NCBI GenBank assembly: GCA_035256085.1
Contig: DATEYP010000046.1
Location: 1 to 49,357 of the forward strand
Source: Acidiferrobacterales bacterium
Lineage (GTDB): Bacteria > Pseudomonadota > Gammaproteobacteria > Acidiferrobacterales > UBA6901
Length of the DNA stretch: 49,357 nt
Direction of reading: 5' to 3'
Numbering within the stretch: position 1 is the stretch's first letter; each line of letters opens with the position of its first letter. Under the pieces are notes generated by a model. It saw nothing but the letters and a program-made list of their open reading frames with translations. It was not told the origin of the DNA and made no database searches. This document shows positions 1 to 49,357 of the stretch, piece by piece. A program made the translations under genes and the position numbers.

Positions 1-1
1 C

Positions 2-256
2 CTGCCGAGAACGCTAGCGCCCTACCGTGACAAACTCTTCGGCTTGACCATCGACCCCGGCCGCCTGCAGCAGATCCGCACGGAGCGCCGTCCCAACAGC
101 GTGTATGCCAGTGCCGAACAATGCCGATTCGAGGTTGAAGCCGCCAAGGCCATGTACCTGCGGGAACAGGTCCCCTTCCTTGACACCAGCACCGTCTCCA
201 TCGAAGAAATCGCCACCACCATTCTTCAGAAAGCCAACTTGCAGCGGCGTATCTAG
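2..256 (+). CDS. ppsR: 3' end of PEP synthase regulatory kinase/pyrophosphorylase (PpsR/DUF299 family); 5' end off-window
   Basis: Frame 2 is open from the window edge (LPRTLAPYRDKLFGLTIDPGRLQQIRTERRPNSVYAS...LDTSTVSIEEIATTIL), resembling the conserved PpsR/YdiA C-terminus. The tracked ORF 44..256 merely starts at an in-frame TTG. Confidence 0.75.
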   Translation: MPRTLAPYRDKLFGLTIDPGRLQQIRTERRPNSVYASAEQCRFEVEAAKAMYLREQVPFLDTSTVSIEEIATTILQKANLQRRI

Positions 257-530
257 CACCAGCCACGCGGCCTTCCGGCGGCTGTCATCTGAACGGTTTC
301 TCACACGCGTTGGAAGGGGAAGTCCGGAAGAACTGATACGGACCCGCACGCAATCTATCGAAGAGTCCAAGAGTCACATCGCTGTACAGCGGTATCTCAT
401 ACGCATACTTGGATTCCGCTTTCTCAATAAATGCCTTCCAATTCTCGAACGATGGAAGAACCGTGTAATTAAGGGCATTTCGGTGTTGGTAAACAATGAT
501 TGCGCCTGTCGTTGGGTCCTTGCGCCTTCA

Positions 531-860
531 TTAGTTGGCGGTCCAAGTTTTTGCCTGCGTACTCTTTAGCCTCCGCTCCAGCAAGCCAAAATCACCCAGA
601 TGGGCCGTCATTAAGCTCTTCCAGAGCTTGCCGTGGTTTGGGACACTGAAATGCAGGAGTTCATGGACAATCACGTACTCTCCCAGCTTTTTGTCTAATT
701 CCAATAACTCGGCATTGAAATTGAGATTGCCGTTGGTTGAGCAGGAGGCCCACTTGTTACGCATGGGGCGGATGGCCAATGAACGCACCGTGATGTCCAG
801 CTTGACGGCCCACTCGAATACGCGGGCCTTGAATTCTCCCTTATCGCGCCAGGCACTCAT
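531..860 (-). CDS. Short M48/DUF45 (YgjP-like) zinc metallopeptidase, the common hsdR-linked partner
   Basis: HEXXH motif in context VIVHELLHFSVPNHGKLW. RNKWASCS resembles the DUF45 'rWGSCs' block. Its ATG overlaps the hsdR stop (ATGA at 857-860). Confidence 0.8.
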   Translation of the reverse strand: MSAWRDKGEFKARVFEWAVKLDITVRSLAIRPMRNKWASCSTNGNLNFNAELLELDKKLGEYVIVHELLHFSVPNHGKLWKSLMTAHLGDFGLLERRLKSTQAKTWTAN

Positions 861-3844
861 GGCCGAAAGCTCTTCTGAAGCAGCATGAACAACGCCTCGA
901 CGGTGGCGGTTACCTTCTCAATATCGCCCTCCTCCGCATAGAGGGCGAATGTCACCTGCTTTCGTACTTCGCGCAGCTCAGCCTCGCTGCGCTGCCAGTT
1001 GGGGTACTTGGCGAACGCCGCAGCCACCTTGCGGCTCGCGGCCTCCGGGTTCGGGATGCCATCATCGGTCAGCTTGCACAGGACAAAGTAGGTCAGCCCA
1101 TCCAATCCCTTCGCAAGTTGCTCCTTCTTGCGGCGTTCGTTCTTCTCAAGCTCATCGAGTAGCGTGGCCAGCGCCTCGGCGGTGGTCGTTTGCCGGTCCT
1201 CAAAGCTCTCTTGCACCGCCTTGGCCCGCTCCGACAGGGCGACGAGGAAGGGATCATCACTATTCTCTTCTGCGGTCTTTTCGATGGATTTGACGAGGTT
1301 GATGACCTTCGTGTTGTCGTTTTCGTGCTTGCTCTTTATATGCTCTATGGTTTCCTCGTTCACCTCGATGTATTGGAAAACCGGCTCGATATATTTCACG
1401 CCGATCATCGACTGCACCAGTTCGTTGGTCTTCTTCTGGAACGCCCTGTCTACATAGACCTTCTTGGCGTAGGCATTGCGCACCACGGCGTAGATGGAGG
1501 ATAGGGTCGTGTAATCGTCGATAAACGGCCGCAGGAACGCATCCGGCGAAATGATCTCATAGAGCATCTCGATTTCCTTATATTCCTTGAAGAACTCCTT
1601 GCGCCGCTCCTTGTCGCGGAAGTGCTCGATCAAGTTGTCCACATCCTTGTCGTTGAACTTCTGCGTCACCAGCGCCAGATACCCCGGAGCCTTGGTCTCC
1701 ATCTTTGACTTGAACAGTTGCTTGAGCAGGCCGAGGTCCTTGACGATGGCATTGATCTCGTCGCTGTCGAAGGCCAGCGCCTTTTCCAGCTTGTCGAAAA
1801 TGCCCACGAAATCGAGCACGAAGCCGTGCGGCTTTACCATTTCGGCCGCTTCGTTCTCGTAGGGACGGTTCACACGCGCGATGGCCTGGAGTAGCGTGTG
1901 ATCGCGCATCGGCTTGTCGAGGTACATGGCATAGAGGATCGGGGCGTCAAAACCAGTGAGCAGCTTTTCGGTGACGATCAGAATCTTCGGCCACTCGCCG
2001 ACCTTGGTAAAGTTCTTGCGAATCTGCTTCTCTTTCTTGTCGTCGAGGTGCCACTTCTTAAGGTGTGCCGGGTCGTTGTTGCTGCCGGTGAAGACGATCT
2101 CGGAATATTCCGGCGGCAGAATCTTGTCGAGTGCCTCCTTGTAGAAGGCGCAGGCTTCGCGGTCCACGGCCACCAGGAACGCCTTGTAGCCAAGCGGCTC
2201 GACGTTCTGACGGAAATGATCAGCCACGAACTGCGCCACCTTCGGCACCCGGTCCTTGCCCTTGAGGAAGTTCTTCAGGTTTACCGCCCGTTCGAGAATC
2301 TTGTTCAGCTCCTCGATGTCGGCGATGCCCTCGGTTTCGGCCAGCGCCAGAAACTCCTTCTCCATGATCTCGTGCGGCACGAGCATCTCGTTCGGCGCGA
2401 GGTTGTAGTAGAGCGGCAGCGTGGTGCCGTCCTCGATGCTCTCGCTGATGGAATACTTGTGCAGGTAGCCCTGGTCGTCCTCGCAGCCGAAGGTCTTGAA
2501 CGTCCCCTTGCCGTAAACGGTCTTGTCCACGGGCGTGCCGGTGAAGCCGATGTAGCTCGCGTTCGGCAGGCCGGCCATCAGGTAATTGCCTAGGTCGCCG
2601 CCGGTGGTGCGGTGCGCCTCATCGATGAGCACGAAGATGTTCTTGCGCGTGTTGAGGTTCGCCGGCATGTCGCGGAACTTGTGGATCATGGTCACGACGA
2701 TGCCGCGGTAGTCCTGCCCTTTCTCGTCCAGCAGCTTGTTGAGCGTGGTAATACGGTCGGCGTGTGCCACGTTGCCCAGACCCACCGCCGCCAGATTCTT
2801 GAGCATCTGGTCTTCCAATTCGTTGCGGTCGATCATCAGCAGGATAGTCGGCTTCTGCGCCGCGTTGGCCTTGAACAGCAGCTCGGCGGCCTTGATCATG
2901 GTGTAGGTCTTGCCGCTGCCCTGCGTGTGCCAGACGAGACCGCGCGAGCGTTTCGGATCGAGAGCACGCGCCACCACCTTGTCCACTGCCGCCGTCTGGT
3001 GCTGGTGCAGAATGAACTTTTGGAGTTCCTCCTCCTTCTCGGCGAACAGGATAAAGTCCTTCAACACGCGCAGCAGATGCAGCACGGCGCAGAAGCTCTT
3101 CACCTTGGCTTCGAGGTTGCCGACCTCGTCGCTCTTCCAGCGGAAGATGTTCCGCCGCACCGTGTTCCACGTCACCCCATAGGCGAAGCCGATAGCCTCG
3201 GTGACGGTGAACAGCATCTCCGGCACCATCACCTCAGGTGTCTCGGAGTGGTAGCGGCGAATCTGGTCCACCCCGAGCGCGGTCGCCTCGTCCTTGGTGG
3301 CGTTCTTGCATTCGATCACCAGCACCGGGATGCCGTTGATGAGGAACACCACGTCCTCGCGCGTGCCGTGGCGGCCGTTGTGGACGTAGAACTCCTCGGT
3401 CACCTCGTACACGTTGCGCCATTGCTCGCGCGGCCGAGTCAGATCCGCGTAATCGATGATCTGAAGATCCAGCTCGCGGTTTTCCTCGGCGCAGAAGAAC
3501 TTGCCCTGGTTGCGGAGGTAGGCGAGAAAATCCCGGTTGCCGGCGATGTCGGCGTTCAGCCGCTGGAACTCACCAACCAGCGCGCCTTCGGCCTCTTTAT
3601 ATTTCGGGTTGAAGGCGCGCACTTGGGCGTGAAGCAGGTCGCCGAAATAGAGCGACGCCCTGCGCGCCTCATCCGCATTCTCCCTCTCCCCGCCATTCAT
3701 CCCCTCTCCCTCTGGGAGAGGGCTGGGGTGAGGAGGAAATCCACGCCTCATCTCGGCTTCGGCGCGCGGCACAAAACGCCAGCCGATCTCCTGCGCGTAC
3801 GCGAGGATGCGGGCTTGGACGGTTTTGTGTTCGCTGGGTTTCAT
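857..3844 (-). CDS. hsdR: Type I restriction enzyme R subunit (intact)
   Basis: N-terminus MKPSEHKTVQARILAYAQEIGW. Helicase motif I HTQGSGKTYTM and DEAH box LIDEAHRTT. About 995 aa. ATG at 3844..3842 (the track's first M is a TTG at 3847) overlaps the hipA TGA. Confidence 0.95.
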   Translation of the reverse strand: MKPSEHKTVQARILAYAQEIGWRFVPRAEAEMRRGFPPHPSPLPEGEGMNGGERENADEARRASLYFGDLLHAQVRAFNPKYKEAEGALVGEFQRLNADIAGNRDFLAYLRNQGKFFCAEENRELDLQIIDYADLTRPREQWRNVYEVTEEFYVHNGRHGTREDVVFLINGIPVLVIECKNATKDEATALGVDQIRRYHSETPEVMVPEMLFTVTEAIGFAYGVTWNTVRRNIFRWKSDEVGNLEAKVKSFCAVLHLLRVLKDFILFAEKEEELQKFILHQHQTAAVDKVVARALDPKRSRGLVWHTQGSGKTYTMIKAAELLFKANAAQKPTILLMIDRNELEDQMLKNLAAVGLGNVAHADRITTLNKLLDEKGQDYRGIVVTMIHKFRDMPANLNTRKNIFVLIDEAHRTTGGDLGNYLMAGLPNASYIGFTGTPVDKTVYGKGTFKTFGCEDDQGYLHKYSISESIEDGTTLPLYYNLAPNEMLVPHEIMEKEFLALAETEGIADIEELNKILERAVNLKNFLKGKDRVPKVAQFVADHFRQNVEPLGYKAFLVAVDREACAFYKEALDKILPPEYSEIVFTGSNNDPAHLKKWHLDDKKEKQIRKNFTKVGEWPKILIVTEKLLTGFDAPILYAMYLDKPMRDHTLLQAIARVNRPYENEAAEMVKPHGFVLDFVGIFDKLEKALAFDSDEINAIVKDLGLLKQLFKSKMETKAPGYLALVTQKFNDKDVDNLIEHFRDKERRKEFFKEYKEIEMLYEIISPDAFLRPFIDDYTTLSSIYAVVRNAYAKKVYVDRAFQKKTNELVQSMIGVKYIEPVFQYIEVNEETIEHIKSKHENDNTKVINLVKSIEKTAEENSDDPFLVALSERAKAVQESFEDRQTTTAEALATLLDELEKNERRKKEQLAKGLDGLTYFVLCKLTDDGIPNPEAASRKVAAAFAKYPNWQRSEAELREVRKQVTFALYAEEGDIEKVTATVEALFMLLQKSFRP
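3681..3736. repeat. REP family A copy (CCCTCTCCC-loop-GGGAGAGGG hairpin plus GGGGTGAGG flank) inside the hsdR coding frame
   Basis: The sequence cccctctccctctgggagagggctggggtgagg is the same core as at 49021-49043 and related to 15135, 16058, 19408, 21012, 27275 and 34255. It is translated in frame as PHPSPLPEGEG. Confidence 0.8.
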
Positions 3845-5148
3845 CAAAAACTTTTTAACCGAAGTGTTCGCTGAATCCGGTTGCGTACCGAAAGCGATAC
3901 ACCCGCTTCTTCGGCATAATCCTCCCAGCGGGATACTGTTTCCCGCACCTCGTTGACAATGTTCTCGGCTCGCCCGCGCTTCATCGAAACGGCCTTCGCG
4001 CAGGCCTTGAAATCATCCATCGTGAAGTCATCACGCTTGCCGTTCATAGTCATCTGGTGGCTGGCCGTCCATGCGCCGGAAGGATTAAAACTGTAGATCA
4101 CGTCAAAGGCAGGCGAAAGCGACCATTTTCCGGTTTTATCCATCAGGAAAGCGATGTTTTTGACATGGTCGTCCTGATTGCGTGCGACGATGTTAAACAC
4201 CATGCGGCGGAACTGTTCCTCGATCGCGCCCATTGGCAACCCCAACTGTCGAATCACCAGCAGCGCCTGTTCATAGGCATAGGCACCCGCCATATTGAAA
4301 TCGTAATGCGCCAGCGCGCAAAGCGATTGCATGTGGAGTTTCTCGCCACCGGCAAGACGGTCAAAACGCCGCGTCATAAAATGACGCCGGCCGTTTTCCT
4401 CGAACAGCCGGCATTCGCTGATATCGATACCGCAGTCCCTGGCCATCTTGTAATAGGCGTATTCAATGACGCCATAACCTCGCGGGTCTTCGAGTTCCTT
4501 GTCCCTGTTCCCTTGGACACCGTCAAATTTCAGCAGCCAGTATTCGAAACCCTCGCCTGCCGGAATCTGGCCGGAACGGACCTCGTTGGTTGATGGACTC
4601 CAGGCAATCACCGCCTTGGCCCGGGCGCCACCGGCCGAGGTGCCGACCCGCAGGATATCGGTCAACGCCTGTTCCCGGCTTTCATCGGCAAAGGAAGCCC
4701 GAAGATCATTGCGATGGGTGAGTACTTCCGATGCCAGCTCAACCAGCTTGTCGATTTGTATCCGGCTGGCCTGCCGCGCTTTGGGCCCAGTCGCGGGCGC
4801 AAATTCCAAAGCCCCCATCCCGCGCTCGCCGGTATAGCAAAGCCGTTCGACCACATTGAACGAGTCCGGCTGCCGGCCCTGAGTGGCCAGCCAGGCATCA
4901 ATCAGTACGTGACCGAACTTGTCCGGGAGCGAGTCCGCCAGCAGTCCGGGCAGCCCGTAAAAGGTCTTTCGGGATAACTCGGGGAAGGCGTAGACGCGGT
5001 TGGAAAGCGGCATTGTGAGCGGCGAAATCTCGATGCCGCTTCTGGCAAACGACGGGTCGTACTCGAAGGCAGCCACATCCTTGCCCTCGTCCAGCAAAAC
5101 CGCACCAATCGTACGCCCCCAAAGCCTGACTTCGGCAACGGTACTCAT
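3844..5148 (-). CDS. hipA: HipA-family serine/threonine kinase toxin (type II TA)
   Basis: MSTVAEVRLWGRTIGAV... N-terminal coupling domain and C-terminal HipA kinase-like region (ARNQDDHVKNIAFL). ATGA overlap with the hipB stop at 5145-5148. Confidence 0.88.
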   Translation of the reverse strand: MSTVAEVRLWGRTIGAVLLDEGKDVAAFEYDPSFARSGIEISPLTMPLSNRVYAFPELSRKTFYGLPGLLADSLPDKFGHVLIDAWLATQGRQPDSFNVVERLCYTGERGMGALEFAPATGPKARQASRIQIDKLVELASEVLTHRNDLRASFADESREQALTDILRVGTSAGGARAKAVIAWSPSTNEVRSGQIPAGEGFEYWLLKFDGVQGNRDKELEDPRGYGVIEYAYYKMARDCGIDISECRLFEENGRRHFMTRRFDRLAGGEKLHMQSLCALAHYDFNMAGAYAYEQALLVIRQLGLPMGAIEEQFRRMVFNIVARNQDDHVKNIAFLMDKTGKWSLSPAFDVIYSFNPSGAWTASHQMTMNGKRDDFTMDDFKACAKAVSMKRGRAENIVNEVRETVSRWEDYAEEAGVSLSVRNRIQRTLRLKSF

Positions 5149-5495
5149 GTTTTGCCATCCCAGGACCACGGCTTATAGGACCGATCCGAACGGCGGCGTC
5201 TTGAGGCACGTTGCCGCACTTTTCCCTTTTGCTTTAGCAAATTCATCGGTCTCGGCCCGGCCTCGGGGATCATGCGATCCAGACCCGGCAAGAGATCCAG
5301 CACCCGAAGAATCCGGATGATGCTCGACATTTGCGCGGAGGCCCCACCTTCAACCCGCTCAACCGTCCGCTTGGCGACACCCGCCTGATCGGCCACATCC
5401 GCCTGAGTCAATTGAAGATCAAGCCGACGCCGCGCAACACGCTCGCCGATCTCGGCAAGAATAGCGTCATCTGCAAGGAGTTTTGATATCTTCAT
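5145..5495 (-). CDS. hipB: HipB-like XRE-family HTH antitoxin
   Basis: HTH segment LQLTQADVADQAGVAKRTVERVEGG sits directly upstream of, and overlaps, hipA. The ATG at 5495 is preferred over the TTG at 5504 used by the track. Confidence 0.8.
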   Translation of the reverse strand: MKISKLLADDAILAEIGERVARRRLDLQLTQADVADQAGVAKRTVERVEGGASAQMSSIIRILRVLDLLPGLDRMIPEAGPRPMNLLKQKGKVRQRASRRRRSDRSYKPWSWDGKT

Positions 5496-5536
5496 AGTCG
5501 CCAACTTTAACGATTTATATGCTAAACATTCTGATT

Positions 5537-5571
5537 TATCGACATATATGGCGATATATATATGATATATC
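5537..5571. promoter_or_regulatory. Candidate HipB operator: overlapping inverted repeats
   Basis: TATCG-N10-CGATA (5537-5556) overlaps GATATAT-N5-ATATATC (5553-5571), about 40-75 nt upstream of hipB. E. coli HipB binds TATCC-N8-GGATA type palindromes. Confidence 0.3.
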
Positions 5572-5831
5572 TGAATAAGTCTAGTCGTCTATTATGGCGA
5601 ATTCTTCAAATTACTAGAAGTAATTCGCGAATAATGACGAATTATAAATTTTTAATGGTAAATTATTTACGGATGAGTTCAGATTTTTGGCATGATTCAG
5701 CAAAGTGCGCCACTTAAAGTGGCGCGCAAGTGTTTTCTACGCCCCTTCGATTCACGCGAGTTCAGACTGAATTCTTCATACCCAAATTGGGTTTGATGCT
5801 ACCCATTTTGGGTATCCGCAGTAGTCAGTCT

Positions 5832-5983
5832 GGTAGGGTGGGCACGCTGTTTGTGCCCACGCGTGCAGGCCCTGCATCTTCGCATCTTCGCGCCCCTCCC
5901 GCGTGTGCGGGAGGCAAGTGCGTAGGGTGCGCCCTGCCGCACCGGTTCCGATTTCCGCGTGGGCACTTCGTGTCCACCCTACC
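5832..5983. repeat. MITE/REP-like element of the GTAGGGTGGGCA type with 15-bp terminal inverted repeats
   Basis: Left end ggtagggtgggcacg; reverse complement of the right end ggtagggtggacacg (14 of 15 match). Internal hairpin cctcccgc-gtgt-gcgggagg. A related gtagggcgcgc motif is at 49101. Confidence 0.5.
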
Positions 5984-6124
5984 CAGCTTTGTCACCAACA
6001 GTTTCCCAGCGATTAATCTTGTAAATTCACATATATTATATGTTTAATACTTAAAATTATTTGACAAATCGACATTATTGTACGAAATTACAATTTATTC
6101 TAATAAATAATCCGTCTTAAAGCC

Positions 6125-7381
6125 ATGCTAATTGAGTTCCGCGTCGGCAACTATCGCTCAATCCGGGACGAGCTTGTCTTGAGCCTGGTTGCATCCACGG
6201 ATAAGTCGCATCGCGAGACCCACGTGGTGCATATCGGTCCCAAGGCCATCCCGGACATGCTGCGTAGCGCTGTCTTATATGGCCCGAATGCCGGAGGAAA
6301 GTCCAACCTGGTCAACGCCGCGGCATTCATGCGCGCGGTGGTGGCCGATTCGGCCACCACCATGCAACTGGGCCAGACCTTCAATGTGCAGCCCTTTCGG
6401 CTGAACCCAAACACCGCCAAGGAGCCAACCCGCTTCGAGCTAACATTCCTTGAAGATGGAGTTCGCTATCAATACGGATTCGCGCTAACAGCAGATCGCG
6501 TAACAGAAGAATGGCTTCTGGCATATCGCACCGCCAAGCCGCAACAGTGGTTCACTCGTCACTACGACCCGGACTCAAGCCGCGATGTCTATGAGTTCGG
6601 TTCGCACCTGACCGGCCAACGCAAGCTGTGGCAGGAATCCACCCGCACCAATGCCCTCTTTCTCTCCACTGCCGTCCAACTCAACAGCGAGCAGCTGCGC
6701 CCTGTATTTGCCTGGATAGTACATAAGCTAGTCGTTTTCGGCGCCGGTGTACTTCCTCAGATTGACTTCTCCGTTGGCATGCTCCAGCAGAGCGAGGGCA
6801 AGCAGGCCATACGCGAGTTTATGGCCTCCGCTGACATCAGCATTACCGATATTGACGTAGCCCCACGCAAGGGCGTGGCACAGACATTCAACTTTGACGC
6901 CGCCACTGGCAAGTCCGATGTCCGTACCGAAGAACGTGACTTTCTGATGCCGCAGTTTCGTCACGAAACTGAACACGGCTCGGCCACCTTCGAACTCGGT
7001 GATGAATCCTTGGGCACTCAACGGCTGTTTGCATTGGCGGGACCGGTGCTGGACATTCTCAAGGCCGGGCGCATCCTGATCGTGGATGAGCTCGATAGCA
7101 GTCTGCATCCTTTGCTGGTGAGGCGACTGGTAAGTCTGTTTCACAATCCCAAGATCAACACGGCCAACGCACAGCTCGTTTTTACTACTCACGACACCAC
7201 ACTGCTCGACCCCGATCTGCTCCGCCGCGACCAGATCTGGTTTGTCGAGAAGAATCGCGAGCAGGTCACCACGCTCTACCCGTTTACTGACTTCAGCCCC
7301 CGCAAAAAGGAGGCATGGGAACGTGGTTATCTCTTGGGCCGATTCGGCGCGCTGCCTTTCTTCCGCGATCTGGTGTCGTAA
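6125..7381 (+). CDS. ABC-type AAA ATPase (AAA_15/21-like; AbiLi / RloA-like)
   Basis: Walker A YGPNAGGKSNLV, Walker B ILIVDELDSSLHP, H-loop VFTTHD. Followed 8 nt later by an RloB-family gene. Confidence 0.85.
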   Translation: MLIEFRVGNYRSIRDELVLSLVASTDKSHRETHVVHIGPKAIPDMLRSAVLYGPNAGGKSNLVNAAAFMRAVVADSATTMQLGQTFNVQPFRLNPNTAKEPTRFELTFLEDGVRYQYGFALTADRVTEEWLLAYRTAKPQQWFTRHYDPDSSRDVYEFGSHLTGQRKLWQESTRTNALFLSTAVQLNSEQLRPVFAWIVHKLVVFGAGVLPQIDFSVGMLQQSEGKQAIREFMASADISITDIDVAPRKGVAQTFNFDAATGKSDVRTEERDFLMPQFRHETEHGSATFELGDESLGTQRLFALAGPVLDILKAGRILIVDELDSSLHPLLVRRLVSLFHNPKINTANAQLVFTTHDTTLLDPDLLRRDQIWFVEKNREQVTTLYPFTDFSPRKKEAWERGYLLGRFGALPFFRDLVS

Positions 7382-7389
7382 GAAACCCT

Positions 7390-8054
7390 ATGGGGCGCGA
7401 TAATCAGCCCAAGGAACGCCAGGCTCGGGCACTGGCGCGCAAGAAAGCCAACCGCGCCAGCTACGAACGCATCCTGATTGTCAGCGAAGGCGAAAAAACG
7501 GAACCGTTGTACTTCGAAGAAATTTGCCAACACTACCGGCTGCACACGGCCAATATCCGCATGATGCCAAGCGCCTATGGCACCACGCCCCAGCAGGTGG
7601 TGGATTTCGCCAGAGACGAGTGCCTGAAAACGCGGGAGTGGGAACATGTGTTTTGTGTTTTTTACGCGACGACCACCCCAGGGCCAACTTTGATAACGCC
7701 ATGGCGAGCACTGCCGCTCTGGACAAGAAACACAGGAATGAGCTTAAACAGCCCATTCGCTTCACCGCTATTCCATCCATCCCCTGCTTCGAGTTATGGC
7801 TGTTATTGCATTTCGAGCGTATTACCCGCGAGTGTCATCGCAATGAGGTCTATAACCTTCTGCGACAGCCCGGCCGTCTGCCAGGATACGATAAAAGCCA
7901 GGGCGGTCACTTTGCCAGAACCCGCCACCTGCTCGACACGGCCTATGGGAACGCGGCAACACTGACTGCGGAACGGAAGCGCCATGGTAACGAAAATCCG
8001 TTTACCGCCGTAGACACACTGGTCAAGTTGCTGACGGGTTTGAAACCCGATTAA
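7390..8054 (+). pseudogene. rloB: RloB / AbiLii-family gene split by a 1-nt frameshift at a T6 run
   Basis: The N-terminal frame gives ILIVSEGEKTEPLYFEE...EWEHVFCVF. The C-terminal family sequence (RDDHPRANFDNA...IPSIPCFELWLLLHFE) continues in another frame after ttttttt-minus-one at 7658-7663. Confidence 0.8.
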
Positions 8055-8212
8055 TCCAACGCCGAGCGGGTGCGTTTCTCGGGAGTAGCGCCATCACGGT
8101 CGAAGCCACGTCGCTTCTCCGTATTAGCACGCGGCACAAAGCGCCAGCCGATCTCCTGCGCATAGGCATGGATGCGGGACTGGACTGTTTTATGTTCAGT
8201 GGGGATAGGCAT
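8051..8212 (-). pseudogene. hsdR: 53-codon 5' remnant of a second hsdR allele
   Basis: MPIPTEHKTVQSRIHAYAQEIGWRFVPRANTEKRRGFDRDGATPEKRTRSALD* against intact HsdR MKPSEHKTVQARILAYAQEIGWRFVPRAEAEMRRGF. It starts 3 nt after the STAND gene stop, and its stop overlaps the rloB stop at TTAA 8051-8054. Confidence 0.8.
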
Positions 8213-8215
8213 GTA

Positions 8216-11200
8216 TTACCTTTCAAATTCCTCAAGACCAGATTTCACGTCATTGATGCCTTCGATGCACATCTGGTCGATCAGATCAAGGCAGCGTGGC
8301 GCCCATTCATCGCGCTGGTGCTGTTGGTAGGTACGGAAAATCAGTTTCGCCACTGTGTGGACATCACCACCTCGCTGGGTGCGGATGTCCTTCGCTTCAT
8401 CGCTAAAACGTGCGAGGAATTTTTCGCAAACGACACAGGTAATACCTGGCAGTCGTCTCAGCGATTCTTCCAGTACGTGCAGAATCGGAAACGAGTCCTC
8501 CTGGTAGGCCGCGCTATCGCAAAATGCGGTGATGAGAGACTCGTACGATTCGAGCGGTTCTTTCTCGAGATAACGAAAACAAGACGCCGATGCACGGCGC
8601 ACTTCCGGAGTGTCGTCATTAAAGAGCTTCAACAAATGTTTTTCGCACCATTCCCGACACTCTGCGGAGGCGATATTACAAGCTGCGACGATGGCGACGC
8701 CTTTCCGTTGCGATGCATTTCCAGCCATTGCTTCTTCCACCAAATCAGCCGCAGAATGGCCATAGAGCACCGCGAGACTGGCAAACCGTGCGCCTGCGTT
8801 GTTTGCCTCTTCATCCGTTGAGCGAAGTAACTTTTCAACATATGGGCGCATTTCGCTGTAGTTCTGCCGGAGCCCATGGTAAATGAAGTGATCAGCGTAT
8901 TGGGTTGCCAATAAGCGGTCATCAGCAGAGGCAAGCGACTTGAAGAGGGAAATTGCCAACGGTGTATCGTGGCGAGCTACCGCCAACAGAGTTGAAGCGG
9001 CGCACGAACGCACTGAGACGCTCTTATCGTTCACCAAATGTTCCTGCGTAGTACGGAAGCGTTCGATGTAACTGGCATCCTTCAGAATAAGATCGCGAAT
9101 TGCCTCCGCTGCACGTCCACGTGTCGTGTTGATACCGTGCGTGAGGATGTCGCCTCCGTTGTAGGACTGACCACTTGTTGCCTCGACGTTCCATAACTCC
9201 TTTTCTGGATCTGGATGCTCAGTTGCTAACCAATCGAGCATCTGCACGGCTTCATCTGAAAGCGGCTCTTTAATACTACCGAGCAGATCGGCGATTGCCC
9301 TGCCGCACTCCTCGCGCGATTCACGATAAGCCTTCTGACAGACGGCGAGCTTCAGGTCAGTAGCTGCTGCCGCATCTTTGAGACCGTCCAGCGTCCGCTC
9401 GATATAGGCGGGATTAGTGCCCGGTGGAAATCGCAGGCTCAAGCGGGCAAACCGTTCCGGTTCATTGCGAACATACTCGCGCAGCATTCCAGCAAGCTCC
9501 CGCGCACCGCCTTTTTCTGGGTCGTCCCAACGATGAATTCGTTCCTCCGTGTGATATTTCGCAATCGCCTTAAGCCATTGTTCATCCGTCATCATATCTG
9601 CGTGTCCCTTCTCAATTGGCGATCCGACTGTGAACGTACGGATTCCACGAGGGGCGGCATCAGGTTCCCCAAATTTTCGTTCCAGTTCCTTGAACCGAGA
9701 TTGCGCATTCTTGCTCCGGAGTTCTGGTGGTATCGCTGAGAGCAACGTGTGTTGTGCGCGACCAGCGATCTTGTGCCCTCCGGCGGTGCGTTCGTATTTG
9801 GGCCTATACGCCAGGATCGCTGTTTCCAGCCGTGTCAGATTACCCACGGAACACGATGGAGCGATGGCCTGGATGAGTTGCATGGCGACCCAATATGGAC
9901 TATCTGCGTAGCCACAGTCGAATCGCCACGTCTCGGCACAGAGTAGCGTGGCGGCCTCGTCTGCAAAGTGAGAGGCTCCGCTTGTATACAGATTTAGAAG
10001 AAGAAAATTCGCGATATAAGTATCACGCCTGCGAAGCTCAGCAATGACAGGGCCAAGGGTGTCGGGTTGGTCTTTGGCCGCATGCCCTAACGCAGTAATC
10101 AACGAATTCAGGCAGGCGCTGTCAATCGTGTCGTATTCTTTCTCTTGCAAAAGAAGCCATATTGCACCACGTAACGGCGGTTCTGAGTTGGTTTTGTAAA
10201 CAGCTGCATCTGTAATTTCGAGAACAACTGGCAGAACGTACTGCACAAAAACAGCGGGCGCCTTTTCCGCAGCTTTGAGGAAATACCTGGAGCCAAAGGC
10301 ATCATGGCTGAATATGTCTCTCCACGGAACCCTTCCGTTCTCGTCTTTTTGTTGCTGAATAAGCGTTGAGCGCCTTTTTAACCAATGGGTGATAACTTCT
10401 GGAATCCATTCGGGCTTAGCCTCGGCTAAGCCATGGAGCATGCTCCAGAATGTGCTGTTAACAGCGATAGGCCCCCGTGCCTCATCAAGTGTTCCATCGT
10501 CAATCAGCCGCAAAAACAACTCAAAGAAACGTCGGCTACTCTCGTGGTCCGCCCATTCCACTACATGGCGTAGCCGTAGTGTCCAATCGCCCTCTTTCCC
10601 AACATATGGCTCCAGCAATTCGGCAACTCGATCACCAAATTGCCGCTGGTGGGACCGTAGGTAGTTCACAGCAACATTGACAAGCCATTCGTTCTTAGAA
10701 GCCAGCCACCCCGCTATGAGCCCACGCTTATCAGCAAGATGAAACCAAGTTGGTGAAACAAAGAAGTGTTGCCAAACGAGGGTAGTAAATTTGTCACGCT
10801 TACGCTGATCATATGCGAAGGCTTCCAGTTGCATATTTAACCATGGCTCCAGCACTGCCCATTCATCATCGCCAGGACCTTCCACGCTCACGAGCATTGC
10901 GAGAATTAGGTCTTTGATGTGAGCGCGAACGCGGCTGTCAGTAAGCAAAGTGCGAAGCTCGGAGCAATAACGCAAACGGTCTGCGTCGCGAAGATAGGCG
11001 AGAACCTGCCTAACCTGGGCGCGACGGAAGAGATGCTGCTCCGATGTAGTCAGGAACTCCGCAAGCGGGTGGTCTTTCGTGACAAACGCGCGGGCGAAAC
11101 AGTAGTCGAAAAAACTCTCGTGGCCAAATCCGTAACGTTTGCCATCGAAAGTGAGCACGCCTTCAGATGCCATCTGCGCAACGTAGTCAGTTGCAAACGG

Positions 11201-12757
11201 ATCGAGTTTCTCACGCGGCACAGAGAGTTGCTGAGTGCGAGTCATCTCCTCGCATAGCAGTTCGATGATCAGTGCCCATTGGTCGGTCAACAGAACGGCA
11301 CGCCCGTTGACAGCCCGGCGCTTCGTATCCCAGTAGCGGTCGAAGAGCTCTTTTGCTGTGTTGAACTTCGGAGCGGTCGCCGGGTTGAACTCAGCGTCGA
11401 GAAATAGGGAAAGGTTCTGTGGCAGACGCAGCAACTCCATTTGGCGCGGCTGAAGTATTTCGATACGAAAACCTGCGGCAGAAAATACCGCTTTCACTTC
11501 CTCGGGGGTGAACTCGGAAACTTCGACCTTGGCATGTTGCTCAGACACCATCCGACGGAGCCGATGATCATTTTCCCAATCAAACGCCCGGCAGACGACT
11601 ACCACATGCAGCTTGAGTCTTCCGCGAAGTCCGCGAGCTTCAGCAAGTAACCCCTCCACCGCATCGAAAAGCTCCGCACTCCGGCCGGAAGTTGTGCTGA
11701 CCGCATCCAATTGATCCACAACCAAAACAGCCTCCCTACCGGCGGCTGCCGCGGCCAATACGAGCGCAGGAGATTCTTCCAAACCAAGTTGCTGACCAAG
11801 ATCAGCGGTTGCCGAAACCGGTACGAGGCGATCGGCACGAAACACTAAAACCGGGGTTCCGCGGTTCCGCAGGCTTTCCACGAATTCGACGACGCAGCCG
11901 GTTTTACCAGTGCCCGCTTTACCAGTAAGTACGAAATCACCTCCGAGCGGCTCACTATCGACTTGACTGAGAAGCGCCTGCGTAGCGGTGCGGGAGATCA
12001 GAGACTGCCGAATGAGCTTCTTTCGAGCACCTTCAAGATAGTTCTTGGTTACCTCGGCAATGAGCGGACCTGCCGAATCCAGCTTTGCCAGCCGGCGAAG
12101 CTTGTATCCACGCGTCGCCATACGCTGCACAAGCAAATCTCGTGTTAGCGTCTGATGGACGGAATCCTCTGCAATGCGCCGTAACTCGGCGCTCGCCGAT
12201 TGCGGATCGCTGAGAAATAATGCACTTAGCCCCCACCGCACTTGCTCGTCGAGGCTTGCCTGGTCCATCGTGCGAACTTCAATGCGTCGCAGAACGTCGT
12301 ATGCCGACGCCGCGTTGATGTTGCTCCAGTACTTTCTCAGCCTCTCGAAATTAGCTTCTTGGACCTTGGCCGCGAGAAACTGGGTCTCAAACTCCGATGC
12401 CGATTCCGCCTGCCGTGCGCGCTCGCTGAGTTCTCGCAGTTCTGGTGCATCGCTGCTGGAAACGAACACAAACCGCTCGCTGTTTCCCGATAGTTCGGCA
12501 GATATAGCTTGCAGGAGGTTCACATCGGATGCAGCCAGAGACGCGAGGGTCCATTTGCCGTCTGGGTGGCTGCGCTTTGCCTGGTGCAGTTCGCGCGTTC
12601 CTCCGCTCGTTACCACGAACTCGGCCTTCGTGACTCCGGGGTCTTCAATGCGGATGCTCTCCACCTGCCCGTGCAGCATTCGCACGAACTGCGAAACCGT
12701 CCACGACGATTCGTAGCGGTTACCAAATTTGTCAGATGACCCGCCAGGAAGCGGCAT
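8216..12757 (-). CDS. 1513-aa tripartite protein: Cap4/DUF4297-like PD-(D/E)xK nuclease, STAND (NACHT-like) P-loop NTPase and a long helical/HEAT-like repeat region
   Basis: N-terminus GGSSDKFGNRYE...IRIED...ELHQAKR. Walker A LTGKAGTGKTG (nt 11900-11929), Walker B AVLVVDQLDA, then HVVVVCR. C-terminal HEAT-like units DKSVSVRSCAASTLLAV and DDTPEVRRASASCFRYL. Confidence 0.85.
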   Translation of the reverse strand: MPLPGGSSDKFGNRYESSWTVSQFVRMLHGQVESIRIEDPGVTKAEFVVTSGGTRELHQAKRSHPDGKWTLASLAASDVNLLQAISAELSGNSERFVFVSSSDAPELRELSERARQAESASEFETQFLAAKVQEANFERLRKYWSNINAASAYDVLRRIEVRTMDQASLDEQVRWGLSALFLSDPQSASAELRRIAEDSVHQTLTRDLLVQRMATRGYKLRRLAKLDSAGPLIAEVTKNYLEGARKKLIRQSLISRTATQALLSQVDSEPLGGDFVLTGKAGTGKTGCVVEFVESLRNRGTPVLVFRADRLVPVSATADLGQQLGLEESPALVLAAAAAGREAVLVVDQLDAVSTTSGRSAELFDAVEGLLAEARGLRGRLKLHVVVVCRAFDWENDHRLRRMVSEQHAKVEVSEFTPEEVKAVFSAAGFRIEILQPRQMELLRLPQNLSLFLDAEFNPATAPKFNTAKELFDRYWDTKRRAVNGRAVLLTDQWALIIELLCEEMTRTQQLSVPREKLDPFATDYVAQMASEGVLTFDGKRYGFGHESFFDYCFARAFVTKDHPLAEFLTTSEQHLFRRAQVRQVLAYLRDADRLRYCSELRTLLTDSRVRAHIKDLILAMLVSVEGPGDDEWAVLEPWLNMQLEAFAYDQRKRDKFTTLVWQHFFVSPTWFHLADKRGLIAGWLASKNEWLVNVAVNYLRSHQRQFGDRVAELLEPYVGKEGDWTLRLRHVVEWADHESSRRFFELFLRLIDDGTLDEARGPIAVNSTFWSMLHGLAEAKPEWIPEVITHWLKRRSTLIQQQKDENGRVPWRDIFSHDAFGSRYFLKAAEKAPAVFVQYVLPVVLEITDAAVYKTNSEPPLRGAIWLLLQEKEYDTIDSACLNSLITALGHAAKDQPDTLGPVIAELRRRDTYIANFLLLNLYTSGASHFADEAATLLCAETWRFDCGYADSPYWVAMQLIQAIAPSCSVGNLTRLETAILAYRPKYERTAGGHKIAGRAQHTLLSAIPPELRSKNAQSRFKELERKFGEPDAAPRGIRTFTVGSPIEKGHADMMTDEQWLKAIAKYHTEERIHRWDDPEKGGARELAGMLREYVRNEPERFARLSLRFPPGTNPAYIERTLDGLKDAAAATDLKLAVCQKAYRESREECGRAIADLLGSIKEPLSDEAVQMLDWLATEHPDPEKELWNVEATSGQSYNGGDILTHGINTTRGRAAEAIRDLILKDASYIERFRTTQEHLVNDKSVSVRSCAASTLLAVARHDTPLAISLFKSLASADDRLLATQYADHFIYHGLRQNYSEMRPYVEKLLRSTDEEANNAGARFASLAVLYGHSAADLVEEAMAGNASQRKGVAIVAACNIASAECREWCEKHLLKLFNDDTPEVRRASASCFRYLEKEPLESYESLITAFCDSAAYQEDSFPILHVLEESLRRLPGITCVVCEKFLARFSDEAKDIRTQRGGDVHTVAKLIFRTYQQHQRDEWAPRCLDLIDQMCIEGINDVKSGLEEFER

Positions 12758-12760
12758 GGC

Positions 12761-13981
12761 TTACTCCGTGGTAAGCGCTGCCAGTTCTGGCAAGTCGAGG
12801 TCGTGGACACGAATCTGCGCCGTCATCAACTGGTGCAGCAGGGTGCGGAAAAGGTCCGTTAAAGACTGCTTTTTATGTTCATGGATCATCACTTTCTGTT
12901 CCGCCGTGTCCAAGCAGTCAGCGATTTCCATCTGAACGTCTAGCTTCGGATAGAACACCGGCATTGAGCCCAAGACTGTGTTATTAAGGTTAGGCATTAT
13001 TGCGCCAGCGGCGTGGCTGTTCAGCCAAGCGATCACACCAGAAGTTGAGCACAGATAGGAGAGGAAACGGTTGTCTATATGATTTTGGCGCACACGTGCG
13101 AGGAAACAGCCAGTTCCACACAACCACCCCTCCTCATTCTTCGTTACCATTCCGTGCCGTCCAATCTCCCCTCGACGCGCAAAAAGTATGTCACCTGCCT
13201 CCAATTGATGTCGCTTCAGCCGAGCCGCAGTTTCGGAGCTTACTCGTGGCACATCTTCATGATTGATCCTATTTCCCCAAAGATGGGTCGGATTCACAAC
13301 ACCAACGCCTTCCTCCAGATAATCGTGCTTGTGGAGCTGGCTTCCGAAGGGACCGGTTTGTAAAAAGCCATAAGGCAAGCAAGCGAGGTTGCCGAGCGTG
13401 GTTGCTTCCCAACTCTCCGGCACGGGGCCGATTTCGGTTTGTTTTTGGGGTTCGCCGCGTAGGCCTTGGGTGAAGAGTTGGTGGAGGAGCGTCTTTTTCA
13501 GTTCGGCGGTGAGCTGTAGCAGCCGCTCCTGCTGCTCGATCGATCGCTGCACCACGCCCAACACGCCAGCGATCTTGCGCTGTTCGTCCTTATCGGGGCG
13601 AGGAACCGTTTTCTCTTTCAGGACTGTGAAGTGACGGTTGTATCCGCGATTTGGGATGTCGAGACTCAGTAGCGCGTAGTAGAAAAACTTTGGATCGAAA
13701 AGGTCTTCCTTCGGCTTCAGAACTTTTGTGCCGTCTGCTCCAAGAATGAATGGGAAATCCACATACTTCACGCAGCGTGTGTGATCCCCAAAAATCACCA
13801 TCGGAAGATCATCGCGGATAACCCGTTCCTCCACATCCGAGTAGCCGGCTATGAACGCTTGGCCTTGATCGACCACCGGGAAGCGACCGAAAGGCTGGAT
13901 GTCGGCCGAAAGTACTTGGTTCTCTCGCCCAACCTTCGTTTTGCGAACCGCTTCGGGAAATTCGATTGATGGCCAAGACAT
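12761..13981 (-). CDS. hsdS: Type I R-M specificity subunit
   Basis: Two target-recognition halves, each followed by the conserved HsdS helix (KKTLLHQLFTQGLRGEP and LFRTLLHQLMTAQIRV). Sits 3 nt from both neighbouring genes. Confidence 0.9.
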   Translation of the reverse strand: MSWPSIEFPEAVRKTKVGRENQVLSADIQPFGRFPVVDQGQAFIAGYSDVEERVIRDDLPMVIFGDHTRCVKYVDFPFILGADGTKVLKPKEDLFDPKFFYYALLSLDIPNRGYNRHFTVLKEKTVPRPDKDEQRKIAGVLGVVQRSIEQQERLLQLTAELKKTLLHQLFTQGLRGEPQKQTEIGPVPESWEATTLGNLACLPYGFLQTGPFGSQLHKHDYLEEGVGVVNPTHLWGNRINHEDVPRVSSETAARLKRHQLEAGDILFARRGEIGRHGMVTKNEEGWLCGTGCFLARVRQNHIDNRFLSYLCSTSGVIAWLNSHAAGAIMPNLNNTVLGSMPVFYPKLDVQMEIADCLDTAEQKVMIHEHKKQSLTDLFRTLLHQLMTAQIRVHDLDLPELAALTTE

Positions 13982-13984
13982 GGG

Positions 13985-15094
13985 CTATACCACCACTTCT
14001 TTTACATACTGCACCCGCTGTTCCCGCACCACCAACGCCCGCTCCCGTTCCAACTCTTCGCGCAGGGCCTCCTCCGTCGGCAGATAGAGCATGTATTTCG
14101 ACGCGAACAACTGTCGGTTCTCGTTGAGCACGGAGTATTTCACCACGGTGTGGTCTTTTTCCGTGCACAGGATGATGCCGACGGTGGGATTGTCGTCCGC
14201 GCCTTTTACCGTGTCCTCGAACAGCCGGACGTACATGTCCATCTGGCCGATGTCCTGGTGGGTCAGTTCGCCGGTTTTGAGATCGACTAGGACGAAGCAT
14301 TTGAGGATGTAGTTGTAGAACACCAGGTCAACGAAGAAGTCCTTGGTCTCCGTTGAGATGCGCTGCTGGCGGGCGACAAAGGCGAAGCCCTTGCCGAGTT
14401 CGAGCATGAAGGTCTGGAGTTTGCCGATGATGGCCTGTTCGAGTTCCGCCTCGCGGAATTCGTGGGCATCCGGGATGCCGAGGAACTCCAGGACATAGGG
14501 GTCTTTGATGAAGTCCTGGGGCGCGGGGGCAAGCGGCGCGGTCTTTTGCTGCATTTCTTCCGTGACCGCCGCCTTGTCGCGGCTCATCAGCAGGCGTTCG
14601 TAGTAGAGGGAGTTGATCTGCCTTTCCAGGGCGCGGGTACTCCAGTTCTGGCTGGCTGCTTCGGTGACGTAATAGGCTCGGGCGGCCTCGTTTTCAACAC
14701 GAATCAGTGCTTTATAGTGGCTCCACGTCAATTCGCTCCGCAGTGCGGAGCGAATTGAGAAGCAGGAATAAAATTGACGCATGTTGCGAAGACTTTGCTC
14801 CGAAAACCCCGTCCCGAACTCCGCGGTCAGGCGGATGGACAGGTTCCTGAGCAGCGCCGCACCGTACTCCGCCCGCTCTTCGCCGCGTTGCTCCTCCTCG
14901 ACTATTTTCCGCCCGACGTTCCAGTAGGCCTCGACCATGGCGAAGTTGACGGCCCGGTAGGCATTGGCGCGGGCAGCGCGGAGGATTTCGGCGATGGATT
15001 GGTATAAATCTCTCCGCGTCGCGGAGAGATTCTGGTCTCCGCGCGCAGGTCTGCCGCCTGATTTTGGTTTGGCTACGGCTTTCTTCCTTTTCAT
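13985..15094 (-). CDS. YhcG/DUF1016 PDDEXK-nuclease family protein
   Basis: YRAVNFAMVEAYWNVGRKIVEEEQ... and FVDLVFYNYILKCFVLVDLKTGELTHQDIGQMDMYV are typical DUF1016 blocks. The start is taken at MKRKK (15094), because the 31 upstream codons of the tracked ORF are REP sequence. Confidence 0.85.
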   Translation of the reverse strand: MKRKKAVAKPKSGGRPARGDQNLSATRRDLYQSIAEILRAARANAYRAVNFAMVEAYWNVGRKIVEEEQRGEERAEYGAALLRNLSIRLTAEFGTGFSEQSLRNMRQFYSCFSIRSALRSELTWSHYKALIRVENEAARAYYVTEAASQNWSTRALERQINSLYYERLLMSRDKAAVTEEMQQKTAPLAPAPQDFIKDPYVLEFLGIPDAHEFREAELEQAIIGKLQTFMLELGKGFAFVARQQRISTETKDFFVDLVFYNYILKCFVLVDLKTGELTHQDIGQMDMYVRLFEDTVKGADDNPTVGIILCTEKDHTVVKYSVLNENRQLFASKYMLYLPTEEALREELERERALVVREQRVQYVKEVVV

Positions 15095-15134
15095 GTTTTT
15101 CCCTGAGTCATGTGCCGATGCTTTGATGTAGATA

Positions 15135-15176
15135 CCCCTCACCCCAACCCTCTCCCGCAAGGGGAGAGGGAGCGAG
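15135..15176. repeat. REP family A copy in the hsdM-yhcG spacer
   Basis: The sequence is cccctcaccccaaccctctcccgcaaggggagagggagcgag. Confidence 0.8.
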
Positions 15177-15215
15177 AAATCCAGCAACGCGTGGCTTGAT
15201 ACGGATCAGACGCTT

Positions 15216-16847
15216 TCATACGCCAAGCCTCGCCAATATCAGCCGCAGGGCCCGATTCGTTTCCCTGGCCTCTTCTTCCAGGACGTTCAATTCTTCCACG
15301 ATTTCGGCAATGGGGCGATATTCCTCGCCCTCGCCGGTGTGGATGTAGCGGCTCGGCGAGATGTTGTAGTCGTTCTTGGCGATCTCCTCGCGGGTGACGA
15401 TGCGCGAATACTTGCCCACTTCCTTCCACGCGGTGAAGGTGTCGGCGATGCGGGCGATGGCGTCTTCGGGGATGTAGTTCTTGGGATCGCCCTTCACGAA
15501 CTCGCGGCTGGCGTTGAGCAGGAACAGCTTGCCCTGGCGCTCCTTGGGCTTCGAATTGTTCAGCACGATGACGATGCCCGGCGCGCCGGTGTTGTAGAAC
15601 AGGTTTTCCGGCAGGTAGAGCACGCCTTCGATGAGGTCTTGCTCCACGAACCAGCGGCGCACGTCCTTTTCCTTGTTGGTGTTGGCGTTGCCGCTGCCGC
15701 GCGAGGCGGCGCCGGTGTCGAGCACCACGGCGGCGCGGCCCTTGTCGTTGAGGCTGGCGAGGATGTGCTGCATCCAGCCCCAGTCGGCCTTGCTGCCGGG
15801 GAAGCCCGCGCCTTTGGGGAAGCGGTCGAGCTCGTCGGCGTCGTAGTCCTTCTCCTTGAACTCAGTCTGGTTCCACATGGGATTGGCCACCACGCGGTCG
15901 AAGGTCTGGAGGCGGTTGCCCTTGCGAAACTTCGGCTTGCGGAAGGTGTCGCCGATTTGAATCTCGCCTTCCATGTCGTGGATGATCATGTTCATGTTGG
16001 CCATGGCCCAGGTGCCAGGCTCGTTTTCTTGACCGTAGAGTTTGATCGGTGCGTACTGCCCCTCACCCCCGCCCTCTCCCCGCTTCGCGGGGCGAGGGAG
16101 TTTTTTGGCGGTGCGCATCTTCTCGTCCAAGACCAAGCGACACTTGATGAGCAGGCCGGCGGAACCGCAGCAGGGGTCGTACACGTCCATGCCCGGTTCG
16201 GTGTCCATGATGCGCGCCATGACGAGACCGACCTCGGCGGGGGTGTAGAACTCGCCCGCGCTCTGGCCCGAGCCTTCCGCGAACTTGCGGATGAGGTATT
16301 CGTAGCTGCGGCCGATGATGTCCGGCTCCACATCTTTGAGGCCAAGGTGCTTGGCGCTGATGGCCTCGATGAGGCTGGAGAGGCGGTCGTCATCAATGTC
16401 ACGCTGGCCATGGGTGGTGGCGTTGAAGTCCACGCGATCGATGATGCCCTTGAGCAGCGGGTTGGCGTCGGCGATGGCGCGCAGGTGGGTGGTGAGCTGC
16501 TCGCCGATCTTGTCCGAGAGCGTGCGGATAACCGACCAAACGGCGTCGTCCGGGTTCTTGGGCTCCAACGGCAGGTAGAAGCGCACCAGTTTCTTGTCGC
16601 GCTTCACCAGCTTGAAGGCCTTGGCGCGCGAGCCGACCTCTTGGGCGATACGGTTCAGCTCGTCATCGAAGACATCGCACAGACGTTTGGTGAAAATCAG
16701 CGGGAGGATGAACTCCTTGTATTTCGCGGCGTCCTTCGCGCCGCGAATGGAACAGGCGGCGTCCCAGATCCAGGATTCGAGGGATTTTTCTGTCTCGGCG
16801 GCCTTGGTCGGCACCTGCTGTCTCTTGGTATTGATCACTGCGGCCAC
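15216..16847 (-). CDS. hsdM: Type I R-M DNA methyltransferase subunit
   Basis: N-terminal HsdM domain, AdoMet motif DPCCGSAGLL and catalytic VVANPMWNQ. GTG start preceded by GGGAGGGGAG. Confidence 0.93.
   Translation of the reverse strand: MAAVINTKRQQVPTKAAETEKSLESWIWDAACSIRGAKDAAKYKEFILPLIFTKRLCDVFDDELNRIAQEVGSRAKAFKLVKRDKKLVRFYLPLEPKNPDDAVWSVIRTLSDKIGEQLTTHLRAIADANPLLKGIIDRVDFNATTHGQRDIDDDRLSSLIEAISAKHLGLKDVEPDIIGRSYEYLIRKFAEGSGQSAGEFYTPAEVGLVMARIMDTEPGMDVYDPCCGSAGLLIKCRLVLDEKMRTAKKLPRPAKRGEGGGEGQYAPIKLYGQENEPGTWAMANMNMIIHDMEGEIQIGDTFRKPKFRKGNRLQTFDRVVANPMWNQTEFKEKDYDADELDRFPKGAGFPGSKADWGWMQHILASLNDKGRAAVVLDTGAASRGSGNANTNKEKDVRRWFVEQDLIEGVLYLPENLFYNTGAPGIVIVLNNSKPKERQGKLFLLNASREFVKGDPKNYIPEDAIARIADTFTAWKEVGKYSRIVTREEIAKNDYNISPSRYIHTGEGEEYRPIAEIVEELNVLEEEARETNRALRLILARLGV
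16058..16100. repeat. REP family A copy inside the hsdM coding frame
   Basis: cccctcacccccgccctctccccgcttcgcggggcgagggag is translated in frame as LPRPAKRGEGGGEG, between the AdoMet motif and LYGQE. Confidence 0.75.
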
Positions 16848-16881
16848 TTCTCCCCTCCCTCATTGCCTGACTTAATTAGTA

Positions 16882-17337
16882 TCAAGGCGATACCGGCTTC
16901 ACATCCCCCAACCACTGCACCTCATAAGGACCTTTCGCCACCTGCCCAACCAGCTTCGCGTCGGCGGTAATCAATGGAAGCCGTAGTTGGGCCGCGGCGG
17001 CGATGTAGCAGGCATCATAGGCCGTGATCCGATGTTTCAATGCAATGTCCAGAGCATCGTCGGCCAGAACCTGGGTAGGAATCGCCGTCAGGCCAAGGCC
17101 CGTTAGATCGCGCAGATGTTCCTGGGCGGCTTTTGCCGGGTAGGCGGATCGCTGCACCCACTTCCAGAACACGTTCGCGCACTCGATAAAAAATAAGTCG
17201 GGCACAATCAGCTCGGCGCCATTTTCCGAGGCGAAGCGCGCGAATACCGTCTGTGCCTCGGCAGAAAGCGCCTCGGGCACAAAAATCTTTACCGCGACAC
17301 TGGCATCCACCACCGCCCGGAACGGGGCCGGACTCAC
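16882..17337 (-). CDS. vapC: PIN-domain toxin (VapC family)
   Basis: Acidic PIN residues in VVDASV, LFFIE, AYDACY and ITAD. GTGA overlap with the upstream antitoxin gene. Confidence 0.85.
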   Translation of the reverse strand: MSPAPFRAVVDASVAVKIFVPEALSAEAQTVFARFASENGAELIVPDLFFIECANVFWKWVQRSAYPAKAAQEHLRDLTGLGLTAIPTQVLADDALDIALKHRITAYDACYIAAAAQLRLPLITADAKLVGQVAKGPYEVQWLGDVKPVSP

Positions 17338-17582
17338 CGGCTGCGGTCCTCGCGGAGCAGTTCGGCCGAATCCTTCCAGCCACGGGGCAGCTCGATCTTC
17401 TGCGCCCGCTGCCGGATGCGCTCAATGACCTCGGCCGCACCCCGGCGTGCCTCGCGCGCCTGAAGACCTTGGTTTAAAAGCTGGATGACTTCGGCGGTTA
17501 CCGAGCGGTTTTCTTCTTCCGCGAGCTTCTGGATGCGCTTGTAGAGCTTCTCGGGGACGTTGCGGACATGCAGGGTGGCCAT
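17334..17582 (-). CDS. vapB: RHH/FitA-like antitoxin (VapB-type)
   Basis: MATLHVRNVPEKLYKRIQKLAEEENRSVTAEV is a typical ribbon-helix-helix antitoxin N-terminus. It overlaps the vapC start. Confidence 0.8.
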   Translation of the reverse strand: MATLHVRNVPEKLYKRIQKLAEEENRSVTAEVIQLLNQGLQAREARRGAAEVIERIRQRAQKIELPRGWKDSAELLREDRSR

Positions 17583-17624
17583 GGGGAATTATCCTCTTTG
17601 CCGATAAAACCCAGTCTAGCCGAG

Positions 17625-17647
17625 CGTGGTTGCAGCATGCAACCACG
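17625..17647. promoter_or_regulatory. Perfect 10-3-10 inverted repeat upstream of vapB (candidate operator)
   Basis: cgtggttgca-gca-tgcaaccacg lies about 45 nt upstream of the vapB ATG. Confidence 0.35.
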
Positions 17648-17800
17648 GAGTCGCCCTCAAGAAATATCCCAACAAATTCACCAATTGTTCTGTGTGACGA
17701 TTCGCATCCGGTAGAGGCTGACGGACCACGCCGCCTGCCGGTACTCGCGCTTATCAGACGCTATCAGGAGCTGTAAGCCGTTGAACCTAAGAACGGCTTT

Positions 17801-17932
17801 AGCCGCAGATGAACGCAGATAAATGCAAATAAATCATGTCATTGATGCACCCAGGTCATTCACCCTTTTGGTGATCTGGCGAATACCGGCAGTGCATTGA
17901 ATAGCCGCGTTTATCTGCGTTCATCTGCGGCT
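17801..17932. mobile_element. MITE-like element, REP family B, copy 1 (about 130 bp with 23-bp perfect terminal inverted repeats)
   Basis: Ends are agccgcagatgaacgcagataaa and tttatctgcgttcatctgcggct. Its interior closely matches the inverted copy at 41627-41771. Confidence 0.7.
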
Positions 17933-17957
17933 GACTGCTTTTTCCAGGTTGAAGAAC

Positions 17958-18033
17958 TGGTGGGCCGTGCAAGATTCGAACTTGCGACCAACTGGTTAAA
18001 AGCCAGCTGCTCTACCGACTGAGCTAACGGCCC
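17958..18033 (-). tRNA. tRNA-Lys (anticodon UUU)
   Basis: The reverse complement reads GGGCCGTTAGCTCAGTCGGTAGAGCAGCTGGCTTTTAACCAGTTGGTCGCAAGTTCGAATCTTGCACGGCCCACCA. That is 76 nt with anticodon loop CTTTTAA and encoded CCA, close to E. coli tRNA-Lys. Confidence 0.95.
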
Positions 18034-18111
18034 GCGATGGGGGACAGGGACTGGGCAGGAGGCGGCATTATCCGGAGCGGTCTTCGGGCTGTCAATGAAA
18101 GCGCCTGGAAA

Positions 18112-18136
18112 CCAAGGCCCGCGGCGCGGGCCTTGG
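18112..18136 (-). terminator. GC-rich hairpin downstream of yeeE
   Basis: ccaaggcccgc-ggc-gcgggccttgg lies 20 nt after the yeeE stop. On the minus strand it is followed by TTTCC, a weak T tract. Confidence 0.4.
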
Positions 18137-18155
18137 TGGGGTGACGTCCGGGATG

Positions 18156-19346
18156 TCAGGCCTTGCGCGGCAGCAGGCGCAGGTCGGCGAGCGCCGAACG
18201 CAGCGCGCTGAAGAAGCCCTGTTCGTCCATTTGGTAGTACTGGACTTTCATGGTGAGGGCACTGCCGAACACGATCGCCACGAAGGTCAGGATCGAACCC
18301 AGCGCCAGCGTCGAGACGCCGGTGACCGCCTGGCCGATAGTGCAGCCCATGGACAGCACGCCGCCGATGCCCATGAGCACGCCGCCCACGGCATGGTTCA
18401 CAAAATCCTTGCCGGAGGCGAACCACTCGATGCGGAACTTGCGGAATAGCACGGCATACAGGAACGAGCCGACGATCACACCGGTGAGCGCCATCACACC
18501 GAAGTTGATGAGCATGAGGTTGGACGGATTCAGCAGGTAGCGCGCGCTGTCACCCATCGGGCTGATGAACGTGAAGGACTGCACATTCACGCGGCTCGGG
18601 ATGTCGGTGGCAAGTTCGGCGTAATCTTTCCATTCTGCGCCCATCGGGCCGCCGGTGAGGTACCAGCCGGCGATCACCACCAGGCCCACGACCAGGCCAC
18701 CGAAGATGTTGTCGAAGCTGGCACGGAAGTCCGCGGACTTGAAGATGAACGCCAGCATCACCGCAACCAGAATACCGCCCACGATGTAGTGCAGGTTGGC
18801 GGCGCCGGTGAGTCCGGTGACGATCGCGCCCAGCTCCTGGCTGGCCATGCCGTGCGCGGGAAGGTCGATGGTGCTCGGGGCGATCCAGCTGTTGAAGAAC
18901 TTGTCGTAAAAACCCACGCCGCCGATGTCGCCCCACAGCATGTAATACGCCGCGATTGAGGCGATCACCAGCACCATCACCGACTTGAGGTTGCCGCCGC
19001 CGATACGGACCAGGGTCTTGTTGCCGCAACCCGAGCCGAGGGTCATGCCGACGCCGAACATCACACCGCCCAGCACGTAGCGCAGCCAGGCGAAATTACC
19101 GGTACGGTACGGCGGGAAGGTGTCGGCCGGCAGCACCAGCTTGCCGGCGCCTTCAAGGACCATTACGCCGAGCAGCGCCACGGTCATGGCGAACAGCCAG
19201 GCGCGCATCCGGCCGGTGGCACCCATGTTCACCCAGTCGGACACGGCGCCCATGGTGCAGAAATCGGTCTTGTTGGCGACCGCGCCCAAGATCATGGCCG
19301 CGAGAAATACCAGGCCCAGCACTTGATGATGAATCGTAAACTCCAT
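18156..19346 (-). CDS. yeeE: YeeE/YedE-family membrane protein (putative thiosulfate/sulfur-compound transporter)
   Basis: Polytopic membrane protein with the FCTMGAVSDW and SMGCTIGQ Cys-containing motifs typical of YeeE/YedE. GGAGG RBS. Confidence 0.8.
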   Translation of the reverse strand: MEFTIHHQVLGLVFLAAMILGAVANKTDFCTMGAVSDWVNMGATGRMRAWLFAMTVALLGVMVLEGAGKLVLPADTFPPYRTGNFAWLRYVLGGVMFGVGMTLGSGCGNKTLVRIGGGNLKSVMVLVIASIAAYYMLWGDIGGVGFYDKFFNSWIAPSTIDLPAHGMASQELGAIVTGLTGAANLHYIVGGILVAVMLAFIFKSADFRASFDNIFGGLVVGLVVIAGWYLTGGPMGAEWKDYAELATDIPSRVNVQSFTFISPMGDSARYLLNPSNLMLINFGVMALTGVIVGSFLYAVLFRKFRIEWFASGKDFVNHAVGGVLMGIGGVLSMGCTIGQAVTGVSTLALGSILTFVAIVFGSALTMKVQYYQMDEQGFFSALRSALADLRLLPRKA

Positions 19347-19407
19347 AATTCCTCCGGATATCGGGATGTCAGTGCCGTCCCATGAGTTCGGCCTGCTGTT
19401 AAGGATG

Positions 19408-19452
19408 CCCTCACCCCTTGCCCTCTCTTCCGCTGATGCGGGAGAGAGGGAG
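19408..19452. repeat. REP family A copy
   Basis: ccctcaccccttgccctctcttccgctgatgcgggagagagggag is nearly identical to the copy at 34255-34297. Confidence 0.8.
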
Positions 19453-19519
19453 TAGGTAAAAATCTATTTTAAGACGGGGGATTTTACCCAGTTTGTTCCA
19501 TCGGCACCACGGGCACCCC

Positions 19520-20206
19520 TCAGTCCGGCGGACGGCCGCTGACATAGAGTGTAGGATCGGGGATGCCCGCGGCGGCAAAGCCCTGGGCGCGCAGACGGCA
19601 GGAATCGCAGGTCCCGCAAGCCCGCCCGGCGGCGTCCGGCTCGTAGCAGGACTGGGTCAGCGTGTAGTCCACGCCAAGCCGCACGCCCGTGGCAATGATC
19701 TCGGCCTTGTTCAGATTGATGAGCGGTGCCTGCACACGAAAACCGTCACCCTCGATGCCGGCGCGCGTGCCGAGGTTGGCGAGATTCTGGAACGCCCGGA
19801 TGAATTCCGGCCGGCAGTCGGGATAGCCGGCGTAATCCACGGCATTCACGCCAATGAAAATATCATGCGCGTTCAGCACCTCGGCCCAGCCGAGGGCGAT
19901 CGCGAGAAATATGGAGTTGCGCGCCGGCACATAGGTGATGGGAATGCCTGCGCCCGGCTGGTGCGGCACGTCCAGGCGCGTGTCGGTGAGCGCCGAGCCG
20001 CCCATCCAGCCGATGTCGAGCCGCACCACCCTGTGTGCGACCGCGCCGAGGCTTGCGGCCACGCGCTGCGCGGCGTCGAGCTCGATGCGGTGGCGCTGGC
20101 CGTAATCGAAGCTCAGGCCGTAACACTCGCAGCCGCGTTCGCGCGCAATCGCCAGCACGGTCGCCGAATCGAGACCGCCGGAGAGCAGCACCACGGCGCG
20201 CGTCAT
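19520..20206 (-). CDS. queC: 7-cyano-7-deazaguanine synthase
   Basis: [17 protein letters not shown] (PP-loop) and the C-terminal Cys cluster CGTCDSC. The start is at 20206, because the 28 upstream codons of the tracked ORF overlap queE. Confidence 0.9.
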
Positions 20207-20208
20207 GG

Positions 20209-20901
20209 TCAATGTCCCCGCGTCTCGCCCCACAACAGCTTGTGGAGCTGGACCTGTACACGTACCGGCAGACGGTCGGCGAGTACCCACTCGGCAAGAT
20301 CTCTGGGCTCAACCCGGCCCCAGGCCGGCGAAAACAACACGTCGCAATGCTCGGTAAGCCGCTCGCGCTGCAGGAACGCGCGGCTCCATTCGTAATCGGC
20401 ACGATCACAAATCACGAATTTGACCTGGTCGGTTTGCTTGAGGAATTTCAGGTTGGCGGCGTCGTTCTTCGCCGCTTCGCCCGAACCCGGGGTTTTCACG
20501 TCCATGACCAGGCACACACGCGGGTCAACCTTACTGATGTCCACCGCCCCGCTGGTTTCGAGCGATACCACGTAGCCCGCATCGCACAGCCTGGCGAGCA
20601 GTTCGATGCAGGGTCGTTGCGCCAGCGGCTCACCGCCGGTCACGGTCACGTAACGCGGCTGATAGCCGGCCACCTGGGCGAGGATTTCGGCAACCGTCAT
20701 CCAGTCGCCCTCGTGGAAGGCATAATCCGTGTCGCAGTAACCGCAACGCAACGGGCAGCCGGTGAGGCGGATAAACACCGTGGGCAGACCGACCGTGCGC
20801 GACTCACCCTGCAGGGAGTAAAAAATCTCGTTCACGCGCAACTGCGCGGCCCGGTTAGATGGAGTGGCGGACGTGGCCGCCGGCGGATGGCGTGCGGTCA
20901 T
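20209..20901 (-). CDS. queE: 7-carboxy-7-deazaguanine synthase (radical SAM)
   Basis: [12 protein letters not shown]...[20 protein letters not shown]. Confidence 0.9.
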
Positions 20902-21011
20902 GATGACGGGGTCGCAGGCATAGGGAACTGGTCAGGCATTATACCTGACCGGGAAGCGGATGCAGATTCACTGCATGGGGCAAGGACGGGTTAAGGAACC
21001 TCTGATTAAGT

Positions 21012-21040
21012 CCGCCCTCTCCCTGATAGGGAGAGGGGGT
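21012..21040. repeat. REP family A copy
   Basis: The sequence is ccgccctctccctgatagggagagggggt. Confidence 0.7.
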
Positions 21041-21072
21041 TACCTCTTGATCGACACTTGTTCAGAGCTTCC

Positions 21073-21840
21073 CTAGCGCCCTTCCTTCTTCATCTTGTCG
21101 AGACGCACCTCGGCGAGCTTGGCAACGCCCGTGCCCGGAAAACGTTTTTGCACCTCGCCAAGGGTCTTGCGTGCCTTGTCGTAAGCGCCGAGTTCGTAAT
21201 GCACATACCCGATCTTGAGCAATGCATCCGGCGCCTTCGAGCTCTGCGGGTCATTCACAACCTTGGTGAATTCCTCTAACGCCAGCTTGTAATTGCGCAG
21301 GACATAATTACCCTCCGCAACCCAGTATTGGGCATTGTCCGCCAATCCGCTGTCCGGATACTTGGCCAGGAACGCCCGGAACGCCTTGACCGCACGTTCA
21401 TAGAGCCCCTGTTTCATGAGATTGAACGCCGCATCGTATTCCTGCTGCTGCGATGCGGTAGTGACGCGCGGAGTGGACGGTGCAGACGGCGTCGCTGCAA
21501 CTGTCGGTGCAACCGGCGCCGTGGCGCCGCCACGGCGCTCGGCTTCGCGCAGGCGGGTGTCGAGATCGTCATACAGCGCGCGCTGCCGGCCCTTGAGCTG
21601 ATTGAGCTCATGGCCCTGCACCTCGACGTTGTTGCGCAACTGGCGTACCTCGGTTTGCAGCTCCTCCAGCTGGCGCATGAGGTCGAGCATGGTGTTACGC
21701 GTCGTCGCCTCCGCGGCCGGCTTGGCGGCCACCGCACGCCGATCCGGCAGCTCGGCGGCGACCGAGGTCGTTACCGCCACAGCCAGAACCAGCAACGACG
21801 AGGCGATGCACCAATGCATGACGGTCCGCCCTCTTGCCAT
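21073..21840 (-). CDS. cpoB: Tol-Pal system protein YbgF/CpoB
   Basis: Signal peptide, coiled-coil (LMRQLEELQTEVRQLRNNVE) and C-terminal TPR region, immediately downstream of pal. Confidence 0.85.
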   Translation of the reverse strand: MARGRTVMHWCIASSLLVLAVAVTTSVAAELPDRRAVAAKPAAEATTRNTMLDLMRQLEELQTEVRQLRNNVEVQGHELNQLKGRQRALYDDLDTRLREAERRGGATAPVAPTVAATPSAPSTPRVTTASQQQEYDAAFNLMKQGLYERAVKAFRAFLAKYPDSGLADNAQYWVAEGNYVLRNYKLALEEFTKVVNDPQSSKAPDALLKIGYVHYELGAYDKARKTLGEVQKRFPGTGVAKLAEVRLDKMKKEGR

Positions 21841-21842
21841 GA

Positions 21843-22337
21843 TCAATAGATAATCTCGACCCGGCGGTTCAGCGCCCAGGCGGCTTCGCTATGATCCATG
21901 GCCACCGGCTTTTCTTCACCATAGGAAACCGTCTTGATCCGGTCCCCGGTCAAACCCAGGATCTTGGCCATGCGCTCCACCGCCTGTGCGCGACGCTCGC
22001 CCAGCGCCAGGTTGTATTCGCGCGTGCCGCGTTCGTCGGCATGGCCTTCGAACACAACCTTGATGTTCTTGTTCGCGGCCAGATAGGCGGCATGTGCTTC
22101 GACAATGGCGCGATTCTCCTCATCCACGGCGCTGCTGTCGAAGGCAAAGTAGACGCGCCGCTTGGCGAGCAGGTCGGTCCTGGCGTCCAGGGGCCTGCCG
22201 CTCACGCCCGTATCAGCGCTGGTGCCGGTGCCGACACTCTTGTCCTCGACGTCGGGCTTGGTGGCCTCACTGCCGCCGCAGGCAGTGAGGAACAGTGCCG
22301 CGATACCTAATATTGTAAGCTGCAATTTCTTATCCAT
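21843..22337 (-). CDS. pal: Peptidoglycan-associated lipoprotein
   Basis: Lipobox LTACGG and an OmpA-like domain ending NRRVEIIY. Confidence 0.92.
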   Translation of the reverse strand: MDKKLQLTILGIAALFLTACGGSEATKPDVEDKSVGTGTSADTGVSGRPLDARTDLLAKRRVYFAFDSSAVDEENRAIVEAHAAYLAANKNIKVVFEGHADERGTREYNLALGERRAQAVERMAKILGLTGDRIKTVSYGEEKPVAMDHSEAAWALNRRVEIIY

Positions 22338-22348
22338 GGAGTGACTCC

Positions 22349-23671
22349 TTAGTGGGTGGGGGTGGAACGGTTGAACGGCGACCAGGCAGGCTCACGCACA
22401 TCGCCCTCCTGGAGTTTGAGAAGCTGGCGCACGCGGCCGTCGGACGATACCGATGCGAGCACGCCGCGCCCGCCGCGATCGGTGGCATACAGAATCATGC
22501 GTCCGTTGGGCGCGAAGCTCGGTGATTCGTCCAGCGGTGTGTCGGTGAGCACCTGCAACACCGAACTATGCAGATGCAGAAGCGCGGCGTGATAGCGGCC
22601 CTGCACGCCGCTCACTAGCGTCAGCATCTTGCCGTCCGCCGAGTATGAGGCGCGCGCGTTGTATTCACCCTCGAACGTCACGCGCTCGACCTTGCCGCCG
22701 TCGGCGCGCATGCGATAGATCTGCGGCTTGCCGCCGCGATCCGAAGTAAAAACGATTTCCTTTCCGTCCGGCGACCAGGACGGTTCGGTGTCGATCGCCG
22801 GGTGGTTGGTGAGGCGCGTGAGCGCATTGTCGGACAGCCGCATCACGTAGATCTCCGGGTTGCCGTCGCGCGACAGGGTGAGTGCGAGCTTGGTGCCGTC
22901 CGGCGACCAGGCCGGCGCCGAGTTGATACCATCGAATCCGGCGATGCGGTGGCGCGCGCCATTCACCACGTTCTGCAAATACAGGGTTGGACGGCGCTGA
23001 TGTTCAAATGACACGTACGCGAGGCGCTCGCCGTCCGGCGCCCAGGCCGGTGACAGGATCGGTTCCTTTGATGTCCACAAATTCAAGGGATTATGGCCAT
23101 CCGAGTCGGCAATCTGCAACTTGTAACTGAAGCGCTTCACGACACCCTCGCGGGTGACGTAGGCGATGCGCGTGCTGAACACACCCGGCTCACCGGTGAG
23201 CTTCTCGTAAATGATGTCGCTGATCTGGTGCGCCACCGCGCGCAGATGATTACCGGCCACGACATAACTGTAGCCGGCGAGCTGCTTTTCCTTATAGATG
23301 TCGTACAGGCGAAACTCGACCTGCCAACGGCCCTGCGCCAGCGGCTTGACGTTGCCGATGACCAGCGCCTCGGCCTTGACAATGCGCCAGTCCTTGTACA
23401 CGACCTGTCTGTCCTCGGACGGGCGCGAAACGAAAAACTTCTTGTCGAGCGGCGTGAAACGGCCGCTGCGCGCCAGGTCGGCCTCGATCACCGCGGCGAC
23501 GTCCTGCGGGGGCTGCTGCTTGCCGGCTCCGTCGAACGGCACAATCGCAATCGGCAACCCGCCGTCCACGCCCTGGGTGATCTCAATAGTCAGAATCGCG
23601 GACGCCAGCGAAGCGTGGCCCGCGAGCAGCGCCATCAGAATGAGTTTTAACAGAATTCTCACTGCCTTCAC
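22349..23671 (-). CDS. tolB: Tol-Pal system beta-propeller protein
   Basis: Signal peptide, repeated SPDG/APDG propeller blades, tol operon context. Confidence 0.93.
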   Translation of the reverse strand: MKAVRILLKLILMALLAGHASLASAILTIEITQGVDGGLPIAIVPFDGAGKQQPPQDVAAVIEADLARSGRFTPLDKKFFVSRPSEDRQVVYKDWRIVKAEALVIGNVKPLAQGRWQVEFRLYDIYKEKQLAGYSYVVAGNHLRAVAHQISDIIYEKLTGEPGVFSTRIAYVTREGVVKRFSYKLQIADSDGHNPLNLWTSKEPILSPAWAPDGERLAYVSFEHQRRPTLYLQNVVNGARHRIAGFDGINSAPAWSPDGTKLALTLSRDGNPEIYVMRLSDNALTRLTNHPAIDTEPSWSPDGKEIVFTSDRGGKPQIYRMRADGGKVERVTFEGEYNARASYSADGKMLTLVSGVQGRYHAALLHLHSSVLQVLTDTPLDESPSFAPNGRMILYATDRGGRGVLASVSSDGRVRQLLKLQEGDVREPAWSPFNRSTPTH

Positions 23672-24474
23672 GCCTGTCCCTCCGGACGAAACCGCAATTC
23701 CAGCTCGCGGAAATGTTCAAATAGGCCCTTGTCCTCGGGCAGAGGCAGGGGCGATGCCTTGTATACCGCGTTTTCCACCGATCGATCAAATGCTGCATTG
23801 CCGCTTGGGCGCGCGATCGTCGCGCTGATCACCTCGCCGGTCGGCGCGAGGCGCACACGCACCACACACTCCATGCCCCGGGTCCAGCCGGCCGGCCGCA
23901 CCCAGTTGCGCTCGACCTTCTGGCGGATCAGATTCTCGACGCGCGCCAGCTCGCTCTGGGCGCGCGCCGACTGTTCGGCCCTGGCCTTTGCCTCGATGCG
24001 CTCTTTTTCCTCGCGTGCCAGTTGTTCCTTGAGGTTGGTCTCGGCGGACTTGCGCCGCTCCTCGATCTCTTTCTTTTTCTTTGCCTCGGCCTGGCGCGCC
24101 TCGTCTTTGCGTTTGTTCTCGGCCTCCGCGGCCTTGCGCTTGTCCTGTTCCTTGCGCTTCTGTTCGGCAATGACTGCCTGTTCCTGGCGGCGTTTCTCCT
24201 CGGCCGCCTGGCGCTCGCGCTCTTCCTGCTCGCGCTTCTTTTTTGCTTCCTGCTGCTCGCGCTCGCGTTCCAGCTTTTTGCGGCGCTCGACTTCCTTCTG
24301 CATTTCGGCGTCATTTACCGCCTGTGCCTGCACCACCTTCGCCGGGGCGGCGGCTGGCTTGGCCTGCCAGCGGAAGCCGACCACCACCAGTGCGATCAGC
24401 GCGAGGTGCACGAGCACGGCATAAATAATGGCCTTGCGGCCGCCGGGCAGTCTGCGCGCGTTTCCGGACGGCAT
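23668..24474 (-). CDS. tolA: Tol-Pal system protein TolA
   Basis: N-terminal membrane anchor, long K/E/A/R-rich helical domain and a TolA C-terminal domain. Confidence 0.88.
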   Translation of the reverse strand: MPSGNARRLPGGRKAIIYAVLVHLALIALVVVGFRWQAKPAAAPAKVVQAQAVNDAEMQKEVERRKKLEREREQQEAKKKREQEERERQAAEEKRRQEQAVIAEQKRKEQDKRKAAEAENKRKDEARQAEAKKKKEIEERRKSAETNLKEQLAREEKERIEAKARAEQSARAQSELARVENLIRQKVERNWVRPAGWTRGMECVVRVRLAPTGEVISATIARPSGNAAFDRSVENAVYKASPLPLPEDKGLFEHFRELELRFRPEGQA

Positions 24475-24514
24475 GTCTCTTAATACCAGCTATTTTTGTG
24501 CAAGCCTGCTTTCC

Positions 24515-24943
24515 CTATCTCTTGCCGGCCGGCCGGCTAGCGGGTGACTGGGTCACGAGGCCGACGCTCGGCGCGCCGGCGGCCTGCAACAACACCATGG
24601 TCTGCACGACATCATTATACGCCACCTGCCGGTCGCCACGAATCAGCACCGGTGTTTGCGGGCGCACGCGCAGGATCGCCGCCACCTTCGACTGCAGCGC
24701 CATGGCGCCGATCTCACGATCGTCCAGAAACAGCTTGCCCTTGCGGTCCACCGTAACCACCAGGGTTTCGCGATCCGGATCGTCCACCGCCGAGGCGGCG
24801 GCCTGTGGCAGGTCCACCTTGACGCCGGGCGTGAGCAGCGGCGCGGTCACCATGAAAATCACCAGCAGCACCAGCATCACGTCGATGTACGGCACGACGT
24901 TGATCTCGGCCATGGGCTTGCGGCGGTGGCGGACGCTCGGCAT
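24515..24943 (-). CDS. tolR: Tol-Pal system protein TolR (ExbD family)
   Basis: MAEINVVPYIDVMLVLLVIFMVTAP is a typical ExbD/TolR start. Confidence 0.9.
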   Translation of the reverse strand: MPSVRHRRKPMAEINVVPYIDVMLVLLVIFMVTAPLLTPGVKVDLPQAAASAVDDPDRETLVVTVDRKGKLFLDDREIGAMALQSKVAAILRVRPQTPVLIRGDRQVAYNDVVQTMVLLQAAGAPSVGLVTQSPASRPAGKR

Positions 24944-24944
24944 C

Positions 24945-25643
24945 TCAGGCCTTGCTCAGGAACGCCTGGCGCTGGAGGATGCTGGCGAATTCCTCCATGA
25001 AAATCTCATAGCGGGTGAACAGGCTCTCGGCGTCGTGCGAGTAGCGATTGTAGGCGATGACCGCCGGGATCGCCGCGAACAGACCCATGGCGGTGGCGAT
25101 CAGCGCTTCGGCGATGCCGGGCGCCACGCTCGCGATGGTCGCCTGCTGTACCGAGCTCAACGCGTGGAACGAATTCATGATGCCCCAGACCGTGCCGAAC
25201 AGACCGATATAGGGGCTGATGGAACCGACCGTGGCGAGGAACGACAGGTGGGTTTCGAGATATTCGATCTCGCGCGTCAGCGCCACACGCATGGCGCGCT
25301 GTACACCTTCGAGAATTTCCATCGGCTGGATATTCTTTTGCTTCTCGAGACGCGCAAATTCCTTGTAGCCGCCGACGAACACGCTGTCCATGCCGGACAG
25401 ATTGTCTTCATTCTGTGACAATTCCTTGAACATCTGGTTGATGTTGCCGCCCGACCAGAAGCGGCCTTCGAACCGGGCGGCGGCGCGCTTCGCCGTCTTG
25501 AACGTCGACCACTTGCGGAAAATCATGGTCCAGGAGATGAGCGAGGCGGCGAGCAACAGCAGCATGACCAGTTGCACCACCAGGCTCGCATGGCTGAGGA
25601 TGCTGATCAGCGCCATGCCTTCGTTGCTTGTCGTCAGATTCAC
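24945..25643 (-). CDS. tolQ: Tol-Pal system protein TolQ (MotA/ExbB family)
   Basis: MotA/TolQ/ExbB channel motifs (GLFGTVWGIMNSF). GTG start at 25643 preceded by AAGGAG. The longer tracked ORF overlaps ybgC. Confidence 0.85.
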   Translation of the reverse strand: MNLTTSNEGMALISILSHASLVVQLVMLLLLAASLISWTMIFRKWSTFKTAKRAAARFEGRFWSGGNINQMFKELSQNEDNLSGMDSVFVGGYKEFARLEKQKNIQPMEILEGVQRAMRVALTREIEYLETHLSFLATVGSISPYIGLFGTVWGIMNSFHALSSVQQATIASVAPGIAEALIATAMGLFAAIPAVIAYNRYSHDAESLFTRYEIFMEEFASILQRQAFLSKA

Positions 25644-25662
25644 ATTCGCTCCTTGTTGTTCG

Positions 25663-26100
25663 CTACGCGCGGCGCGCGGGCGCCGGCGCCTCGCCGCAGG
25701 TCGCCAGCACCGTGTCGGCCACGCGCGTCGGGATCGCCACCGGCACAAAACGCTGCGCGTCGATGCAGGCGACGCGCACATCGCCGCTCGCCAGCAGCTC
25801 GTCGCCGCGCCGTACCTCCTGCTTCAGGGTGAGGCTCGCGGCACCGCGCCGGTCGAGCGCCACGGTTACCGCCAGCAATTCGTTGAAGCGCGCCGGCTTG
25901 TGGAACGCCACGCTCACCGCGCTCACCGCGAATATGACTCCATACTCGCGCAGGAGTTCATCCTGCTCGAAACCGAGCGCACGCAGCCACTCGGTGCGCG
26001 CACGCTCCATGAAGTTGAGATAGTTGGAGTGATACACCACGCCACCGCTGTCGGTGTCTTCGTAATACACGCGGACCGGCATGGAGAAAATCGTATTCAT
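25663..26100 (-). CDS. ybgC: Tol-Pal-associated acyl-CoA thioesterase (4HBT hotdog)
   Basis: VRVYYEDTDSGGVVYHSNYLNFMERARTEWLR. ATG at 26100, because the upstream codons of the tracked ORF are REP family B sequence. Confidence 0.88.
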   Translation of the reverse strand: MNTIFSMPVRVYYEDTDSGGVVYHSNYLNFMERARTEWLRALGFEQDELLREYGVIFAVSAVSVAFHKPARFNELLAVTVALDRRGAASLTLKQEVRRGDELLASGDVRVACIDAQRFVPVAIPTRVADTVLATCGEAPAPARRA

Positions 26101-26109
26101 ATTATCTGG

Positions 26110-26203
26110 GCCACAGATGAACGCAGATGAACACGGATTAATAAACAGCAAAACAAGTGCGGGTTCCGGTCTTGATCTGCGTTCATCGGCGTGCATCTGT
26201 GGT
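26110..26203. repeat. REP family B short element (inverted GATGAACGCAGATGAACACGGAT arms)
   Basis: Ends are ccacagatgaacgcagatgaacacggat and gatctgcgttcatcggcgtgcatctgtgg, in the ruvB-ybgC spacer. Confidence 0.7.
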
Positions 26204-26210
26204 TGAAATA

Positions 26211-27257
26211 TTAACCTTCATCAAACATCCCGCGCTGCGGCTCGGCCGACGGCGGCGGCGTGAGGCCGAGGTGCTGCCAGCTGCGGCGCGTGGCGACGCG
26301 CCCGCGCGGGGTACGCGCCAGGAAGCCCTGCTGGATCAGGAACGGTTCGATCACGTCCTCGATCGTGCCGCGCTCCTCGCCAATGGCGGCGGCCAGCGAA
26401 TCCACGCCCACCGGCCCGCCGTCAAACCGCTCGATGAGCACCGTGAGCAGTCGCCGGTCGAGCGCATCGAATCCTTCCTGGTCGACGCTCAGCATAACCA
26501 GCGCCTGTTCGGCGATCCGGCCGGTGAGCACGCCTGTACCTTTCACCTCGGCGAAGTCGCGCGCGCGCCGCAGCAGGCGGTTGGCGATGCGCGGTGTGCC
26601 GCGCGCGCGCCGCGCGATCGCGCCGATACCCTCCTCTTCGGCCTCGACACTGAGAATGCCGGCCGAGCGCCGTACGATGCGCGTCAGGTCCTCGGCGGTG
26701 TAGAACTCCAGGCGCTGCACAATCCCGAAACGGTCGCGCAGCGGCGAGGTGAGCAAGCCGGCGCGCGTGGTGGCGCCGATCAGCGTGAACGGCGGCAGGT
26801 CAAGCTTGATAGAGCGCGCCGCCGGGCCTTCGCCGATGAGAATGTCGATCTGGTAGTCCTCCAGCGCCGGGTAGAGGATTTCCTCGACCACCGGACTGAG
26901 GCGATGAATCTCGTCGATGAACAGTACATCGTTCGGTTGCAGGTTGGTCAGCAGCGCGGCCAGATCGCCGGCGCGCTCCAGCACCGGGCCGGAGGTCTGG
27001 CGCAGGGTCGCGCCCATTTCGTTGGCGATGATATGCGCGAGCGTGGTCTTGCCGAGGCCGGGCGGGCCGAACAGCAGCACATGGTCGAGCGCCTCGCTGC
27101 GCTGGCGCGCCGCGGAAATGAAAATCTCCATCTGCTCGCGCACCGGCTTCTGCCCGACATAGTCGACCAGACGCGCCGGACGCAGGCGCTGCTCGACGCT
27201 GGCCTCATCGGGCGCAGCGGCCGGCTTGCCGGATACCAAGCGGTCGGTTTCAATCAT
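26211..27257 (-). CDS. ruvB: Holliday junction branch migration ATPase
   Basis: [22 protein letters not shown] and a RuvB winged-helix C-terminus. Confidence 0.95.
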
Positions 27258-27274
27258 AAGAGAGACGTTGTCCT

Positions 27275-27417
27275 AATCCCCTCTCCCGCGCCAGCGGGAG
27301 AGGCCTGGGAGAGGGCTTCCTCATTTGTCCTGCTCCCCCTCTCCCGCACCAGCGGGAGAGGGATGGGGGGAAGGGTTCCTTTTTCCCGCGACAGCGGGAG
27401 AGACCTGGGAGAGGGTA
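27275..27417. repeat. Three tandem REP family A hairpins in the ruvA-ruvB spacer
   Basis: ctctcccgcgccagcgggagag, ctctcccgcaccagcgggagag and tttcccgcgacagcgggagag, each followed by a gggagaggg/ggaaggg flank. Confidence 0.8.
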
Positions 27418-27420
27418 ACA

Positions 27421-28020
27421 CTACTTTATCCCCGCCAGCCCTTTCAACGCCGCGCGGATAATGTCCTCGCTCCGCAGGCCGGTACTCGGCACACCGCTCA
27501 CCGCCCGGCTCGCCTCGACCGGCTTGTAGCCTAACGCAATCAGGGCACTAATCGCTTCCTGCACCGGATCAGCCGGTACACTCAGCGGACGGGCGGCACC
27601 CGCGGCGGGTGCGCCGGCCAGATCCACCTTGTCGCGCAGTTCGATTACCAGGCGCTCGGCGGTTTTGCGGCCGATGCCCGGCACCTTGATGAGGCGCGCG
27701 ATGTCCTCGTGCGCCAGGCAGGTGATCAGCTCCTGCTCGGAAAGCCCGGAGAGCACGGCCAGCGCCACACGCGGTCCGACACCGTTCACCTTGAGCAGGT
27801 TGCGAAACAACTGGCGCTGCGATTCGCGCGAGAAGCCATATAACAGGTGCGCGTCCTCGCGCACCACCAGGTGTGTATAGAGCGTGACCCGGTCGCCGGT
27901 CGCCGGCAAGTCGTAAAAAGTCGACATGGGGGCATCCAGCTCGTAGCCCACGCCGTTCACGTCCAGCAGCAGCGACGGCGGCTCCTTGCGCGCGAGCACC
28001 CCGGTAAGGCGGCCGATCAT
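27421..28020 (-). CDS. ruvA: Holliday junction DNA helicase subunit
   Basis: MIGRLTGVL...VNGVGYEL, HhH motifs (VNGVGPRVALAVLS, VPGIGRKTAERL). Confidence 0.95.
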   Translation of the reverse strand: MIGRLTGVLARKEPPSLLLDVNGVGYELDAPMSTFYDLPATGDRVTLYTHLVVREDAHLLYGFSRESQRQLFRNLLKVNGVGPRVALAVLSGLSEQELITCLAHEDIARLIKVPGIGRKTAERLVIELRDKVDLAGAPAAGAARPLSVPADPVQEAISALIALGYKPVEASRAVSGVPSTGLRSEDIIRAALKGLAGIK

Positions 28021-28550
28021 GACGCGACCCGTAGCGCGCGGCGGCTGCGCCAGCGCGGGCTGAGTGTGCGCCGCGAACGCACACTCTGCGCATGGTGAGC
28101 ATGGCAGATGGCACAGGCCAGCGCATCAGCGGCATCGGCCTGCGGATTGCCGGACAGCGCGAGCAGTGCCTTGACCATGTGCTTTACCTGTTCCTTTCGC
28201 GCATGACCCTTGCCGACCAGCGCCTGCTTGATCTGGAGTGCGGTGTACTCGCTCACCGGCAGATCGCGGTTCACGCCCGCGAGCATGGCGGCGGCGCGCG
28301 CCTGGCCGAGCTTGAGGGCCGAATCGGCATTGCGCGCCATGAACACCTTCTCGACCGCCATGACCTCCGGACGGTATTCGGCGATCACTTCCGCGACACC
28401 ATCGTAAATGACCTTGAGACGCTCGGCGAGCACAATGGCCGGCACGCGCACCACGCCGCTCGCCACATAACTGATCTTGCCGGAGGACAGGACATGCACC
28501 ACACCGAAGCCGGTCAGGCGCGAACCGGGGTCAATTCCTAAAATTCGCAT
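28017..28550 (-). CDS. ruvC: Crossover junction endodeoxyribonuclease
   Basis: MRILGIDPGSRLTGFGVV. ATG at 28550, because the upstream in-frame codons of the tracked ORF are REP-derived. Confidence 0.92.
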   Translation of the reverse strand: MRILGIDPGSRLTGFGVVHVLSSGKISYVASGVVRVPAIVLAERLKVIYDGVAEVIAEYRPEVMAVEKVFMARNADSALKLGQARAAAMLAGVNRDLPVSEYTALQIKQALVGKGHARKEQVKHMVKALLALSGNPQADAADALACAICHAHHAQSVRSRRTLSPRWRSRRALRVAS

Positions 28551-28554
28551 CAGC

Positions 28555-29000
28555 GAACATACTCCCCCTCGCCCGCGCCAGCGGGAGAGGGATGGCCGGA
28601 AAACTGCTCCTGCGTTTCCGGCACTTCCGCCATCCATGGCGGTCGGGGTGAGGGCAACCTTCTATTTTTGCGCATCAGCGAACCAACTCCCCCAAGGTAA
28701 AGAAGTGCGCGCCACGCGCGCCTCGGCTCGCCTCCCTCTCCCTAGTGAATGGGGCCTCATTCACTAGGGAATGAGGGTGAGGGCGGAGAGGGATGGAAAA
28801 GTGCATTTGGCGCGCGTCATTTTCACCTGGGGTTCGGGTGAGGGGCGTAGAGCCCATGATGTCATATTCCCTCATCCTCGACCGCCTGTTCCCGACGCGG
28901 TCTACCGCCTCCATCCCTGGAGGCGTCGCCTTCTCGACTCGGGTTCCGAACTTCGTTCTACCTCCTCCATCCCTGGAGTCGTCCCGGAGGGAGAAGGGAT
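28555..29000. repeat. Large composite REP cluster (families A and C) filling the yebC-ruvC spacer
   Basis: Multiple gggagaggg/ggtgaggg hairpins (28563-28595, 28640-28655, 28731-28795). Also a 60-bp family C unit (28866-28935) and a degenerate second unit (28948-28984). Confidence 0.75.
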
Positions 29001-29007
29001 TCCATTA

Positions 29008-29757
29008 TCAACCGGCATGTTGTTGCATGAGCTCGTCAGGGAAATGGGCATTGCTGTAAACCTGTTGCACATCATCCAACTCTTCCAGCACCTCAATCAG
29101 CTTCCACACCTTCTCGGCGTCCTCGCCGGCCAGCAGCACGTCGATCGCGGCGCGTTGCATGATCTCGGCATGCTCGGGTTTGAGGCCGGCCCGGGTCATG
29201 GTGTCGACCACCGCGGCAAAGCCCTCGGGCGTGGTCAGCACCTCGATGCTGCCATCGCCTCCGGTCACCACGTCTTCGGCGCCGGTCTCGATTGCCGCCG
29301 CCATCAGCTTGTCTTCATTCGTGCCCGGAGCATAATTCAGTACGCCGAGGCGCTTGAACAGGTATGCGACCGAACCGTCCGTGCCGAGATGACCACCGTG
29401 CTTGGTGAATGCGTGGCGCACATCGCCGACCGTGCGCGTGTGGTTGTCGGTCTGGCAGTCGACCATCACCGCCACGCCGCCCGGACCGTAACCTTCGAAT
29501 CGAACCTCTTCATAGTGCGCGCCTTCGATTTCACCGGTGCCGCGCTGGATGGCGCGCTCGATGGTTTCGCGCGTCATGTTGACAGCGAGCGCCTTGTCGA
29601 TCGCGGCGCGCAAACGCGGATTGTGCGCCGGGTCGCCGCCGCCGGTGCGCGCGGCGACCGTGATTTCACGAATGCTCTTGGTGAACAGCTTGCCGCGGCG
29701 CGCGTCCTGCACACCTTTGCGGGCACGGATGTTGGCCCATTTGCTGTGACCGGCCAT
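29008..29757 (-). CDS. yebC: YebC/PmpR-family transcriptional regulator
   Basis: [27 protein letters not shown]. Conserved position upstream of ruvC. Confidence 0.92.
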
Positions 29758-29874
29758 GCGGAACCTCGTGCGGAACGGCGGCCTGCCAAGGCAGGCATTT
29801 GCGTGCCAGTGTAGCAAAGACCACGGCGCCAAACACGGCGCCTGGGACGGGCAGCGCGGCGCACAATAACCGGG

Positions 29875-30513
29875 CTAACGTGCCAACTCGAATGTGCCCG
29901 CACGCAGGAACCGGGCCACTTGCCGGGCCACGACCGGAGCGAGCAACATTGCAAAGTGTGCCACCGGCAGCACCAGCCGGGCGTGCGCAGCGGGGATAGT
30001 GGTCTCCTCCACCGCCACACTCCCGTCGTTCGGCACCGCCAGGCGTGCGACCAGACGGCCCAGACCGACCGAACGGCTGCCGGCAATCACGCCGGTTTCA
30101 CGCGCCGGCCAGCTCCAGTGCTGCGGTGTGCCGGCGATCAGTTCGGCCACCGCGCGCCCGAGCAGCGCACGCCCGGGGCGGGCACGTGCCAGCATCTGCG
30201 CGGCGCGGTTACCGGTCTGCGGCGAGCCGAGCAGCACGATGCGCCCGGGACGCTGCTGCGGATGAAAATGAAACAGGGCGCGTATCACCAGACCGCCCAG
30301 GCTGTAACCGACCAAATGCACGGTCGCACCCGGCACCCGTGCCAGAAAATCGTGCAAGCACGCGGCACTGGTGCGCAGGTCCTGACGCACACTGGGATAG
30401 GAGAAGGTAAAGGTCTGAAAGCCGGCACGCCGCAGGCGCCGCGCCAGCAACCACAGCGCCAGGTCAGTCAGCCACAGACCGTTCACCAGCACCAAGCTTT
30501 CCCGGCCGTCCAT
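29875..30513 (-). CDS. Alpha/beta-fold hydrolase (lipase/esterase-like)
   Basis: Nucleophile elbow GYSLGG, about 210 aa. Start uncertain (30513 ATG against 30558). Confidence 0.65.
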   Translation of the reverse strand: MDGRESLVLVNGLWLTDLALWLLARRLRRAGFQTFTFSYPSVRQDLRTSAACLHDFLARVPGATVHLVGYSLGGLVIRALFHFHPQQRPGRIVLLGSPQTGNRAAQMLARARPGRALLGRAVAELIAGTPQHWSWPARETGVIAGSRSVGLGRLVARLAVPNDGSVAVEETTIPAAHARLVLPVAHFAMLLAPVVARQVARFLRAGTFELAR

Positions 30514-30526
30514 CGTGGCACCGGAA

Positions 30527-31000
30527 TCAGGCAGGCAACGGTGCCGAGTGCGCGACACGCTCTTTCATGAGCAGCAACAGGGCATCGCGGTTGGTCCAGG
30601 AAAACACGCGCTCGACCGCCTCGGGAAACGGCACCCAGGCATATTCGGAATGCTCGTCCGGACTCAACGTGACCGCTGGCTCGTCCGCCAATTCAAGAGA
30701 GAAAAAGTGTTCGGTGTTCTCGGTAACGCCGGGCGCGTACCTGTGGCGCCACTGCGGATAGATCACGTAACGGTTCTGAACCTTCCGGTCGGTGAAGGCG
30801 GCGGGCGCCGCCGCAATGCCGGTTTCTTCACGCAGCTCGCGCGCCGCCGTTTCGGCCGGCTGCTCGTCGCCCCACTCCATGCTGCCGGTGACCGATTGCC
30901 AGAAGTCCGGGTGGTCGGCGCGCCGCAACAACAGCACCTTGCCAGAACGGGTGTAGACCACGACCAGCACGGACTCGGGGCGTTTAAAAGTTTGTGACAT
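30527..31000 (-). CDS. nudB: NUDIX hydrolase, dihydroneopterin triphosphate pyrophosphatase-like
   Basis: FWQSVTGSMEWGDEQPAETAARELREETGI (Nudix box) and a NudB-like length. ATG at 31000. Confidence 0.8.
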   Translation of the reverse strand: MSQTFKRPESVLVVVYTRSGKVLLLRRADHPDFWQSVTGSMEWGDEQPAETAARELREETGIAAAPAAFTDRKVQNRYVIYPQWRHRYAPGVTENTEHFFSLELADEPAVTLSPDEHSEYAWVPFPEAVERVFSWTNRDALLLLMKERVAHSAPLPA

Positions 31001-31140
31001 ACGTGCATCATACAAGGAGCGCGTCACGACAGCATCTGTCCGGCCATTTTCGCCGGCAACCGACGATCCCTCGGCACAATGCAGGTCAGGCGGATAAAAT
31101 TCTGGTACTTTTGTCAGCCGAAAACAGCGGGGAATCAACC

Positions 31141-31575
31141 GTGCCGACCATTCATATCGCCGAATCACCCGCAGAGATCGCAGACTGTTTCCCGATCATG
31201 GCCCAACTGCGGCCGCATCTGGAACGCGGGGAATTTATGACACGCGTGCAGCGGCAAGTGGCGGACAGCTACCGCCTGGCATATCTGAGCACAGACAGCT
31301 CAGTGAAAGCGGTCGCCGGGTATCGCATTATGGAAAACCTCGCCTGGGGACGGTTTCTGTACGTGGACGATCTGGTCACCGACCAAGCCGCGCGCTCGAA
31401 GGGTTATGGCAAGGCCCTGCTCGCCTGGCTGGCGGGGCACGCGTGCCAGAACGGCTGCGCCCAGTTGCACCTGGATTCGGGCGCGCAGCGCAAGGACGCG
31501 CATCGTTTCTATTTGCGCGAAGGCATGGAGAACGCCGGGTTTCATTTCAGCATGAAACTGGATGACGACAACTAA
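31141..31575 (+). CDS. GNAT-family N-acetyltransferase
   Basis: LYVDDLVTDQAARSKGYGKALLAWL (acetyl-CoA binding Q/RxxGxG/A motif). GTG start assumed at 31141. Confidence 0.7.
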   Translation: MPTIHIAESPAEIADCFPIMAQLRPHLERGEFMTRVQRQVADSYRLAYLSTDSSVKAVAGYRIMENLAWGRFLYVDDLVTDQAARSKGYGKALLAWLAGHACQNGCAQLHLDSGAQRKDAHRFYLREGMENAGFHFSMKLDDDN

Positions 31576-31595
31576 TCAAAAGCGGCAAGCGAACC

Positions 31596-32387
31596 ATGGA
31601 GAGAAAACTGCGCCAATTTCAGATCGACGCCTTCGCCACCCGCGTCTTCGAGGGCAACCCAGCGGCGGTCGTGCCGCTCGATCGCTGGCTGGCGGATGCC
31701 ACGATGCAGGCGATCGCCGTCGAGAACAACCTCTCGGAAACCGCGTTCTTCGTGCCCGAGGGCGGGGCCTATCGCCTGCGCTGGTTCAGCCCCGGCGGCG
31801 AGATCGACCTGTGCGGCCACGCCACGCTCGCCAGCGCCTGGGTGCTGTTCGAACTGCTCGGTCACGCCGGACGCGCCATCGCCTTCGACACACGCAGTGG
31901 GCGGCTGGTCGTCGAGCGCGACGGTAAGCGGCTGGCCATGGATTTCCCCGCGCTTCCCGCCCAGCCCTGCCCCGCGCCGGCGGCGCTGCTCGCCGGGCTC
32001 AAGCGACAGCCCGTCGAATTGCTCGCTGCCGACGACTACTTCGCGGTGTTTGAGAACGAAGAGGACATTCGCACACTCGCGCCCAACCTCGCCGAGTTGT
32101 CCAAGCTGGATCGGCGCGGTGTGTGCATCACCGCCCCCGGCCGGTCGGTGGATTTCGTGAGCCGCTTCTTCGGCCCCAAGTGGGGTATCCCCGAAGACCC
32201 GGTGACCGGCTCGGCACACTGCACGCTCACAACCTACTGGGCCACGCGCCTCGGCAAATCACGCTTCATCGCGCGCCAACTCTCGCGCCGCGGCGGCGAA
32301 CTCCACTGCGAACTGCGCGGCGATCGGGTCAGGATAGCTGGGTACGCGGTGAAGTTTCTGGAAGGGGAGATTGTGGTTCCGGACTGA
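31596..32387 (+). CDS. PhzF-family isomerase (YddE-like)
   Basis: QIDAFATRVFEGNPAAVV...LSETAFF...LRWFSPGGEIDLCGHATLAS are typical PhzF-family blocks. Confidence 0.85.
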   Translation: MERKLRQFQIDAFATRVFEGNPAAVVPLDRWLADATMQAIAVENNLSETAFFVPEGGAYRLRWFSPGGEIDLCGHATLASAWVLFELLGHAGRAIAFDTRSGRLVVERDGKRLAMDFPALPAQPCPAPAALLAGLKRQPVELLAADDYFAVFENEEDIRTLAPNLAELSKLDRRGVCITAPGRSVDFVSRFFGPKWGIPEDPVTGSAHCTLTTYWATRLGKSRFIARQLSRRGGELHCELRGDRVRIAGYAVKFLEGEIVVPD

Positions 32388-32430
32388 CCAAATTGGTCGC
32401 AGACGTTCACTCGAAAACTGATTTAAACCC

Positions 32431-32949
32431 TCACGGGACATGTACTTCCGCTTTATCGGCCAACGCAACAGCAATCATTTGAACAGCGCTCTCATCTTCT
32501 GGCCAACCGACGATATTGGCGTGGAGAAGATGCATTGAGGTTTCCGGCACCACGGTGAGGCTTACATAGCCTTTCTCGACTCCGACTGTCTCCACCACTT
32601 GGACTTTGATATCAGCCCGCGCCTTGATTGTCCTGTTCCGTAACCTTGCTACGTGGTCGTTACCTAATTCCCATACTTCAGCGTCACTTAGATGCGACAC
32701 CCTGAACACTGAAGTCTCGCCATTGCGTGGCAAAAACACCTGAAACTTCGCGGTAGGTTTTGGTTGGGAACGCCTTATGTGGTCCCGGTCGAAAACGTAT
32801 CGCGTTACGCTTTCGTCCTTCGTAACAGCAGGACCGCCGGCGATCTTACGGGTAGACGCGCCGAATATGCTGAAGAATAACTTTAGGAATCGATTCACTA
32901 AATTTTTGCGTGCCATACGCACGGTTGCCTTCGCCCATAAGTCCGGCAT
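32431..32949 (-). CDS. Hypothetical protein (third gene of the low-GC cassette); start uncertain
   Basis: Open frame with protein-like composition (ETSVFRVSHLSDAEVWELGNDHVA...HLLHANIVGWPEDES). ATGs at 32949 and 32916 both overlap the upstream gene. No family recognised. Confidence 0.55.
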   Translation of the reverse strand: MPDLWAKATVRMARKNLVNRFLKLFFSIFGASTRKIAGGPAVTKDESVTRYVFDRDHIRRSQPKPTAKFQVFLPRNGETSVFRVSHLSDAEVWELGNDHVARLRNRTIKARADIKVQVVETVGVEKGYVSLTVVPETSMHLLHANIVGWPEDESAVQMIAVALADKAEVHVP

Positions 32950-33337
32950 AGACGACCATACCGGCTCCCTTGGTCGTCAGGGTAAACACCCAGCCTGGAC
33001 CTCTATACCACTCAAAAGATATAGCGCCCCGAGGATCGGCCGAAAACTCCGGTTCTTCGATATCACCTGGAAGCAGCTGGATAAGACGGCATGCCTCCAG
33101 GTAAGCATCTTCCGAAATAGGTAGCGCGCCGTATCCGTCCCAACCTTGTTGACGGTGGGTATCAAAAATACCCTTCAATGACTGAAGCGCACGCTCTCGT
33201 GGGTCAAGCGTGATTGGCTGCTCGTAGTGTACAAACGCATGTTTGAGCAACCGGTCCACTAGTGCAGCTGCCGCGTGGCCGCTGTTTTGTGTCCGGTTGA
33301 AGAAACCGCCACTGGGTCCAATTGCTAAAGCTGTCAT
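32846..33337 (-). CDS. Hypothetical protein (second gene of the low-GC cassette)
   Basis: ATGA overlap with the upstream gene stop. Contains QQGWDGYGALPISEDAYLEA...DPRGAISFEW. No family recognised. Confidence 0.6.
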   Translation of the reverse strand: MTALAIGPSGGFFNRTQNSGHAAAALVDRLLKHAFVHYEQPITLDPRERALQSLKGIFDTHRQQGWDGYGALPISEDAYLEACRLIQLLPGDIEEPEFSADPRGAISFEWYRGPGWVFTLTTKGAGMVVYAGLMGEGNRAYGTQKFSESIPKVILQHIRRVYP

Positions 33338-34083
33338 TGGAATAGAGACTCGGCTTTCTTGGTGATGCTTTGAAAGAATACCTTATTCTTGAAATCCCGC
33401 AACTTATCCAGCTCCTGCCAATACTGGCCTTCATTTTCCGGAAATTGGTGCTGAATAAAAACGTCGATATCCAGCACTATTGGCACCATTCGATTGTCGA
33501 CATCCGGGCCTTCAAGCGCCTGCGTCAAAATACACTGTGCGCCGCTAGTTGGCTCAGAGAAGACGATCCGGGTGAGAAAGCTACTGACACCCTGGGGTAA
33601 GGCCTCCGGTACTTCCGGCGGGCAAACTAGGTAGTCCCCAAACTCCTTGAGGTCGTCCATCGGCACACGCATCAAATTTATGTAGCGTGCCGCCACCCTG
33701 GTTACCGAATCAACATTCGCAACCTTTTTATATATTTCCCACAACCTAGCCGCCTCATTTCGCAATTCCTCCCAAACTGTATAAGGCTCCATACGGCTCA
33801 GCGTAAATCCGTCGAGCCGGAACTGCGCGATATATTTTCCATCCGCCGATGTATATTTGTAACCGGTTTGGTTACTGTCGAGCTGTGTTGGTACAGCCTT
33901 CTGTTCTTCGATCCGGAATCCGGACCTGACACGGAGCAAGGCTTCCTTCTTCGGATACTGCTCTGAGAATGCGGCATACTCGGCGTTCAATTTCTCGACA
34001 TCGACCTCCTCTTTCAAAGTCACATCGAACGCTATGACGGCTTCCTTGATAGGCGCGTTCGTCAGTTTTCTCTGTGCGATCAT
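33334..34083 (-). CDS. TIGR04255-like conserved hypothetical protein (first gene of the low-GC cassette)
   Basis: About 250 aa. The N-terminal KLTNAPIKEAVIAFDV and overall layout resemble the TIGR04255 family as I recall it. No known function. Confidence 0.6.
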   Translation of the reverse strand: MIAQRKLTNAPIKEAVIAFDVTLKEEVDVEKLNAEYAAFSEQYPKKEALLRVRSGFRIEEQKAVPTQLDSNQTGYKYTSADGKYIAQFRLDGFTLSRMEPYTVWEELRNEAARLWEIYKKVANVDSVTRVAARYINLMRVPMDDLKEFGDYLVCPPEVPEALPQGVSSFLTRIVFSEPTSGAQCILTQALEGPDVDNRMVPIVLDIDVFIQHQFPENEGQYWQELDKLRDFKNKVFFQSITKKAESLFQ

Positions 34084-34254
34084 ATGACGCTTCTTCTATC
34101 GTTCTTCGTGAGGGGGCGCAGGGGTAGAATCAATTATCGCTCATATTCCGATAACTGGCATCTCGTCGTCCACAGATAACCCAGCGCATCACCCTGGGCA
34201 AGTTGATGCCGAATTCGGCGAGGGAAGTATGTATTTTGTTGGGTTCGCCGCGTT

Positions 34255-34297
34255 CCCTCACCCCTTGCCCTCTCCCGCTGATGCGGGAGAGGGGGAG
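34255..34297. repeat. REP family A copy
   Basis: The sequence is ccctcaccccttgccctctcccgctgatgcgggagagggggag. Confidence 0.8.
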
Positions 34298-34386
34298 TTG
34301 GTGATAAGACGATATAAACATTGGCGTCTTAACCCGAGTTACGCCAGAAACATGTCGTCTGGCGTCTCTGCGTTGGACCTTTGGCG

Positions 34387-36180
34387 TTACTTCGCTTCGC
34401 CGCCCGCCGGCTCCACCGGCTTGCGCAGCTTGATGTTCAGCTCGCGCAACTGCGCCTCGTCCACCACGCTTGGCGCGTCGGTCAGCAGGCACGAGGCCTT
34501 CTGGGTCTTGGGGAAGGCGATCACGTCGCGGATCGAATCGGTGCCGGCCATGAGCGCGCTGATGCGGTCGACGCCGAAGGCGATGCCGCCGTGCGGCGGT
34601 GCGCCGAACTTGAGCGCGTCCAGCAGGAAGCCGAACTTCTCGCGCTGCGCGGCCGCGTCGATACCGAGCAGGCTGAACACCTTCTGCTGGATGTCCTCGC
34701 GGTGGATGCGGATCGAGCCGCCGCCGATCTCACTGCCGTTCAACACCATGTCGTAGGCACGCGACAGGGCATTGGCCGGATCGAGGTCGATGGTCTCGGC
34801 GTCCTGAATCCTGGGCGCGGTGAACGGATGGTGCAGCGCCACAAAGCGCTTGGCCGCGGCGTCGTAGTCGAACATCGGGAAGTCCACCACCCACAGCGGC
34901 TGCCACTCGCCCTGCAGCAGTTTGAGGTCATGGCCGAGCCTGAGGCGCAGGGCGCCGAGGGCGTCGTTCACCACCTTGGCGCTGTCGGCGCCGAAGAAAA
35001 TCAGGTCACCGCTCTGCGCGCCGGTGCGGCGCAGGATCTCGGCGATCACCTCGTCCGGCAGGAACTTGAGAATCGGCGACTGCAGGCCGTCGCGGCCCTT
35101 GGCGGCGTCGTTCACCTTGATGTAGGCGAGGCCCTTGGCGCCGTACAGCGCGACATAGGCGGTGTAGTCGTCGATCTCCTTGCGCGACAGCGCGCCACCG
35201 TTCGGCAGGCGCAGCGCGGCAACACGGCCGCTCGGCGAGTTGGCCGGGCCGGAGAATACCTTGAACTCGACCGCCTTCAGCAGGTCGCCGACCTCGACCA
35301 GCTCCAGCGGGATGCGCAGGTCGGGCTTGTCGCTGCCATAACGGCGCATGGCCTCGGCGTACGCCAGGCGCGGGAACGGCTTGGGCAGATCGACATTCAG
35401 CACCGTCTTGAAGGCGCTGCGCAGCATGTCCTCCATGATCGCCATCACGCCCTCTTCGTCGAGGAACGAGGTCTCGATGTCGAGCTGGGTGAATTCCGGC
35501 TGGCGGTCGGCGCGCAGGTCTTCGTCGCGGAAGCAGCGCGTCACCTGGTAATAGCGCTCGAAGCCGGCCACCATCAACAGCTGCTTGAACAGCTGCGGCG
35601 ACTGCGGCAGGGCGAAAAAATGGCCGGGATGAGTGCGTGACGGCACCAGGTAATCACGCGCGCCTTCGGGCGTGGACTTGGTGAGCACCGGGGTTTCGAT
35701 TTCGACGAACTCCTGATCCTCCAGATAGTTGCGCAGCGTGCGCACCAGCTTGTGGCGCAAAAGAATGTTGCGGCGCATGTGCTCGCGGCGCAGGTCGAGG
35801 TAGCGATACTTGAGGCGCACGGTCTCGCCGAGGTCGGCCTCGTCCAGCTGGAACGGCAGCGGCTCGGACTTGTTCAGCACCTCGACCTTGTCGGCCGCAA
35901 TCTCGATCAGGCCGCTCGGCAGATGCGGGTTCTCGGTGCCGGCCGGGCGCTTGCGCACGGTGCCGGTGACGCGCAGCACATACTCGCTGCGCACGCCTTC
36001 GGCGGCGGCGAACGCGACGGCGTTGTCCGGCGCGAACACTACCTGCGCCAGGCCATGCCGGTCGCGCAAATCAATAAAGATGACGCCACCGTGGTCGCGG
36101 CGGCGGTTCACCCAGCCGCACAGCGTAACTTTTTGTGCAACATGGTCGAGGTTGAGTTGTCCGCAATAGTGACTGCGCAT
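34387..36180 (-). CDS. aspS: Aspartate--tRNA ligase
   Basis: MRSHYCGQL...[19 protein letters not shown] and class II motifs ([26 protein letters not shown]). 597 aa. Confidence 0.96.
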
Positions 36181-36228
36181 AACCGGAATTCCTGTTGTGG
36201 TTTGGCTTGTTGCGTTCGACGCCGGGGA

Positions 36229-36849
36229 TCAATCGCCTGGCGGCTCCGGCCTGCTCTCCGGCGCCACAGCGCCGGCCGAGAGAATGAGCTTGATGCCGAC
36301 GTCCACCGGCATGTCGAGTTCGATCATGTCCTCGCGCGGCACCATGAGAAAAAAGCCGGAGGTCGGATTGGGCGTGGTCGGCACAAAAATGTGCGCCAGG
36401 TTGTGTCCGGTCTTGCGGTTCGCCTCCGGCATGCCGTCGCCGGTGAGGAACGCAATCGTCCACAGCCCGGGATGCGGGTAGCGCACCAGCACCACCTTGC
36501 GGAAAGACTTGCCGGCGCCGCTGAACAGGGTTTCGGTGAGCTGCTTGGAAGCGGAATAGATGGCGCGCACCACCGGGATGCGTGCCAGCAGGCCCTCCCA
36601 CACCTTAACCATGTTGCGCCCGAGCAGGTTGGTGACCACCATGCCGGTCACGAGCAGCACCACACCGGACAACAGGAAGCCGAGGCCCGGTATGCGAAAA
36701 CCGATCAGGGTTTCGGGCTGCGCCATTGCCGGCAACAGCAGCAGGGTGCGGTCCACCAGGTCGATCAGGAACTTGAGGATCAGCACCGTGGCCACGATCG
36801 GCAGCCAGACCAGCAAGCCGGCAATCAAATAGCGCCGCAGGTTACCCAT
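36229..36849 (-). CDS. DUF502-family membrane protein
   Basis: RRYLIAGLLVWLPIVATVLILKFL... and P.P.SGF-type block PTTPNPTSGFFLMVP. Confidence 0.8.
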   Translation of the reverse strand: MGNLRRYLIAGLLVWLPIVATVLILKFLIDLVDRTLLLLPAMAQPETLIGFRIPGLGFLLSGVVLLVTGMVVTNLLGRNMVKVWEGLLARIPVVRAIYSASKQLTETLFSGAGKSFRKVVLVRYPHPGLWTIAFLTGDGMPEANRKTGHNLAHIFVPTTPNPTSGFFLMVPREDMIELDMPVDVGIKLILSAGAVAPESRPEPPGD

Positions 36850-36890
36850 GGCAGGTGAATCTCAGAATGGATAGGTGGGTGACTACCGGT

Positions 36891-37196
36891 TCACGCCGCG
36901 CAACCACCGCAGGCGCCACCGCCACAGCCGCCGCTCTTCGGGCCGGAATCCGAGCTGTCCTTGGAGCTGGAGCTTTCCTTGTCGGTGACCTTCTTTTCGG
37001 GGGTTTTCTTGTCACCGCCCTTGAAATCCGTGGCATACCAGCCGGAACCCTTGAGCTGGAAGCCGGCCGCCGACAACTGTTTGCGCACATCCGGCTTGCC
37101 GCAGGCGGGGCAAACGGATGGATCCGGATCGTTCATCTTCTGCATCAGTTCGAATTCGTGGCCACAGGCCTGGCACTGGTACCCGTAAATCGGCAT
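36891..37196 (-). CDS. FmdB-family zinc-ribbon protein
   Basis: MPIYGYQCQACGHEFELMQKMNDPDPSVCPACG, followed by a Ser/Lys-rich linker and a Gly/Cys-rich tail. Confidence 0.85.
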   Translation of the reverse strand: MPIYGYQCQACGHEFELMQKMNDPDPSVCPACGKPDVRKQLSAAGFQLKGSGWYATDFKGGDKKTPEKKVTDKESSSSKDSSDSGPKSGGCGGGACGGCAA

Positions 37197-37728
37197 GAAC
37201 ATTCCTCCAACATCAACTTGGCTGTCTGGCAAAAATGGGGCCAGCGGCGGTAAAACAAAGCGGAATTATAGCCTGAATGACGCCATTCGCCGAAACTCCA
37301 GCCCAACCGGCCTTGCCGGGCCGAACAGACGGATGCGCACTTCACCCAGTGCATGGAGAAATCGCGTGTCGTCAGCGCGCGATGATAAGACATCAATGCA
37401 CTGTTGGCGTGCAAGTGTGTGTATCGACATCTTTTTCTGTTCGCCATTTCGGCGAAACGATGCGCCAAACATTCAGCGGTATCATTTTTTTAACCGCGAA
37501 TGTTGACGTAATGGGCGAGGAACCACCTCAGGAATCGGTGCGCTCCACAACGATCTGCTTATTGTCTTGCCCGGCCGGATGTGCTTTCGACCGTGTTACG
37601 CAATGAAATATTTTCTTGCGCGGACTTCTATTTTTCCCGGGAAATATGCTAAGTTTAGCGCCGTCCGGTTTCTCACTATCTGCAAATTACTTTTTTCAAT
37701 ACCAGATCCACATCATCGGGAGCGACAC

Positions 37729-38049
37729 ATGGCGACAAAAAGCAAGGCCTCAAAGAAACCCAGCACCAAGTCCGAAATCCTCGGCCACATTTCCGACAAG
37801 ACCGGTCTCAAGCGCAAGGAAGTGAACGCAGTGTTCGACGAACTCACCACCCTCATCAAGCGCGACCTGAAAGGCACGGGTCTGTTCAACGTCGTCGGTC
37901 TGATGAAAATCAAACTGGTGCACAAGCCGTCACAGCCGGCGCGCAAGGGCATCAACCCGTTCACCAAGGAAGAGGTGATGTTCAAGGCCAAGCCGGCGCG
38001 CAACGTTGTCAAGGTGCTGCCCCTCAAGGGCCTCAAGGACATGGTGTAA
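37729..38049 (+). CDS. HU/IHF-family DNA-binding protein with a Lys/Ser-rich N-terminal extension
   Basis: KSEILGHISDKTGLKRKEVNAVFDELTTLI...RKGINPFTKEEVMFKAKPARNVVK. Confidence 0.85.
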   Translation: MATKSKASKKPSTKSEILGHISDKTGLKRKEVNAVFDELTTLIKRDLKGTGLFNVVGLMKIKLVHKPSQPARKGINPFTKEEVMFKAKPARNVVKVLPLKGLKDMV

Positions 38050-38068
38050 GCAACCCATTTACCCACGA

Positions 38069-38092
38069 CAAGGCCACCTGCGGGTGGCCTTG
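38069..38092. terminator. Bidirectional hairpin between convergent genes
   Basis: caaggccacc-tgcg-ggtggccttg followed by TTG on the plus strand. It lies between the HU-like stop (38049) and the TPR-methyltransferase stop (38126). Confidence 0.55.
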
Positions 38093-38125
38093 TTGATTGC
38101 GTAAGTGCGGGGATCGCGGGAGCCG

Positions 38126-39751
38126 TTATTCCGCCGACCGCCGCCACACCTGCAGCTGCCCGGCTACCGGCCGCCCCTGCTCCACCCGCAGCACCACGTC
38201 CTGCTCCGTTACACGTTCAAAGCCATGCCGCTGCGCCAGCGCCTCGATATAGGCAGGTGCGTGGGCGTAGCGCCCAGTTGGCTGCAACCGGTATTCGCCT
38301 GCGGCCAGCGACTCGACCGAGAACGCCAGCCAGCCGCCCGACCGCAGCGCCTGCCGCACACTCGCCACCACTGCGTTCAAATCGCCGATGTACACGAACA
38401 CATCGGCGGCCACCACCAGGTCGAAGCGCGCGTTCTGGCCGGCCAGAACCTGGACAATGTCGCCTTGAATAAGACGGTCGTACAAGCCACGTTCCCGGGC
38501 GCGCGCCAGCATGCGTGGCGACAGATCGATCCCGGTCAGTTGCCGTGCCAGGCCGCGCAGCGCGACACCGCTCAGGCCGGTGCCGCAACCGAGGTCAAGC
38601 ACATCCAACCCATCGCCTTGCGGCAGCCGTTCCGCCAGCAGTGCGTACAGCGCCTGCGGCACCCGATAGCGCAAGGTCGAGGTCAGGTGCTGATCGTAAT
38701 CCCCCGCATAGCCGTCGAACAGTGCCGCGACATATTCCGCCGGTGCGCTGGCTGGCGGCCGTTCGCCACTCAGGGCCGCGAGCTTGTAGGCGGCCTCGGC
38801 AAAGTCGGGCCGCAGGCGTACGGCCTCGCGGAAGCTGGCGAGCGCCTCGTCGTGCCGTCCCAGTGCCTGCAACACCACGCCACGATTCTTATGCGCCTCG
38901 GCAAACTCCGGACGAACCTGGAGCGCGGCGCGGTAACAGGCCTCCGCCTCTGCGGCCCGGTCGTCATCGGCGAGCAGCGTACCGAGGTTATTGTGTGCCT
39001 CGGCGTGGTGAATGAAGCCACACTCACTATCGAGCGCCAGCGCGCGCCGGTAACAGTCGGCGGCGGCCGGGCGCTCGCCGCGCTCCTGATGCCAGGTACC
39101 GAGATTGTTCCAGGCCGGCGCGCATCCGGGGTCGGTCTGCAACGCGGTCTGGTAGTGCCGATAGGCGGTCGCGAAATCACCCGCCTCCTGGCAGAGTCCT
39201 CCCAGACCAAGGTGCGCCGTCACACTCCCGGCATCGAGCGCCACGACTGCCTGATAGGCGGCACGCGCGCCGGCCACATCCCCGAGCACACGCAGCACCT
39301 GTCCCAGATTAATCTGCGCCTCAAGCTGTTGCGGTGCATGCCGCAGCAACGCCCGGTAGCTGTCGGCGGCCGCGGCCAGCTCGCCATGCGCCGCCAGCGC
39401 ATTGCCGAGATTGAGCAGCGTGTCCGCATCCTGCGGACGCAGCGCGAGCGCCGCACGGTAACTGTCGATAGCGTCTTCGAGCTGCCCGGCGTCGCGCAGC
39501 ACATTCGCCAGGTTGTAATGGAACACGGCCTCGCCCGGGCGCAGCGCCAGCGCATGCCGGATGCACGCGGCCGCGGCCGCGAAATCTCCGGCGGTATGCG
39601 CAACCAGTCCAAGCAGATGCAAGGCATCCGGGTGCGCCGGATCGCGCGCCAGCACTTCGCGATACAGTGTTTCGGCCGCAGCCAGCTCTCCGGCCTCGTG
39701 CTGGCGCACAGCGGTCGCGAGCAAATCGGCAATCGTGGATAGTTGAGTCAT
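38126..39751 (-). CDS. TPR-repeat protein fused to a class I SAM-dependent methyltransferase
   Basis: About 9 TPR units (A..Y...L...P....A...LG) followed by VLDLGCGTGLSG (SAM motif I). Confidence 0.85.
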   Translation of the reverse strand: MTQLSTIADLLATAVRQHEAGELAAAETLYREVLARDPAHPDALHLLGLVAHTAGDFAAAAACIRHALALRPGEAVFHYNLANVLRDAGQLEDAIDSYRAALALRPQDADTLLNLGNALAAHGELAAAADSYRALLRHAPQQLEAQINLGQVLRVLGDVAGARAAYQAVVALDAGSVTAHLGLGGLCQEAGDFATAYRHYQTALQTDPGCAPAWNNLGTWHQERGERPAAADCYRRALALDSECGFIHHAEAHNNLGTLLADDDRAAEAEACYRAALQVRPEFAEAHKNRGVVLQALGRHDEALASFREAVRLRPDFAEAAYKLAALSGERPPASAPAEYVAALFDGYAGDYDQHLTSTLRYRVPQALYALLAERLPQGDGLDVLDLGCGTGLSGVALRGLARQLTGIDLSPRMLARARERGLYDRLIQGDIVQVLAGQNARFDLVVAADVFVYIGDLNAVVASVRQALRSGGWLAFSVESLAAGEYRLQPTGRYAHAPAYIEALAQRHGFERVTEQDVVLRVEQGRPVAGQLQVWRRSAE

Positions 39752-39833
39752 TCAATCAAACAGCAATGGCTTTTCCGCGCAAGCGGAAAAGCAGTACGCT
39801 ACAAAACAACATCGGCAGATTTGGTATTCCGTC

Positions 39834-40391
39834 ATGAAATTTTGCAGCCAGTGTGGCGCGCTCGTGAGCCGGCGCACCCCGACCGGCGACACACACGAAC
39901 GCTTCGTGTGCGACGCCTGTCAGACCATTCATTACCAGAATCCGAAAATGGTGGTCGGCTGTATTCCCGAATGGGAAGACCGGATTCTTCTCTGCCGGCG
40001 CGCGATCGAACCGCGCCATGGCTTCTGGACACTGCCGGCGGGCTTCATGGAACTGCGCGAGACCACCGCCCAGGCAGCAGCGCGCGAGGCCCTGGAAGAA
40101 GCCAACGCCTCCATCGAGATCGGCGATCTGCATACGCTCTATGACCTGCCGCACATTGGCCAGGTCTATCTCATCTACCGCGGCCGGCTGCGCAGTCTCG
40201 ACTTCGCGCCCGGGGAAGAGAGCCTCGAGGTGCAGCTGTTCCACGAAGCTGAGATCCCGTGGGAGCAGATTGCCTTTCCGGCTGTGGCCTATGCGCTGCA
40301 ACATTTCTTTTCAGACCGTCGCCTGGGCCGTTACTCCCTGCACCTCGGCGAAGACAACACGCCTCGATCGTATGATTCAGACCACGGATAA
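39834..40391 (+). CDS. NUDIX hydrolase with an N-terminal zinc ribbon
   Basis: CSQCG...CDAC and Nudix box GFMELRETTAQAAAREALEEANA. Confidence 0.85.
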   Translation: MKFCSQCGALVSRRTPTGDTHERFVCDACQTIHYQNPKMVVGCIPEWEDRILLCRRAIEPRHGFWTLPAGFMELRETTAQAAAREALEEANASIEIGDLHTLYDLPHIGQVYLIYRGRLRSLDFAPGEESLEVQLFHEAEIPWEQIAFPAVAYALQHFFSDRRLGRYSLHLGEDNTPRSYDSDHG

Positions 40392-40453
40392 TCACAGATT
40401 AATAAACAGCGAAATATGTGAATTTCCGATTTTTATCTGCGTTCATCTGCGGC
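40383..40453. repeat. Truncated REP family B element overlapping the NUDIX gene 3' end
   Basis: The degenerate left arm cacggataatcacagattaataaacagc parallels 26132-26150. The right arm tttatctgcgttcatctgcggc is intact. Confidence 0.6.
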
Positions 40454-40464
40454 TTAAATTATTA

Positions 40465-41559
40465 CTATGAATTGACCTTGCGCAGGGCCTGGATGCCATC
40501 CTTGAGCAGCGCAACATTGAAACCGCGCTCCGAGAGCAGAAAGGCCGCCGCACCACTGCGGCGGCCGGTGTCACAGTAGACGATGTATTCGCGTCCGGCA
40601 TCGAGGCTGCCGGCCTTCTGGCGCAGCTGGGACAGCGGAATGTTGATACTGCCCTTGAGACTGGCGCGCTGGTATTCGCTCTCCAGGCGCACATCGATGA
40701 GTTCGGCGCCGGCCTGTACGCGCGTCAGCGCCTCCTTGTCGGTCACGCATTCGAGCAGCGGTTCCTTGAGCAGCGTGTCGAAATCGGTCTTGGCCAAGCG
40801 CATGAGCGCGCCGTCGCTCAACGCCGCAATCGTGGCGTTGCGCGGCGTATCCGACAGCAGCGCCTCCTCGCCGAAACCATCGCCCTCGGCCAGATCGGCG
40901 AGCGCCACCATCTTCTCCCGGTCGCCGGGCTTCTGTACCACACGGCAGCGTCCCTGCTTGATGACATAATAGTAATCGCCCTTGTCGCCCTGGCGGATAA
41001 CGATCTGCCCGGCCTTGATCGGCACTTCCTCGAAGCACCTGAACAACTGCTGGATATTGGCCGCCGGCAGCCTGAGCAGTGCCTTGCTCTCCAGCAACCG
41101 GCGCATCCAGGCGGCGTCGCTCTCGTCACCCTCGAACTCGGTGACCTCGATACCGGCGACCTGGTCCCAGGTCAGCAGGGTATCCAGAAACTGGCTATCA
41201 ACATGCAGTATCCGGGCGGTCGTCTTGGTTTCACCGGTGTACTGGCGCGGTTTGAGATTGGCGAGCGGGTACTTGGCCGCTTCACTGGCCCCGCTCACTG
41301 TGCGCGTGGCACCACTTTTCCTGGACGACAAGACCACGTCCCCGGCCAGCACATAGAGTGCATTACTGTCAGTGCTGCCTTCCTGAAACAGGACATAACC
41401 GGACGGCAGGTCGCCGATCGTGGCCTTGTCGGCAAGCGTGCGCAGGTGCTCGGCGCTCAGGGCGTTGATCGGGATCAGGGTCGCGAGCAATTCGAGGTCG
41501 GTGGGCGAGAAAGTCATGATTTCGTCTGCGGAAAAAGTCCGGGAGACAACGTCTTCCAA
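40465..41559 (-). CDS. Two cyclic-nucleotide-binding domains fused to a C-terminal rhodanese domain; start uncertain
   Basis: Two cNMP-like modules (FQEGSTDSNALYVLAGDV, IRQGDKGDYYYVIKQGRC...GDGFGEEALL). C-terminal rhodanese with active-site loop YCDTGRRS. TTG at 41559 or ATG at 41517. Confidence 0.75.
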   Translation of the reverse strand: MEDVVSRTFSADEIMTFSPTDLELLATLIPINALSAEHLRTLADKATIGDLPSGYVLFQEGSTDSNALYVLAGDVVLSSRKSGATRTVSGASEAAKYPLANLKPRQYTGETKTTARILHVDSQFLDTLLTWDQVAGIEVTEFEGDESDAAWMRRLLESKALLRLPAANIQQLFRCFEEVPIKAGQIVIRQGDKGDYYYVIKQGRCRVVQKPGDREKMVALADLAEGDGFGEEALLSDTPRNATIAALSDGALMRLAKTDFDTLLKEPLLECVTDKEALTRVQAGAELIDVRLESEYQRASLKGSINIPLSQLRQKAGSLDAGREYIVYCDTGRRSGAAAFLLSERGFNVALLKDGIQALRKVNS

Positions 41560-41626
41560 AACTATACCAACACCCTAGGCCGGACAAGCCGTGTAAGGAG
41601 CGCTTATTATCCTATAAAAAGCAGTC

Positions 41627-41771
41627 AGCCGCAGATGAACGCAGATAAACGCGGAGGATATTCAATGCGCTGCCTGTATTCGCCAGCCCGCCAAAAAAGG
41701 TAAACGGCCGCGGTGCCTCAATGGCATGATGCATTTGCGTTAATTTGCTTTAATCTGCGTTCATCTGCGGC
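41627..41771. mobile_element. MITE-like element, REP family B, copy 2 (inverted relative to copy 1)
   Basis: Ends are agccgcagatgaacgcagataaa and tttaatctgcgttcatctgcggc. The reverse-complemented interior aligns along its length with 17801-17932. Confidence 0.7.
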
Positions 41772-41789
41772 GAAACGCCGTTTTTCGGA

Positions 41790-43217
41790 TTATTGGTGCA
41801 GGGGGCGACCCAGGGCGGCCAGGGCGGCCTCGTGCAGGGCCTCGGAAAGCGTCGGGTGGGCGTGGCAGATGCGCGCCAGATCCTCGGCCGCCGCGGCGAA
41901 CTCCATGGCCACCACCGCCTCCCCGAGCAGTTCTGAGACCCGCGGGCCGATCATGTGCACCCCCAGAATCCGGTCGGTCAAATCATCCGCCAGCACCTTC
42001 ACGAAGCCGTGGGTCTCGCCCAGCGCCTGGGCGCGGCCATTGGCCATGAACCAGAATACCCCCTTGCGGAAGGCCGTCCCGGCGGCCCTGAGGGCCTGCT
42101 CGGTCTGGCCCACCCAGGCGATCTCGGGCGCGGTGTAGAGTACTGAAGGGATAGCGGCGTAGTTCACCTCCGGCTGTTGCCCGGCGATGCGTTCGGCCAC
42201 GGCCAGCCCCTCCTCCGAGGCCTTGTGCGCCAGCATCGGCCCGCGCACGCAATCGCCGATGGCATAAACATTCGGTAAAGTCGTGCGGCAGTGAGCATCC
42301 ACCTCGATAAAACCACGCGCATCGAGCTTGAGTCCGGCTGCTTCGGCATTGATACCCGCGGTGTTGGGCACGCGTCCGGCGGCCACCAGCAATTTGTCGC
42401 ATTCGAAGCGCTGTGCGCCCTGGGCGTCTTGGTACGCGACGCGGATGCCACTCTTCCCGAGCTGCATGGACACAGGCTTGGCACTGAGCTTGACCGTGAG
42501 GCCCTGCTCTTTCGTGAACAGCCTCCACGCCTCGGCCGCAACCTGGGTATCGGCGCTGGCCAGAAAGGTATGATGAGGCTCGAATAGCGTGACCTCGCTG
42601 CCGAGCCGGCGCCACACGCTGCCCAGCTCCAGCCCGATCACGCCCGCGCCGATGATGCCAAGACGCTTCGGCGGTGCCTCAAAACTGAGCGCACCGGCGT
42701 TGTCCACCACGCTCTCGCCATCGACCGGGAACAGCGGCAGGGATGCCGGTATCGATCCGGAGGCGACGATCACGCAGCGCGCCGTGATTTCCTCACGTTC
42801 ATTCCCGTTTACCACCTCCAGCACGCAGTTGTCACCCGTGCGCACGAAACGGCCGGTCCCCGGTTTCGAGTCCACCTTGTTCTTGCGAAACAGATAGGCA
42901 ATACCGGCGGTGGATTTGTCCACGATCTTGTCTTTGCGCACCAGCATCCGGCCAACATCCATGCTGGCGTCCTTCACGGCAATGCCATGCTCGCCGATGC
43001 CCTGCCGGAGATGCGCATACCGCTCGGAGGATTCGAGCAGCGCCTTGGAGGGGATGCAGCCGACGTTCAGGCAGGTGCCGCCGAGCACCGGCTTGCCGGC
43101 GGAATTCGTCCACGCATCGATGCACACGGTATTGAGGCCCAGCTGCGCGCAGCGGATCGCCGCCACGTAGCCGCCCGGACCGGCGCCGATCACCGCGACT
43201 TCATAAGAAGCAGGCAT
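41790..43217 (-). CDS. lpdA: Dihydrolipoyl dehydrogenase (E3)
   Basis: YEVAVIGAGPGGYVAAIR, redox-active GGTCLNVGCIPSK and C-terminal HAHPTLSEA. ATG at 43217, because the GTG at 43241 lies in REP sequence. Confidence 0.93.
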   Translation of the reverse strand: MPASYEVAVIGAGPGGYVAAIRCAQLGLNTVCIDAWTNSAGKPVLGGTCLNVGCIPSKALLESSERYAHLRQGIGEHGIAVKDASMDVGRMLVRKDKIVDKSTAGIAYLFRKNKVDSKPGTGRFVRTGDNCVLEVVNGNEREEITARCVIVASGSIPASLPLFPVDGESVVDNAGALSFEAPPKRLGIIGAGVIGLELGSVWRRLGSEVTLFEPHHTFLASADTQVAAEAWRLFTKEQGLTVKLSAKPVSMQLGKSGIRVAYQDAQGAQRFECDKLLVAAGRVPNTAGINAEAAGLKLDARGFIEVDAHCRTTLPNVYAIGDCVRGPMLAHKASEEGLAVAERIAGQQPEVNYAAIPSVLYTAPEIAWVGQTEQALRAAGTAFRKGVFWFMANGRAQALGETHGFVKVLADDLTDRILGVHMIGPRVSELLGEAVVAMEFAAAAEDLARICHAHPTLSEALHEAALAALGRPLHQ

Positions 43218-43236
43218 TTTTGAACCTATGATTTTG

Positions 43237-43412
43237 GCCACAGATGAACGCAGATGAACACGGATAAATCAGAAAATTATTTGTGTTCATTCGTGCTGGA
43301 TTATTTTCTTCTTATCCTGGCATGACCGCGACCGTAACACTCAAACTTCTGAACACAGAATGGCACGGACAAATCAATAATTTATCTGTGTTTATCTGCG
43401 TTCATCTGTGGC
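43237..43412. repeat. REP family B element (176 bp, about 33-bp inverted arms) in the sucB-lpdA spacer
   Basis: Ends are gccacagatgaacgcagatgaacacggataaat and atttatctgtgtttatctgcgttcatctgtggc. Confidence 0.7.
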
Positions 43413-43432
43413 TGAAATATTATAAACCTCTC

Positions 43433-44650
43433 TCACACGTCCAGAAGCAAGCGCGCCGGGTCTTCGAGTTCTTCCCTGATGGCCACCAGACCGAGCACGG
43501 CATCGCGACCGTCGATCAGGCGATGGTCGTAGGAAAGCGCCAGGTACATCATCGGCCGGATCACCACCTGGCCGTTCTCGGCCATCGGGCGCTCCTGGAT
43601 CTTGTGCATGCCGAGAATCGCGCCCTGCGGCGGGTTGATGATGGGCGTCGACAGCAGCGAGCCGAATACCCCGCCGTTGGTGATGGTGAAGGTGCCGCCG
43701 GTAAGCTCTTCGAGCGTGAGCTTGCCGTCGCGCGCACGCGTGGCCAGCTCGGCGATGCCCTTCTCGATATCGGCGATCGACAGCTGCTCGGCATCCCGCA
43801 CGATTGGCACCACCAGCCCGCGCGGGCTCGATACCGCGATGCCGATGTCGTAGTAGCCATGGTAGACGATGTCGCTGCCGTCGATCGAGGCGTTCAGTAC
43901 CGGGTACTTCTTCAGTGCAACGACCGCCGCCTTGACGAAAAATGACATGAAGCCGAGCTTGACGCCATGTTCCTTCTCGAAGCGATCCTTGTAACGGCTG
44001 CGGATCTCCATGATCGGCTGCATGTTGACCTCGTTAAAGGTCGTGAGCGTCGCGGTGCTGCGCTGTGACTCCAGCAGGCGCTCAGCGATGCGCAGGCGCA
44101 GGCGCGATATCGGCGCGCGCTGTTCCGGACGGCCGTCACTCGTATGCGAAACCGTCGCCGTCGCGGGCGGCCCTTCGACTCCGCTCAGGACAGGCGTGAT
44201 GGCCGGGGTCTTGGGTTTTGTTTCGGCGGCAGCCAGCACATCCGCCTTGGTCACGCGCCCGCCCCGGCCGCTGCCGGACCCGGGCTTCACGCCCTGTTCG
44301 GTGGCGATCTTGCGCGCCGCCGGACTCATGGCCGGCCCGGCGGCTGTTTTGGGAACGGGGGCCTGGGCCGCCGGCCCTTTGGCTTCGCTCAGGACAGGTT
44401 TGGCGGCGGGCTGCGCCGCGGCGGTGTCGAGCTCGGCAATCACGTCGTCGCTGATCACCGCCGCGCCTTCGGGCTTCACAATGCGCGTCAGGCGGCCGGC
44501 GGCCGGGGCGGGAATCTCGAATACGACCTTGTCGGTCTCGACCTCGATCAGGATTTCATCACGCTCGACAAAATCGCCTTCCTGTTTGTGCCAGGCCATC
44601 AGGGTGGCGGTCGATACGGACTCGGACAAAGGGGGGATACGGATTTCCAT
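43433..44650 (-). CDS. sucB: Dihydrolipoyllysine-residue succinyltransferase (E2 of 2-oxoglutarate dehydrogenase)
   Basis: Lipoyl domain ([14 protein letters not shown]), Ala/Pro linkers and catalytic [12 protein letters not shown]. Confidence 0.93.
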
Positions 44651-44783
44651 TGAGCCTCATTCTGCGTTCTTGTTGAGCTCCTGACTATCTATATAAAGGT
44701 AAGCAAGCCCAATAATAACCTTAACCTCTAAATAGTATGTAGCCGCTTGCCTGGACCCCTGCGATTCGGGAACTTGCCACCGG

Positions 44784-47618
44784 TTATGCGTCCAAAGCCA
44801 GCGCCTCGTCCACCAGTGCCTGCTGCTGGGCCCGGTGCACGTCCAGGTAACCGCCGGCCGGCGCGGCCGAGGACGGGCGGCTGGCCGAGCGCAGCATCTG
44901 GCCAGGCCGCATCAGATCGCTGAGATAATGCTGCAACCAGTACCAGGCGCCCTGGTTCTTCGGCTCCTCCTGTACCCACAGCAGCTCCTTGGCGTTCGGG
45001 AAACGGTCGAGCTCGCGCTTGAAGTCATCGTGCGGGAAGGGATAGAGCTGTTCGATGCGCACAATGGCGATGTCGCCGATTTTGCGTTCGCGCCGAGCCA
45101 GCAACAAGTCGAAATACACCTTGCCGCTGCACGCCACGACACGCCGCACACCGTTCGCGTCCATCGCCTCGATCTCGCCGATCACCGGGTGAAAGGCGCC
45201 GCTGACCAGATCCGCGAGCGGTGACACCGATTCCTTGTGGCGCAGCAGACTCTTCGGGCTCAGGATGATGAGCGGTTTGCGGTATGGACGGATCATCTGG
45301 CGGCGCAACATGTGAAACATCTGCGCCGGCAGCGACGGCACGCATACCTGCAGGTTGTACTCGGCGCACAGTTGCAGGTAGCGTTCGAGACGCGCCGAGG
45401 AGTGCTCCGGCCCCTGGCCCTCGTAACCGTGCGGCAGCATCATGGCGAGGCCCGCGTGCACGCCCCACTTGCTCTCGCTCGCGGCGATGAACTGGTCGAT
45501 CACCACCTGCGCGCCGTTCGCGAAGTCGCCGAACTGCGCCTCCCACAACACCAGCTGATTGGGCTCGGCCGCGGCATAGCCATATTCGAAACCGAGCACC
45601 GCCTCCTCGGAGAGCAACGAGTCGATGATCACGAAATTCGGCTGACCCTCCTTGATGTGCTGCAGCGGCACGTGCACGCCCTCGTCCCAGCGCTCGCGGT
45701 TCTGGTCGTGCAGCACCGCATGCCGGTGAAAAAACGTACCGCGCCCGGAATCCTGACCGGACAGGCGCACGCCGTAGCCGTCATGCAGCAGTGCCGCGTA
45801 CGCCAGATTTTCGGCCATGCCCCAGTCGAGCGCCAGCCGGCCAAGCCCCATCTCGCGGCGCGCGGCCATGATCTTTTCCACCGTCGGGTGCAGCTTGAAG
45901 TGTTCGGGAATGGCCGTCAGGCGTTCGGCCAGGTATTTGATGGTGTCCTGCGGCACACCGGTAACCGCCGGCTGTGTCCACGGCGTACCGACAAACGGCT
46001 TCCAGTCCACCGCGTAGGAGCGCTTGTAGTCGGTCGGCATGGTCCTGACCAGCGATCCGCCGCCTTCGACCAGCACGCGGTACTCGGCGACCAGCCTGTC
46101 GGCATCGGCCGGTGCGAGCAGACCCTCGCGCAGCAGGCGCTCGGCGTACAGCTTGCGTGTGCCCGGGTGCAGGGCGATTTTCTTGTACATGAGCGGTTGC
46201 GTGACCATCGGCTCGTCCTGCTCGTTATGGCCGAGGCGACGGCAGCAGACGAGGTCAATCACCACATCCTTGCCGAACGCCATGCGGAAATCGAACGCCG
46301 CCTGGGTGACGAGCAACACCGCCTCCGGATCGTCGCCATTCACATGGAACACCGGTGCATCCACCATCTTGGCCACATCCGTGCAATAGAGCGTCGAACG
46401 TGTATCGCGCGGATCGGAGGTGGTGAAACCGATCTGATTGTTGATGACCAGGTGCACCGTGCCGCCGGTACCGTAGCCGCGCGTCTGCGAGAGATTGAGC
46501 GTCTCCATTACCACGCCCTGGCCGGCGAACGCGGAATCGCCGTGCAGCAGCACCGGCACCGCCAGCTTGCCTTGCTTGTCGGCGCGGCGCTGCTGGCGGG
46601 CGCGCGTCGCGCCCTCGATCACCGGGTTGATGATTTCAAGGTGCGAGGGGTTGAAGCCCAATGTGAGGTGGATCGGCCCGTGCGCGGTGGCGACATCGCG
46701 CGAATAGCCCTGATGGTATTTAACGTCGCCCGAGGCATCGCCGTTCTTGTGCTTGCCTTCGAACTCCTCGAACAAGGTGACCGGCGGTTTGCCGAGAATG
46801 TTCACCAGCACATTCAGGCGCCCGCGATGCGCCATGCCGATCACCAGTTCCTGCACACCGTGACTCGCGGCGTGGCTCACCAACGCATCGAGTGAGACGA
46901 TCGTGCTCTCTCCGCCTTCGAGCGAGAAGCGTTTTTGCCCGACGAAGCGGGTGTGCAGATATTTTTCAAAGGTTTCAGCCGCGGTCAGGGTCCCGAGCAC
47001 GTGGCGTTTTTCCCCGGCCGACAACGTGGGCGTGGAGTTGACGGTCTCGAAGCGCGCCTGGATCCAGCGCTTCTGTGCCACATCGGTGATGTGCATGTAT
47101 TCAAGACCGATCGTCCCGCAGTAGGTCTTCTTGAGCGAAGCAAGAATGTGGCGCAACGGCGCCTGCGCCGGACCCGCGAATGAACCGGTGCCGAACACGC
47201 TGTCGAGATCGGTGAGCGCCAGCCCGTAGTGCGCCGGATCAAGCTCCGACAGCGGCGCCGGTTCCTGGCGCCTGAGTGGATCGAGATCGGCGTGGCGCAC
47301 GCCGAGGAAGCGGTACGCATTGATGAGCTGCAGCACACTCACCTGCTTGCGCTCGGCGGCCGCGATCTCGGCGACCGCGGCATGCAGGGCGCCCGGCGGC
47401 GGATGATGCTCGTGTGCGAGCTTCACGAACGCCTCGCGGATGCGCGTGTGCGGCACGTCGCGCGTCGCACCCGGCTGCTGCAGCTTTTCGAAGTACGCGC
47501 GCCATTCGGGCGCGACCCGCTCCGGGCCCTCCAGCCAGGTTTCGTACAGTTCCTCGATGAACGCCGCGTTTCCGGCGAACAGATAGGAGTTGCCGCGCAT
47601 CTCTTTCAGCATTTCCAC
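44784..47618 (-). CDS. sucA: 2-oxoglutarate dehydrogenase E1 component
   Basis: 944 aa. YLFAGNAAFIEELYE N-terminus, GMAHRGRLNVL and ThDP-binding region HGDSAFAGQGVV. Confidence 0.95.
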   Translation of the reverse strand: MEMLKEMRGNSYLFAGNAAFIEELYETWLEGPERVAPEWRAYFEKLQQPGATRDVPHTRIREAFVKLAHEHHPPPGALHAAVAEIAAAERKQVSVLQLINAYRFLGVRHADLDPLRRQEPAPLSELDPAHYGLALTDLDSVFGTGSFAGPAQAPLRHILASLKKTYCGTIGLEYMHITDVAQKRWIQARFETVNSTPTLSAGEKRHVLGTLTAAETFEKYLHTRFVGQKRFSLEGGESTIVSLDALVSHAASHGVQELVIGMAHRGRLNVLVNILGKPPVTLFEEFEGKHKNGDASGDVKYHQGYSRDVATAHGPIHLTLGFNPSHLEIINPVIEGATRARQQRRADKQGKLAVPVLLHGDSAFAGQGVVMETLNLSQTRGYGTGGTVHLVINNQIGFTTSDPRDTRSTLYCTDVAKMVDAPVFHVNGDDPEAVLLVTQAAFDFRMAFGKDVVIDLVCCRRLGHNEQDEPMVTQPLMYKKIALHPGTRKLYAERLLREGLLAPADADRLVAEYRVLVEGGGSLVRTMPTDYKRSYAVDWKPFVGTPWTQPAVTGVPQDTIKYLAERLTAIPEHFKLHPTVEKIMAARREMGLGRLALDWGMAENLAYAALLHDGYGVRLSGQDSGRGTFFHRHAVLHDQNRERWDEGVHVPLQHIKEGQPNFVIIDSLLSEEAVLGFEYGYAAAEPNQLVLWEAQFGDFANGAQVVIDQFIAASESKWGVHAGLAMMLPHGYEGQGPEHSSARLERYLQLCAEYNLQVCVPSLPAQMFHMLRRQMIRPYRKPLIILSPKSLLRHKESVSPLADLVSGAFHPVIGEIEAMDANGVRRVVACSGKVYFDLLLARRERKIGDIAIVRIEQLYPFPHDDFKRELDRFPNAKELLWVQEEPKNQGAWYWLQHYLSDLMRPGQMLRSASRPSSAAPAGGYLDVHRAQQQALVDEALALDA

Positions 47619-47791
47619 CCTGCCTGACGACTGTCCTTATGTTGTATTCATTATAGACAGGCTTCGCACTGTTCTCGCCGCCGTTCGGGTTAATAATCAT
47701 TTACCTGCGCGACCGCGCTTTGATGCATCTCAAGGCCGGCGAGGCCGGGAGGTGGAAGTATGTGCCAATAGAACCGTACCCGAGATCCGCC

Positions 47792-48247
47792 ATGCACCTG
47801 TCCTCCAGCGCCTTCCGCCACCAGGAAGAGATTCCAGTCCGCCACACCTGCGACGGCGAGAACACCCCGCCAGAGCTCGCCTGGAGCGGCGCCCCGGCCG
47901 GTACCCGGAGTTTCGTCCTGATCGTGGACGATCCCGATGCCCCCGACCCTCGCCACCCGCGCCAAACCTGGGTGCACTGGCTGGTGTACAACCTGCCGGC
48001 GGACTGTACCGGGCTACTGGCAGGCCAGCCGCTTCCGGCCGGTACGCAGCTCGGACGCAACGACTGGAATACCGCCGGCTACGGCGGCCCCTGCCCGCCG
48101 ATCGGCCGGCACCGGTATTTTCACAAACTCTATGCCCTCGATGCCGCCCTGCCGGACCTCAAGCATCCGGCCAAGCCGCAACTGGAACAGGCCATGAAGG
48201 GCCATGTACTGGCGCAGGTGGAACTGGTGGGGACCTACGAAAGATAG
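47792..48247 (+). CDS. YbhB/YbcL-family PEBP (Raf kinase inhibitor-like) protein
   Basis: FVLIVDDPDAP...WVHWLVYNLP...GYGGPCPPIGRHRYFHKLYAL. Confidence 0.88.
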   Translation: MHLSSSAFRHQEEIPVRHTCDGENTPPELAWSGAPAGTRSFVLIVDDPDAPDPRHPRQTWVHWLVYNLPADCTGLLAGQPLPAGTQLGRNDWNTAGYGGPCPPIGRHRYFHKLYALDAALPDLKHPAKPQLEQAMKGHVLAQVELVGTYER

Positions 48248-48333
48248 AGCGGGATCGTGCATCAACCCTCATAATATTTCCCAGGCCCGCTGCCCGCGCG
48301 GCGAGATTTCCACAATGTGAACCGGGGGAAAGC

Positions 48334-49011
48334 ATGAAGACAATCGGAAGAATTCTGATCCGCGGTATCGACGCCCTGTTGCCGATTGGTGTCACGCTAT
48401 ATGTCATTTACTGGCTGGCATACTACGGAGACCGGCTGCTGGTCGATATGGTCCGGCCGATGCTGCCGGAAGCTTATATCTGGCCGGGCACCGGCGTTGT
48501 CGTTGGAGTACTGGTCATGTTTGTTATCGGTGCCATTGCCGTCACCAAACCGGGGCGCTGGATGTTTGGAGCGTTCGAACGGCTGTGCAATCGCATCCCG
48601 CTGGTCAAAACCGTCTTCCGCGGCACGCAGGATTTCACCCGCTTCTTCTTCGCGACCAGTGAACGCGGCGAATTCGGTCAGGTCGTGTGGGTGCCGTTCG
48701 GCGACATGCACCTGATCGGCTTCGTGACCCGCGGACCGGCCTACGGCCCCGCCGATGCCGCCGAGGGCGACCGGACCGTGGCGGTGTACGTGTCGATGAG
48801 CGCCGGCATCGGCGGCTTCACCGTCTATCTGCCGCACTCAAAACTGGAGCCGACCGGCCTGACGGTGGAGGAAGGCATGCGCCTGGTACTGTCGGCCGGC
48901 GTGTCGATGGCCGAGCCGCCGCGCGCGGTGCCGCCACCGAAACTCGAGCCGGCACCAGAGCAGCCGGCGAAGCCGAAGACGGCGCCGGAGGCGGGGACAC
49001 CAGGAGCGTGA
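48334..49011 (+). CDS. DUF502-family membrane protein (second paralogue in the window)
   Basis: MKTIGRILIRGIDALLPIGVTLYVIYWL...RIPLVKTVF. The tracked 473-aa ORF is an artefactual upstream extension. Confidence 0.75.
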   Translation: MKTIGRILIRGIDALLPIGVTLYVIYWLAYYGDRLLVDMVRPMLPEAYIWPGTGVVVGVLVMFVIGAIAVTKPGRWMFGAFERLCNRIPLVKTVFRGTQDFTRFFFATSERGEFGQVVWVPFGDMHLIGFVTRGPAYGPADAAEGDRTVAVYVSMSAGIGGFTVYLPHSKLEPTGLTVEEGMRLVLSAGVSMAEPPRAVPPPKLEPAPEQPAKPKTAPEAGTPGA

Positions 49012-49018
49012 TCTCTGC

Positions 49019-49130
49019 TTCCCCTCTCCCTCTGGGAGAGGGCTACGCCTCCAGGGATGGAGGCGGTAGACCGCGTCGGGAACACGCGGTCGAGGGTGAG
49101 GGTGGTGTTGGTAGGGCGCGCTTGCGCACC
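49019..49130. repeat. Composite REP cluster (family A hairpin, family C unit, GTAGGGCGCGC motif)
   Basis: cccctctccctctgggagaggg is identical to 3701-3722. 49041-49107 is the reverse complement of 28866-28932 with few mismatches. gtagggcgcgcttgcgcaccc is at 49101. Confidence 0.75.
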
Positions 49131-49138
49131 CTTCGGGC

Positions 49139-49357
49139 TCACGCCGCTTTCTTTGCCACCAACGGCTTGACCTTCGGCCGCGCCTTCTTGCTCACCGCCC
49201 AAAGGTCGTATTGCGACTGCATGTTCACCCACAACTCGGGGTCGGTTGCGAAAACCGCCGCCAGGCGCAGCGCCATGTCGGGGGTAACGGGCGTGCGGCC
49301 GTTCACGATCGCCGAGACATGCTTGCGGGAGACACCCAAAGCCTTGGCAGCCTGGGT
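49139..49357 (-). CDS. higA: HigA-family XRE antitoxin, 3' part (5' end off-window)
   Basis: The frame is open to the window edge: ...AAKALGVSRKHVSAIVNGRTPVTPDMALRLAAVFATDPELWVNMQSQYDLW, a typical HigA/VapI HTH. Confidence 0.8.
   Translation of the reverse strand, partial: TQAAKALGVSRKHVSAIVNGRTPVTPDMALRLAAVFATDPELWVNMQSQYDLWAVSKKARPKVKPLVAKKAA

Follow-up and report, generated by a model that had tools for sequence, protein, structure and literature searches.

Introduction

Type I restriction-modification (R-M) operons are known to harbour embedded defence genes, as exemplified by PrrC in EcoprrI, the Campylobacter rlo genes and a 'guilt-by-embedding' survey (10.1101/2024.01.29.577857). TgvAB of Vibrio VPI-2 is also embedded in a type I R-M operon (PMC11411939). 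The PDC models that match both accessory proteins described below derive from genes found inside BREX, DISARM and type I R-M loci, and one of them, PDC-S02, is a PADLOC candidate defined by R-M-locus embedding (10.1101/2024.01.29.577857). When expressed alone, a PDC-S02 representative gave no protection against T4, T5 or T7 (10.1101/2024.09.26.614923). SeAvs7 of Salmonella enterica (PDB 9N00/9N01/9YIX) is composed of a Cap4 nuclease, a STAND NTPase and a helical sensor; it is activated by the major capsid protein of phage (with EF-Tu), and the single gene defends E. coli (bioRxiv 10.64898/2026.01.04.697583).

Here we analyzed an hsd locus in a 49,357-nt stretch of DNA from an Acidiferrobacterales bacterium (contig DATEYP010000046.1; hereafter, the window), and compared it with related loci (labeled L001–L166). 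Similar to the known embedded systems, it carries extra defence genes between hsd genes, in the same orientation and tightly spaced, and various systems are found in one place among related loci. It differs in the unusual number of its passengers, up to four modules (DUF1016, Avs7-like, AbiL and HipBA) in addition to the VapBC that heads the shared backbone, and in preserving insertion scars. Moreover, PrrC is hardly ever found unembedded and has a functional link to its R-M system, whereas both accessory genes here mostly occur elsewhere. The locus is a real but ordinary defence island on an hsd locus, of a kind of embedding that is already known.

Results

Backbone of the hsd locus

The GC content is 0.50–0.60 over positions 1–17500, versus 0.63–0.66 in the rest of the window, and a tRNA-Lys(UUU) gene (17958..18033; ARAGORN), given for context only, borders this low-GC island. 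This gene and all features below are on the minus strand unless stated otherwise. Comparison of gene orders indicates that the backbone is vapBC-hsdM-hsdS-[cargo]-hsdR-ygjP, which represents a widely transferred type I R-M family. The backbone opens with vapB-vapC-hsdM: a vapB-like antitoxin gene (FitA-like RHH; 17334..17582; Pfam PF22513, E=2.7e-9) is followed by a vapC-like PIN toxin gene (16882..17337; Pfam PIN, E=3.8e-12), which lies 34 nt upstream of hsdM and is also identified by the context in L164, where the same vapBC-hsdM order is present at 88.8% nt identity.

Pfam and PADLOC confirmed the gene identities proposed in an earlier sequence-only reading, namely HsdM, a DUF1016_N+YhcG_C protein, HsdS and a 1513-aa P-loop/HEAT protein. 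The type I methyltransferase gene hsdM (15216..16847; Pfam HsdM_N 5.9e-21 and N6_Mtase 6.4e-90) starts with GTG, preceded by GGGAGGGG, and its product is 86% identical to L001 HsdM. The specificity subunit gene hsdS (12761..13981; two stretches of Pfam Methylase_S) has conserved central and C-terminal regions and variable target-recognition domains; at the DNA level it matches its relatives only at 13576–13407 and 12852–12782. An intact restriction subunit gene, hsdR (857..3844; 995 aa; Pfam HSDR_N, SWI2_SNF2, ResIII and T1R_D3), encodes a protein with 86% identity to HsdR of L001 and 94% to that of L164 and L165. Its ATG overlaps the TGA stop of hipA (TGATG), and its stop is overlapped (ATGA) by a ygjP-like metallopeptidase-domain gene (531..860; Pfam YgjP-like, 1.1e-24). 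The latter is the conserved tail of the hsd family and also follows hsdR in L001, L164, L165 and L166. Judged by sequence, the type I R-M gene set is complete, with HsdM, HsdS and a full-length HsdR bearing a nuclease and an SF2 motor, the hsdR gene probably belonging to a different transcription unit.

A REP repeat family has six copies in the window, where none would be expected. One of them, a palindrome at 15133..15172 (no strand assigned; CCCTCTCCC-N5-GGGAGAGGG), is located inside the 121-nt spacer between the hsdM stop (15216) and the yhcG ATG (15094). Relatives with hsdM-yhcG have a 4-nt overlap (ATGA) at the corresponding position; thus, the earlier proposal that the extra length of this spacer is a REP insertion holds. 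The spacer REP forms a hairpin without a T-run, and folding of this spacer and of the gap between the hsdR' relic and abiLii (both described below) gave z-scores of about -0.9, with no special structure besides the REP hairpin. Of modest interest in their own right are the recombination scars at the hsdR start and the REP-derived in-frame insertions in hsdM and hsdR. Relative to L001 HsdM, a 45-nt REP-like in-frame insertion at 16056–16100 adds 15 aa (LPRPAKRGEGGGEGQ); in hsdR, the REP-derived in-frame insertion (DNA 3702–3735) encodes the peptide PPHPSPLPEGEG, at a site where HsdR length varies among relatives from 983 to 1001 aa and where L166 has a REP match.

DUF1016 gene between hsdM and hsdS

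The yhcG/DUF1016 gene (13985..15094) encodes a PD-(D/E)xK nuclease-like protein that matched Pfam DUF1016_N (1.7e-45) and YhcG_C (1.2e-58) with scores of 154.9 and 197.9 bits, against cut-offs of about 33, as well as PADLOC PDC-S02 (8e-150). D256, D271 and K273, which form the catalytic D...DxK, are invariant in 15 homologues. Backbone comparison with L001, L164, L165 and L166 showed that yhcG is an insertion. DUF1016 does recur in type I loci, as the sequence-only reading had held: hsdM-DUF1016-hsdS with 4-nt overlaps was found within the same hsd family in L091, L099, L100, L105 and L106. The window protein is like PDC-S02 in that both Pfam domains score well above cut-off, the catalytic D...DxK is kept and the gene lies between hsdM and hsdS, a position that it also has in several relatives. 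The differences are that a REP element parts yhcG from hsdM here, and that the anti-phage role of the family is that of a candidate only.

A distant Avs7 homologue downstream of hsdS

The largest gene of the locus (8216..12757; 1513 aa) encodes an Avs7-like antiviral STAND protein. In hmmsearch against the PDB, the family profile matched 9n00 (SeAvs7) with E=5.6e-35 for the full length and E=4.4e-22 for the N-terminal 620 aa. Profile and 9n00 were collinear over 59–649/60–644, 1000–1110/980–1088 and 1206–1360/1198–1356, the match in the sensor being weak (two collinear stretches, E=8e-6 and 0.005). From N- to C-terminus, the protein has a Cap4-type nuclease-like domain, a STAND NTPase and an alpha-solenoid sensor. 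The STAND motifs comprise Walker A K285, Walker B D348/D351, R390 and H546; K285, D348, R390 and H546 are invariant in the family and are the counterparts of SeAvs7 K292, D358, R395 and H545. AlphaFold models had pLDDT values of 85.5 and 87.1. In Foldseek, the N-terminal part gave Avs4, NLRP3, NOD2 and NLRC4 as top matches, and the sensor model, an alpha-solenoid with a pLDDT of 87, gave generic HEAT/karyopherin matches only from a library outside which 9n00 fell.

Residues 11–225 at the N-terminus align with the Cap4 region of SeAvs7, including the conserved Q59-x-K61 and E38/E46, and PADLOC LmuA matched the N-terminus with E=1.9e-4. Pfam found no match, Cap4_nuclease included, in the first 233 residues, and hhalign of the family N-terminus with a Lamassu Cap4 protein was not significant (E=0.05). 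The earlier suggestion of a STAND-controlled nuclease is supported to the extent that the large protein combines a STAND NTPase with a nuclease-like domain at its N-terminus. The same reading had counted two unrelated accessory nucleases, which is not supported: DUF1016 is PD-(D/E)xK, and the STAND N-terminus aligns with SeAvs7 Cap4, which is also PD-(D/E)xK. By these alignments, the two are probably different families of one superfamily.

Profile and motif comparison indicate that the large protein is homologous to Salmonella Avs7, distantly but over its full length. The two are nearly equal in length (1513 versus 1523 aa) and share the order of their parts, the Walker A Lys, the Walker B Asp, the Arg after strand 4 and the WHD His. 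On the other hand, they are very distant, with low identity, only two short significant sensor stretches and a Cap4 domain undetected by Pfam, and the family of the window protein occurs mainly in environmental phyla, often embedded after hsdS. This hsdS-embedded setting is unmentioned in the main text of the SeAvs7 paper (bioRxiv 10.64898/2026.01.04.697583), and the family-member accessions are absent from two of its supplementary files. The best PADLOC match was PDC-M54A (E=5.5e-22), a profile of similar size (1621 positions), but it covers only residues 89–566, hence represents a neighbouring family and not the same one. Literature searches found no paper on PDC-M54.

Cargo slot and insertion scars

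Different cargo on the same backbone in the closest relatives indicates that the gap between hsdS and hsdR is a swappable cargo slot. L164 and L165 have the closest backbones (HsdR 94% identical, as above) and share the hsdR' relic and AbiL at 94–96% nt identity; nevertheless, the slot holds an unknown pair of 115 and 1233 aa in L164 and a Lamassu system in L165. In L166 it is filled with Mrr, TIR and AAA_14 genes, and hipBA is located upstream of hsdM. L001 has the plain form, hsdM-hsdS-avs7-hsdR-ygjP, with proteins 80–86% identical to those of the window.

Downstream of avs7 is a relic of 53 codons, hsdR' (8051..8212), which corresponds to the first ~155 nt of an hsdR and ends inside the stop codon of a convergent gene. 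It is a recombination scar common to L164 and L165; window positions 8200–5986 correspond to L164 7794–10010 at 95.9% identity. A simple duplication or an assembly artefact was rejected, because hsdR' is only 79% identical to the 5' end of the real hsdR and two other loci carry the relic at ~96% identity. The intact hsdR lies 4.2 kb downstream of the relic, beyond the convergent AbiL module and hipBA.

The AbiL module, on the plus strand, consists of abiLi/rloA (6125..7381; PADLOC AbiLi 4.5e-98), which encodes an ABC-type ATPase (Pfam AAA_21), and abiLii/rloB (7390..8054; PADLOC AbiLii), which is convergent with the upstream operon. AbiLi is intact and 97.6% identical to its L164 counterpart. 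A 1-nt deletion near 7664 frameshifts abiLii, and tblastn with L164/L165 RloB splits across two frames, so that the pair is not intact and abiLii is probably a pseudogene. The same frameshift is found in two independent assemblies, and an assembly error was rejected as far as the contigs allow. With its AbiLi match and an RloB-type gene 8 nt later, the module resembles the original Campylobacter rloA/rloB in its location within an hsd locus; unlike these, it is opposite in orientation to the hsd genes and has a frameshifted abiLii.

A second mini-scar, GTGACAAAGC (5986..5995), was identified by alignment as the first 10 nt of an L164/L165-type hsdR. By this alignment, it marks the insertion point of the hipBA segment, which contains genes for a hipB-like HTH antitoxin/repressor (5145..5504; Pfam HTH_31/HTH_3) and a hipA-like kinase toxin (3844..5169; Pfam HipA_C 2.1e-52 and Couple_hipA).

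Junctions and transcription units

Direct reading of the minus strand verified three stop-NNN-ATG junctions with 3-nt spacers, as originally reported: TAG ccc ATG between yhcG and hsdS (13987–13979), TAA gcc ATG between hsdS and avs7 (12763–12755) and TAA tac ATG between avs7 and hsdR' (8218–8210). Among 86 same-strand adjacent gene pairs in related loci, only three had an exact 3-nt spacer, two of them at the same hsdS/avs7 junction, and the commonest tight junction was a 4-nt overlap (17 pairs). The +3 spacing at three of four junctions is unusual, although it was noticed post hoc. A purine-rich, Shine-Dalgarno-like stretch is found near each +3 junction, within the last codons of the upstream gene. 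Since the avs7/hsdR' junction feeds a dead relic, selection for coupling is impossible there. Only the hsdS/avs7 junction is kept in relatives, as TAA-NNN-ATG in L001, L002 and L003 and with 8 nt in L015.

The genes vapBC-hsdM-yhcG-hsdS-avs7 are colinear and tightly spaced on the same strand, as had been described for hsdM to avs7, but the proposed five-gene operon fails: it consists of four genes and the 53-codon relic, and the real hsdR belongs to what is probably a unit of its own, hipBA-hsdR-ygjP, past the convergent module, excluded from the hsdM-yhcG-hsdS-avs7 unit by the intervening abiL genes and hipBA. No terminator-like site was detected at any junction, and a promoter scan detected nothing at the junctions, promoter-like matches being at chance level. 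A search for runs returned metagenomic short-read DNA only, and no RNA runs. We infer that vapBC-hsdM-yhcG-hsdS-avs7 is transcribed as a single unit, with translational coupling between its genes; hsdR would now be expressed from the hipBA unit. Gene order is conserved in other genomes: hsdM-hsdS-STAND-hsdR recurs within the same hsd family (L001 and L015), and hsdM-DUF1016-hsdS-STAND is also present in two Latescibacterota genomes (L021 and L042) with an unrelated hsd family.

Discussion

We think it likely that four acquisitions were layered on vapBC-hsdM-hsdS-[cargo]-hsdR-ygjP to build a defence island whose systems are parallel layers and not one machine. DUF1016/yhcG would have been inserted between hsdM and hsdS, with a host REP element later placed ahead of it, and an Avs7-like STAND gene would have taken the hsdS–hsdR slot. 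An AbiL module (abiLi/abiLii) entering the 5' end of hsdR in the opposite orientation would have left the 155-nt hsdR' scar, and hipBA, inserted exactly at the hsdR start, would have left the 10-nt scar and brought the hipA stop into overlap with the hsdR ATG. Cargo may enter by recombination between hsd loci, with the conserved 3' end of hsdS and 5' end of hsdR as anchors. By homology with SeAvs7, which responds to the major capsid protein, the Avs7-like sensor would bind a conserved structural protein of the phage, the NTPase would then exchange nucleotide and oligomerise, and the assembled Cap4-type nuclease would cut DNA and abort infection; the ligand may differ from capsid protein. R-M, DUF1016 and the Avs7-like protein, plus AbiL and HipBA if still active, would then act as parallel layers with shared regulation and joint transfer.

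An integration similar to that of PrrC, in which DUF1016 and/or the Avs7-like nuclease is checked or cued by HsdM2S (or R2M2S) and fires when a phage disables restriction, with the stop-NNN-ATG coupling setting stoichiometry, is unlikely. PrrC/EcoprrI provides a precedent (10.1101/2024.01.29.577857), the inactivity of PDC-S02 alone in one test fits a need for partners (10.1101/2024.09.26.614923), and both the retained hsdS/avs7 spacing and the recurrent hsdM-DUF1016-hsdS overlaps are consistent with it. R-M genes are, in addition, the commonest neighbours of both accessory families. Among DUF1016 neighbours, however, they are a minority, DUF1016 itself sits in many different positions and contexts, and 59 of the 81 Avs7-like loci (~70%) have no hsd/MTase gene within 10 kb, about 24 having an R-M methyltransferase. 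The genes upstream of Avs7-like genes vary; of 72 loci scanned, 8 have HsdS as the immediate upstream neighbour. Neither accessory family is near-exclusive to type I R-M loci as PrrC is. In L003, the Avs7 homologue is intact beside a truncated hsdM and a fragmented hsdR. Because most relatives are free of R-M genes, the homologue in L003 persists beside a decayed locus and SeAvs7 works alone, triggered by capsid protein, the Avs7-like protein is most likely an autonomous passenger. The accessory genes had been described as hard-wired into the operon; with most copies outside hsd loci, and with unrelated systems such as Lamassu in the STAND slot of sister loci, they are better described as mobile passengers. 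Some functional tie to R-M may still exist, given that R-M genes are the commonest neighbours and that TAA-NNN-ATG is kept between hsdS and avs7 in close relatives.

The conserved hsdS-stop/NNN/avs7-start coupling and the recurrent hsdM-DUF1016-hsdS order could also be read as signs that the accessory nucleases dock on, or are gated by, HsdM2S as a PrrC-style guard, the hsdS/hsdR ends being a dedicated cassette-exchange site for guards; we regard this as quite improbable. Similarly doubtful is a decaying locus, in which restriction was lost, methylation and passengers were left, and the tidy junctions are historical leftovers. The truncated hsdR' relic, the real abiLii frameshift and the REP-derived in-frame insertions in HsdM and HsdR would fit such decay, but hsdR is complete, with nuclease and helicase motifs, 94% identity to relatives and translational coupling to hipA and ygjP. 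Furthermore, both REP insertions are in frame, with HsdR length varying among relatives at the insertion site, and hsdM, hsdS, yhcG and avs7 are full length and keep family-invariant residues. That the three 3-nt spacers are a designed signal, e.g., a shared re-initiation element making one co-translated unit, is very hard to believe: despite their excess over related loci (3/4 versus 3/86) and the Shine-Dalgarno-like stretches, one junction leads into the dead relic, the three were born of separate insertion events, relatives show -4, +2, +8, +21 or +30 at equivalent places, and the NNN and stop codons are not alike.

Taken as a layered island, the locus is one further case in which a type I R-M operon contains nested defence genes, a pattern already used systematically to predict new systems. 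Its value is a clean natural series, in which the same hsd backbone carries Avs7-like, Lamassu, TIR/Mrr or unknown cargo in one slot, and which offers a direct route to asking whether embedded systems depend on their host R-M. The scars at the 5' end of hsdR reveal the probable route of cargo entry, and the two unannotated genes of L164 (115 and 1233 aa) are defence candidates. With the present homologue, the recently described Avs7 family is extended to include a large environmental clade.

Organization of the hsd locus

Direct reading showed that all genes named in the sequence-only reading are encoded on the minus strand. HsdM (15216-16847), a DUF1016_N+YhcG_C protein corresponding to PADLOC PDC-S02 (yhcG; 13985-15094), HsdS (12761-13981) and a large P-loop/HEAT protein of 1513 aa (8216-12757) were all backed by Pfam and PADLOC, as expected from the sequence-only reading, which had described a five-gene hsd operon with identical stop-NNN-ATG junctions that combines R-M with two extra nucleases. 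The three junctions, TAG-ccc-ATG (13987-13979), TAA-gcc-ATG (12763-12755) and TAA-tac-ATG (8218-8210), and the 121 nt that separate the hsdM stop (15216) from the yhcG ATG (15094) were likewise present at the positions described. A vapBC pair (16882-17582, minus strand) lies 34 nt upstream of hsdM and may head the transcription unit of hsdM, yhcG, hsdS and the large gene.

The supposed fifth gene of the operon, hsdR', proved not to be a gene. This ORF of 53 codons (8051-8212, minus strand) follows the large gene, corresponds to hsdR genes over their first ~155 nt and goes no further, leaving only a 5' scar. A complete hsdR (857-3844, minus strand) encodes 995 aa with HSDR_N, SWI2/SNF2, ResIII and T1R_D3 domains, and is 79% identical to the relic over the first 101 nt. 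Between the two lie abiL on the opposite strand (abiLi, 6125-7381, PADLOC AbiLi 4.5e-98; abiLii/rloB, 7390-8054) and hipBA on the same strand as hsdR (hipB, 5145-5504; hipA, 3844-5169). At both ends hsdR overlaps a neighbour, its ATG with the hipA stop (TGATG) and its stop with a ygjP-like gene (531-860, minus strand). Because abiL and hipBA intervene and both hipA and ygjP overlap hsdR, the restriction subunit is most likely expressed from a hipB-hipA-hsdR-ygjP unit, and probably apart from hsdM, yhcG, hsdS and the large gene. Compared with two related loci, L164 and L165, abiLii/rloB lacks 1 nt near 7664, which splits the gene. Since the same sequence recurs in contigs of two independent metagenome assemblies, the AbiL module is probably inactive in the window.

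The extra length of the hsdM-yhcG spacer had been ascribed to a REP insertion, rightly so, because the junction is a 4-nt overlap in relatives with this gene order and the gap contains a palindrome, CCCTCTCCC-N5-GGGAGAGGG, whose repeat family has six copies in the window (3702, 15148, 21015, 27337, 34268 and 49022) versus none expected. REP-like palindromes of this host family also occur within hsdM (16056-16100) and hsdR (3702-3735), with the frame kept in both: about 15 aa are added to HsdM (LPRPAKRGEGGGEGQ), and a short N-terminal segment of HsdR is replaced by the palindrome's peptide (PPHPSPLPEGEG). HsdR length ranges from 983 to 1001 aa among relatives, and a REP match is found at the same HsdR spot in L166, another related locus. 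GC content is 0.50-0.60 over the hsd island (1-17600) versus 0.63-0.66 in 18000-49357, and the host REP copies inside this low-GC island suggest long residence. At the island edge, just downstream of tRNA-Lys, lies a 26-nt inverted repeat (17801-17826/17907-17932), its arms 96% complementary and separated by 80 nt; inspection next to this tRNA-Lys revealed no integrase gene.

The large protein is a homologue of Avs7

More than 1,000 proteins make up the family of the large protein; their lengths are very uniform (1504-1557 aa), and they are spread over many phyla and found mostly in environmental MAGs. When the family profile was compared with solved structures, one full-length match was obtained, to 9n00_A ('AAA family ATPase', 1523 aa; E=5.6e-35), collinear over the stretches 59-649/60-644, 1000-1110/980-1088 and 1206-1360/1198-1356. 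This structure is apo SeAvs7 (Lee et al., bioRxiv 10.64898/2026.01.04.697583). Avs7, an antiviral STAND protein, has a helical sensor for the phage major capsid protein and host EF-Tu; once they are bound, it tetramerises and its N-terminal Cap4 nuclease cleaves DNA. SeAvs7 needs no second gene to protect E. coli, and the main text of that paper does not mention hsd embedding (bioRxiv 10.64898/2026.01.04.697583). Residues K292, D358, R395 and H545, highlighted there, correspond to the family-invariant K285, D348, R390 and H546 of the window protein. In AlphaFold models (pLDDT 85.5 for residues 1-620; 87.1 for residues 601-1513), Foldseek matched the N-terminal part to Avs4, NLRP3, NOD2 and NLRC4, and the C-terminal part to generic HEAT/karyopherin solenoids, with 9n00 absent from the matches; the likeness to the SeAvs7 sensor comes from profile alignment. 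By sequence, homology to SeAvs7 is firm, and we named the protein Avs7-like.

An N-terminal nuclease is probable: this region aligns with the Cap4 region of SeAvs7, has a conserved E38...E46...Q59-x-K61 pattern and gives a weak PADLOC match to LmuA (E=1.9e-4). Pfam Cap4 did not match the N-terminus, and hhalign against a Lamassu Cap4 protein was not significant.

Downstream of many Avs7-like genes, on their own strand, comes a gene for an ABC-type ATPase of about 570-590 aa (loci L013, L017, L022, L023, L031, L035 and L065, at about 14570-16480) or, in L042 (14720-16096), 458 aa. Those scanned, in L013, L022 and L042, matched NsnB/AriA/AbiLi/GajA-like models in PADLOC or AAA_15/AAA_21 in Pfam. 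The AbiLi ATPase of the window also adjoins its Avs7-like gene, but is convergent.

Association of the accessory genes with R-M

A check for absence of the gene order from other genomes instead found it recurring in L001, L002, L015, L021 and L042, so lack of conservation does not count against the operon. L001 and L002, of the window's hsd family, are arranged hsdM-hsdS-TAAatcATG-avs7-21 nt-hsdR-ygjP and are 80% (Avs7-like) and 86% (HsdM and HsdR) identical to the window; L015 has the same order with spacers of 8 nt and 17 nt. The Latescibacterota loci L021 and L042, whose hsd family is only 27% identical, have hsdM-DUF1016-hsdS-avs7 and then other genes, including an ABC ATPase; hsdR follows this cargo, complete in L042 and as a start at the locus end in L021.

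We surveyed 81 distinct loci encoding Avs7-like homologues within a 10-kb radius. An R-M methyltransferase (type I, type ISP or type IIG) was present in about 24, and 59 had neither an hsd nor a methyltransferase gene, with otherwise varied neighbours; HsdS was the commonest single upstream neighbour (8 of 72 loci). In L003, avs7 is intact after a 36-codon hsdS 3' relic and TAAtcgATG, beside a truncated hsdM and an hsdR in pieces. The Avs7-like protein is thus mostly found outside R-M loci and can persist where no functional R-M partner remains. The proposed multi-layer system holds as co-located, co-transferred layers; a hard-wired single machine is unlikely on the evidence.

DUF1016 proteins form a huge family (at least 8,000 matches). 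Across 80 metagenomic loci that encode close relatives, the commonest of 116 neighbours were R-M genes (N6_Mtase 8, Methylase_S 8, ResIII 8), consistent with the claim that DUF1016 is common in type I loci, although most neighbours were non-R-M. The order hsdM-DUF1016-hsdS also occurs in the window's hsd family in L091, L099, L100, L105 and L106, usually with ATGA overlaps; in other hsd families DUF1016 precedes hsdM or separates hsdS from hsdR. Its link with R-M genes was noted in 2012 (PMC3424549) and again in 2023 (PMC9881135), and PADLOC derived its PDC models, PDC-S02 and PDC-M54A among them, from genes nested within BREX, DISARM or type I R-M loci (10.1101/2024.01.29.577857). One PDC-S02 representative expressed alone gave no protection against T4, T5 or T7 (10.1101/2024.09.26.614923); possibly DUF1016 needs R-M partners.

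A cargo slot between hsdS and hsdR

The hsdR family is large, with more than 7,000 matches. Comparison with close relatives revealed different genes between hsdS and hsdR. L164 (HsdR 94% identical) is arranged vapB-vapC-hsdM-hsdS-[115 aa][1233 aa, no known domain]-relic-(rloB<-AAA_21)-hsdR-ygjP, and L165 (HsdR 94%) hsdM-hsdS-[Cap4 nuclease, 184 aa, AAA_23]-35-codon relic-(rloB<-AAA_21)-hsdR-ygjP, its cargo resembling a Lamassu-type set; L166 and L167 (HsdR 90%) have hipBA-hsdM-hsdS-Mrr-TIR-TIR-AAA_14-hsdR-ygjP. Window 8200-5986, comprising the relic and abiL, matches L164 7794-10010 at 95.9% nucleotide identity and L165 at 94.4%, and the flanking hsdS 3' end (12852-12782) matches at 86-90%, while at the DNA level the cargo in between has nothing in common among the three. 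Judged from these alignments, the relic is an old scar of the AbiL insertion, and the DNA from the hsdS 3' end up to the hsdR start is a slot with contents that are exchanged from locus to locus. The L164-type hsdR start persists in the window as GTGACAAAGC at 5995-5986; next comes hipBA, in a segment of 2.1 kb, and beyond it hsdR continues from its second codon. Because a further hsdR 5' relic occurs in L166, and an hsdM 5' relic beside DUF1016 in L087 and L089, such relics are a general by-product of these insertions.

The hsdM relics (L087 6687-6806 and L089 6264-6383; residues 20-59, 85-88% identical) lie upstream of DUF1016, with a full hsdM downstream in L089, and are duplication scars of the same kind as hsdR'. 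In L165 (1950-5685), the cargo encodes a 409-aa Cap4 nuclease, the 184-aa protein and a 652-aa AAA_23/SMC-like protein, and the hsdR relic starts 2 nt after it. In L164 (3663-7764), the 115-aa and 1233-aa genes had no PADLOC match and no Pfam family on record; by position, they qualify as candidates for a defence system not yet described. Upstream of hipB, a non-coding stretch of ~120 nt (5707-5827) is 72% identical to L166 7537-7647, which lies after another hsdR 5' relic and in front of a different cargo gene (AAA_14/DUF4143). Cassettes that enter ahead of hsdR may share this stretch as a promoter or junction element.

The identical 3-nt spacers

Three +3 junctions in one locus are numerically unusual: of 86 gene pairs called side by side on one strand in related loci, 3 had this spacing, two of them the hsdS/avs7 junction, versus 17 with a 4-nt overlap. 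The identical spacers had been taken as the mark of a co-translated unit. However, the three are products of separate events, the stop codons and NNN differ, one junction leads into a dead relic, and the equivalent junctions of relatives use other spacings. We read their identity as largely coincidental, on top of the close packing usual in operons; of the three, the hsdS/avs7 junction alone is inherited. At each of them the final codons of the upstream gene contain a purine-rich stretch, which looks like ordinary translational coupling.

Relation to known embedded defence genes

Campylobacter rlo genes are defence genes embedded in type I loci. So are PrrC/EcoprrI (10.1101/2024.01.29.577857) and TgvAB in Vibrio VPI-2 (PMC11411939), and a guilt-by-embedding survey covers defence genes within such loci (10.1101/2024.01.29.577857). 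Such embedding, like Avs7 itself, is established; this locus adds an example that is crowded and well preserved, and a new clade of Avs7-like proteins. As leads, the cargo-slot series, the scars and the unknown cargo genes of L164 are the most useful.

Follow-up and report, generated by a model that had tools for sequence, protein, structure and literature searches.

A putative divergent Avs7-family STAND gene within a type I restriction-modification operon of an Acidiferrobacterales bacterium

Organization of the operon

The window, i.e., the whole stretch of 49,357 nucleotides analyzed here, contains a type I restriction-modification (R-M) operon on its minus strand. The operon encodes HsdM (15216-16847; 543 aa), a YhcG/DUF1016 PD-(D/E)xK nuclease (13985-15094; PADLOC PDC-S02) embedded between hsdM and hsdS, HsdS (12761-13981; 406 aa; Methylase_S, 2.5e-19), a putative Avs7-family antiviral STAND protein (8216-12757; avs; 1513 aa plus the stop codon), a 53-aa remnant of the hsdR 5' end (8051-8212), a hipB (HTH) and hipA toxin-antitoxin pair (3844-5495), and an intact HsdR (857-3844; 995 aa; TIGR00348, 3.6e-131), whose ATG is overlapped by 1 nt by the hipA stop. 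There are also two genes on the plus strand, opposite to the hsd genes, that encode AbiLi (AAA_21) (6125-7381; 418 aa) and AbiLii/RloB (7315-8054), the latter split over two reading frames.

The avs gene is an intact ORF that starts with ATG and is separated by 3 nt from each neighbor. Reading both junctions directly (GAGTAA gcc ATG from the hsdS stop to the avs start, and GGTAA tac ATG from the avs stop to the remnant) bears out the first-pass annotation, which had described a 1513-aa protein encoded between hsdS and hsdR sequence, in the slot where it places prrC. A GGAG motif is located within the hsdS 3' end, before the avs start. This is not a chance ORF: with a threshold of E ≤ 0.001, it has 1029 homologs, of which the 120 top-ranking ones are nearly all of about 1500 aa, with identities of 55-86%. 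In addition, a 100% identical copy is present on 8 metagenome contigs.

The remnant that follows avs shares 82% identity over 34 aa with the start of the intact hsdR. The hsdR gene that had been regarded as a former one is still present 4.2 kb further on, past the AbiL and HipBA insertion. Two direct repeat copies of 101 nt with 79% identity, unstranded features located at 3738-3838 (inside the 5' end of the intact hsdR) and at 8103-8203, correspond to the two hsdR 5' ends and bracket this 4365-nt insertion. Across loci, the hsdS-hsdR slot also carries AbiL, HipBA, Fic, and MNT/HepT cassettes, as well as YhcG, and the cassettes accumulated there are bordered by duplicated remnants. These hsdR 5' and hsdS 3' remnants point to the hsdS 3' end/hsdR 5' end as a recombination-prone cargo slot.

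The nesting of defense genes in type I R-M operons is already documented. TgvAB from the VPI-2 island of Vibrio cholerae (PMC11411939) and the rlo genes (e.g., RloB/AbiLii) are precedents of autonomous defense genes so nested, which act independently of HsdR and broaden phage coverage, although their proteins (GmrSD-like type IV restriction and an ABC ATPase with RloB, respectively) are unrelated to the 1513-aa protein.

Domain architecture of the 1513-aa protein

All the motifs quoted in the first-pass annotation were located in the translation, and the tripartite layout of nuclease, STAND NTPase, and helical sensor that it proposed is supported by AlphaFold and Foldseek as well as by the profile match to SeAvs7 described below.

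The N-terminal region (12068-12757, minus strand; aa 1-230) is a Cap4-type PD-(D/E)xK nuclease domain that contains the motifs GG..FGNRYE (aa 5-16), IRIED (aa 35-39), and ELHQAKR (aa 56-62), with the conserved residues E16, E38, E46, and Q59-x-K61. The nuclease motif had been correctly recognized, but its acidic residue, proposed to be D39, should be reassigned: E38 is the invariant one, while D39 is kept in only 16 of 27 sequences. The AlphaFold model of this domain presents an alpha-beta-beta-beta-alpha-beta core, and its top Foldseek match is Avs3 (8dgc), which carries a Cap4 nuclease tetramer (Lee et al., PMC13581612). The Pfam Cap4_nuclease profile (PF14130) gave only a sub-threshold match, and the PADLOC LmuA model matched aa 49-167 (E = 1.9e-4).

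The central region (10838-12010, minus strand; aa 250-640) comprises the nucleotide-binding, helical, and winged-helix parts of a STAND NTPase, and contains the motifs LTGKAGTGKTG (aa 277-287), VLVVDQLDA (aa 344-352), and VVVVCR (aa 385-390), together with a weak Pfam AAA_16 match (aa 261-394). Its key residues are K285/T286 (Walker A), D348 (Walker B), R359, R390 (sensor Arg), and H546 (winged helix). K285, D348, R359, R390, and H546 are invariant in the 27 diverse homologs compared, and position 286 is occupied by Thr in 17 of them and by Ser in the other 10. A Foldseek comparison of aa 1-660, modeled by AlphaFold with a pLDDT of 87.9, against the PDB ranked Avs3 and Avs4 (8DGC, 8DGF) first, followed by the NACHT domains of NLRP3 and NLRC4. 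These two Avs proteins thus resemble the N-terminal half most closely in structure and have the same effector-STAND-sensor logic, but neither is a sequence match to the 1513-aa protein in PDB searches, and their sensors recognize terminase and portal.

The C-terminal region (8219-10837, minus strand; aa 641-1513) is an all-alpha solenoid sensor, whose AlphaFold model is all helical (pLDDT 89.9). The helical repeats were expected to end in HEAT-like units, in agreement with the Pfam HEAT repeat found at aa 1374-1395 (E = 4.3e-7); the two units quoted earlier, DKSVSVRSCAASTLLAV and DDTPEVRRASASCFRYL, are both in the translation. The 50 Foldseek matches listed for the sensor model were only generic HEAT/importin solenoids, without the SeAvs7 entries, which the fold library may lack. 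Pfam labels parts of this sensor as HEAT, and the sensor of SeAvs7 has been termed TPR-like (Lee et al., PMC13581612).

Relationship with Avs7

The only significant sequence match in the PDB is SeAvs7 from Salmonella (9n00; other entries, 9N01 and 9YIX), with E = 3.9e-21 when the single sequence is the query and 1.3e-51 when the family profile is used. This match, together with the structural resemblance to Avs3 and Avs4, upholds the antiviral-STAND logic suggested previously. SeAvs7 is a single-gene system. It binds the phage major capsid protein, forms tetramers with ATP, and uses its Cap4 nuclease to degrade dsDNA (Lee et al., Nature 2026, PMC13581612; preprint 10.64898/2026.01.04.697583). 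It defends E. coli without needing any restriction enzyme, and was reconstituted in vitro with only the capsid protein, ATP/Mg2+, and EF-Tu (PMC13581612).

The stretches matched are collinear (aa 58-641 to 59-640, and aa 998-1368 to 981-1369 of SeAvs7, the latter match lying in its sensor), and both proteins are similarly long (1513 vs 1523 aa), with their parts arranged in the same order, i.e., a Cap4-type nuclease with the QxK motif, a STAND NTPase with the winged-helix His, and a helical sensor ended by a conserved C-terminal helix. Using hhalign against fragments of SeAvs7-like proteins, aa 26-716 were aligned with 99.8% probability to N-terminal fragments and aa 957-1510, reaching the C-terminal helix, with 99.7% probability to C-terminal ones, a comparison that covers the sensor on both sides of its N-lobe (aa 717-956). 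The homology spans about 83% of the 1513-aa length. The nucleotide-binding and autoinhibition residues are kept: K285/T286 align with K291/T292 of SeAvs7 (numbering counted from the alignment; Lee et al. print Thr291 and Lys292), and D348, R359, R390, and H546 align with D358, R367, R395, and H545. In the sensor, N1210 is the equivalent of the capsid-contact residue N1204 and is kept in 26 of 27 sequences. The equivalents of the EF-Tu-contact residues are only partly conserved in these 27 sequences, so the 1513-aa protein may or may not use EF-Tu.

The differences are also clear. Identity with SeAvs7 is about 20-25% in the aligned regions (about 20% to SeAvs7-like sequences in the sensor), and the 1513-aa protein falls in a separate clade, mostly from environmental Acidobacteriota, Latescibacterota, Binatia, Gammaproteobacteria, and Verrucomicrobiota. 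Judged by its sequence, the protein is a divergent Avs7-family member and not a new protein class. The first-pass annotation had presented it as a candidate new sensor, but the class was already known, Avs7 having been characterized structurally and biochemically and PDC-M54A having been catalogued earlier. The annotation had also foreseen that the protein might fall in a characterized Avs family with an ordinary stand-alone context; this largely holds for the family, which is Avs7, but the context is an R-M operon, and such nesting is not discussed in the Avs7 paper (PMC13581612).

Genomic context of the homologs

The linkage of the family to type I R-M is facultative and repeated. The hsdS gene is the immediate upstream neighbor in 9 of the 70 assessable species-level loci. 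Type I genes are absent from the 10 kb around most relatives, many have no R-M neighbor, and the contexts of the family also include type III Mod, type ISP, and Hma genes, integrase islets, and solitary plasmid genes. The hsdS-adjacent loci show two different type I gene orders and are spread over at least five separate clades of the NJ tree. Among the relatives whose neighborhoods were inspected, the closest two (84 and 80% identical) immediately follow hsdS in an R-M locus of the same type, and a third one (72%) immediately follows an hsdS 3' remnant in a degraded version of such a locus. Relatives at 64-69% identity have Hma genes beside them, lie on integrase islets, or, in the single case of L002, lack type I genes within 10 kb. 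In two type I loci (L038 and L067), the gene is inverted relative to the hsd genes. R-M-embedded and non-embedded homologs align collinearly, nearly all with about 1500 aa, and no extra domain was apparent. Any given neighbor family is present in at most 11 of the 79 homologous loci, and therefore there is no obligate partner gene.

Alternative explanations

The position of avs had suggested a guard similar to PrrC of the EcoprrI locus, i.e., a STAND nuclease that is kept latent by the type I enzyme, or monitors it, and fires once the enzyme is disabled by an Ocr/ArdA-type anti-restriction protein of a phage. In PrrC, an ABC-type NTPase is fused to an anticodon nuclease acting on tRNA-Lys; both proteins pair an NTPase with a nuclease effector and lie in the hsdS-hsdR slot. 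The probable coupling of avs expression to HsdS (3-nt gap and GGAG), the hsdS-adjacent positions of the three relatives at 84, 80, and 72%, and the frequency of 9/70, in two gene orders and by a rough estimate far above the expectation for a random gene, would all fit such a guard. Nevertheless, we consider it very unlikely. PrrC has no sequence relationship to the 1513-aa protein, PADLOC giving no PrrC similarity, and it is almost exclusively R-M-embedded (Payne et al., 10.1101/2024.01.29.577857), whereas most of this family is not; the hsdS-adjacent loci are dispersed in the tree, relatives at 64-69% identity occur in other contexts, the L038 and L067 copies are oriented against the hsd genes, and embedded copies show no apparent added domain. 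The slot also hosts the unrelated AbiL, HipBA, Fic, MNT/HepT, and YhcG cassettes with equally tight junctions. Moreover, PrrC is kept latent by the R-M complex, according to the first-pass annotation, while SeAvs7 is autoinhibited alone and works without R-M.

The best PADLOC match is PDC-M54A (E = 5.5e-22), from a model of about 1600 positions, and no match other than this and LmuA was obtained at E ≤ 0.01. PDC-M54A is one of the "guilt-by-embedding" candidates, genes found within BREX, DISARM, or type I R-M (Payne, Hughes, Fineran, and Jackson, 2024; 10.1101/2024.01.29.577857), an embedded context like that of avs. By definition, the PDC-M54 cassette consists of two families, and we found no published function for it. 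The locus could then hold an incomplete system in need of its partner M54B, but this is hardly credible: the match spans only aa 89-566, compared with 1621 positions in the model, a scan of seven flanking ORFs gave no PDC-M54B match, no neighbor is widely shared by the homologous loci, and SeAvs7 functions as a single gene.

A less remote alternative, though still unlikely, is an autonomous STAND on an Avs7 chassis whose diverged sensor sees not the major capsid protein but another conserved phage protein. The sensed protein could indeed be another one, considering the low sensor identity, the N-lobe that lies outside the SeAvs7 alignment, and the many different core phage proteins sensed by Avs families (Lee et al., PMC13581612). 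Against this, the homology with the SeAvs7 C-lobe reaches the last residue, the capsid-contact Asn is almost always kept, and Avs7-type sensors detect the capsid protein even in the unrelated Dsr1 chassis (Lee et al., PMC13581612).

Proposed mechanism

The avs gene thus likely encodes a single-polypeptide Avs7-family antiviral STAND that is carried as cargo of the R-M operon and is independent of the restriction enzyme, with the capsid protein as the most likely trigger. By homology with SeAvs7, the resting protein would be an ADP-bound, autoinhibited monomer. Its C-terminal sensor would clamp around a freshly synthesized phage protein, which is most likely the major capsid protein with its HK97 fold, and this engagement would release the NTPase, so that ATP binding would lead to oligomerization. 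The N-terminal Cap4-type nucleases would then assemble into an active dsDNA nuclease, destroying DNA and aborting the infection. The avs gene probably shares its transcript with hsdMS and has its translation coupled to theirs, but it would act apart from the restriction enzyme, and may provide the host with a second, sequence-independent defense layer.

A large STAND-nuclease gene inside a type I operon

The avs gene is an uninterrupted ORF with an ATG start (8216..12757, minus strand) encoding a protein of 1513 aa. Read along the minus strand, it is preceded by hsdM (15216-16847), a gene encoding a YhcG/DUF1016 nuclease (13985-15094) and hsdS (12761-13981), and it is followed by a 53-aa ORF (8051-8212) that corresponds to the HsdR N-terminus and shares 82% identity over 34 aa with the start of the intact hsdR (857-3844; 995 aa; TIGR00348, 3.6e-131). 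Both avs junctions are gaps of 3 nt, TAA-gcc-ATG on the hsdS side and TAA-tac-ATG on the side of the 53-aa ORF. This result confirmed the placement described in the first-pass annotation, i.e., between hsdS and an hsdR remnant of a type I operon, and every motif quoted there was found in the avs translation at its relative position. The interval that separates the hsdR remnant from the intact hsdR holds two cassettes, an opposite-strand AbiLi/AbiLii (RloB) pair and a hipBA pair.

Homologues of the avs product were found in 1029 database clusters (E ≤ 0.001), the best 120 being almost all about 1500 aa long and 55-86% identical to it, and an identical protein is encoded on eight metagenome contigs with the same layout as the window. 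The avs ORF is a real and conserved gene. It is likely to share a transcript with hsdMS and to be coupled to them in translation; a promoter and terminator scan returned promoter matches at chance level.

The avs product probably belongs with Avs7

Apart from a HEAT repeat and weak matches to AAA, Pfam searches of the avs protein returned nothing, and NCBIfam gave no match. The only PADLOC models matched at E ≤ 0.01 were PDC-M54A (aa 89-566) and LmuA (1.9e-4, aa 49-167). A phmmer search of all PDB sequences yielded one real match, 9n00_A (= 9n01, 9yix; E=3.9e-21), a 1523-aa protein deposited as an 'AAA family ATPase'; these three entries are the apo and capsid-bound forms of Avs7 from Salmonella enterica (SeAvs7) (Lee et al., PMC13581612). 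A profile of 27 diverse avs homologues matched SeAvs7 with E=1.3e-51 in two collinear stretches (58-641 to 59-640, and 998-1368 to 981-1369). For profile-profile comparison with hhalign, the SeAvs7 side was built from N- and C-terminal fragments of SeAvs7-like proteins of at most 643 aa. The N-terminal fragments aligned with aa 26-716 of the avs family (probability 99.8%, E=2e-29) and the C-terminal fragments with aa 957-1510 (99.7%, E=2e-25), reaching the last residues and including the C-terminal helix.

The N-terminal effector appears to be a Cap4 nuclease, since the hhalign alignment onto the SeAvs7-like Cap4 domain begins at aa 26 and the QxK motif is common to both, and the LmuA match and the best Foldseek match, Avs3, point to the same assignment. 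The Pfam family PF14130 (Cap4_nuclease) gave a sub-threshold match only, in 1 of 10 homologue N-termini, and the profile of the N-terminal domain alone found nothing meaningful in the PDB. The Avs7 family, for which Lee et al. curated 3,272 sequences, is defined by its common sensor. None of the eight shorter sensor matches checked was a SIR2 (Dsr1-like) fusion, and they look like truncated gene calls. Plasmid-borne full-length relatives (25% identity), tried as bridges, were no closer to SeAvs7 than the avs protein.

As judged from the features compared (aa 26-716 and 957-1510), the avs product is a member of Avs7 within a divergent clade. The tripartite reading of the protein as a nuclease, a STAND module and a helical sensor was thus right, being borne out by the SeAvs7 homology and by the structural models. 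The proposal that it represents a new class of sensor finds no support, because the protein falls with Avs7 in the profile search and at hhalign probabilities above 99.6%. A non-defence STAND, e.g., a transcription regulator, was rejected because the protein has a nuclease effector and Avs7 homology and its gene has R-M and defence neighbours. PDC-M54A, a PADLOC model that originates from the study of Payne et al. (10.1101/2024.01.29.577857), is related to the avs protein, but the match is partial (aa 89-566 to positions 121-617 of 1621; E=5.5e-22), and PADLOC detected no PDC-M54B partner in the seven flanking ORFs scanned; avs was therefore not classified as a PDC-M54 system.

Predicted structure and functional residues

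The AlphaFold2 model of aa 1-660 reached a pLDDT of 87.9 and a pTM of 0.84, and that of aa 620-1513, which is all helical, a pLDDT of 89.9. Foldseek matched the N-terminal model best to Avs3 (8dgc, 3.8e-12) and Avs4 (8dgf), followed by the NACHT domains of NLRP3, NLRC4 and NAIP. The only likeness found to Avs3 and Avs4 is at the level of the fold, neither of them being a sequence match in the PDB searches. The sensor model compared against the PDB retrieved generic HEAT, importin and CAND1 solenoids (TM 0.2-0.35), with no SeAvs7 among the 50 matches listed.

The putative functional residues of the avs protein can be placed one by one on those of SeAvs7. The Walker A residues K285/T286 correspond to K291/T292 of SeAvs7 (in our count; the paper prints Thr291, Lys292), the Walker B residue D348 to D358, the autoinhibition arginine R359 to R367, the gamma-phosphate arginine R390 to R395, and the winged-helix histidine H546 to H545. 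K285, D348, R359, R390 and H546, as well as E38, Q59 and K61, are invariant in all 27 homologues, and position 286 is Thr in 17 and Ser in 10 of them. D39, which had been put forward as a mutation target, is kept in only 16 of 27, and E38, conserved in 27 of 27, is therefore the better choice.

Genomic contexts of avs relatives

We searched 79 species-level loci encoding avs relatives with HMMs built from the hsd genes; the upstream gene could be assessed in 70 of them. The immediate co-directional upstream gene was hsdS in 9 of these 70, and type I components lay within 10 kb of the avs relative in about 15 of the 79. Two type I gene orders were found: hsdM-hsdS-avs-hsdR in the window and in the homologous loci L007, L065, L085 and L087, and hsdR-hsdM-hsdS-avs in L006, L009, L013, L014 and L044. 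The avs relative and the hsd genes are on opposite strands in L038 and L067. Among the neighbours of other relatives are type III Mod and Res-like genes, type ISP enzymes, SNF2 helicases and ABC ATPases of the AriA/NsnB/GajA kind; one relative follows HmaC, two are in integrase islets, and some are solitary plasmid genes (25% identity). On a rough NJ tree, loci with hsdS adjacent to avs are spread over at least five separate clades, interspersed with the other contexts. The most widespread neighbour family is present in no more than 11 of the 79 loci, which means that avs has no obligate partner gene.

The linkage of the avs family to R-M-type loci is real and recurrent but, given the mixed contexts and the scattered clades, facultative. 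The pattern is consistent with a defence gene moving about as embedded cargo, of the kind that Payne et al. have catalogued. A tested precedent is TgvAB of Vibrio cholerae VPI-2, which lies within a type I operon and works autonomously (PMC11411939).

An ABC ATPase of 585-588 aa, with PADLOC matches including the NsnB, PDC-M55A, AriA and GajA-like models, is encoded directly downstream of avs in eight loci (L006, L009, L013, L014, L019, L025, L044 and L079), five of which have the hsdR-hsdM-hsdS-avs order.

A cargo slot with stacked cassettes

The 5' end of hsdR is present twice, as a direct repeat of 101 nt (3738-3838 and 8103-8203; 79% identity) on either side of the 4365-nt insertion that carries AbiL and HipBA. 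Similar arrangements occur in two homologous loci. In L087, avs is followed by an hsdR 5' remnant, genes for Fic and a 23S_rRNA_IVP-family protein, and then hsdR, and a duplicated hsdR 5' end (7764-7868) flanks the cargo. In L086, the order is hsdS, two ORFs, an hsdS 3' remnant, avs, MNT/HepT and an hsdR 5' remnant, with duplicated ends at 7905-7988 and 13148-13300 that include a duplicated hsdS 3' end. These duplicated hsdR-5' and hsdS-3' remnants are the record of successive insertions. They suggest that homologous recombination at the conserved 3' end of hsdS and 5' end of hsdR serves to swap cassettes and to add new ones to the stack.

The TAA + 3 nt + ATG junction after hsdS is kept in the clade near avs. 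The hipA-hsdR junction is equally tight, with a 1-nt overlap, and hence the 3-nt gaps around avs are a property of the cargo bay and no evidence of a special partnership.

The YhcG/DUF1016 protein, a PD-(D/E)xK nuclease (PADLOC PDC-S02, E=1e-149) whose gene is located between hsdM and hsdS and ends 3 nt before hsdS, is a second embedded candidate defence gene of the operon. The AbiLii/RloB region (7315-8054, plus strand) comprises two overlapping frames (7315-7965 and 7524-8054), each half matching Pfam RloB, and a RloB of 133 aa is all that the gene calls contain on the metagenome contigs with an identical avs protein. AbiLii/RloB has probably become a pseudogene by frameshift, and AbiLi beside it is intact (6125-7381). 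A metagenome variant of the window locus, L084, has no intact hsdR after hipA (L084 12941-14939): 21 aa of the hsdR start are left, followed by other ORFs, one of which encodes a DUF6161 protein. Natural variants of the island therefore differ at its hsdR end.

Proposed mechanism and relation to the type I enzyme

At rest, SeAvs7 is an autoinhibited, ADP-bound monomer, whose two-lobed sensor closes around the phage major capsid protein (HK97 fold) in a complex strengthened by EF-Tu; ATP binding then leads to an asymmetric tetramer, in which the Cap4 domains degrade dsDNA (Lee et al., PMC13581612). On its own, the SeAvs7 gene confers protection on E. coli, and purified parts have sufficed to reconstitute the reaction (PMC13581612). 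By analogy with this behaviour, the avs product is predicted to follow the same chain of events, i.e., an autoinhibited monomer that would sense a capsid protein, assemble into an ATP-driven tetramer and degrade dsDNA. Capsid sensing is hinted at by N1210, conserved in 26 of 27 sequences and equivalent to N1204, a residue of SeAvs7 in contact with the capsid protein, and by the retained C-terminal helix. Three of the five EF-Tu-contact positions of SeAvs7 are identical in the avs protein, and across the family they are conserved only in part.

The first-pass annotation had likened avs to PrrC and had proposed that it guards, or is regulated by, the type I enzyme. The position between hsdS and hsdR is indeed common to PrrC and avs, and likewise to the avs genes of L007, L085 and L087. 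However, PrrC is almost exclusively R-M-embedded (Payne et al., 10.1101/2024.01.29.577857), and this near-exclusive type I linkage is not a trait of the avs family. With hsdS directly upstream in so few loci, and two loci inverted, guarding or regulation finds no support. The protein showed no PrrC homology with PADLOC (E ≤ 0.01), its fold and profile matches being STAND and NLR proteins, and by its sequence it is not a PrrC relative.

A more specific version would have an Avs7-type nuclease wired to the type I enzyme in the avs clade, so that a STAND would play the part of PrrC in addition to sensing capsid. Translation coupled to that of HsdS might control the amount of nuclease or let it assemble with the methyltransferase core, and the R-M complex might keep the nuclease latent, or the nuclease might fire when anti-restriction proteins disable restriction. 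The position right after hsdS, recurrent and independently arisen in at least five clades and in two type I gene orders, leaves room for such wiring, but this position has proved non-obligatory, and we consider the wiring very improbable.

Surroundings of the defence region

Directly upstream of hsdM is a VapBC-type pair (16882-17582, minus strand) encoding a FitA-like RHH antitoxin of 82 aa and a PIN toxin of 151 aa. A tRNA-Lys(UUU) gene (17958-18033, minus strand) borders a lower-GC region (1-17900) that contains the entire defence cluster, with a GC content of 0.50-0.62 compared with about 0.63-0.66 over most of the chromosome next to it. The far flank, seen on a longer metagenome contig, is tolB-pal-ybgF-queE-queC. 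The defence region resembles a genomic island associated with a tRNA gene, but the window showed no integrase.

After hsdR there is a truncated YgjP-like metallopeptidase ORF (531-860, minus strand; 109 aa, profile positions 114-206 of 207), and the same short form is found after hsdR in L085. A 33-nt inverted repeat, CCCCTCTCCCTCTGGGAGAGGGCTGGGGTGAGG (3701-3733 and 15137-15169; 82% complementary), has one arm within the N-terminal coding region of hsdR, where it encodes ...PSPLPEGEG..., and the other just upstream of yhcG; it may be a small dispersed repeat element. Further along the window, a low-GC stretch (0.51-0.57; 32431-34083, minus strand) contains three consecutive ORFs of 172, 163 and 249 aa that gave no match in Pfam, and a second GC dip at about 37-38 kb adjoins a gene for an HU-like DNA-binding protein (37567-38049).

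Significance

The avs gene opens no new class of immune sensor. Its assignment allows a large family of proteins of about 1,500 aa, labelled in their sources, where named, as 'hypothetical protein' or 'ATP-binding protein', to be named as Avs7-like Cap4-nuclease STANDs. Matches to the full protein comprise at least 1029 database clusters, and those to the sensor 2437 cluster representatives at 50% identity. The Avs7 assignment also provides a testable trigger, the phage major capsid protein, together with E38, Q59, K61, K285, R390 and H546 as mutation targets. The locus itself illustrates clearly how a type I R-M operon can carry stacked defence and toxin cassettes, and this stacking supports the guilt-by-embedding idea.
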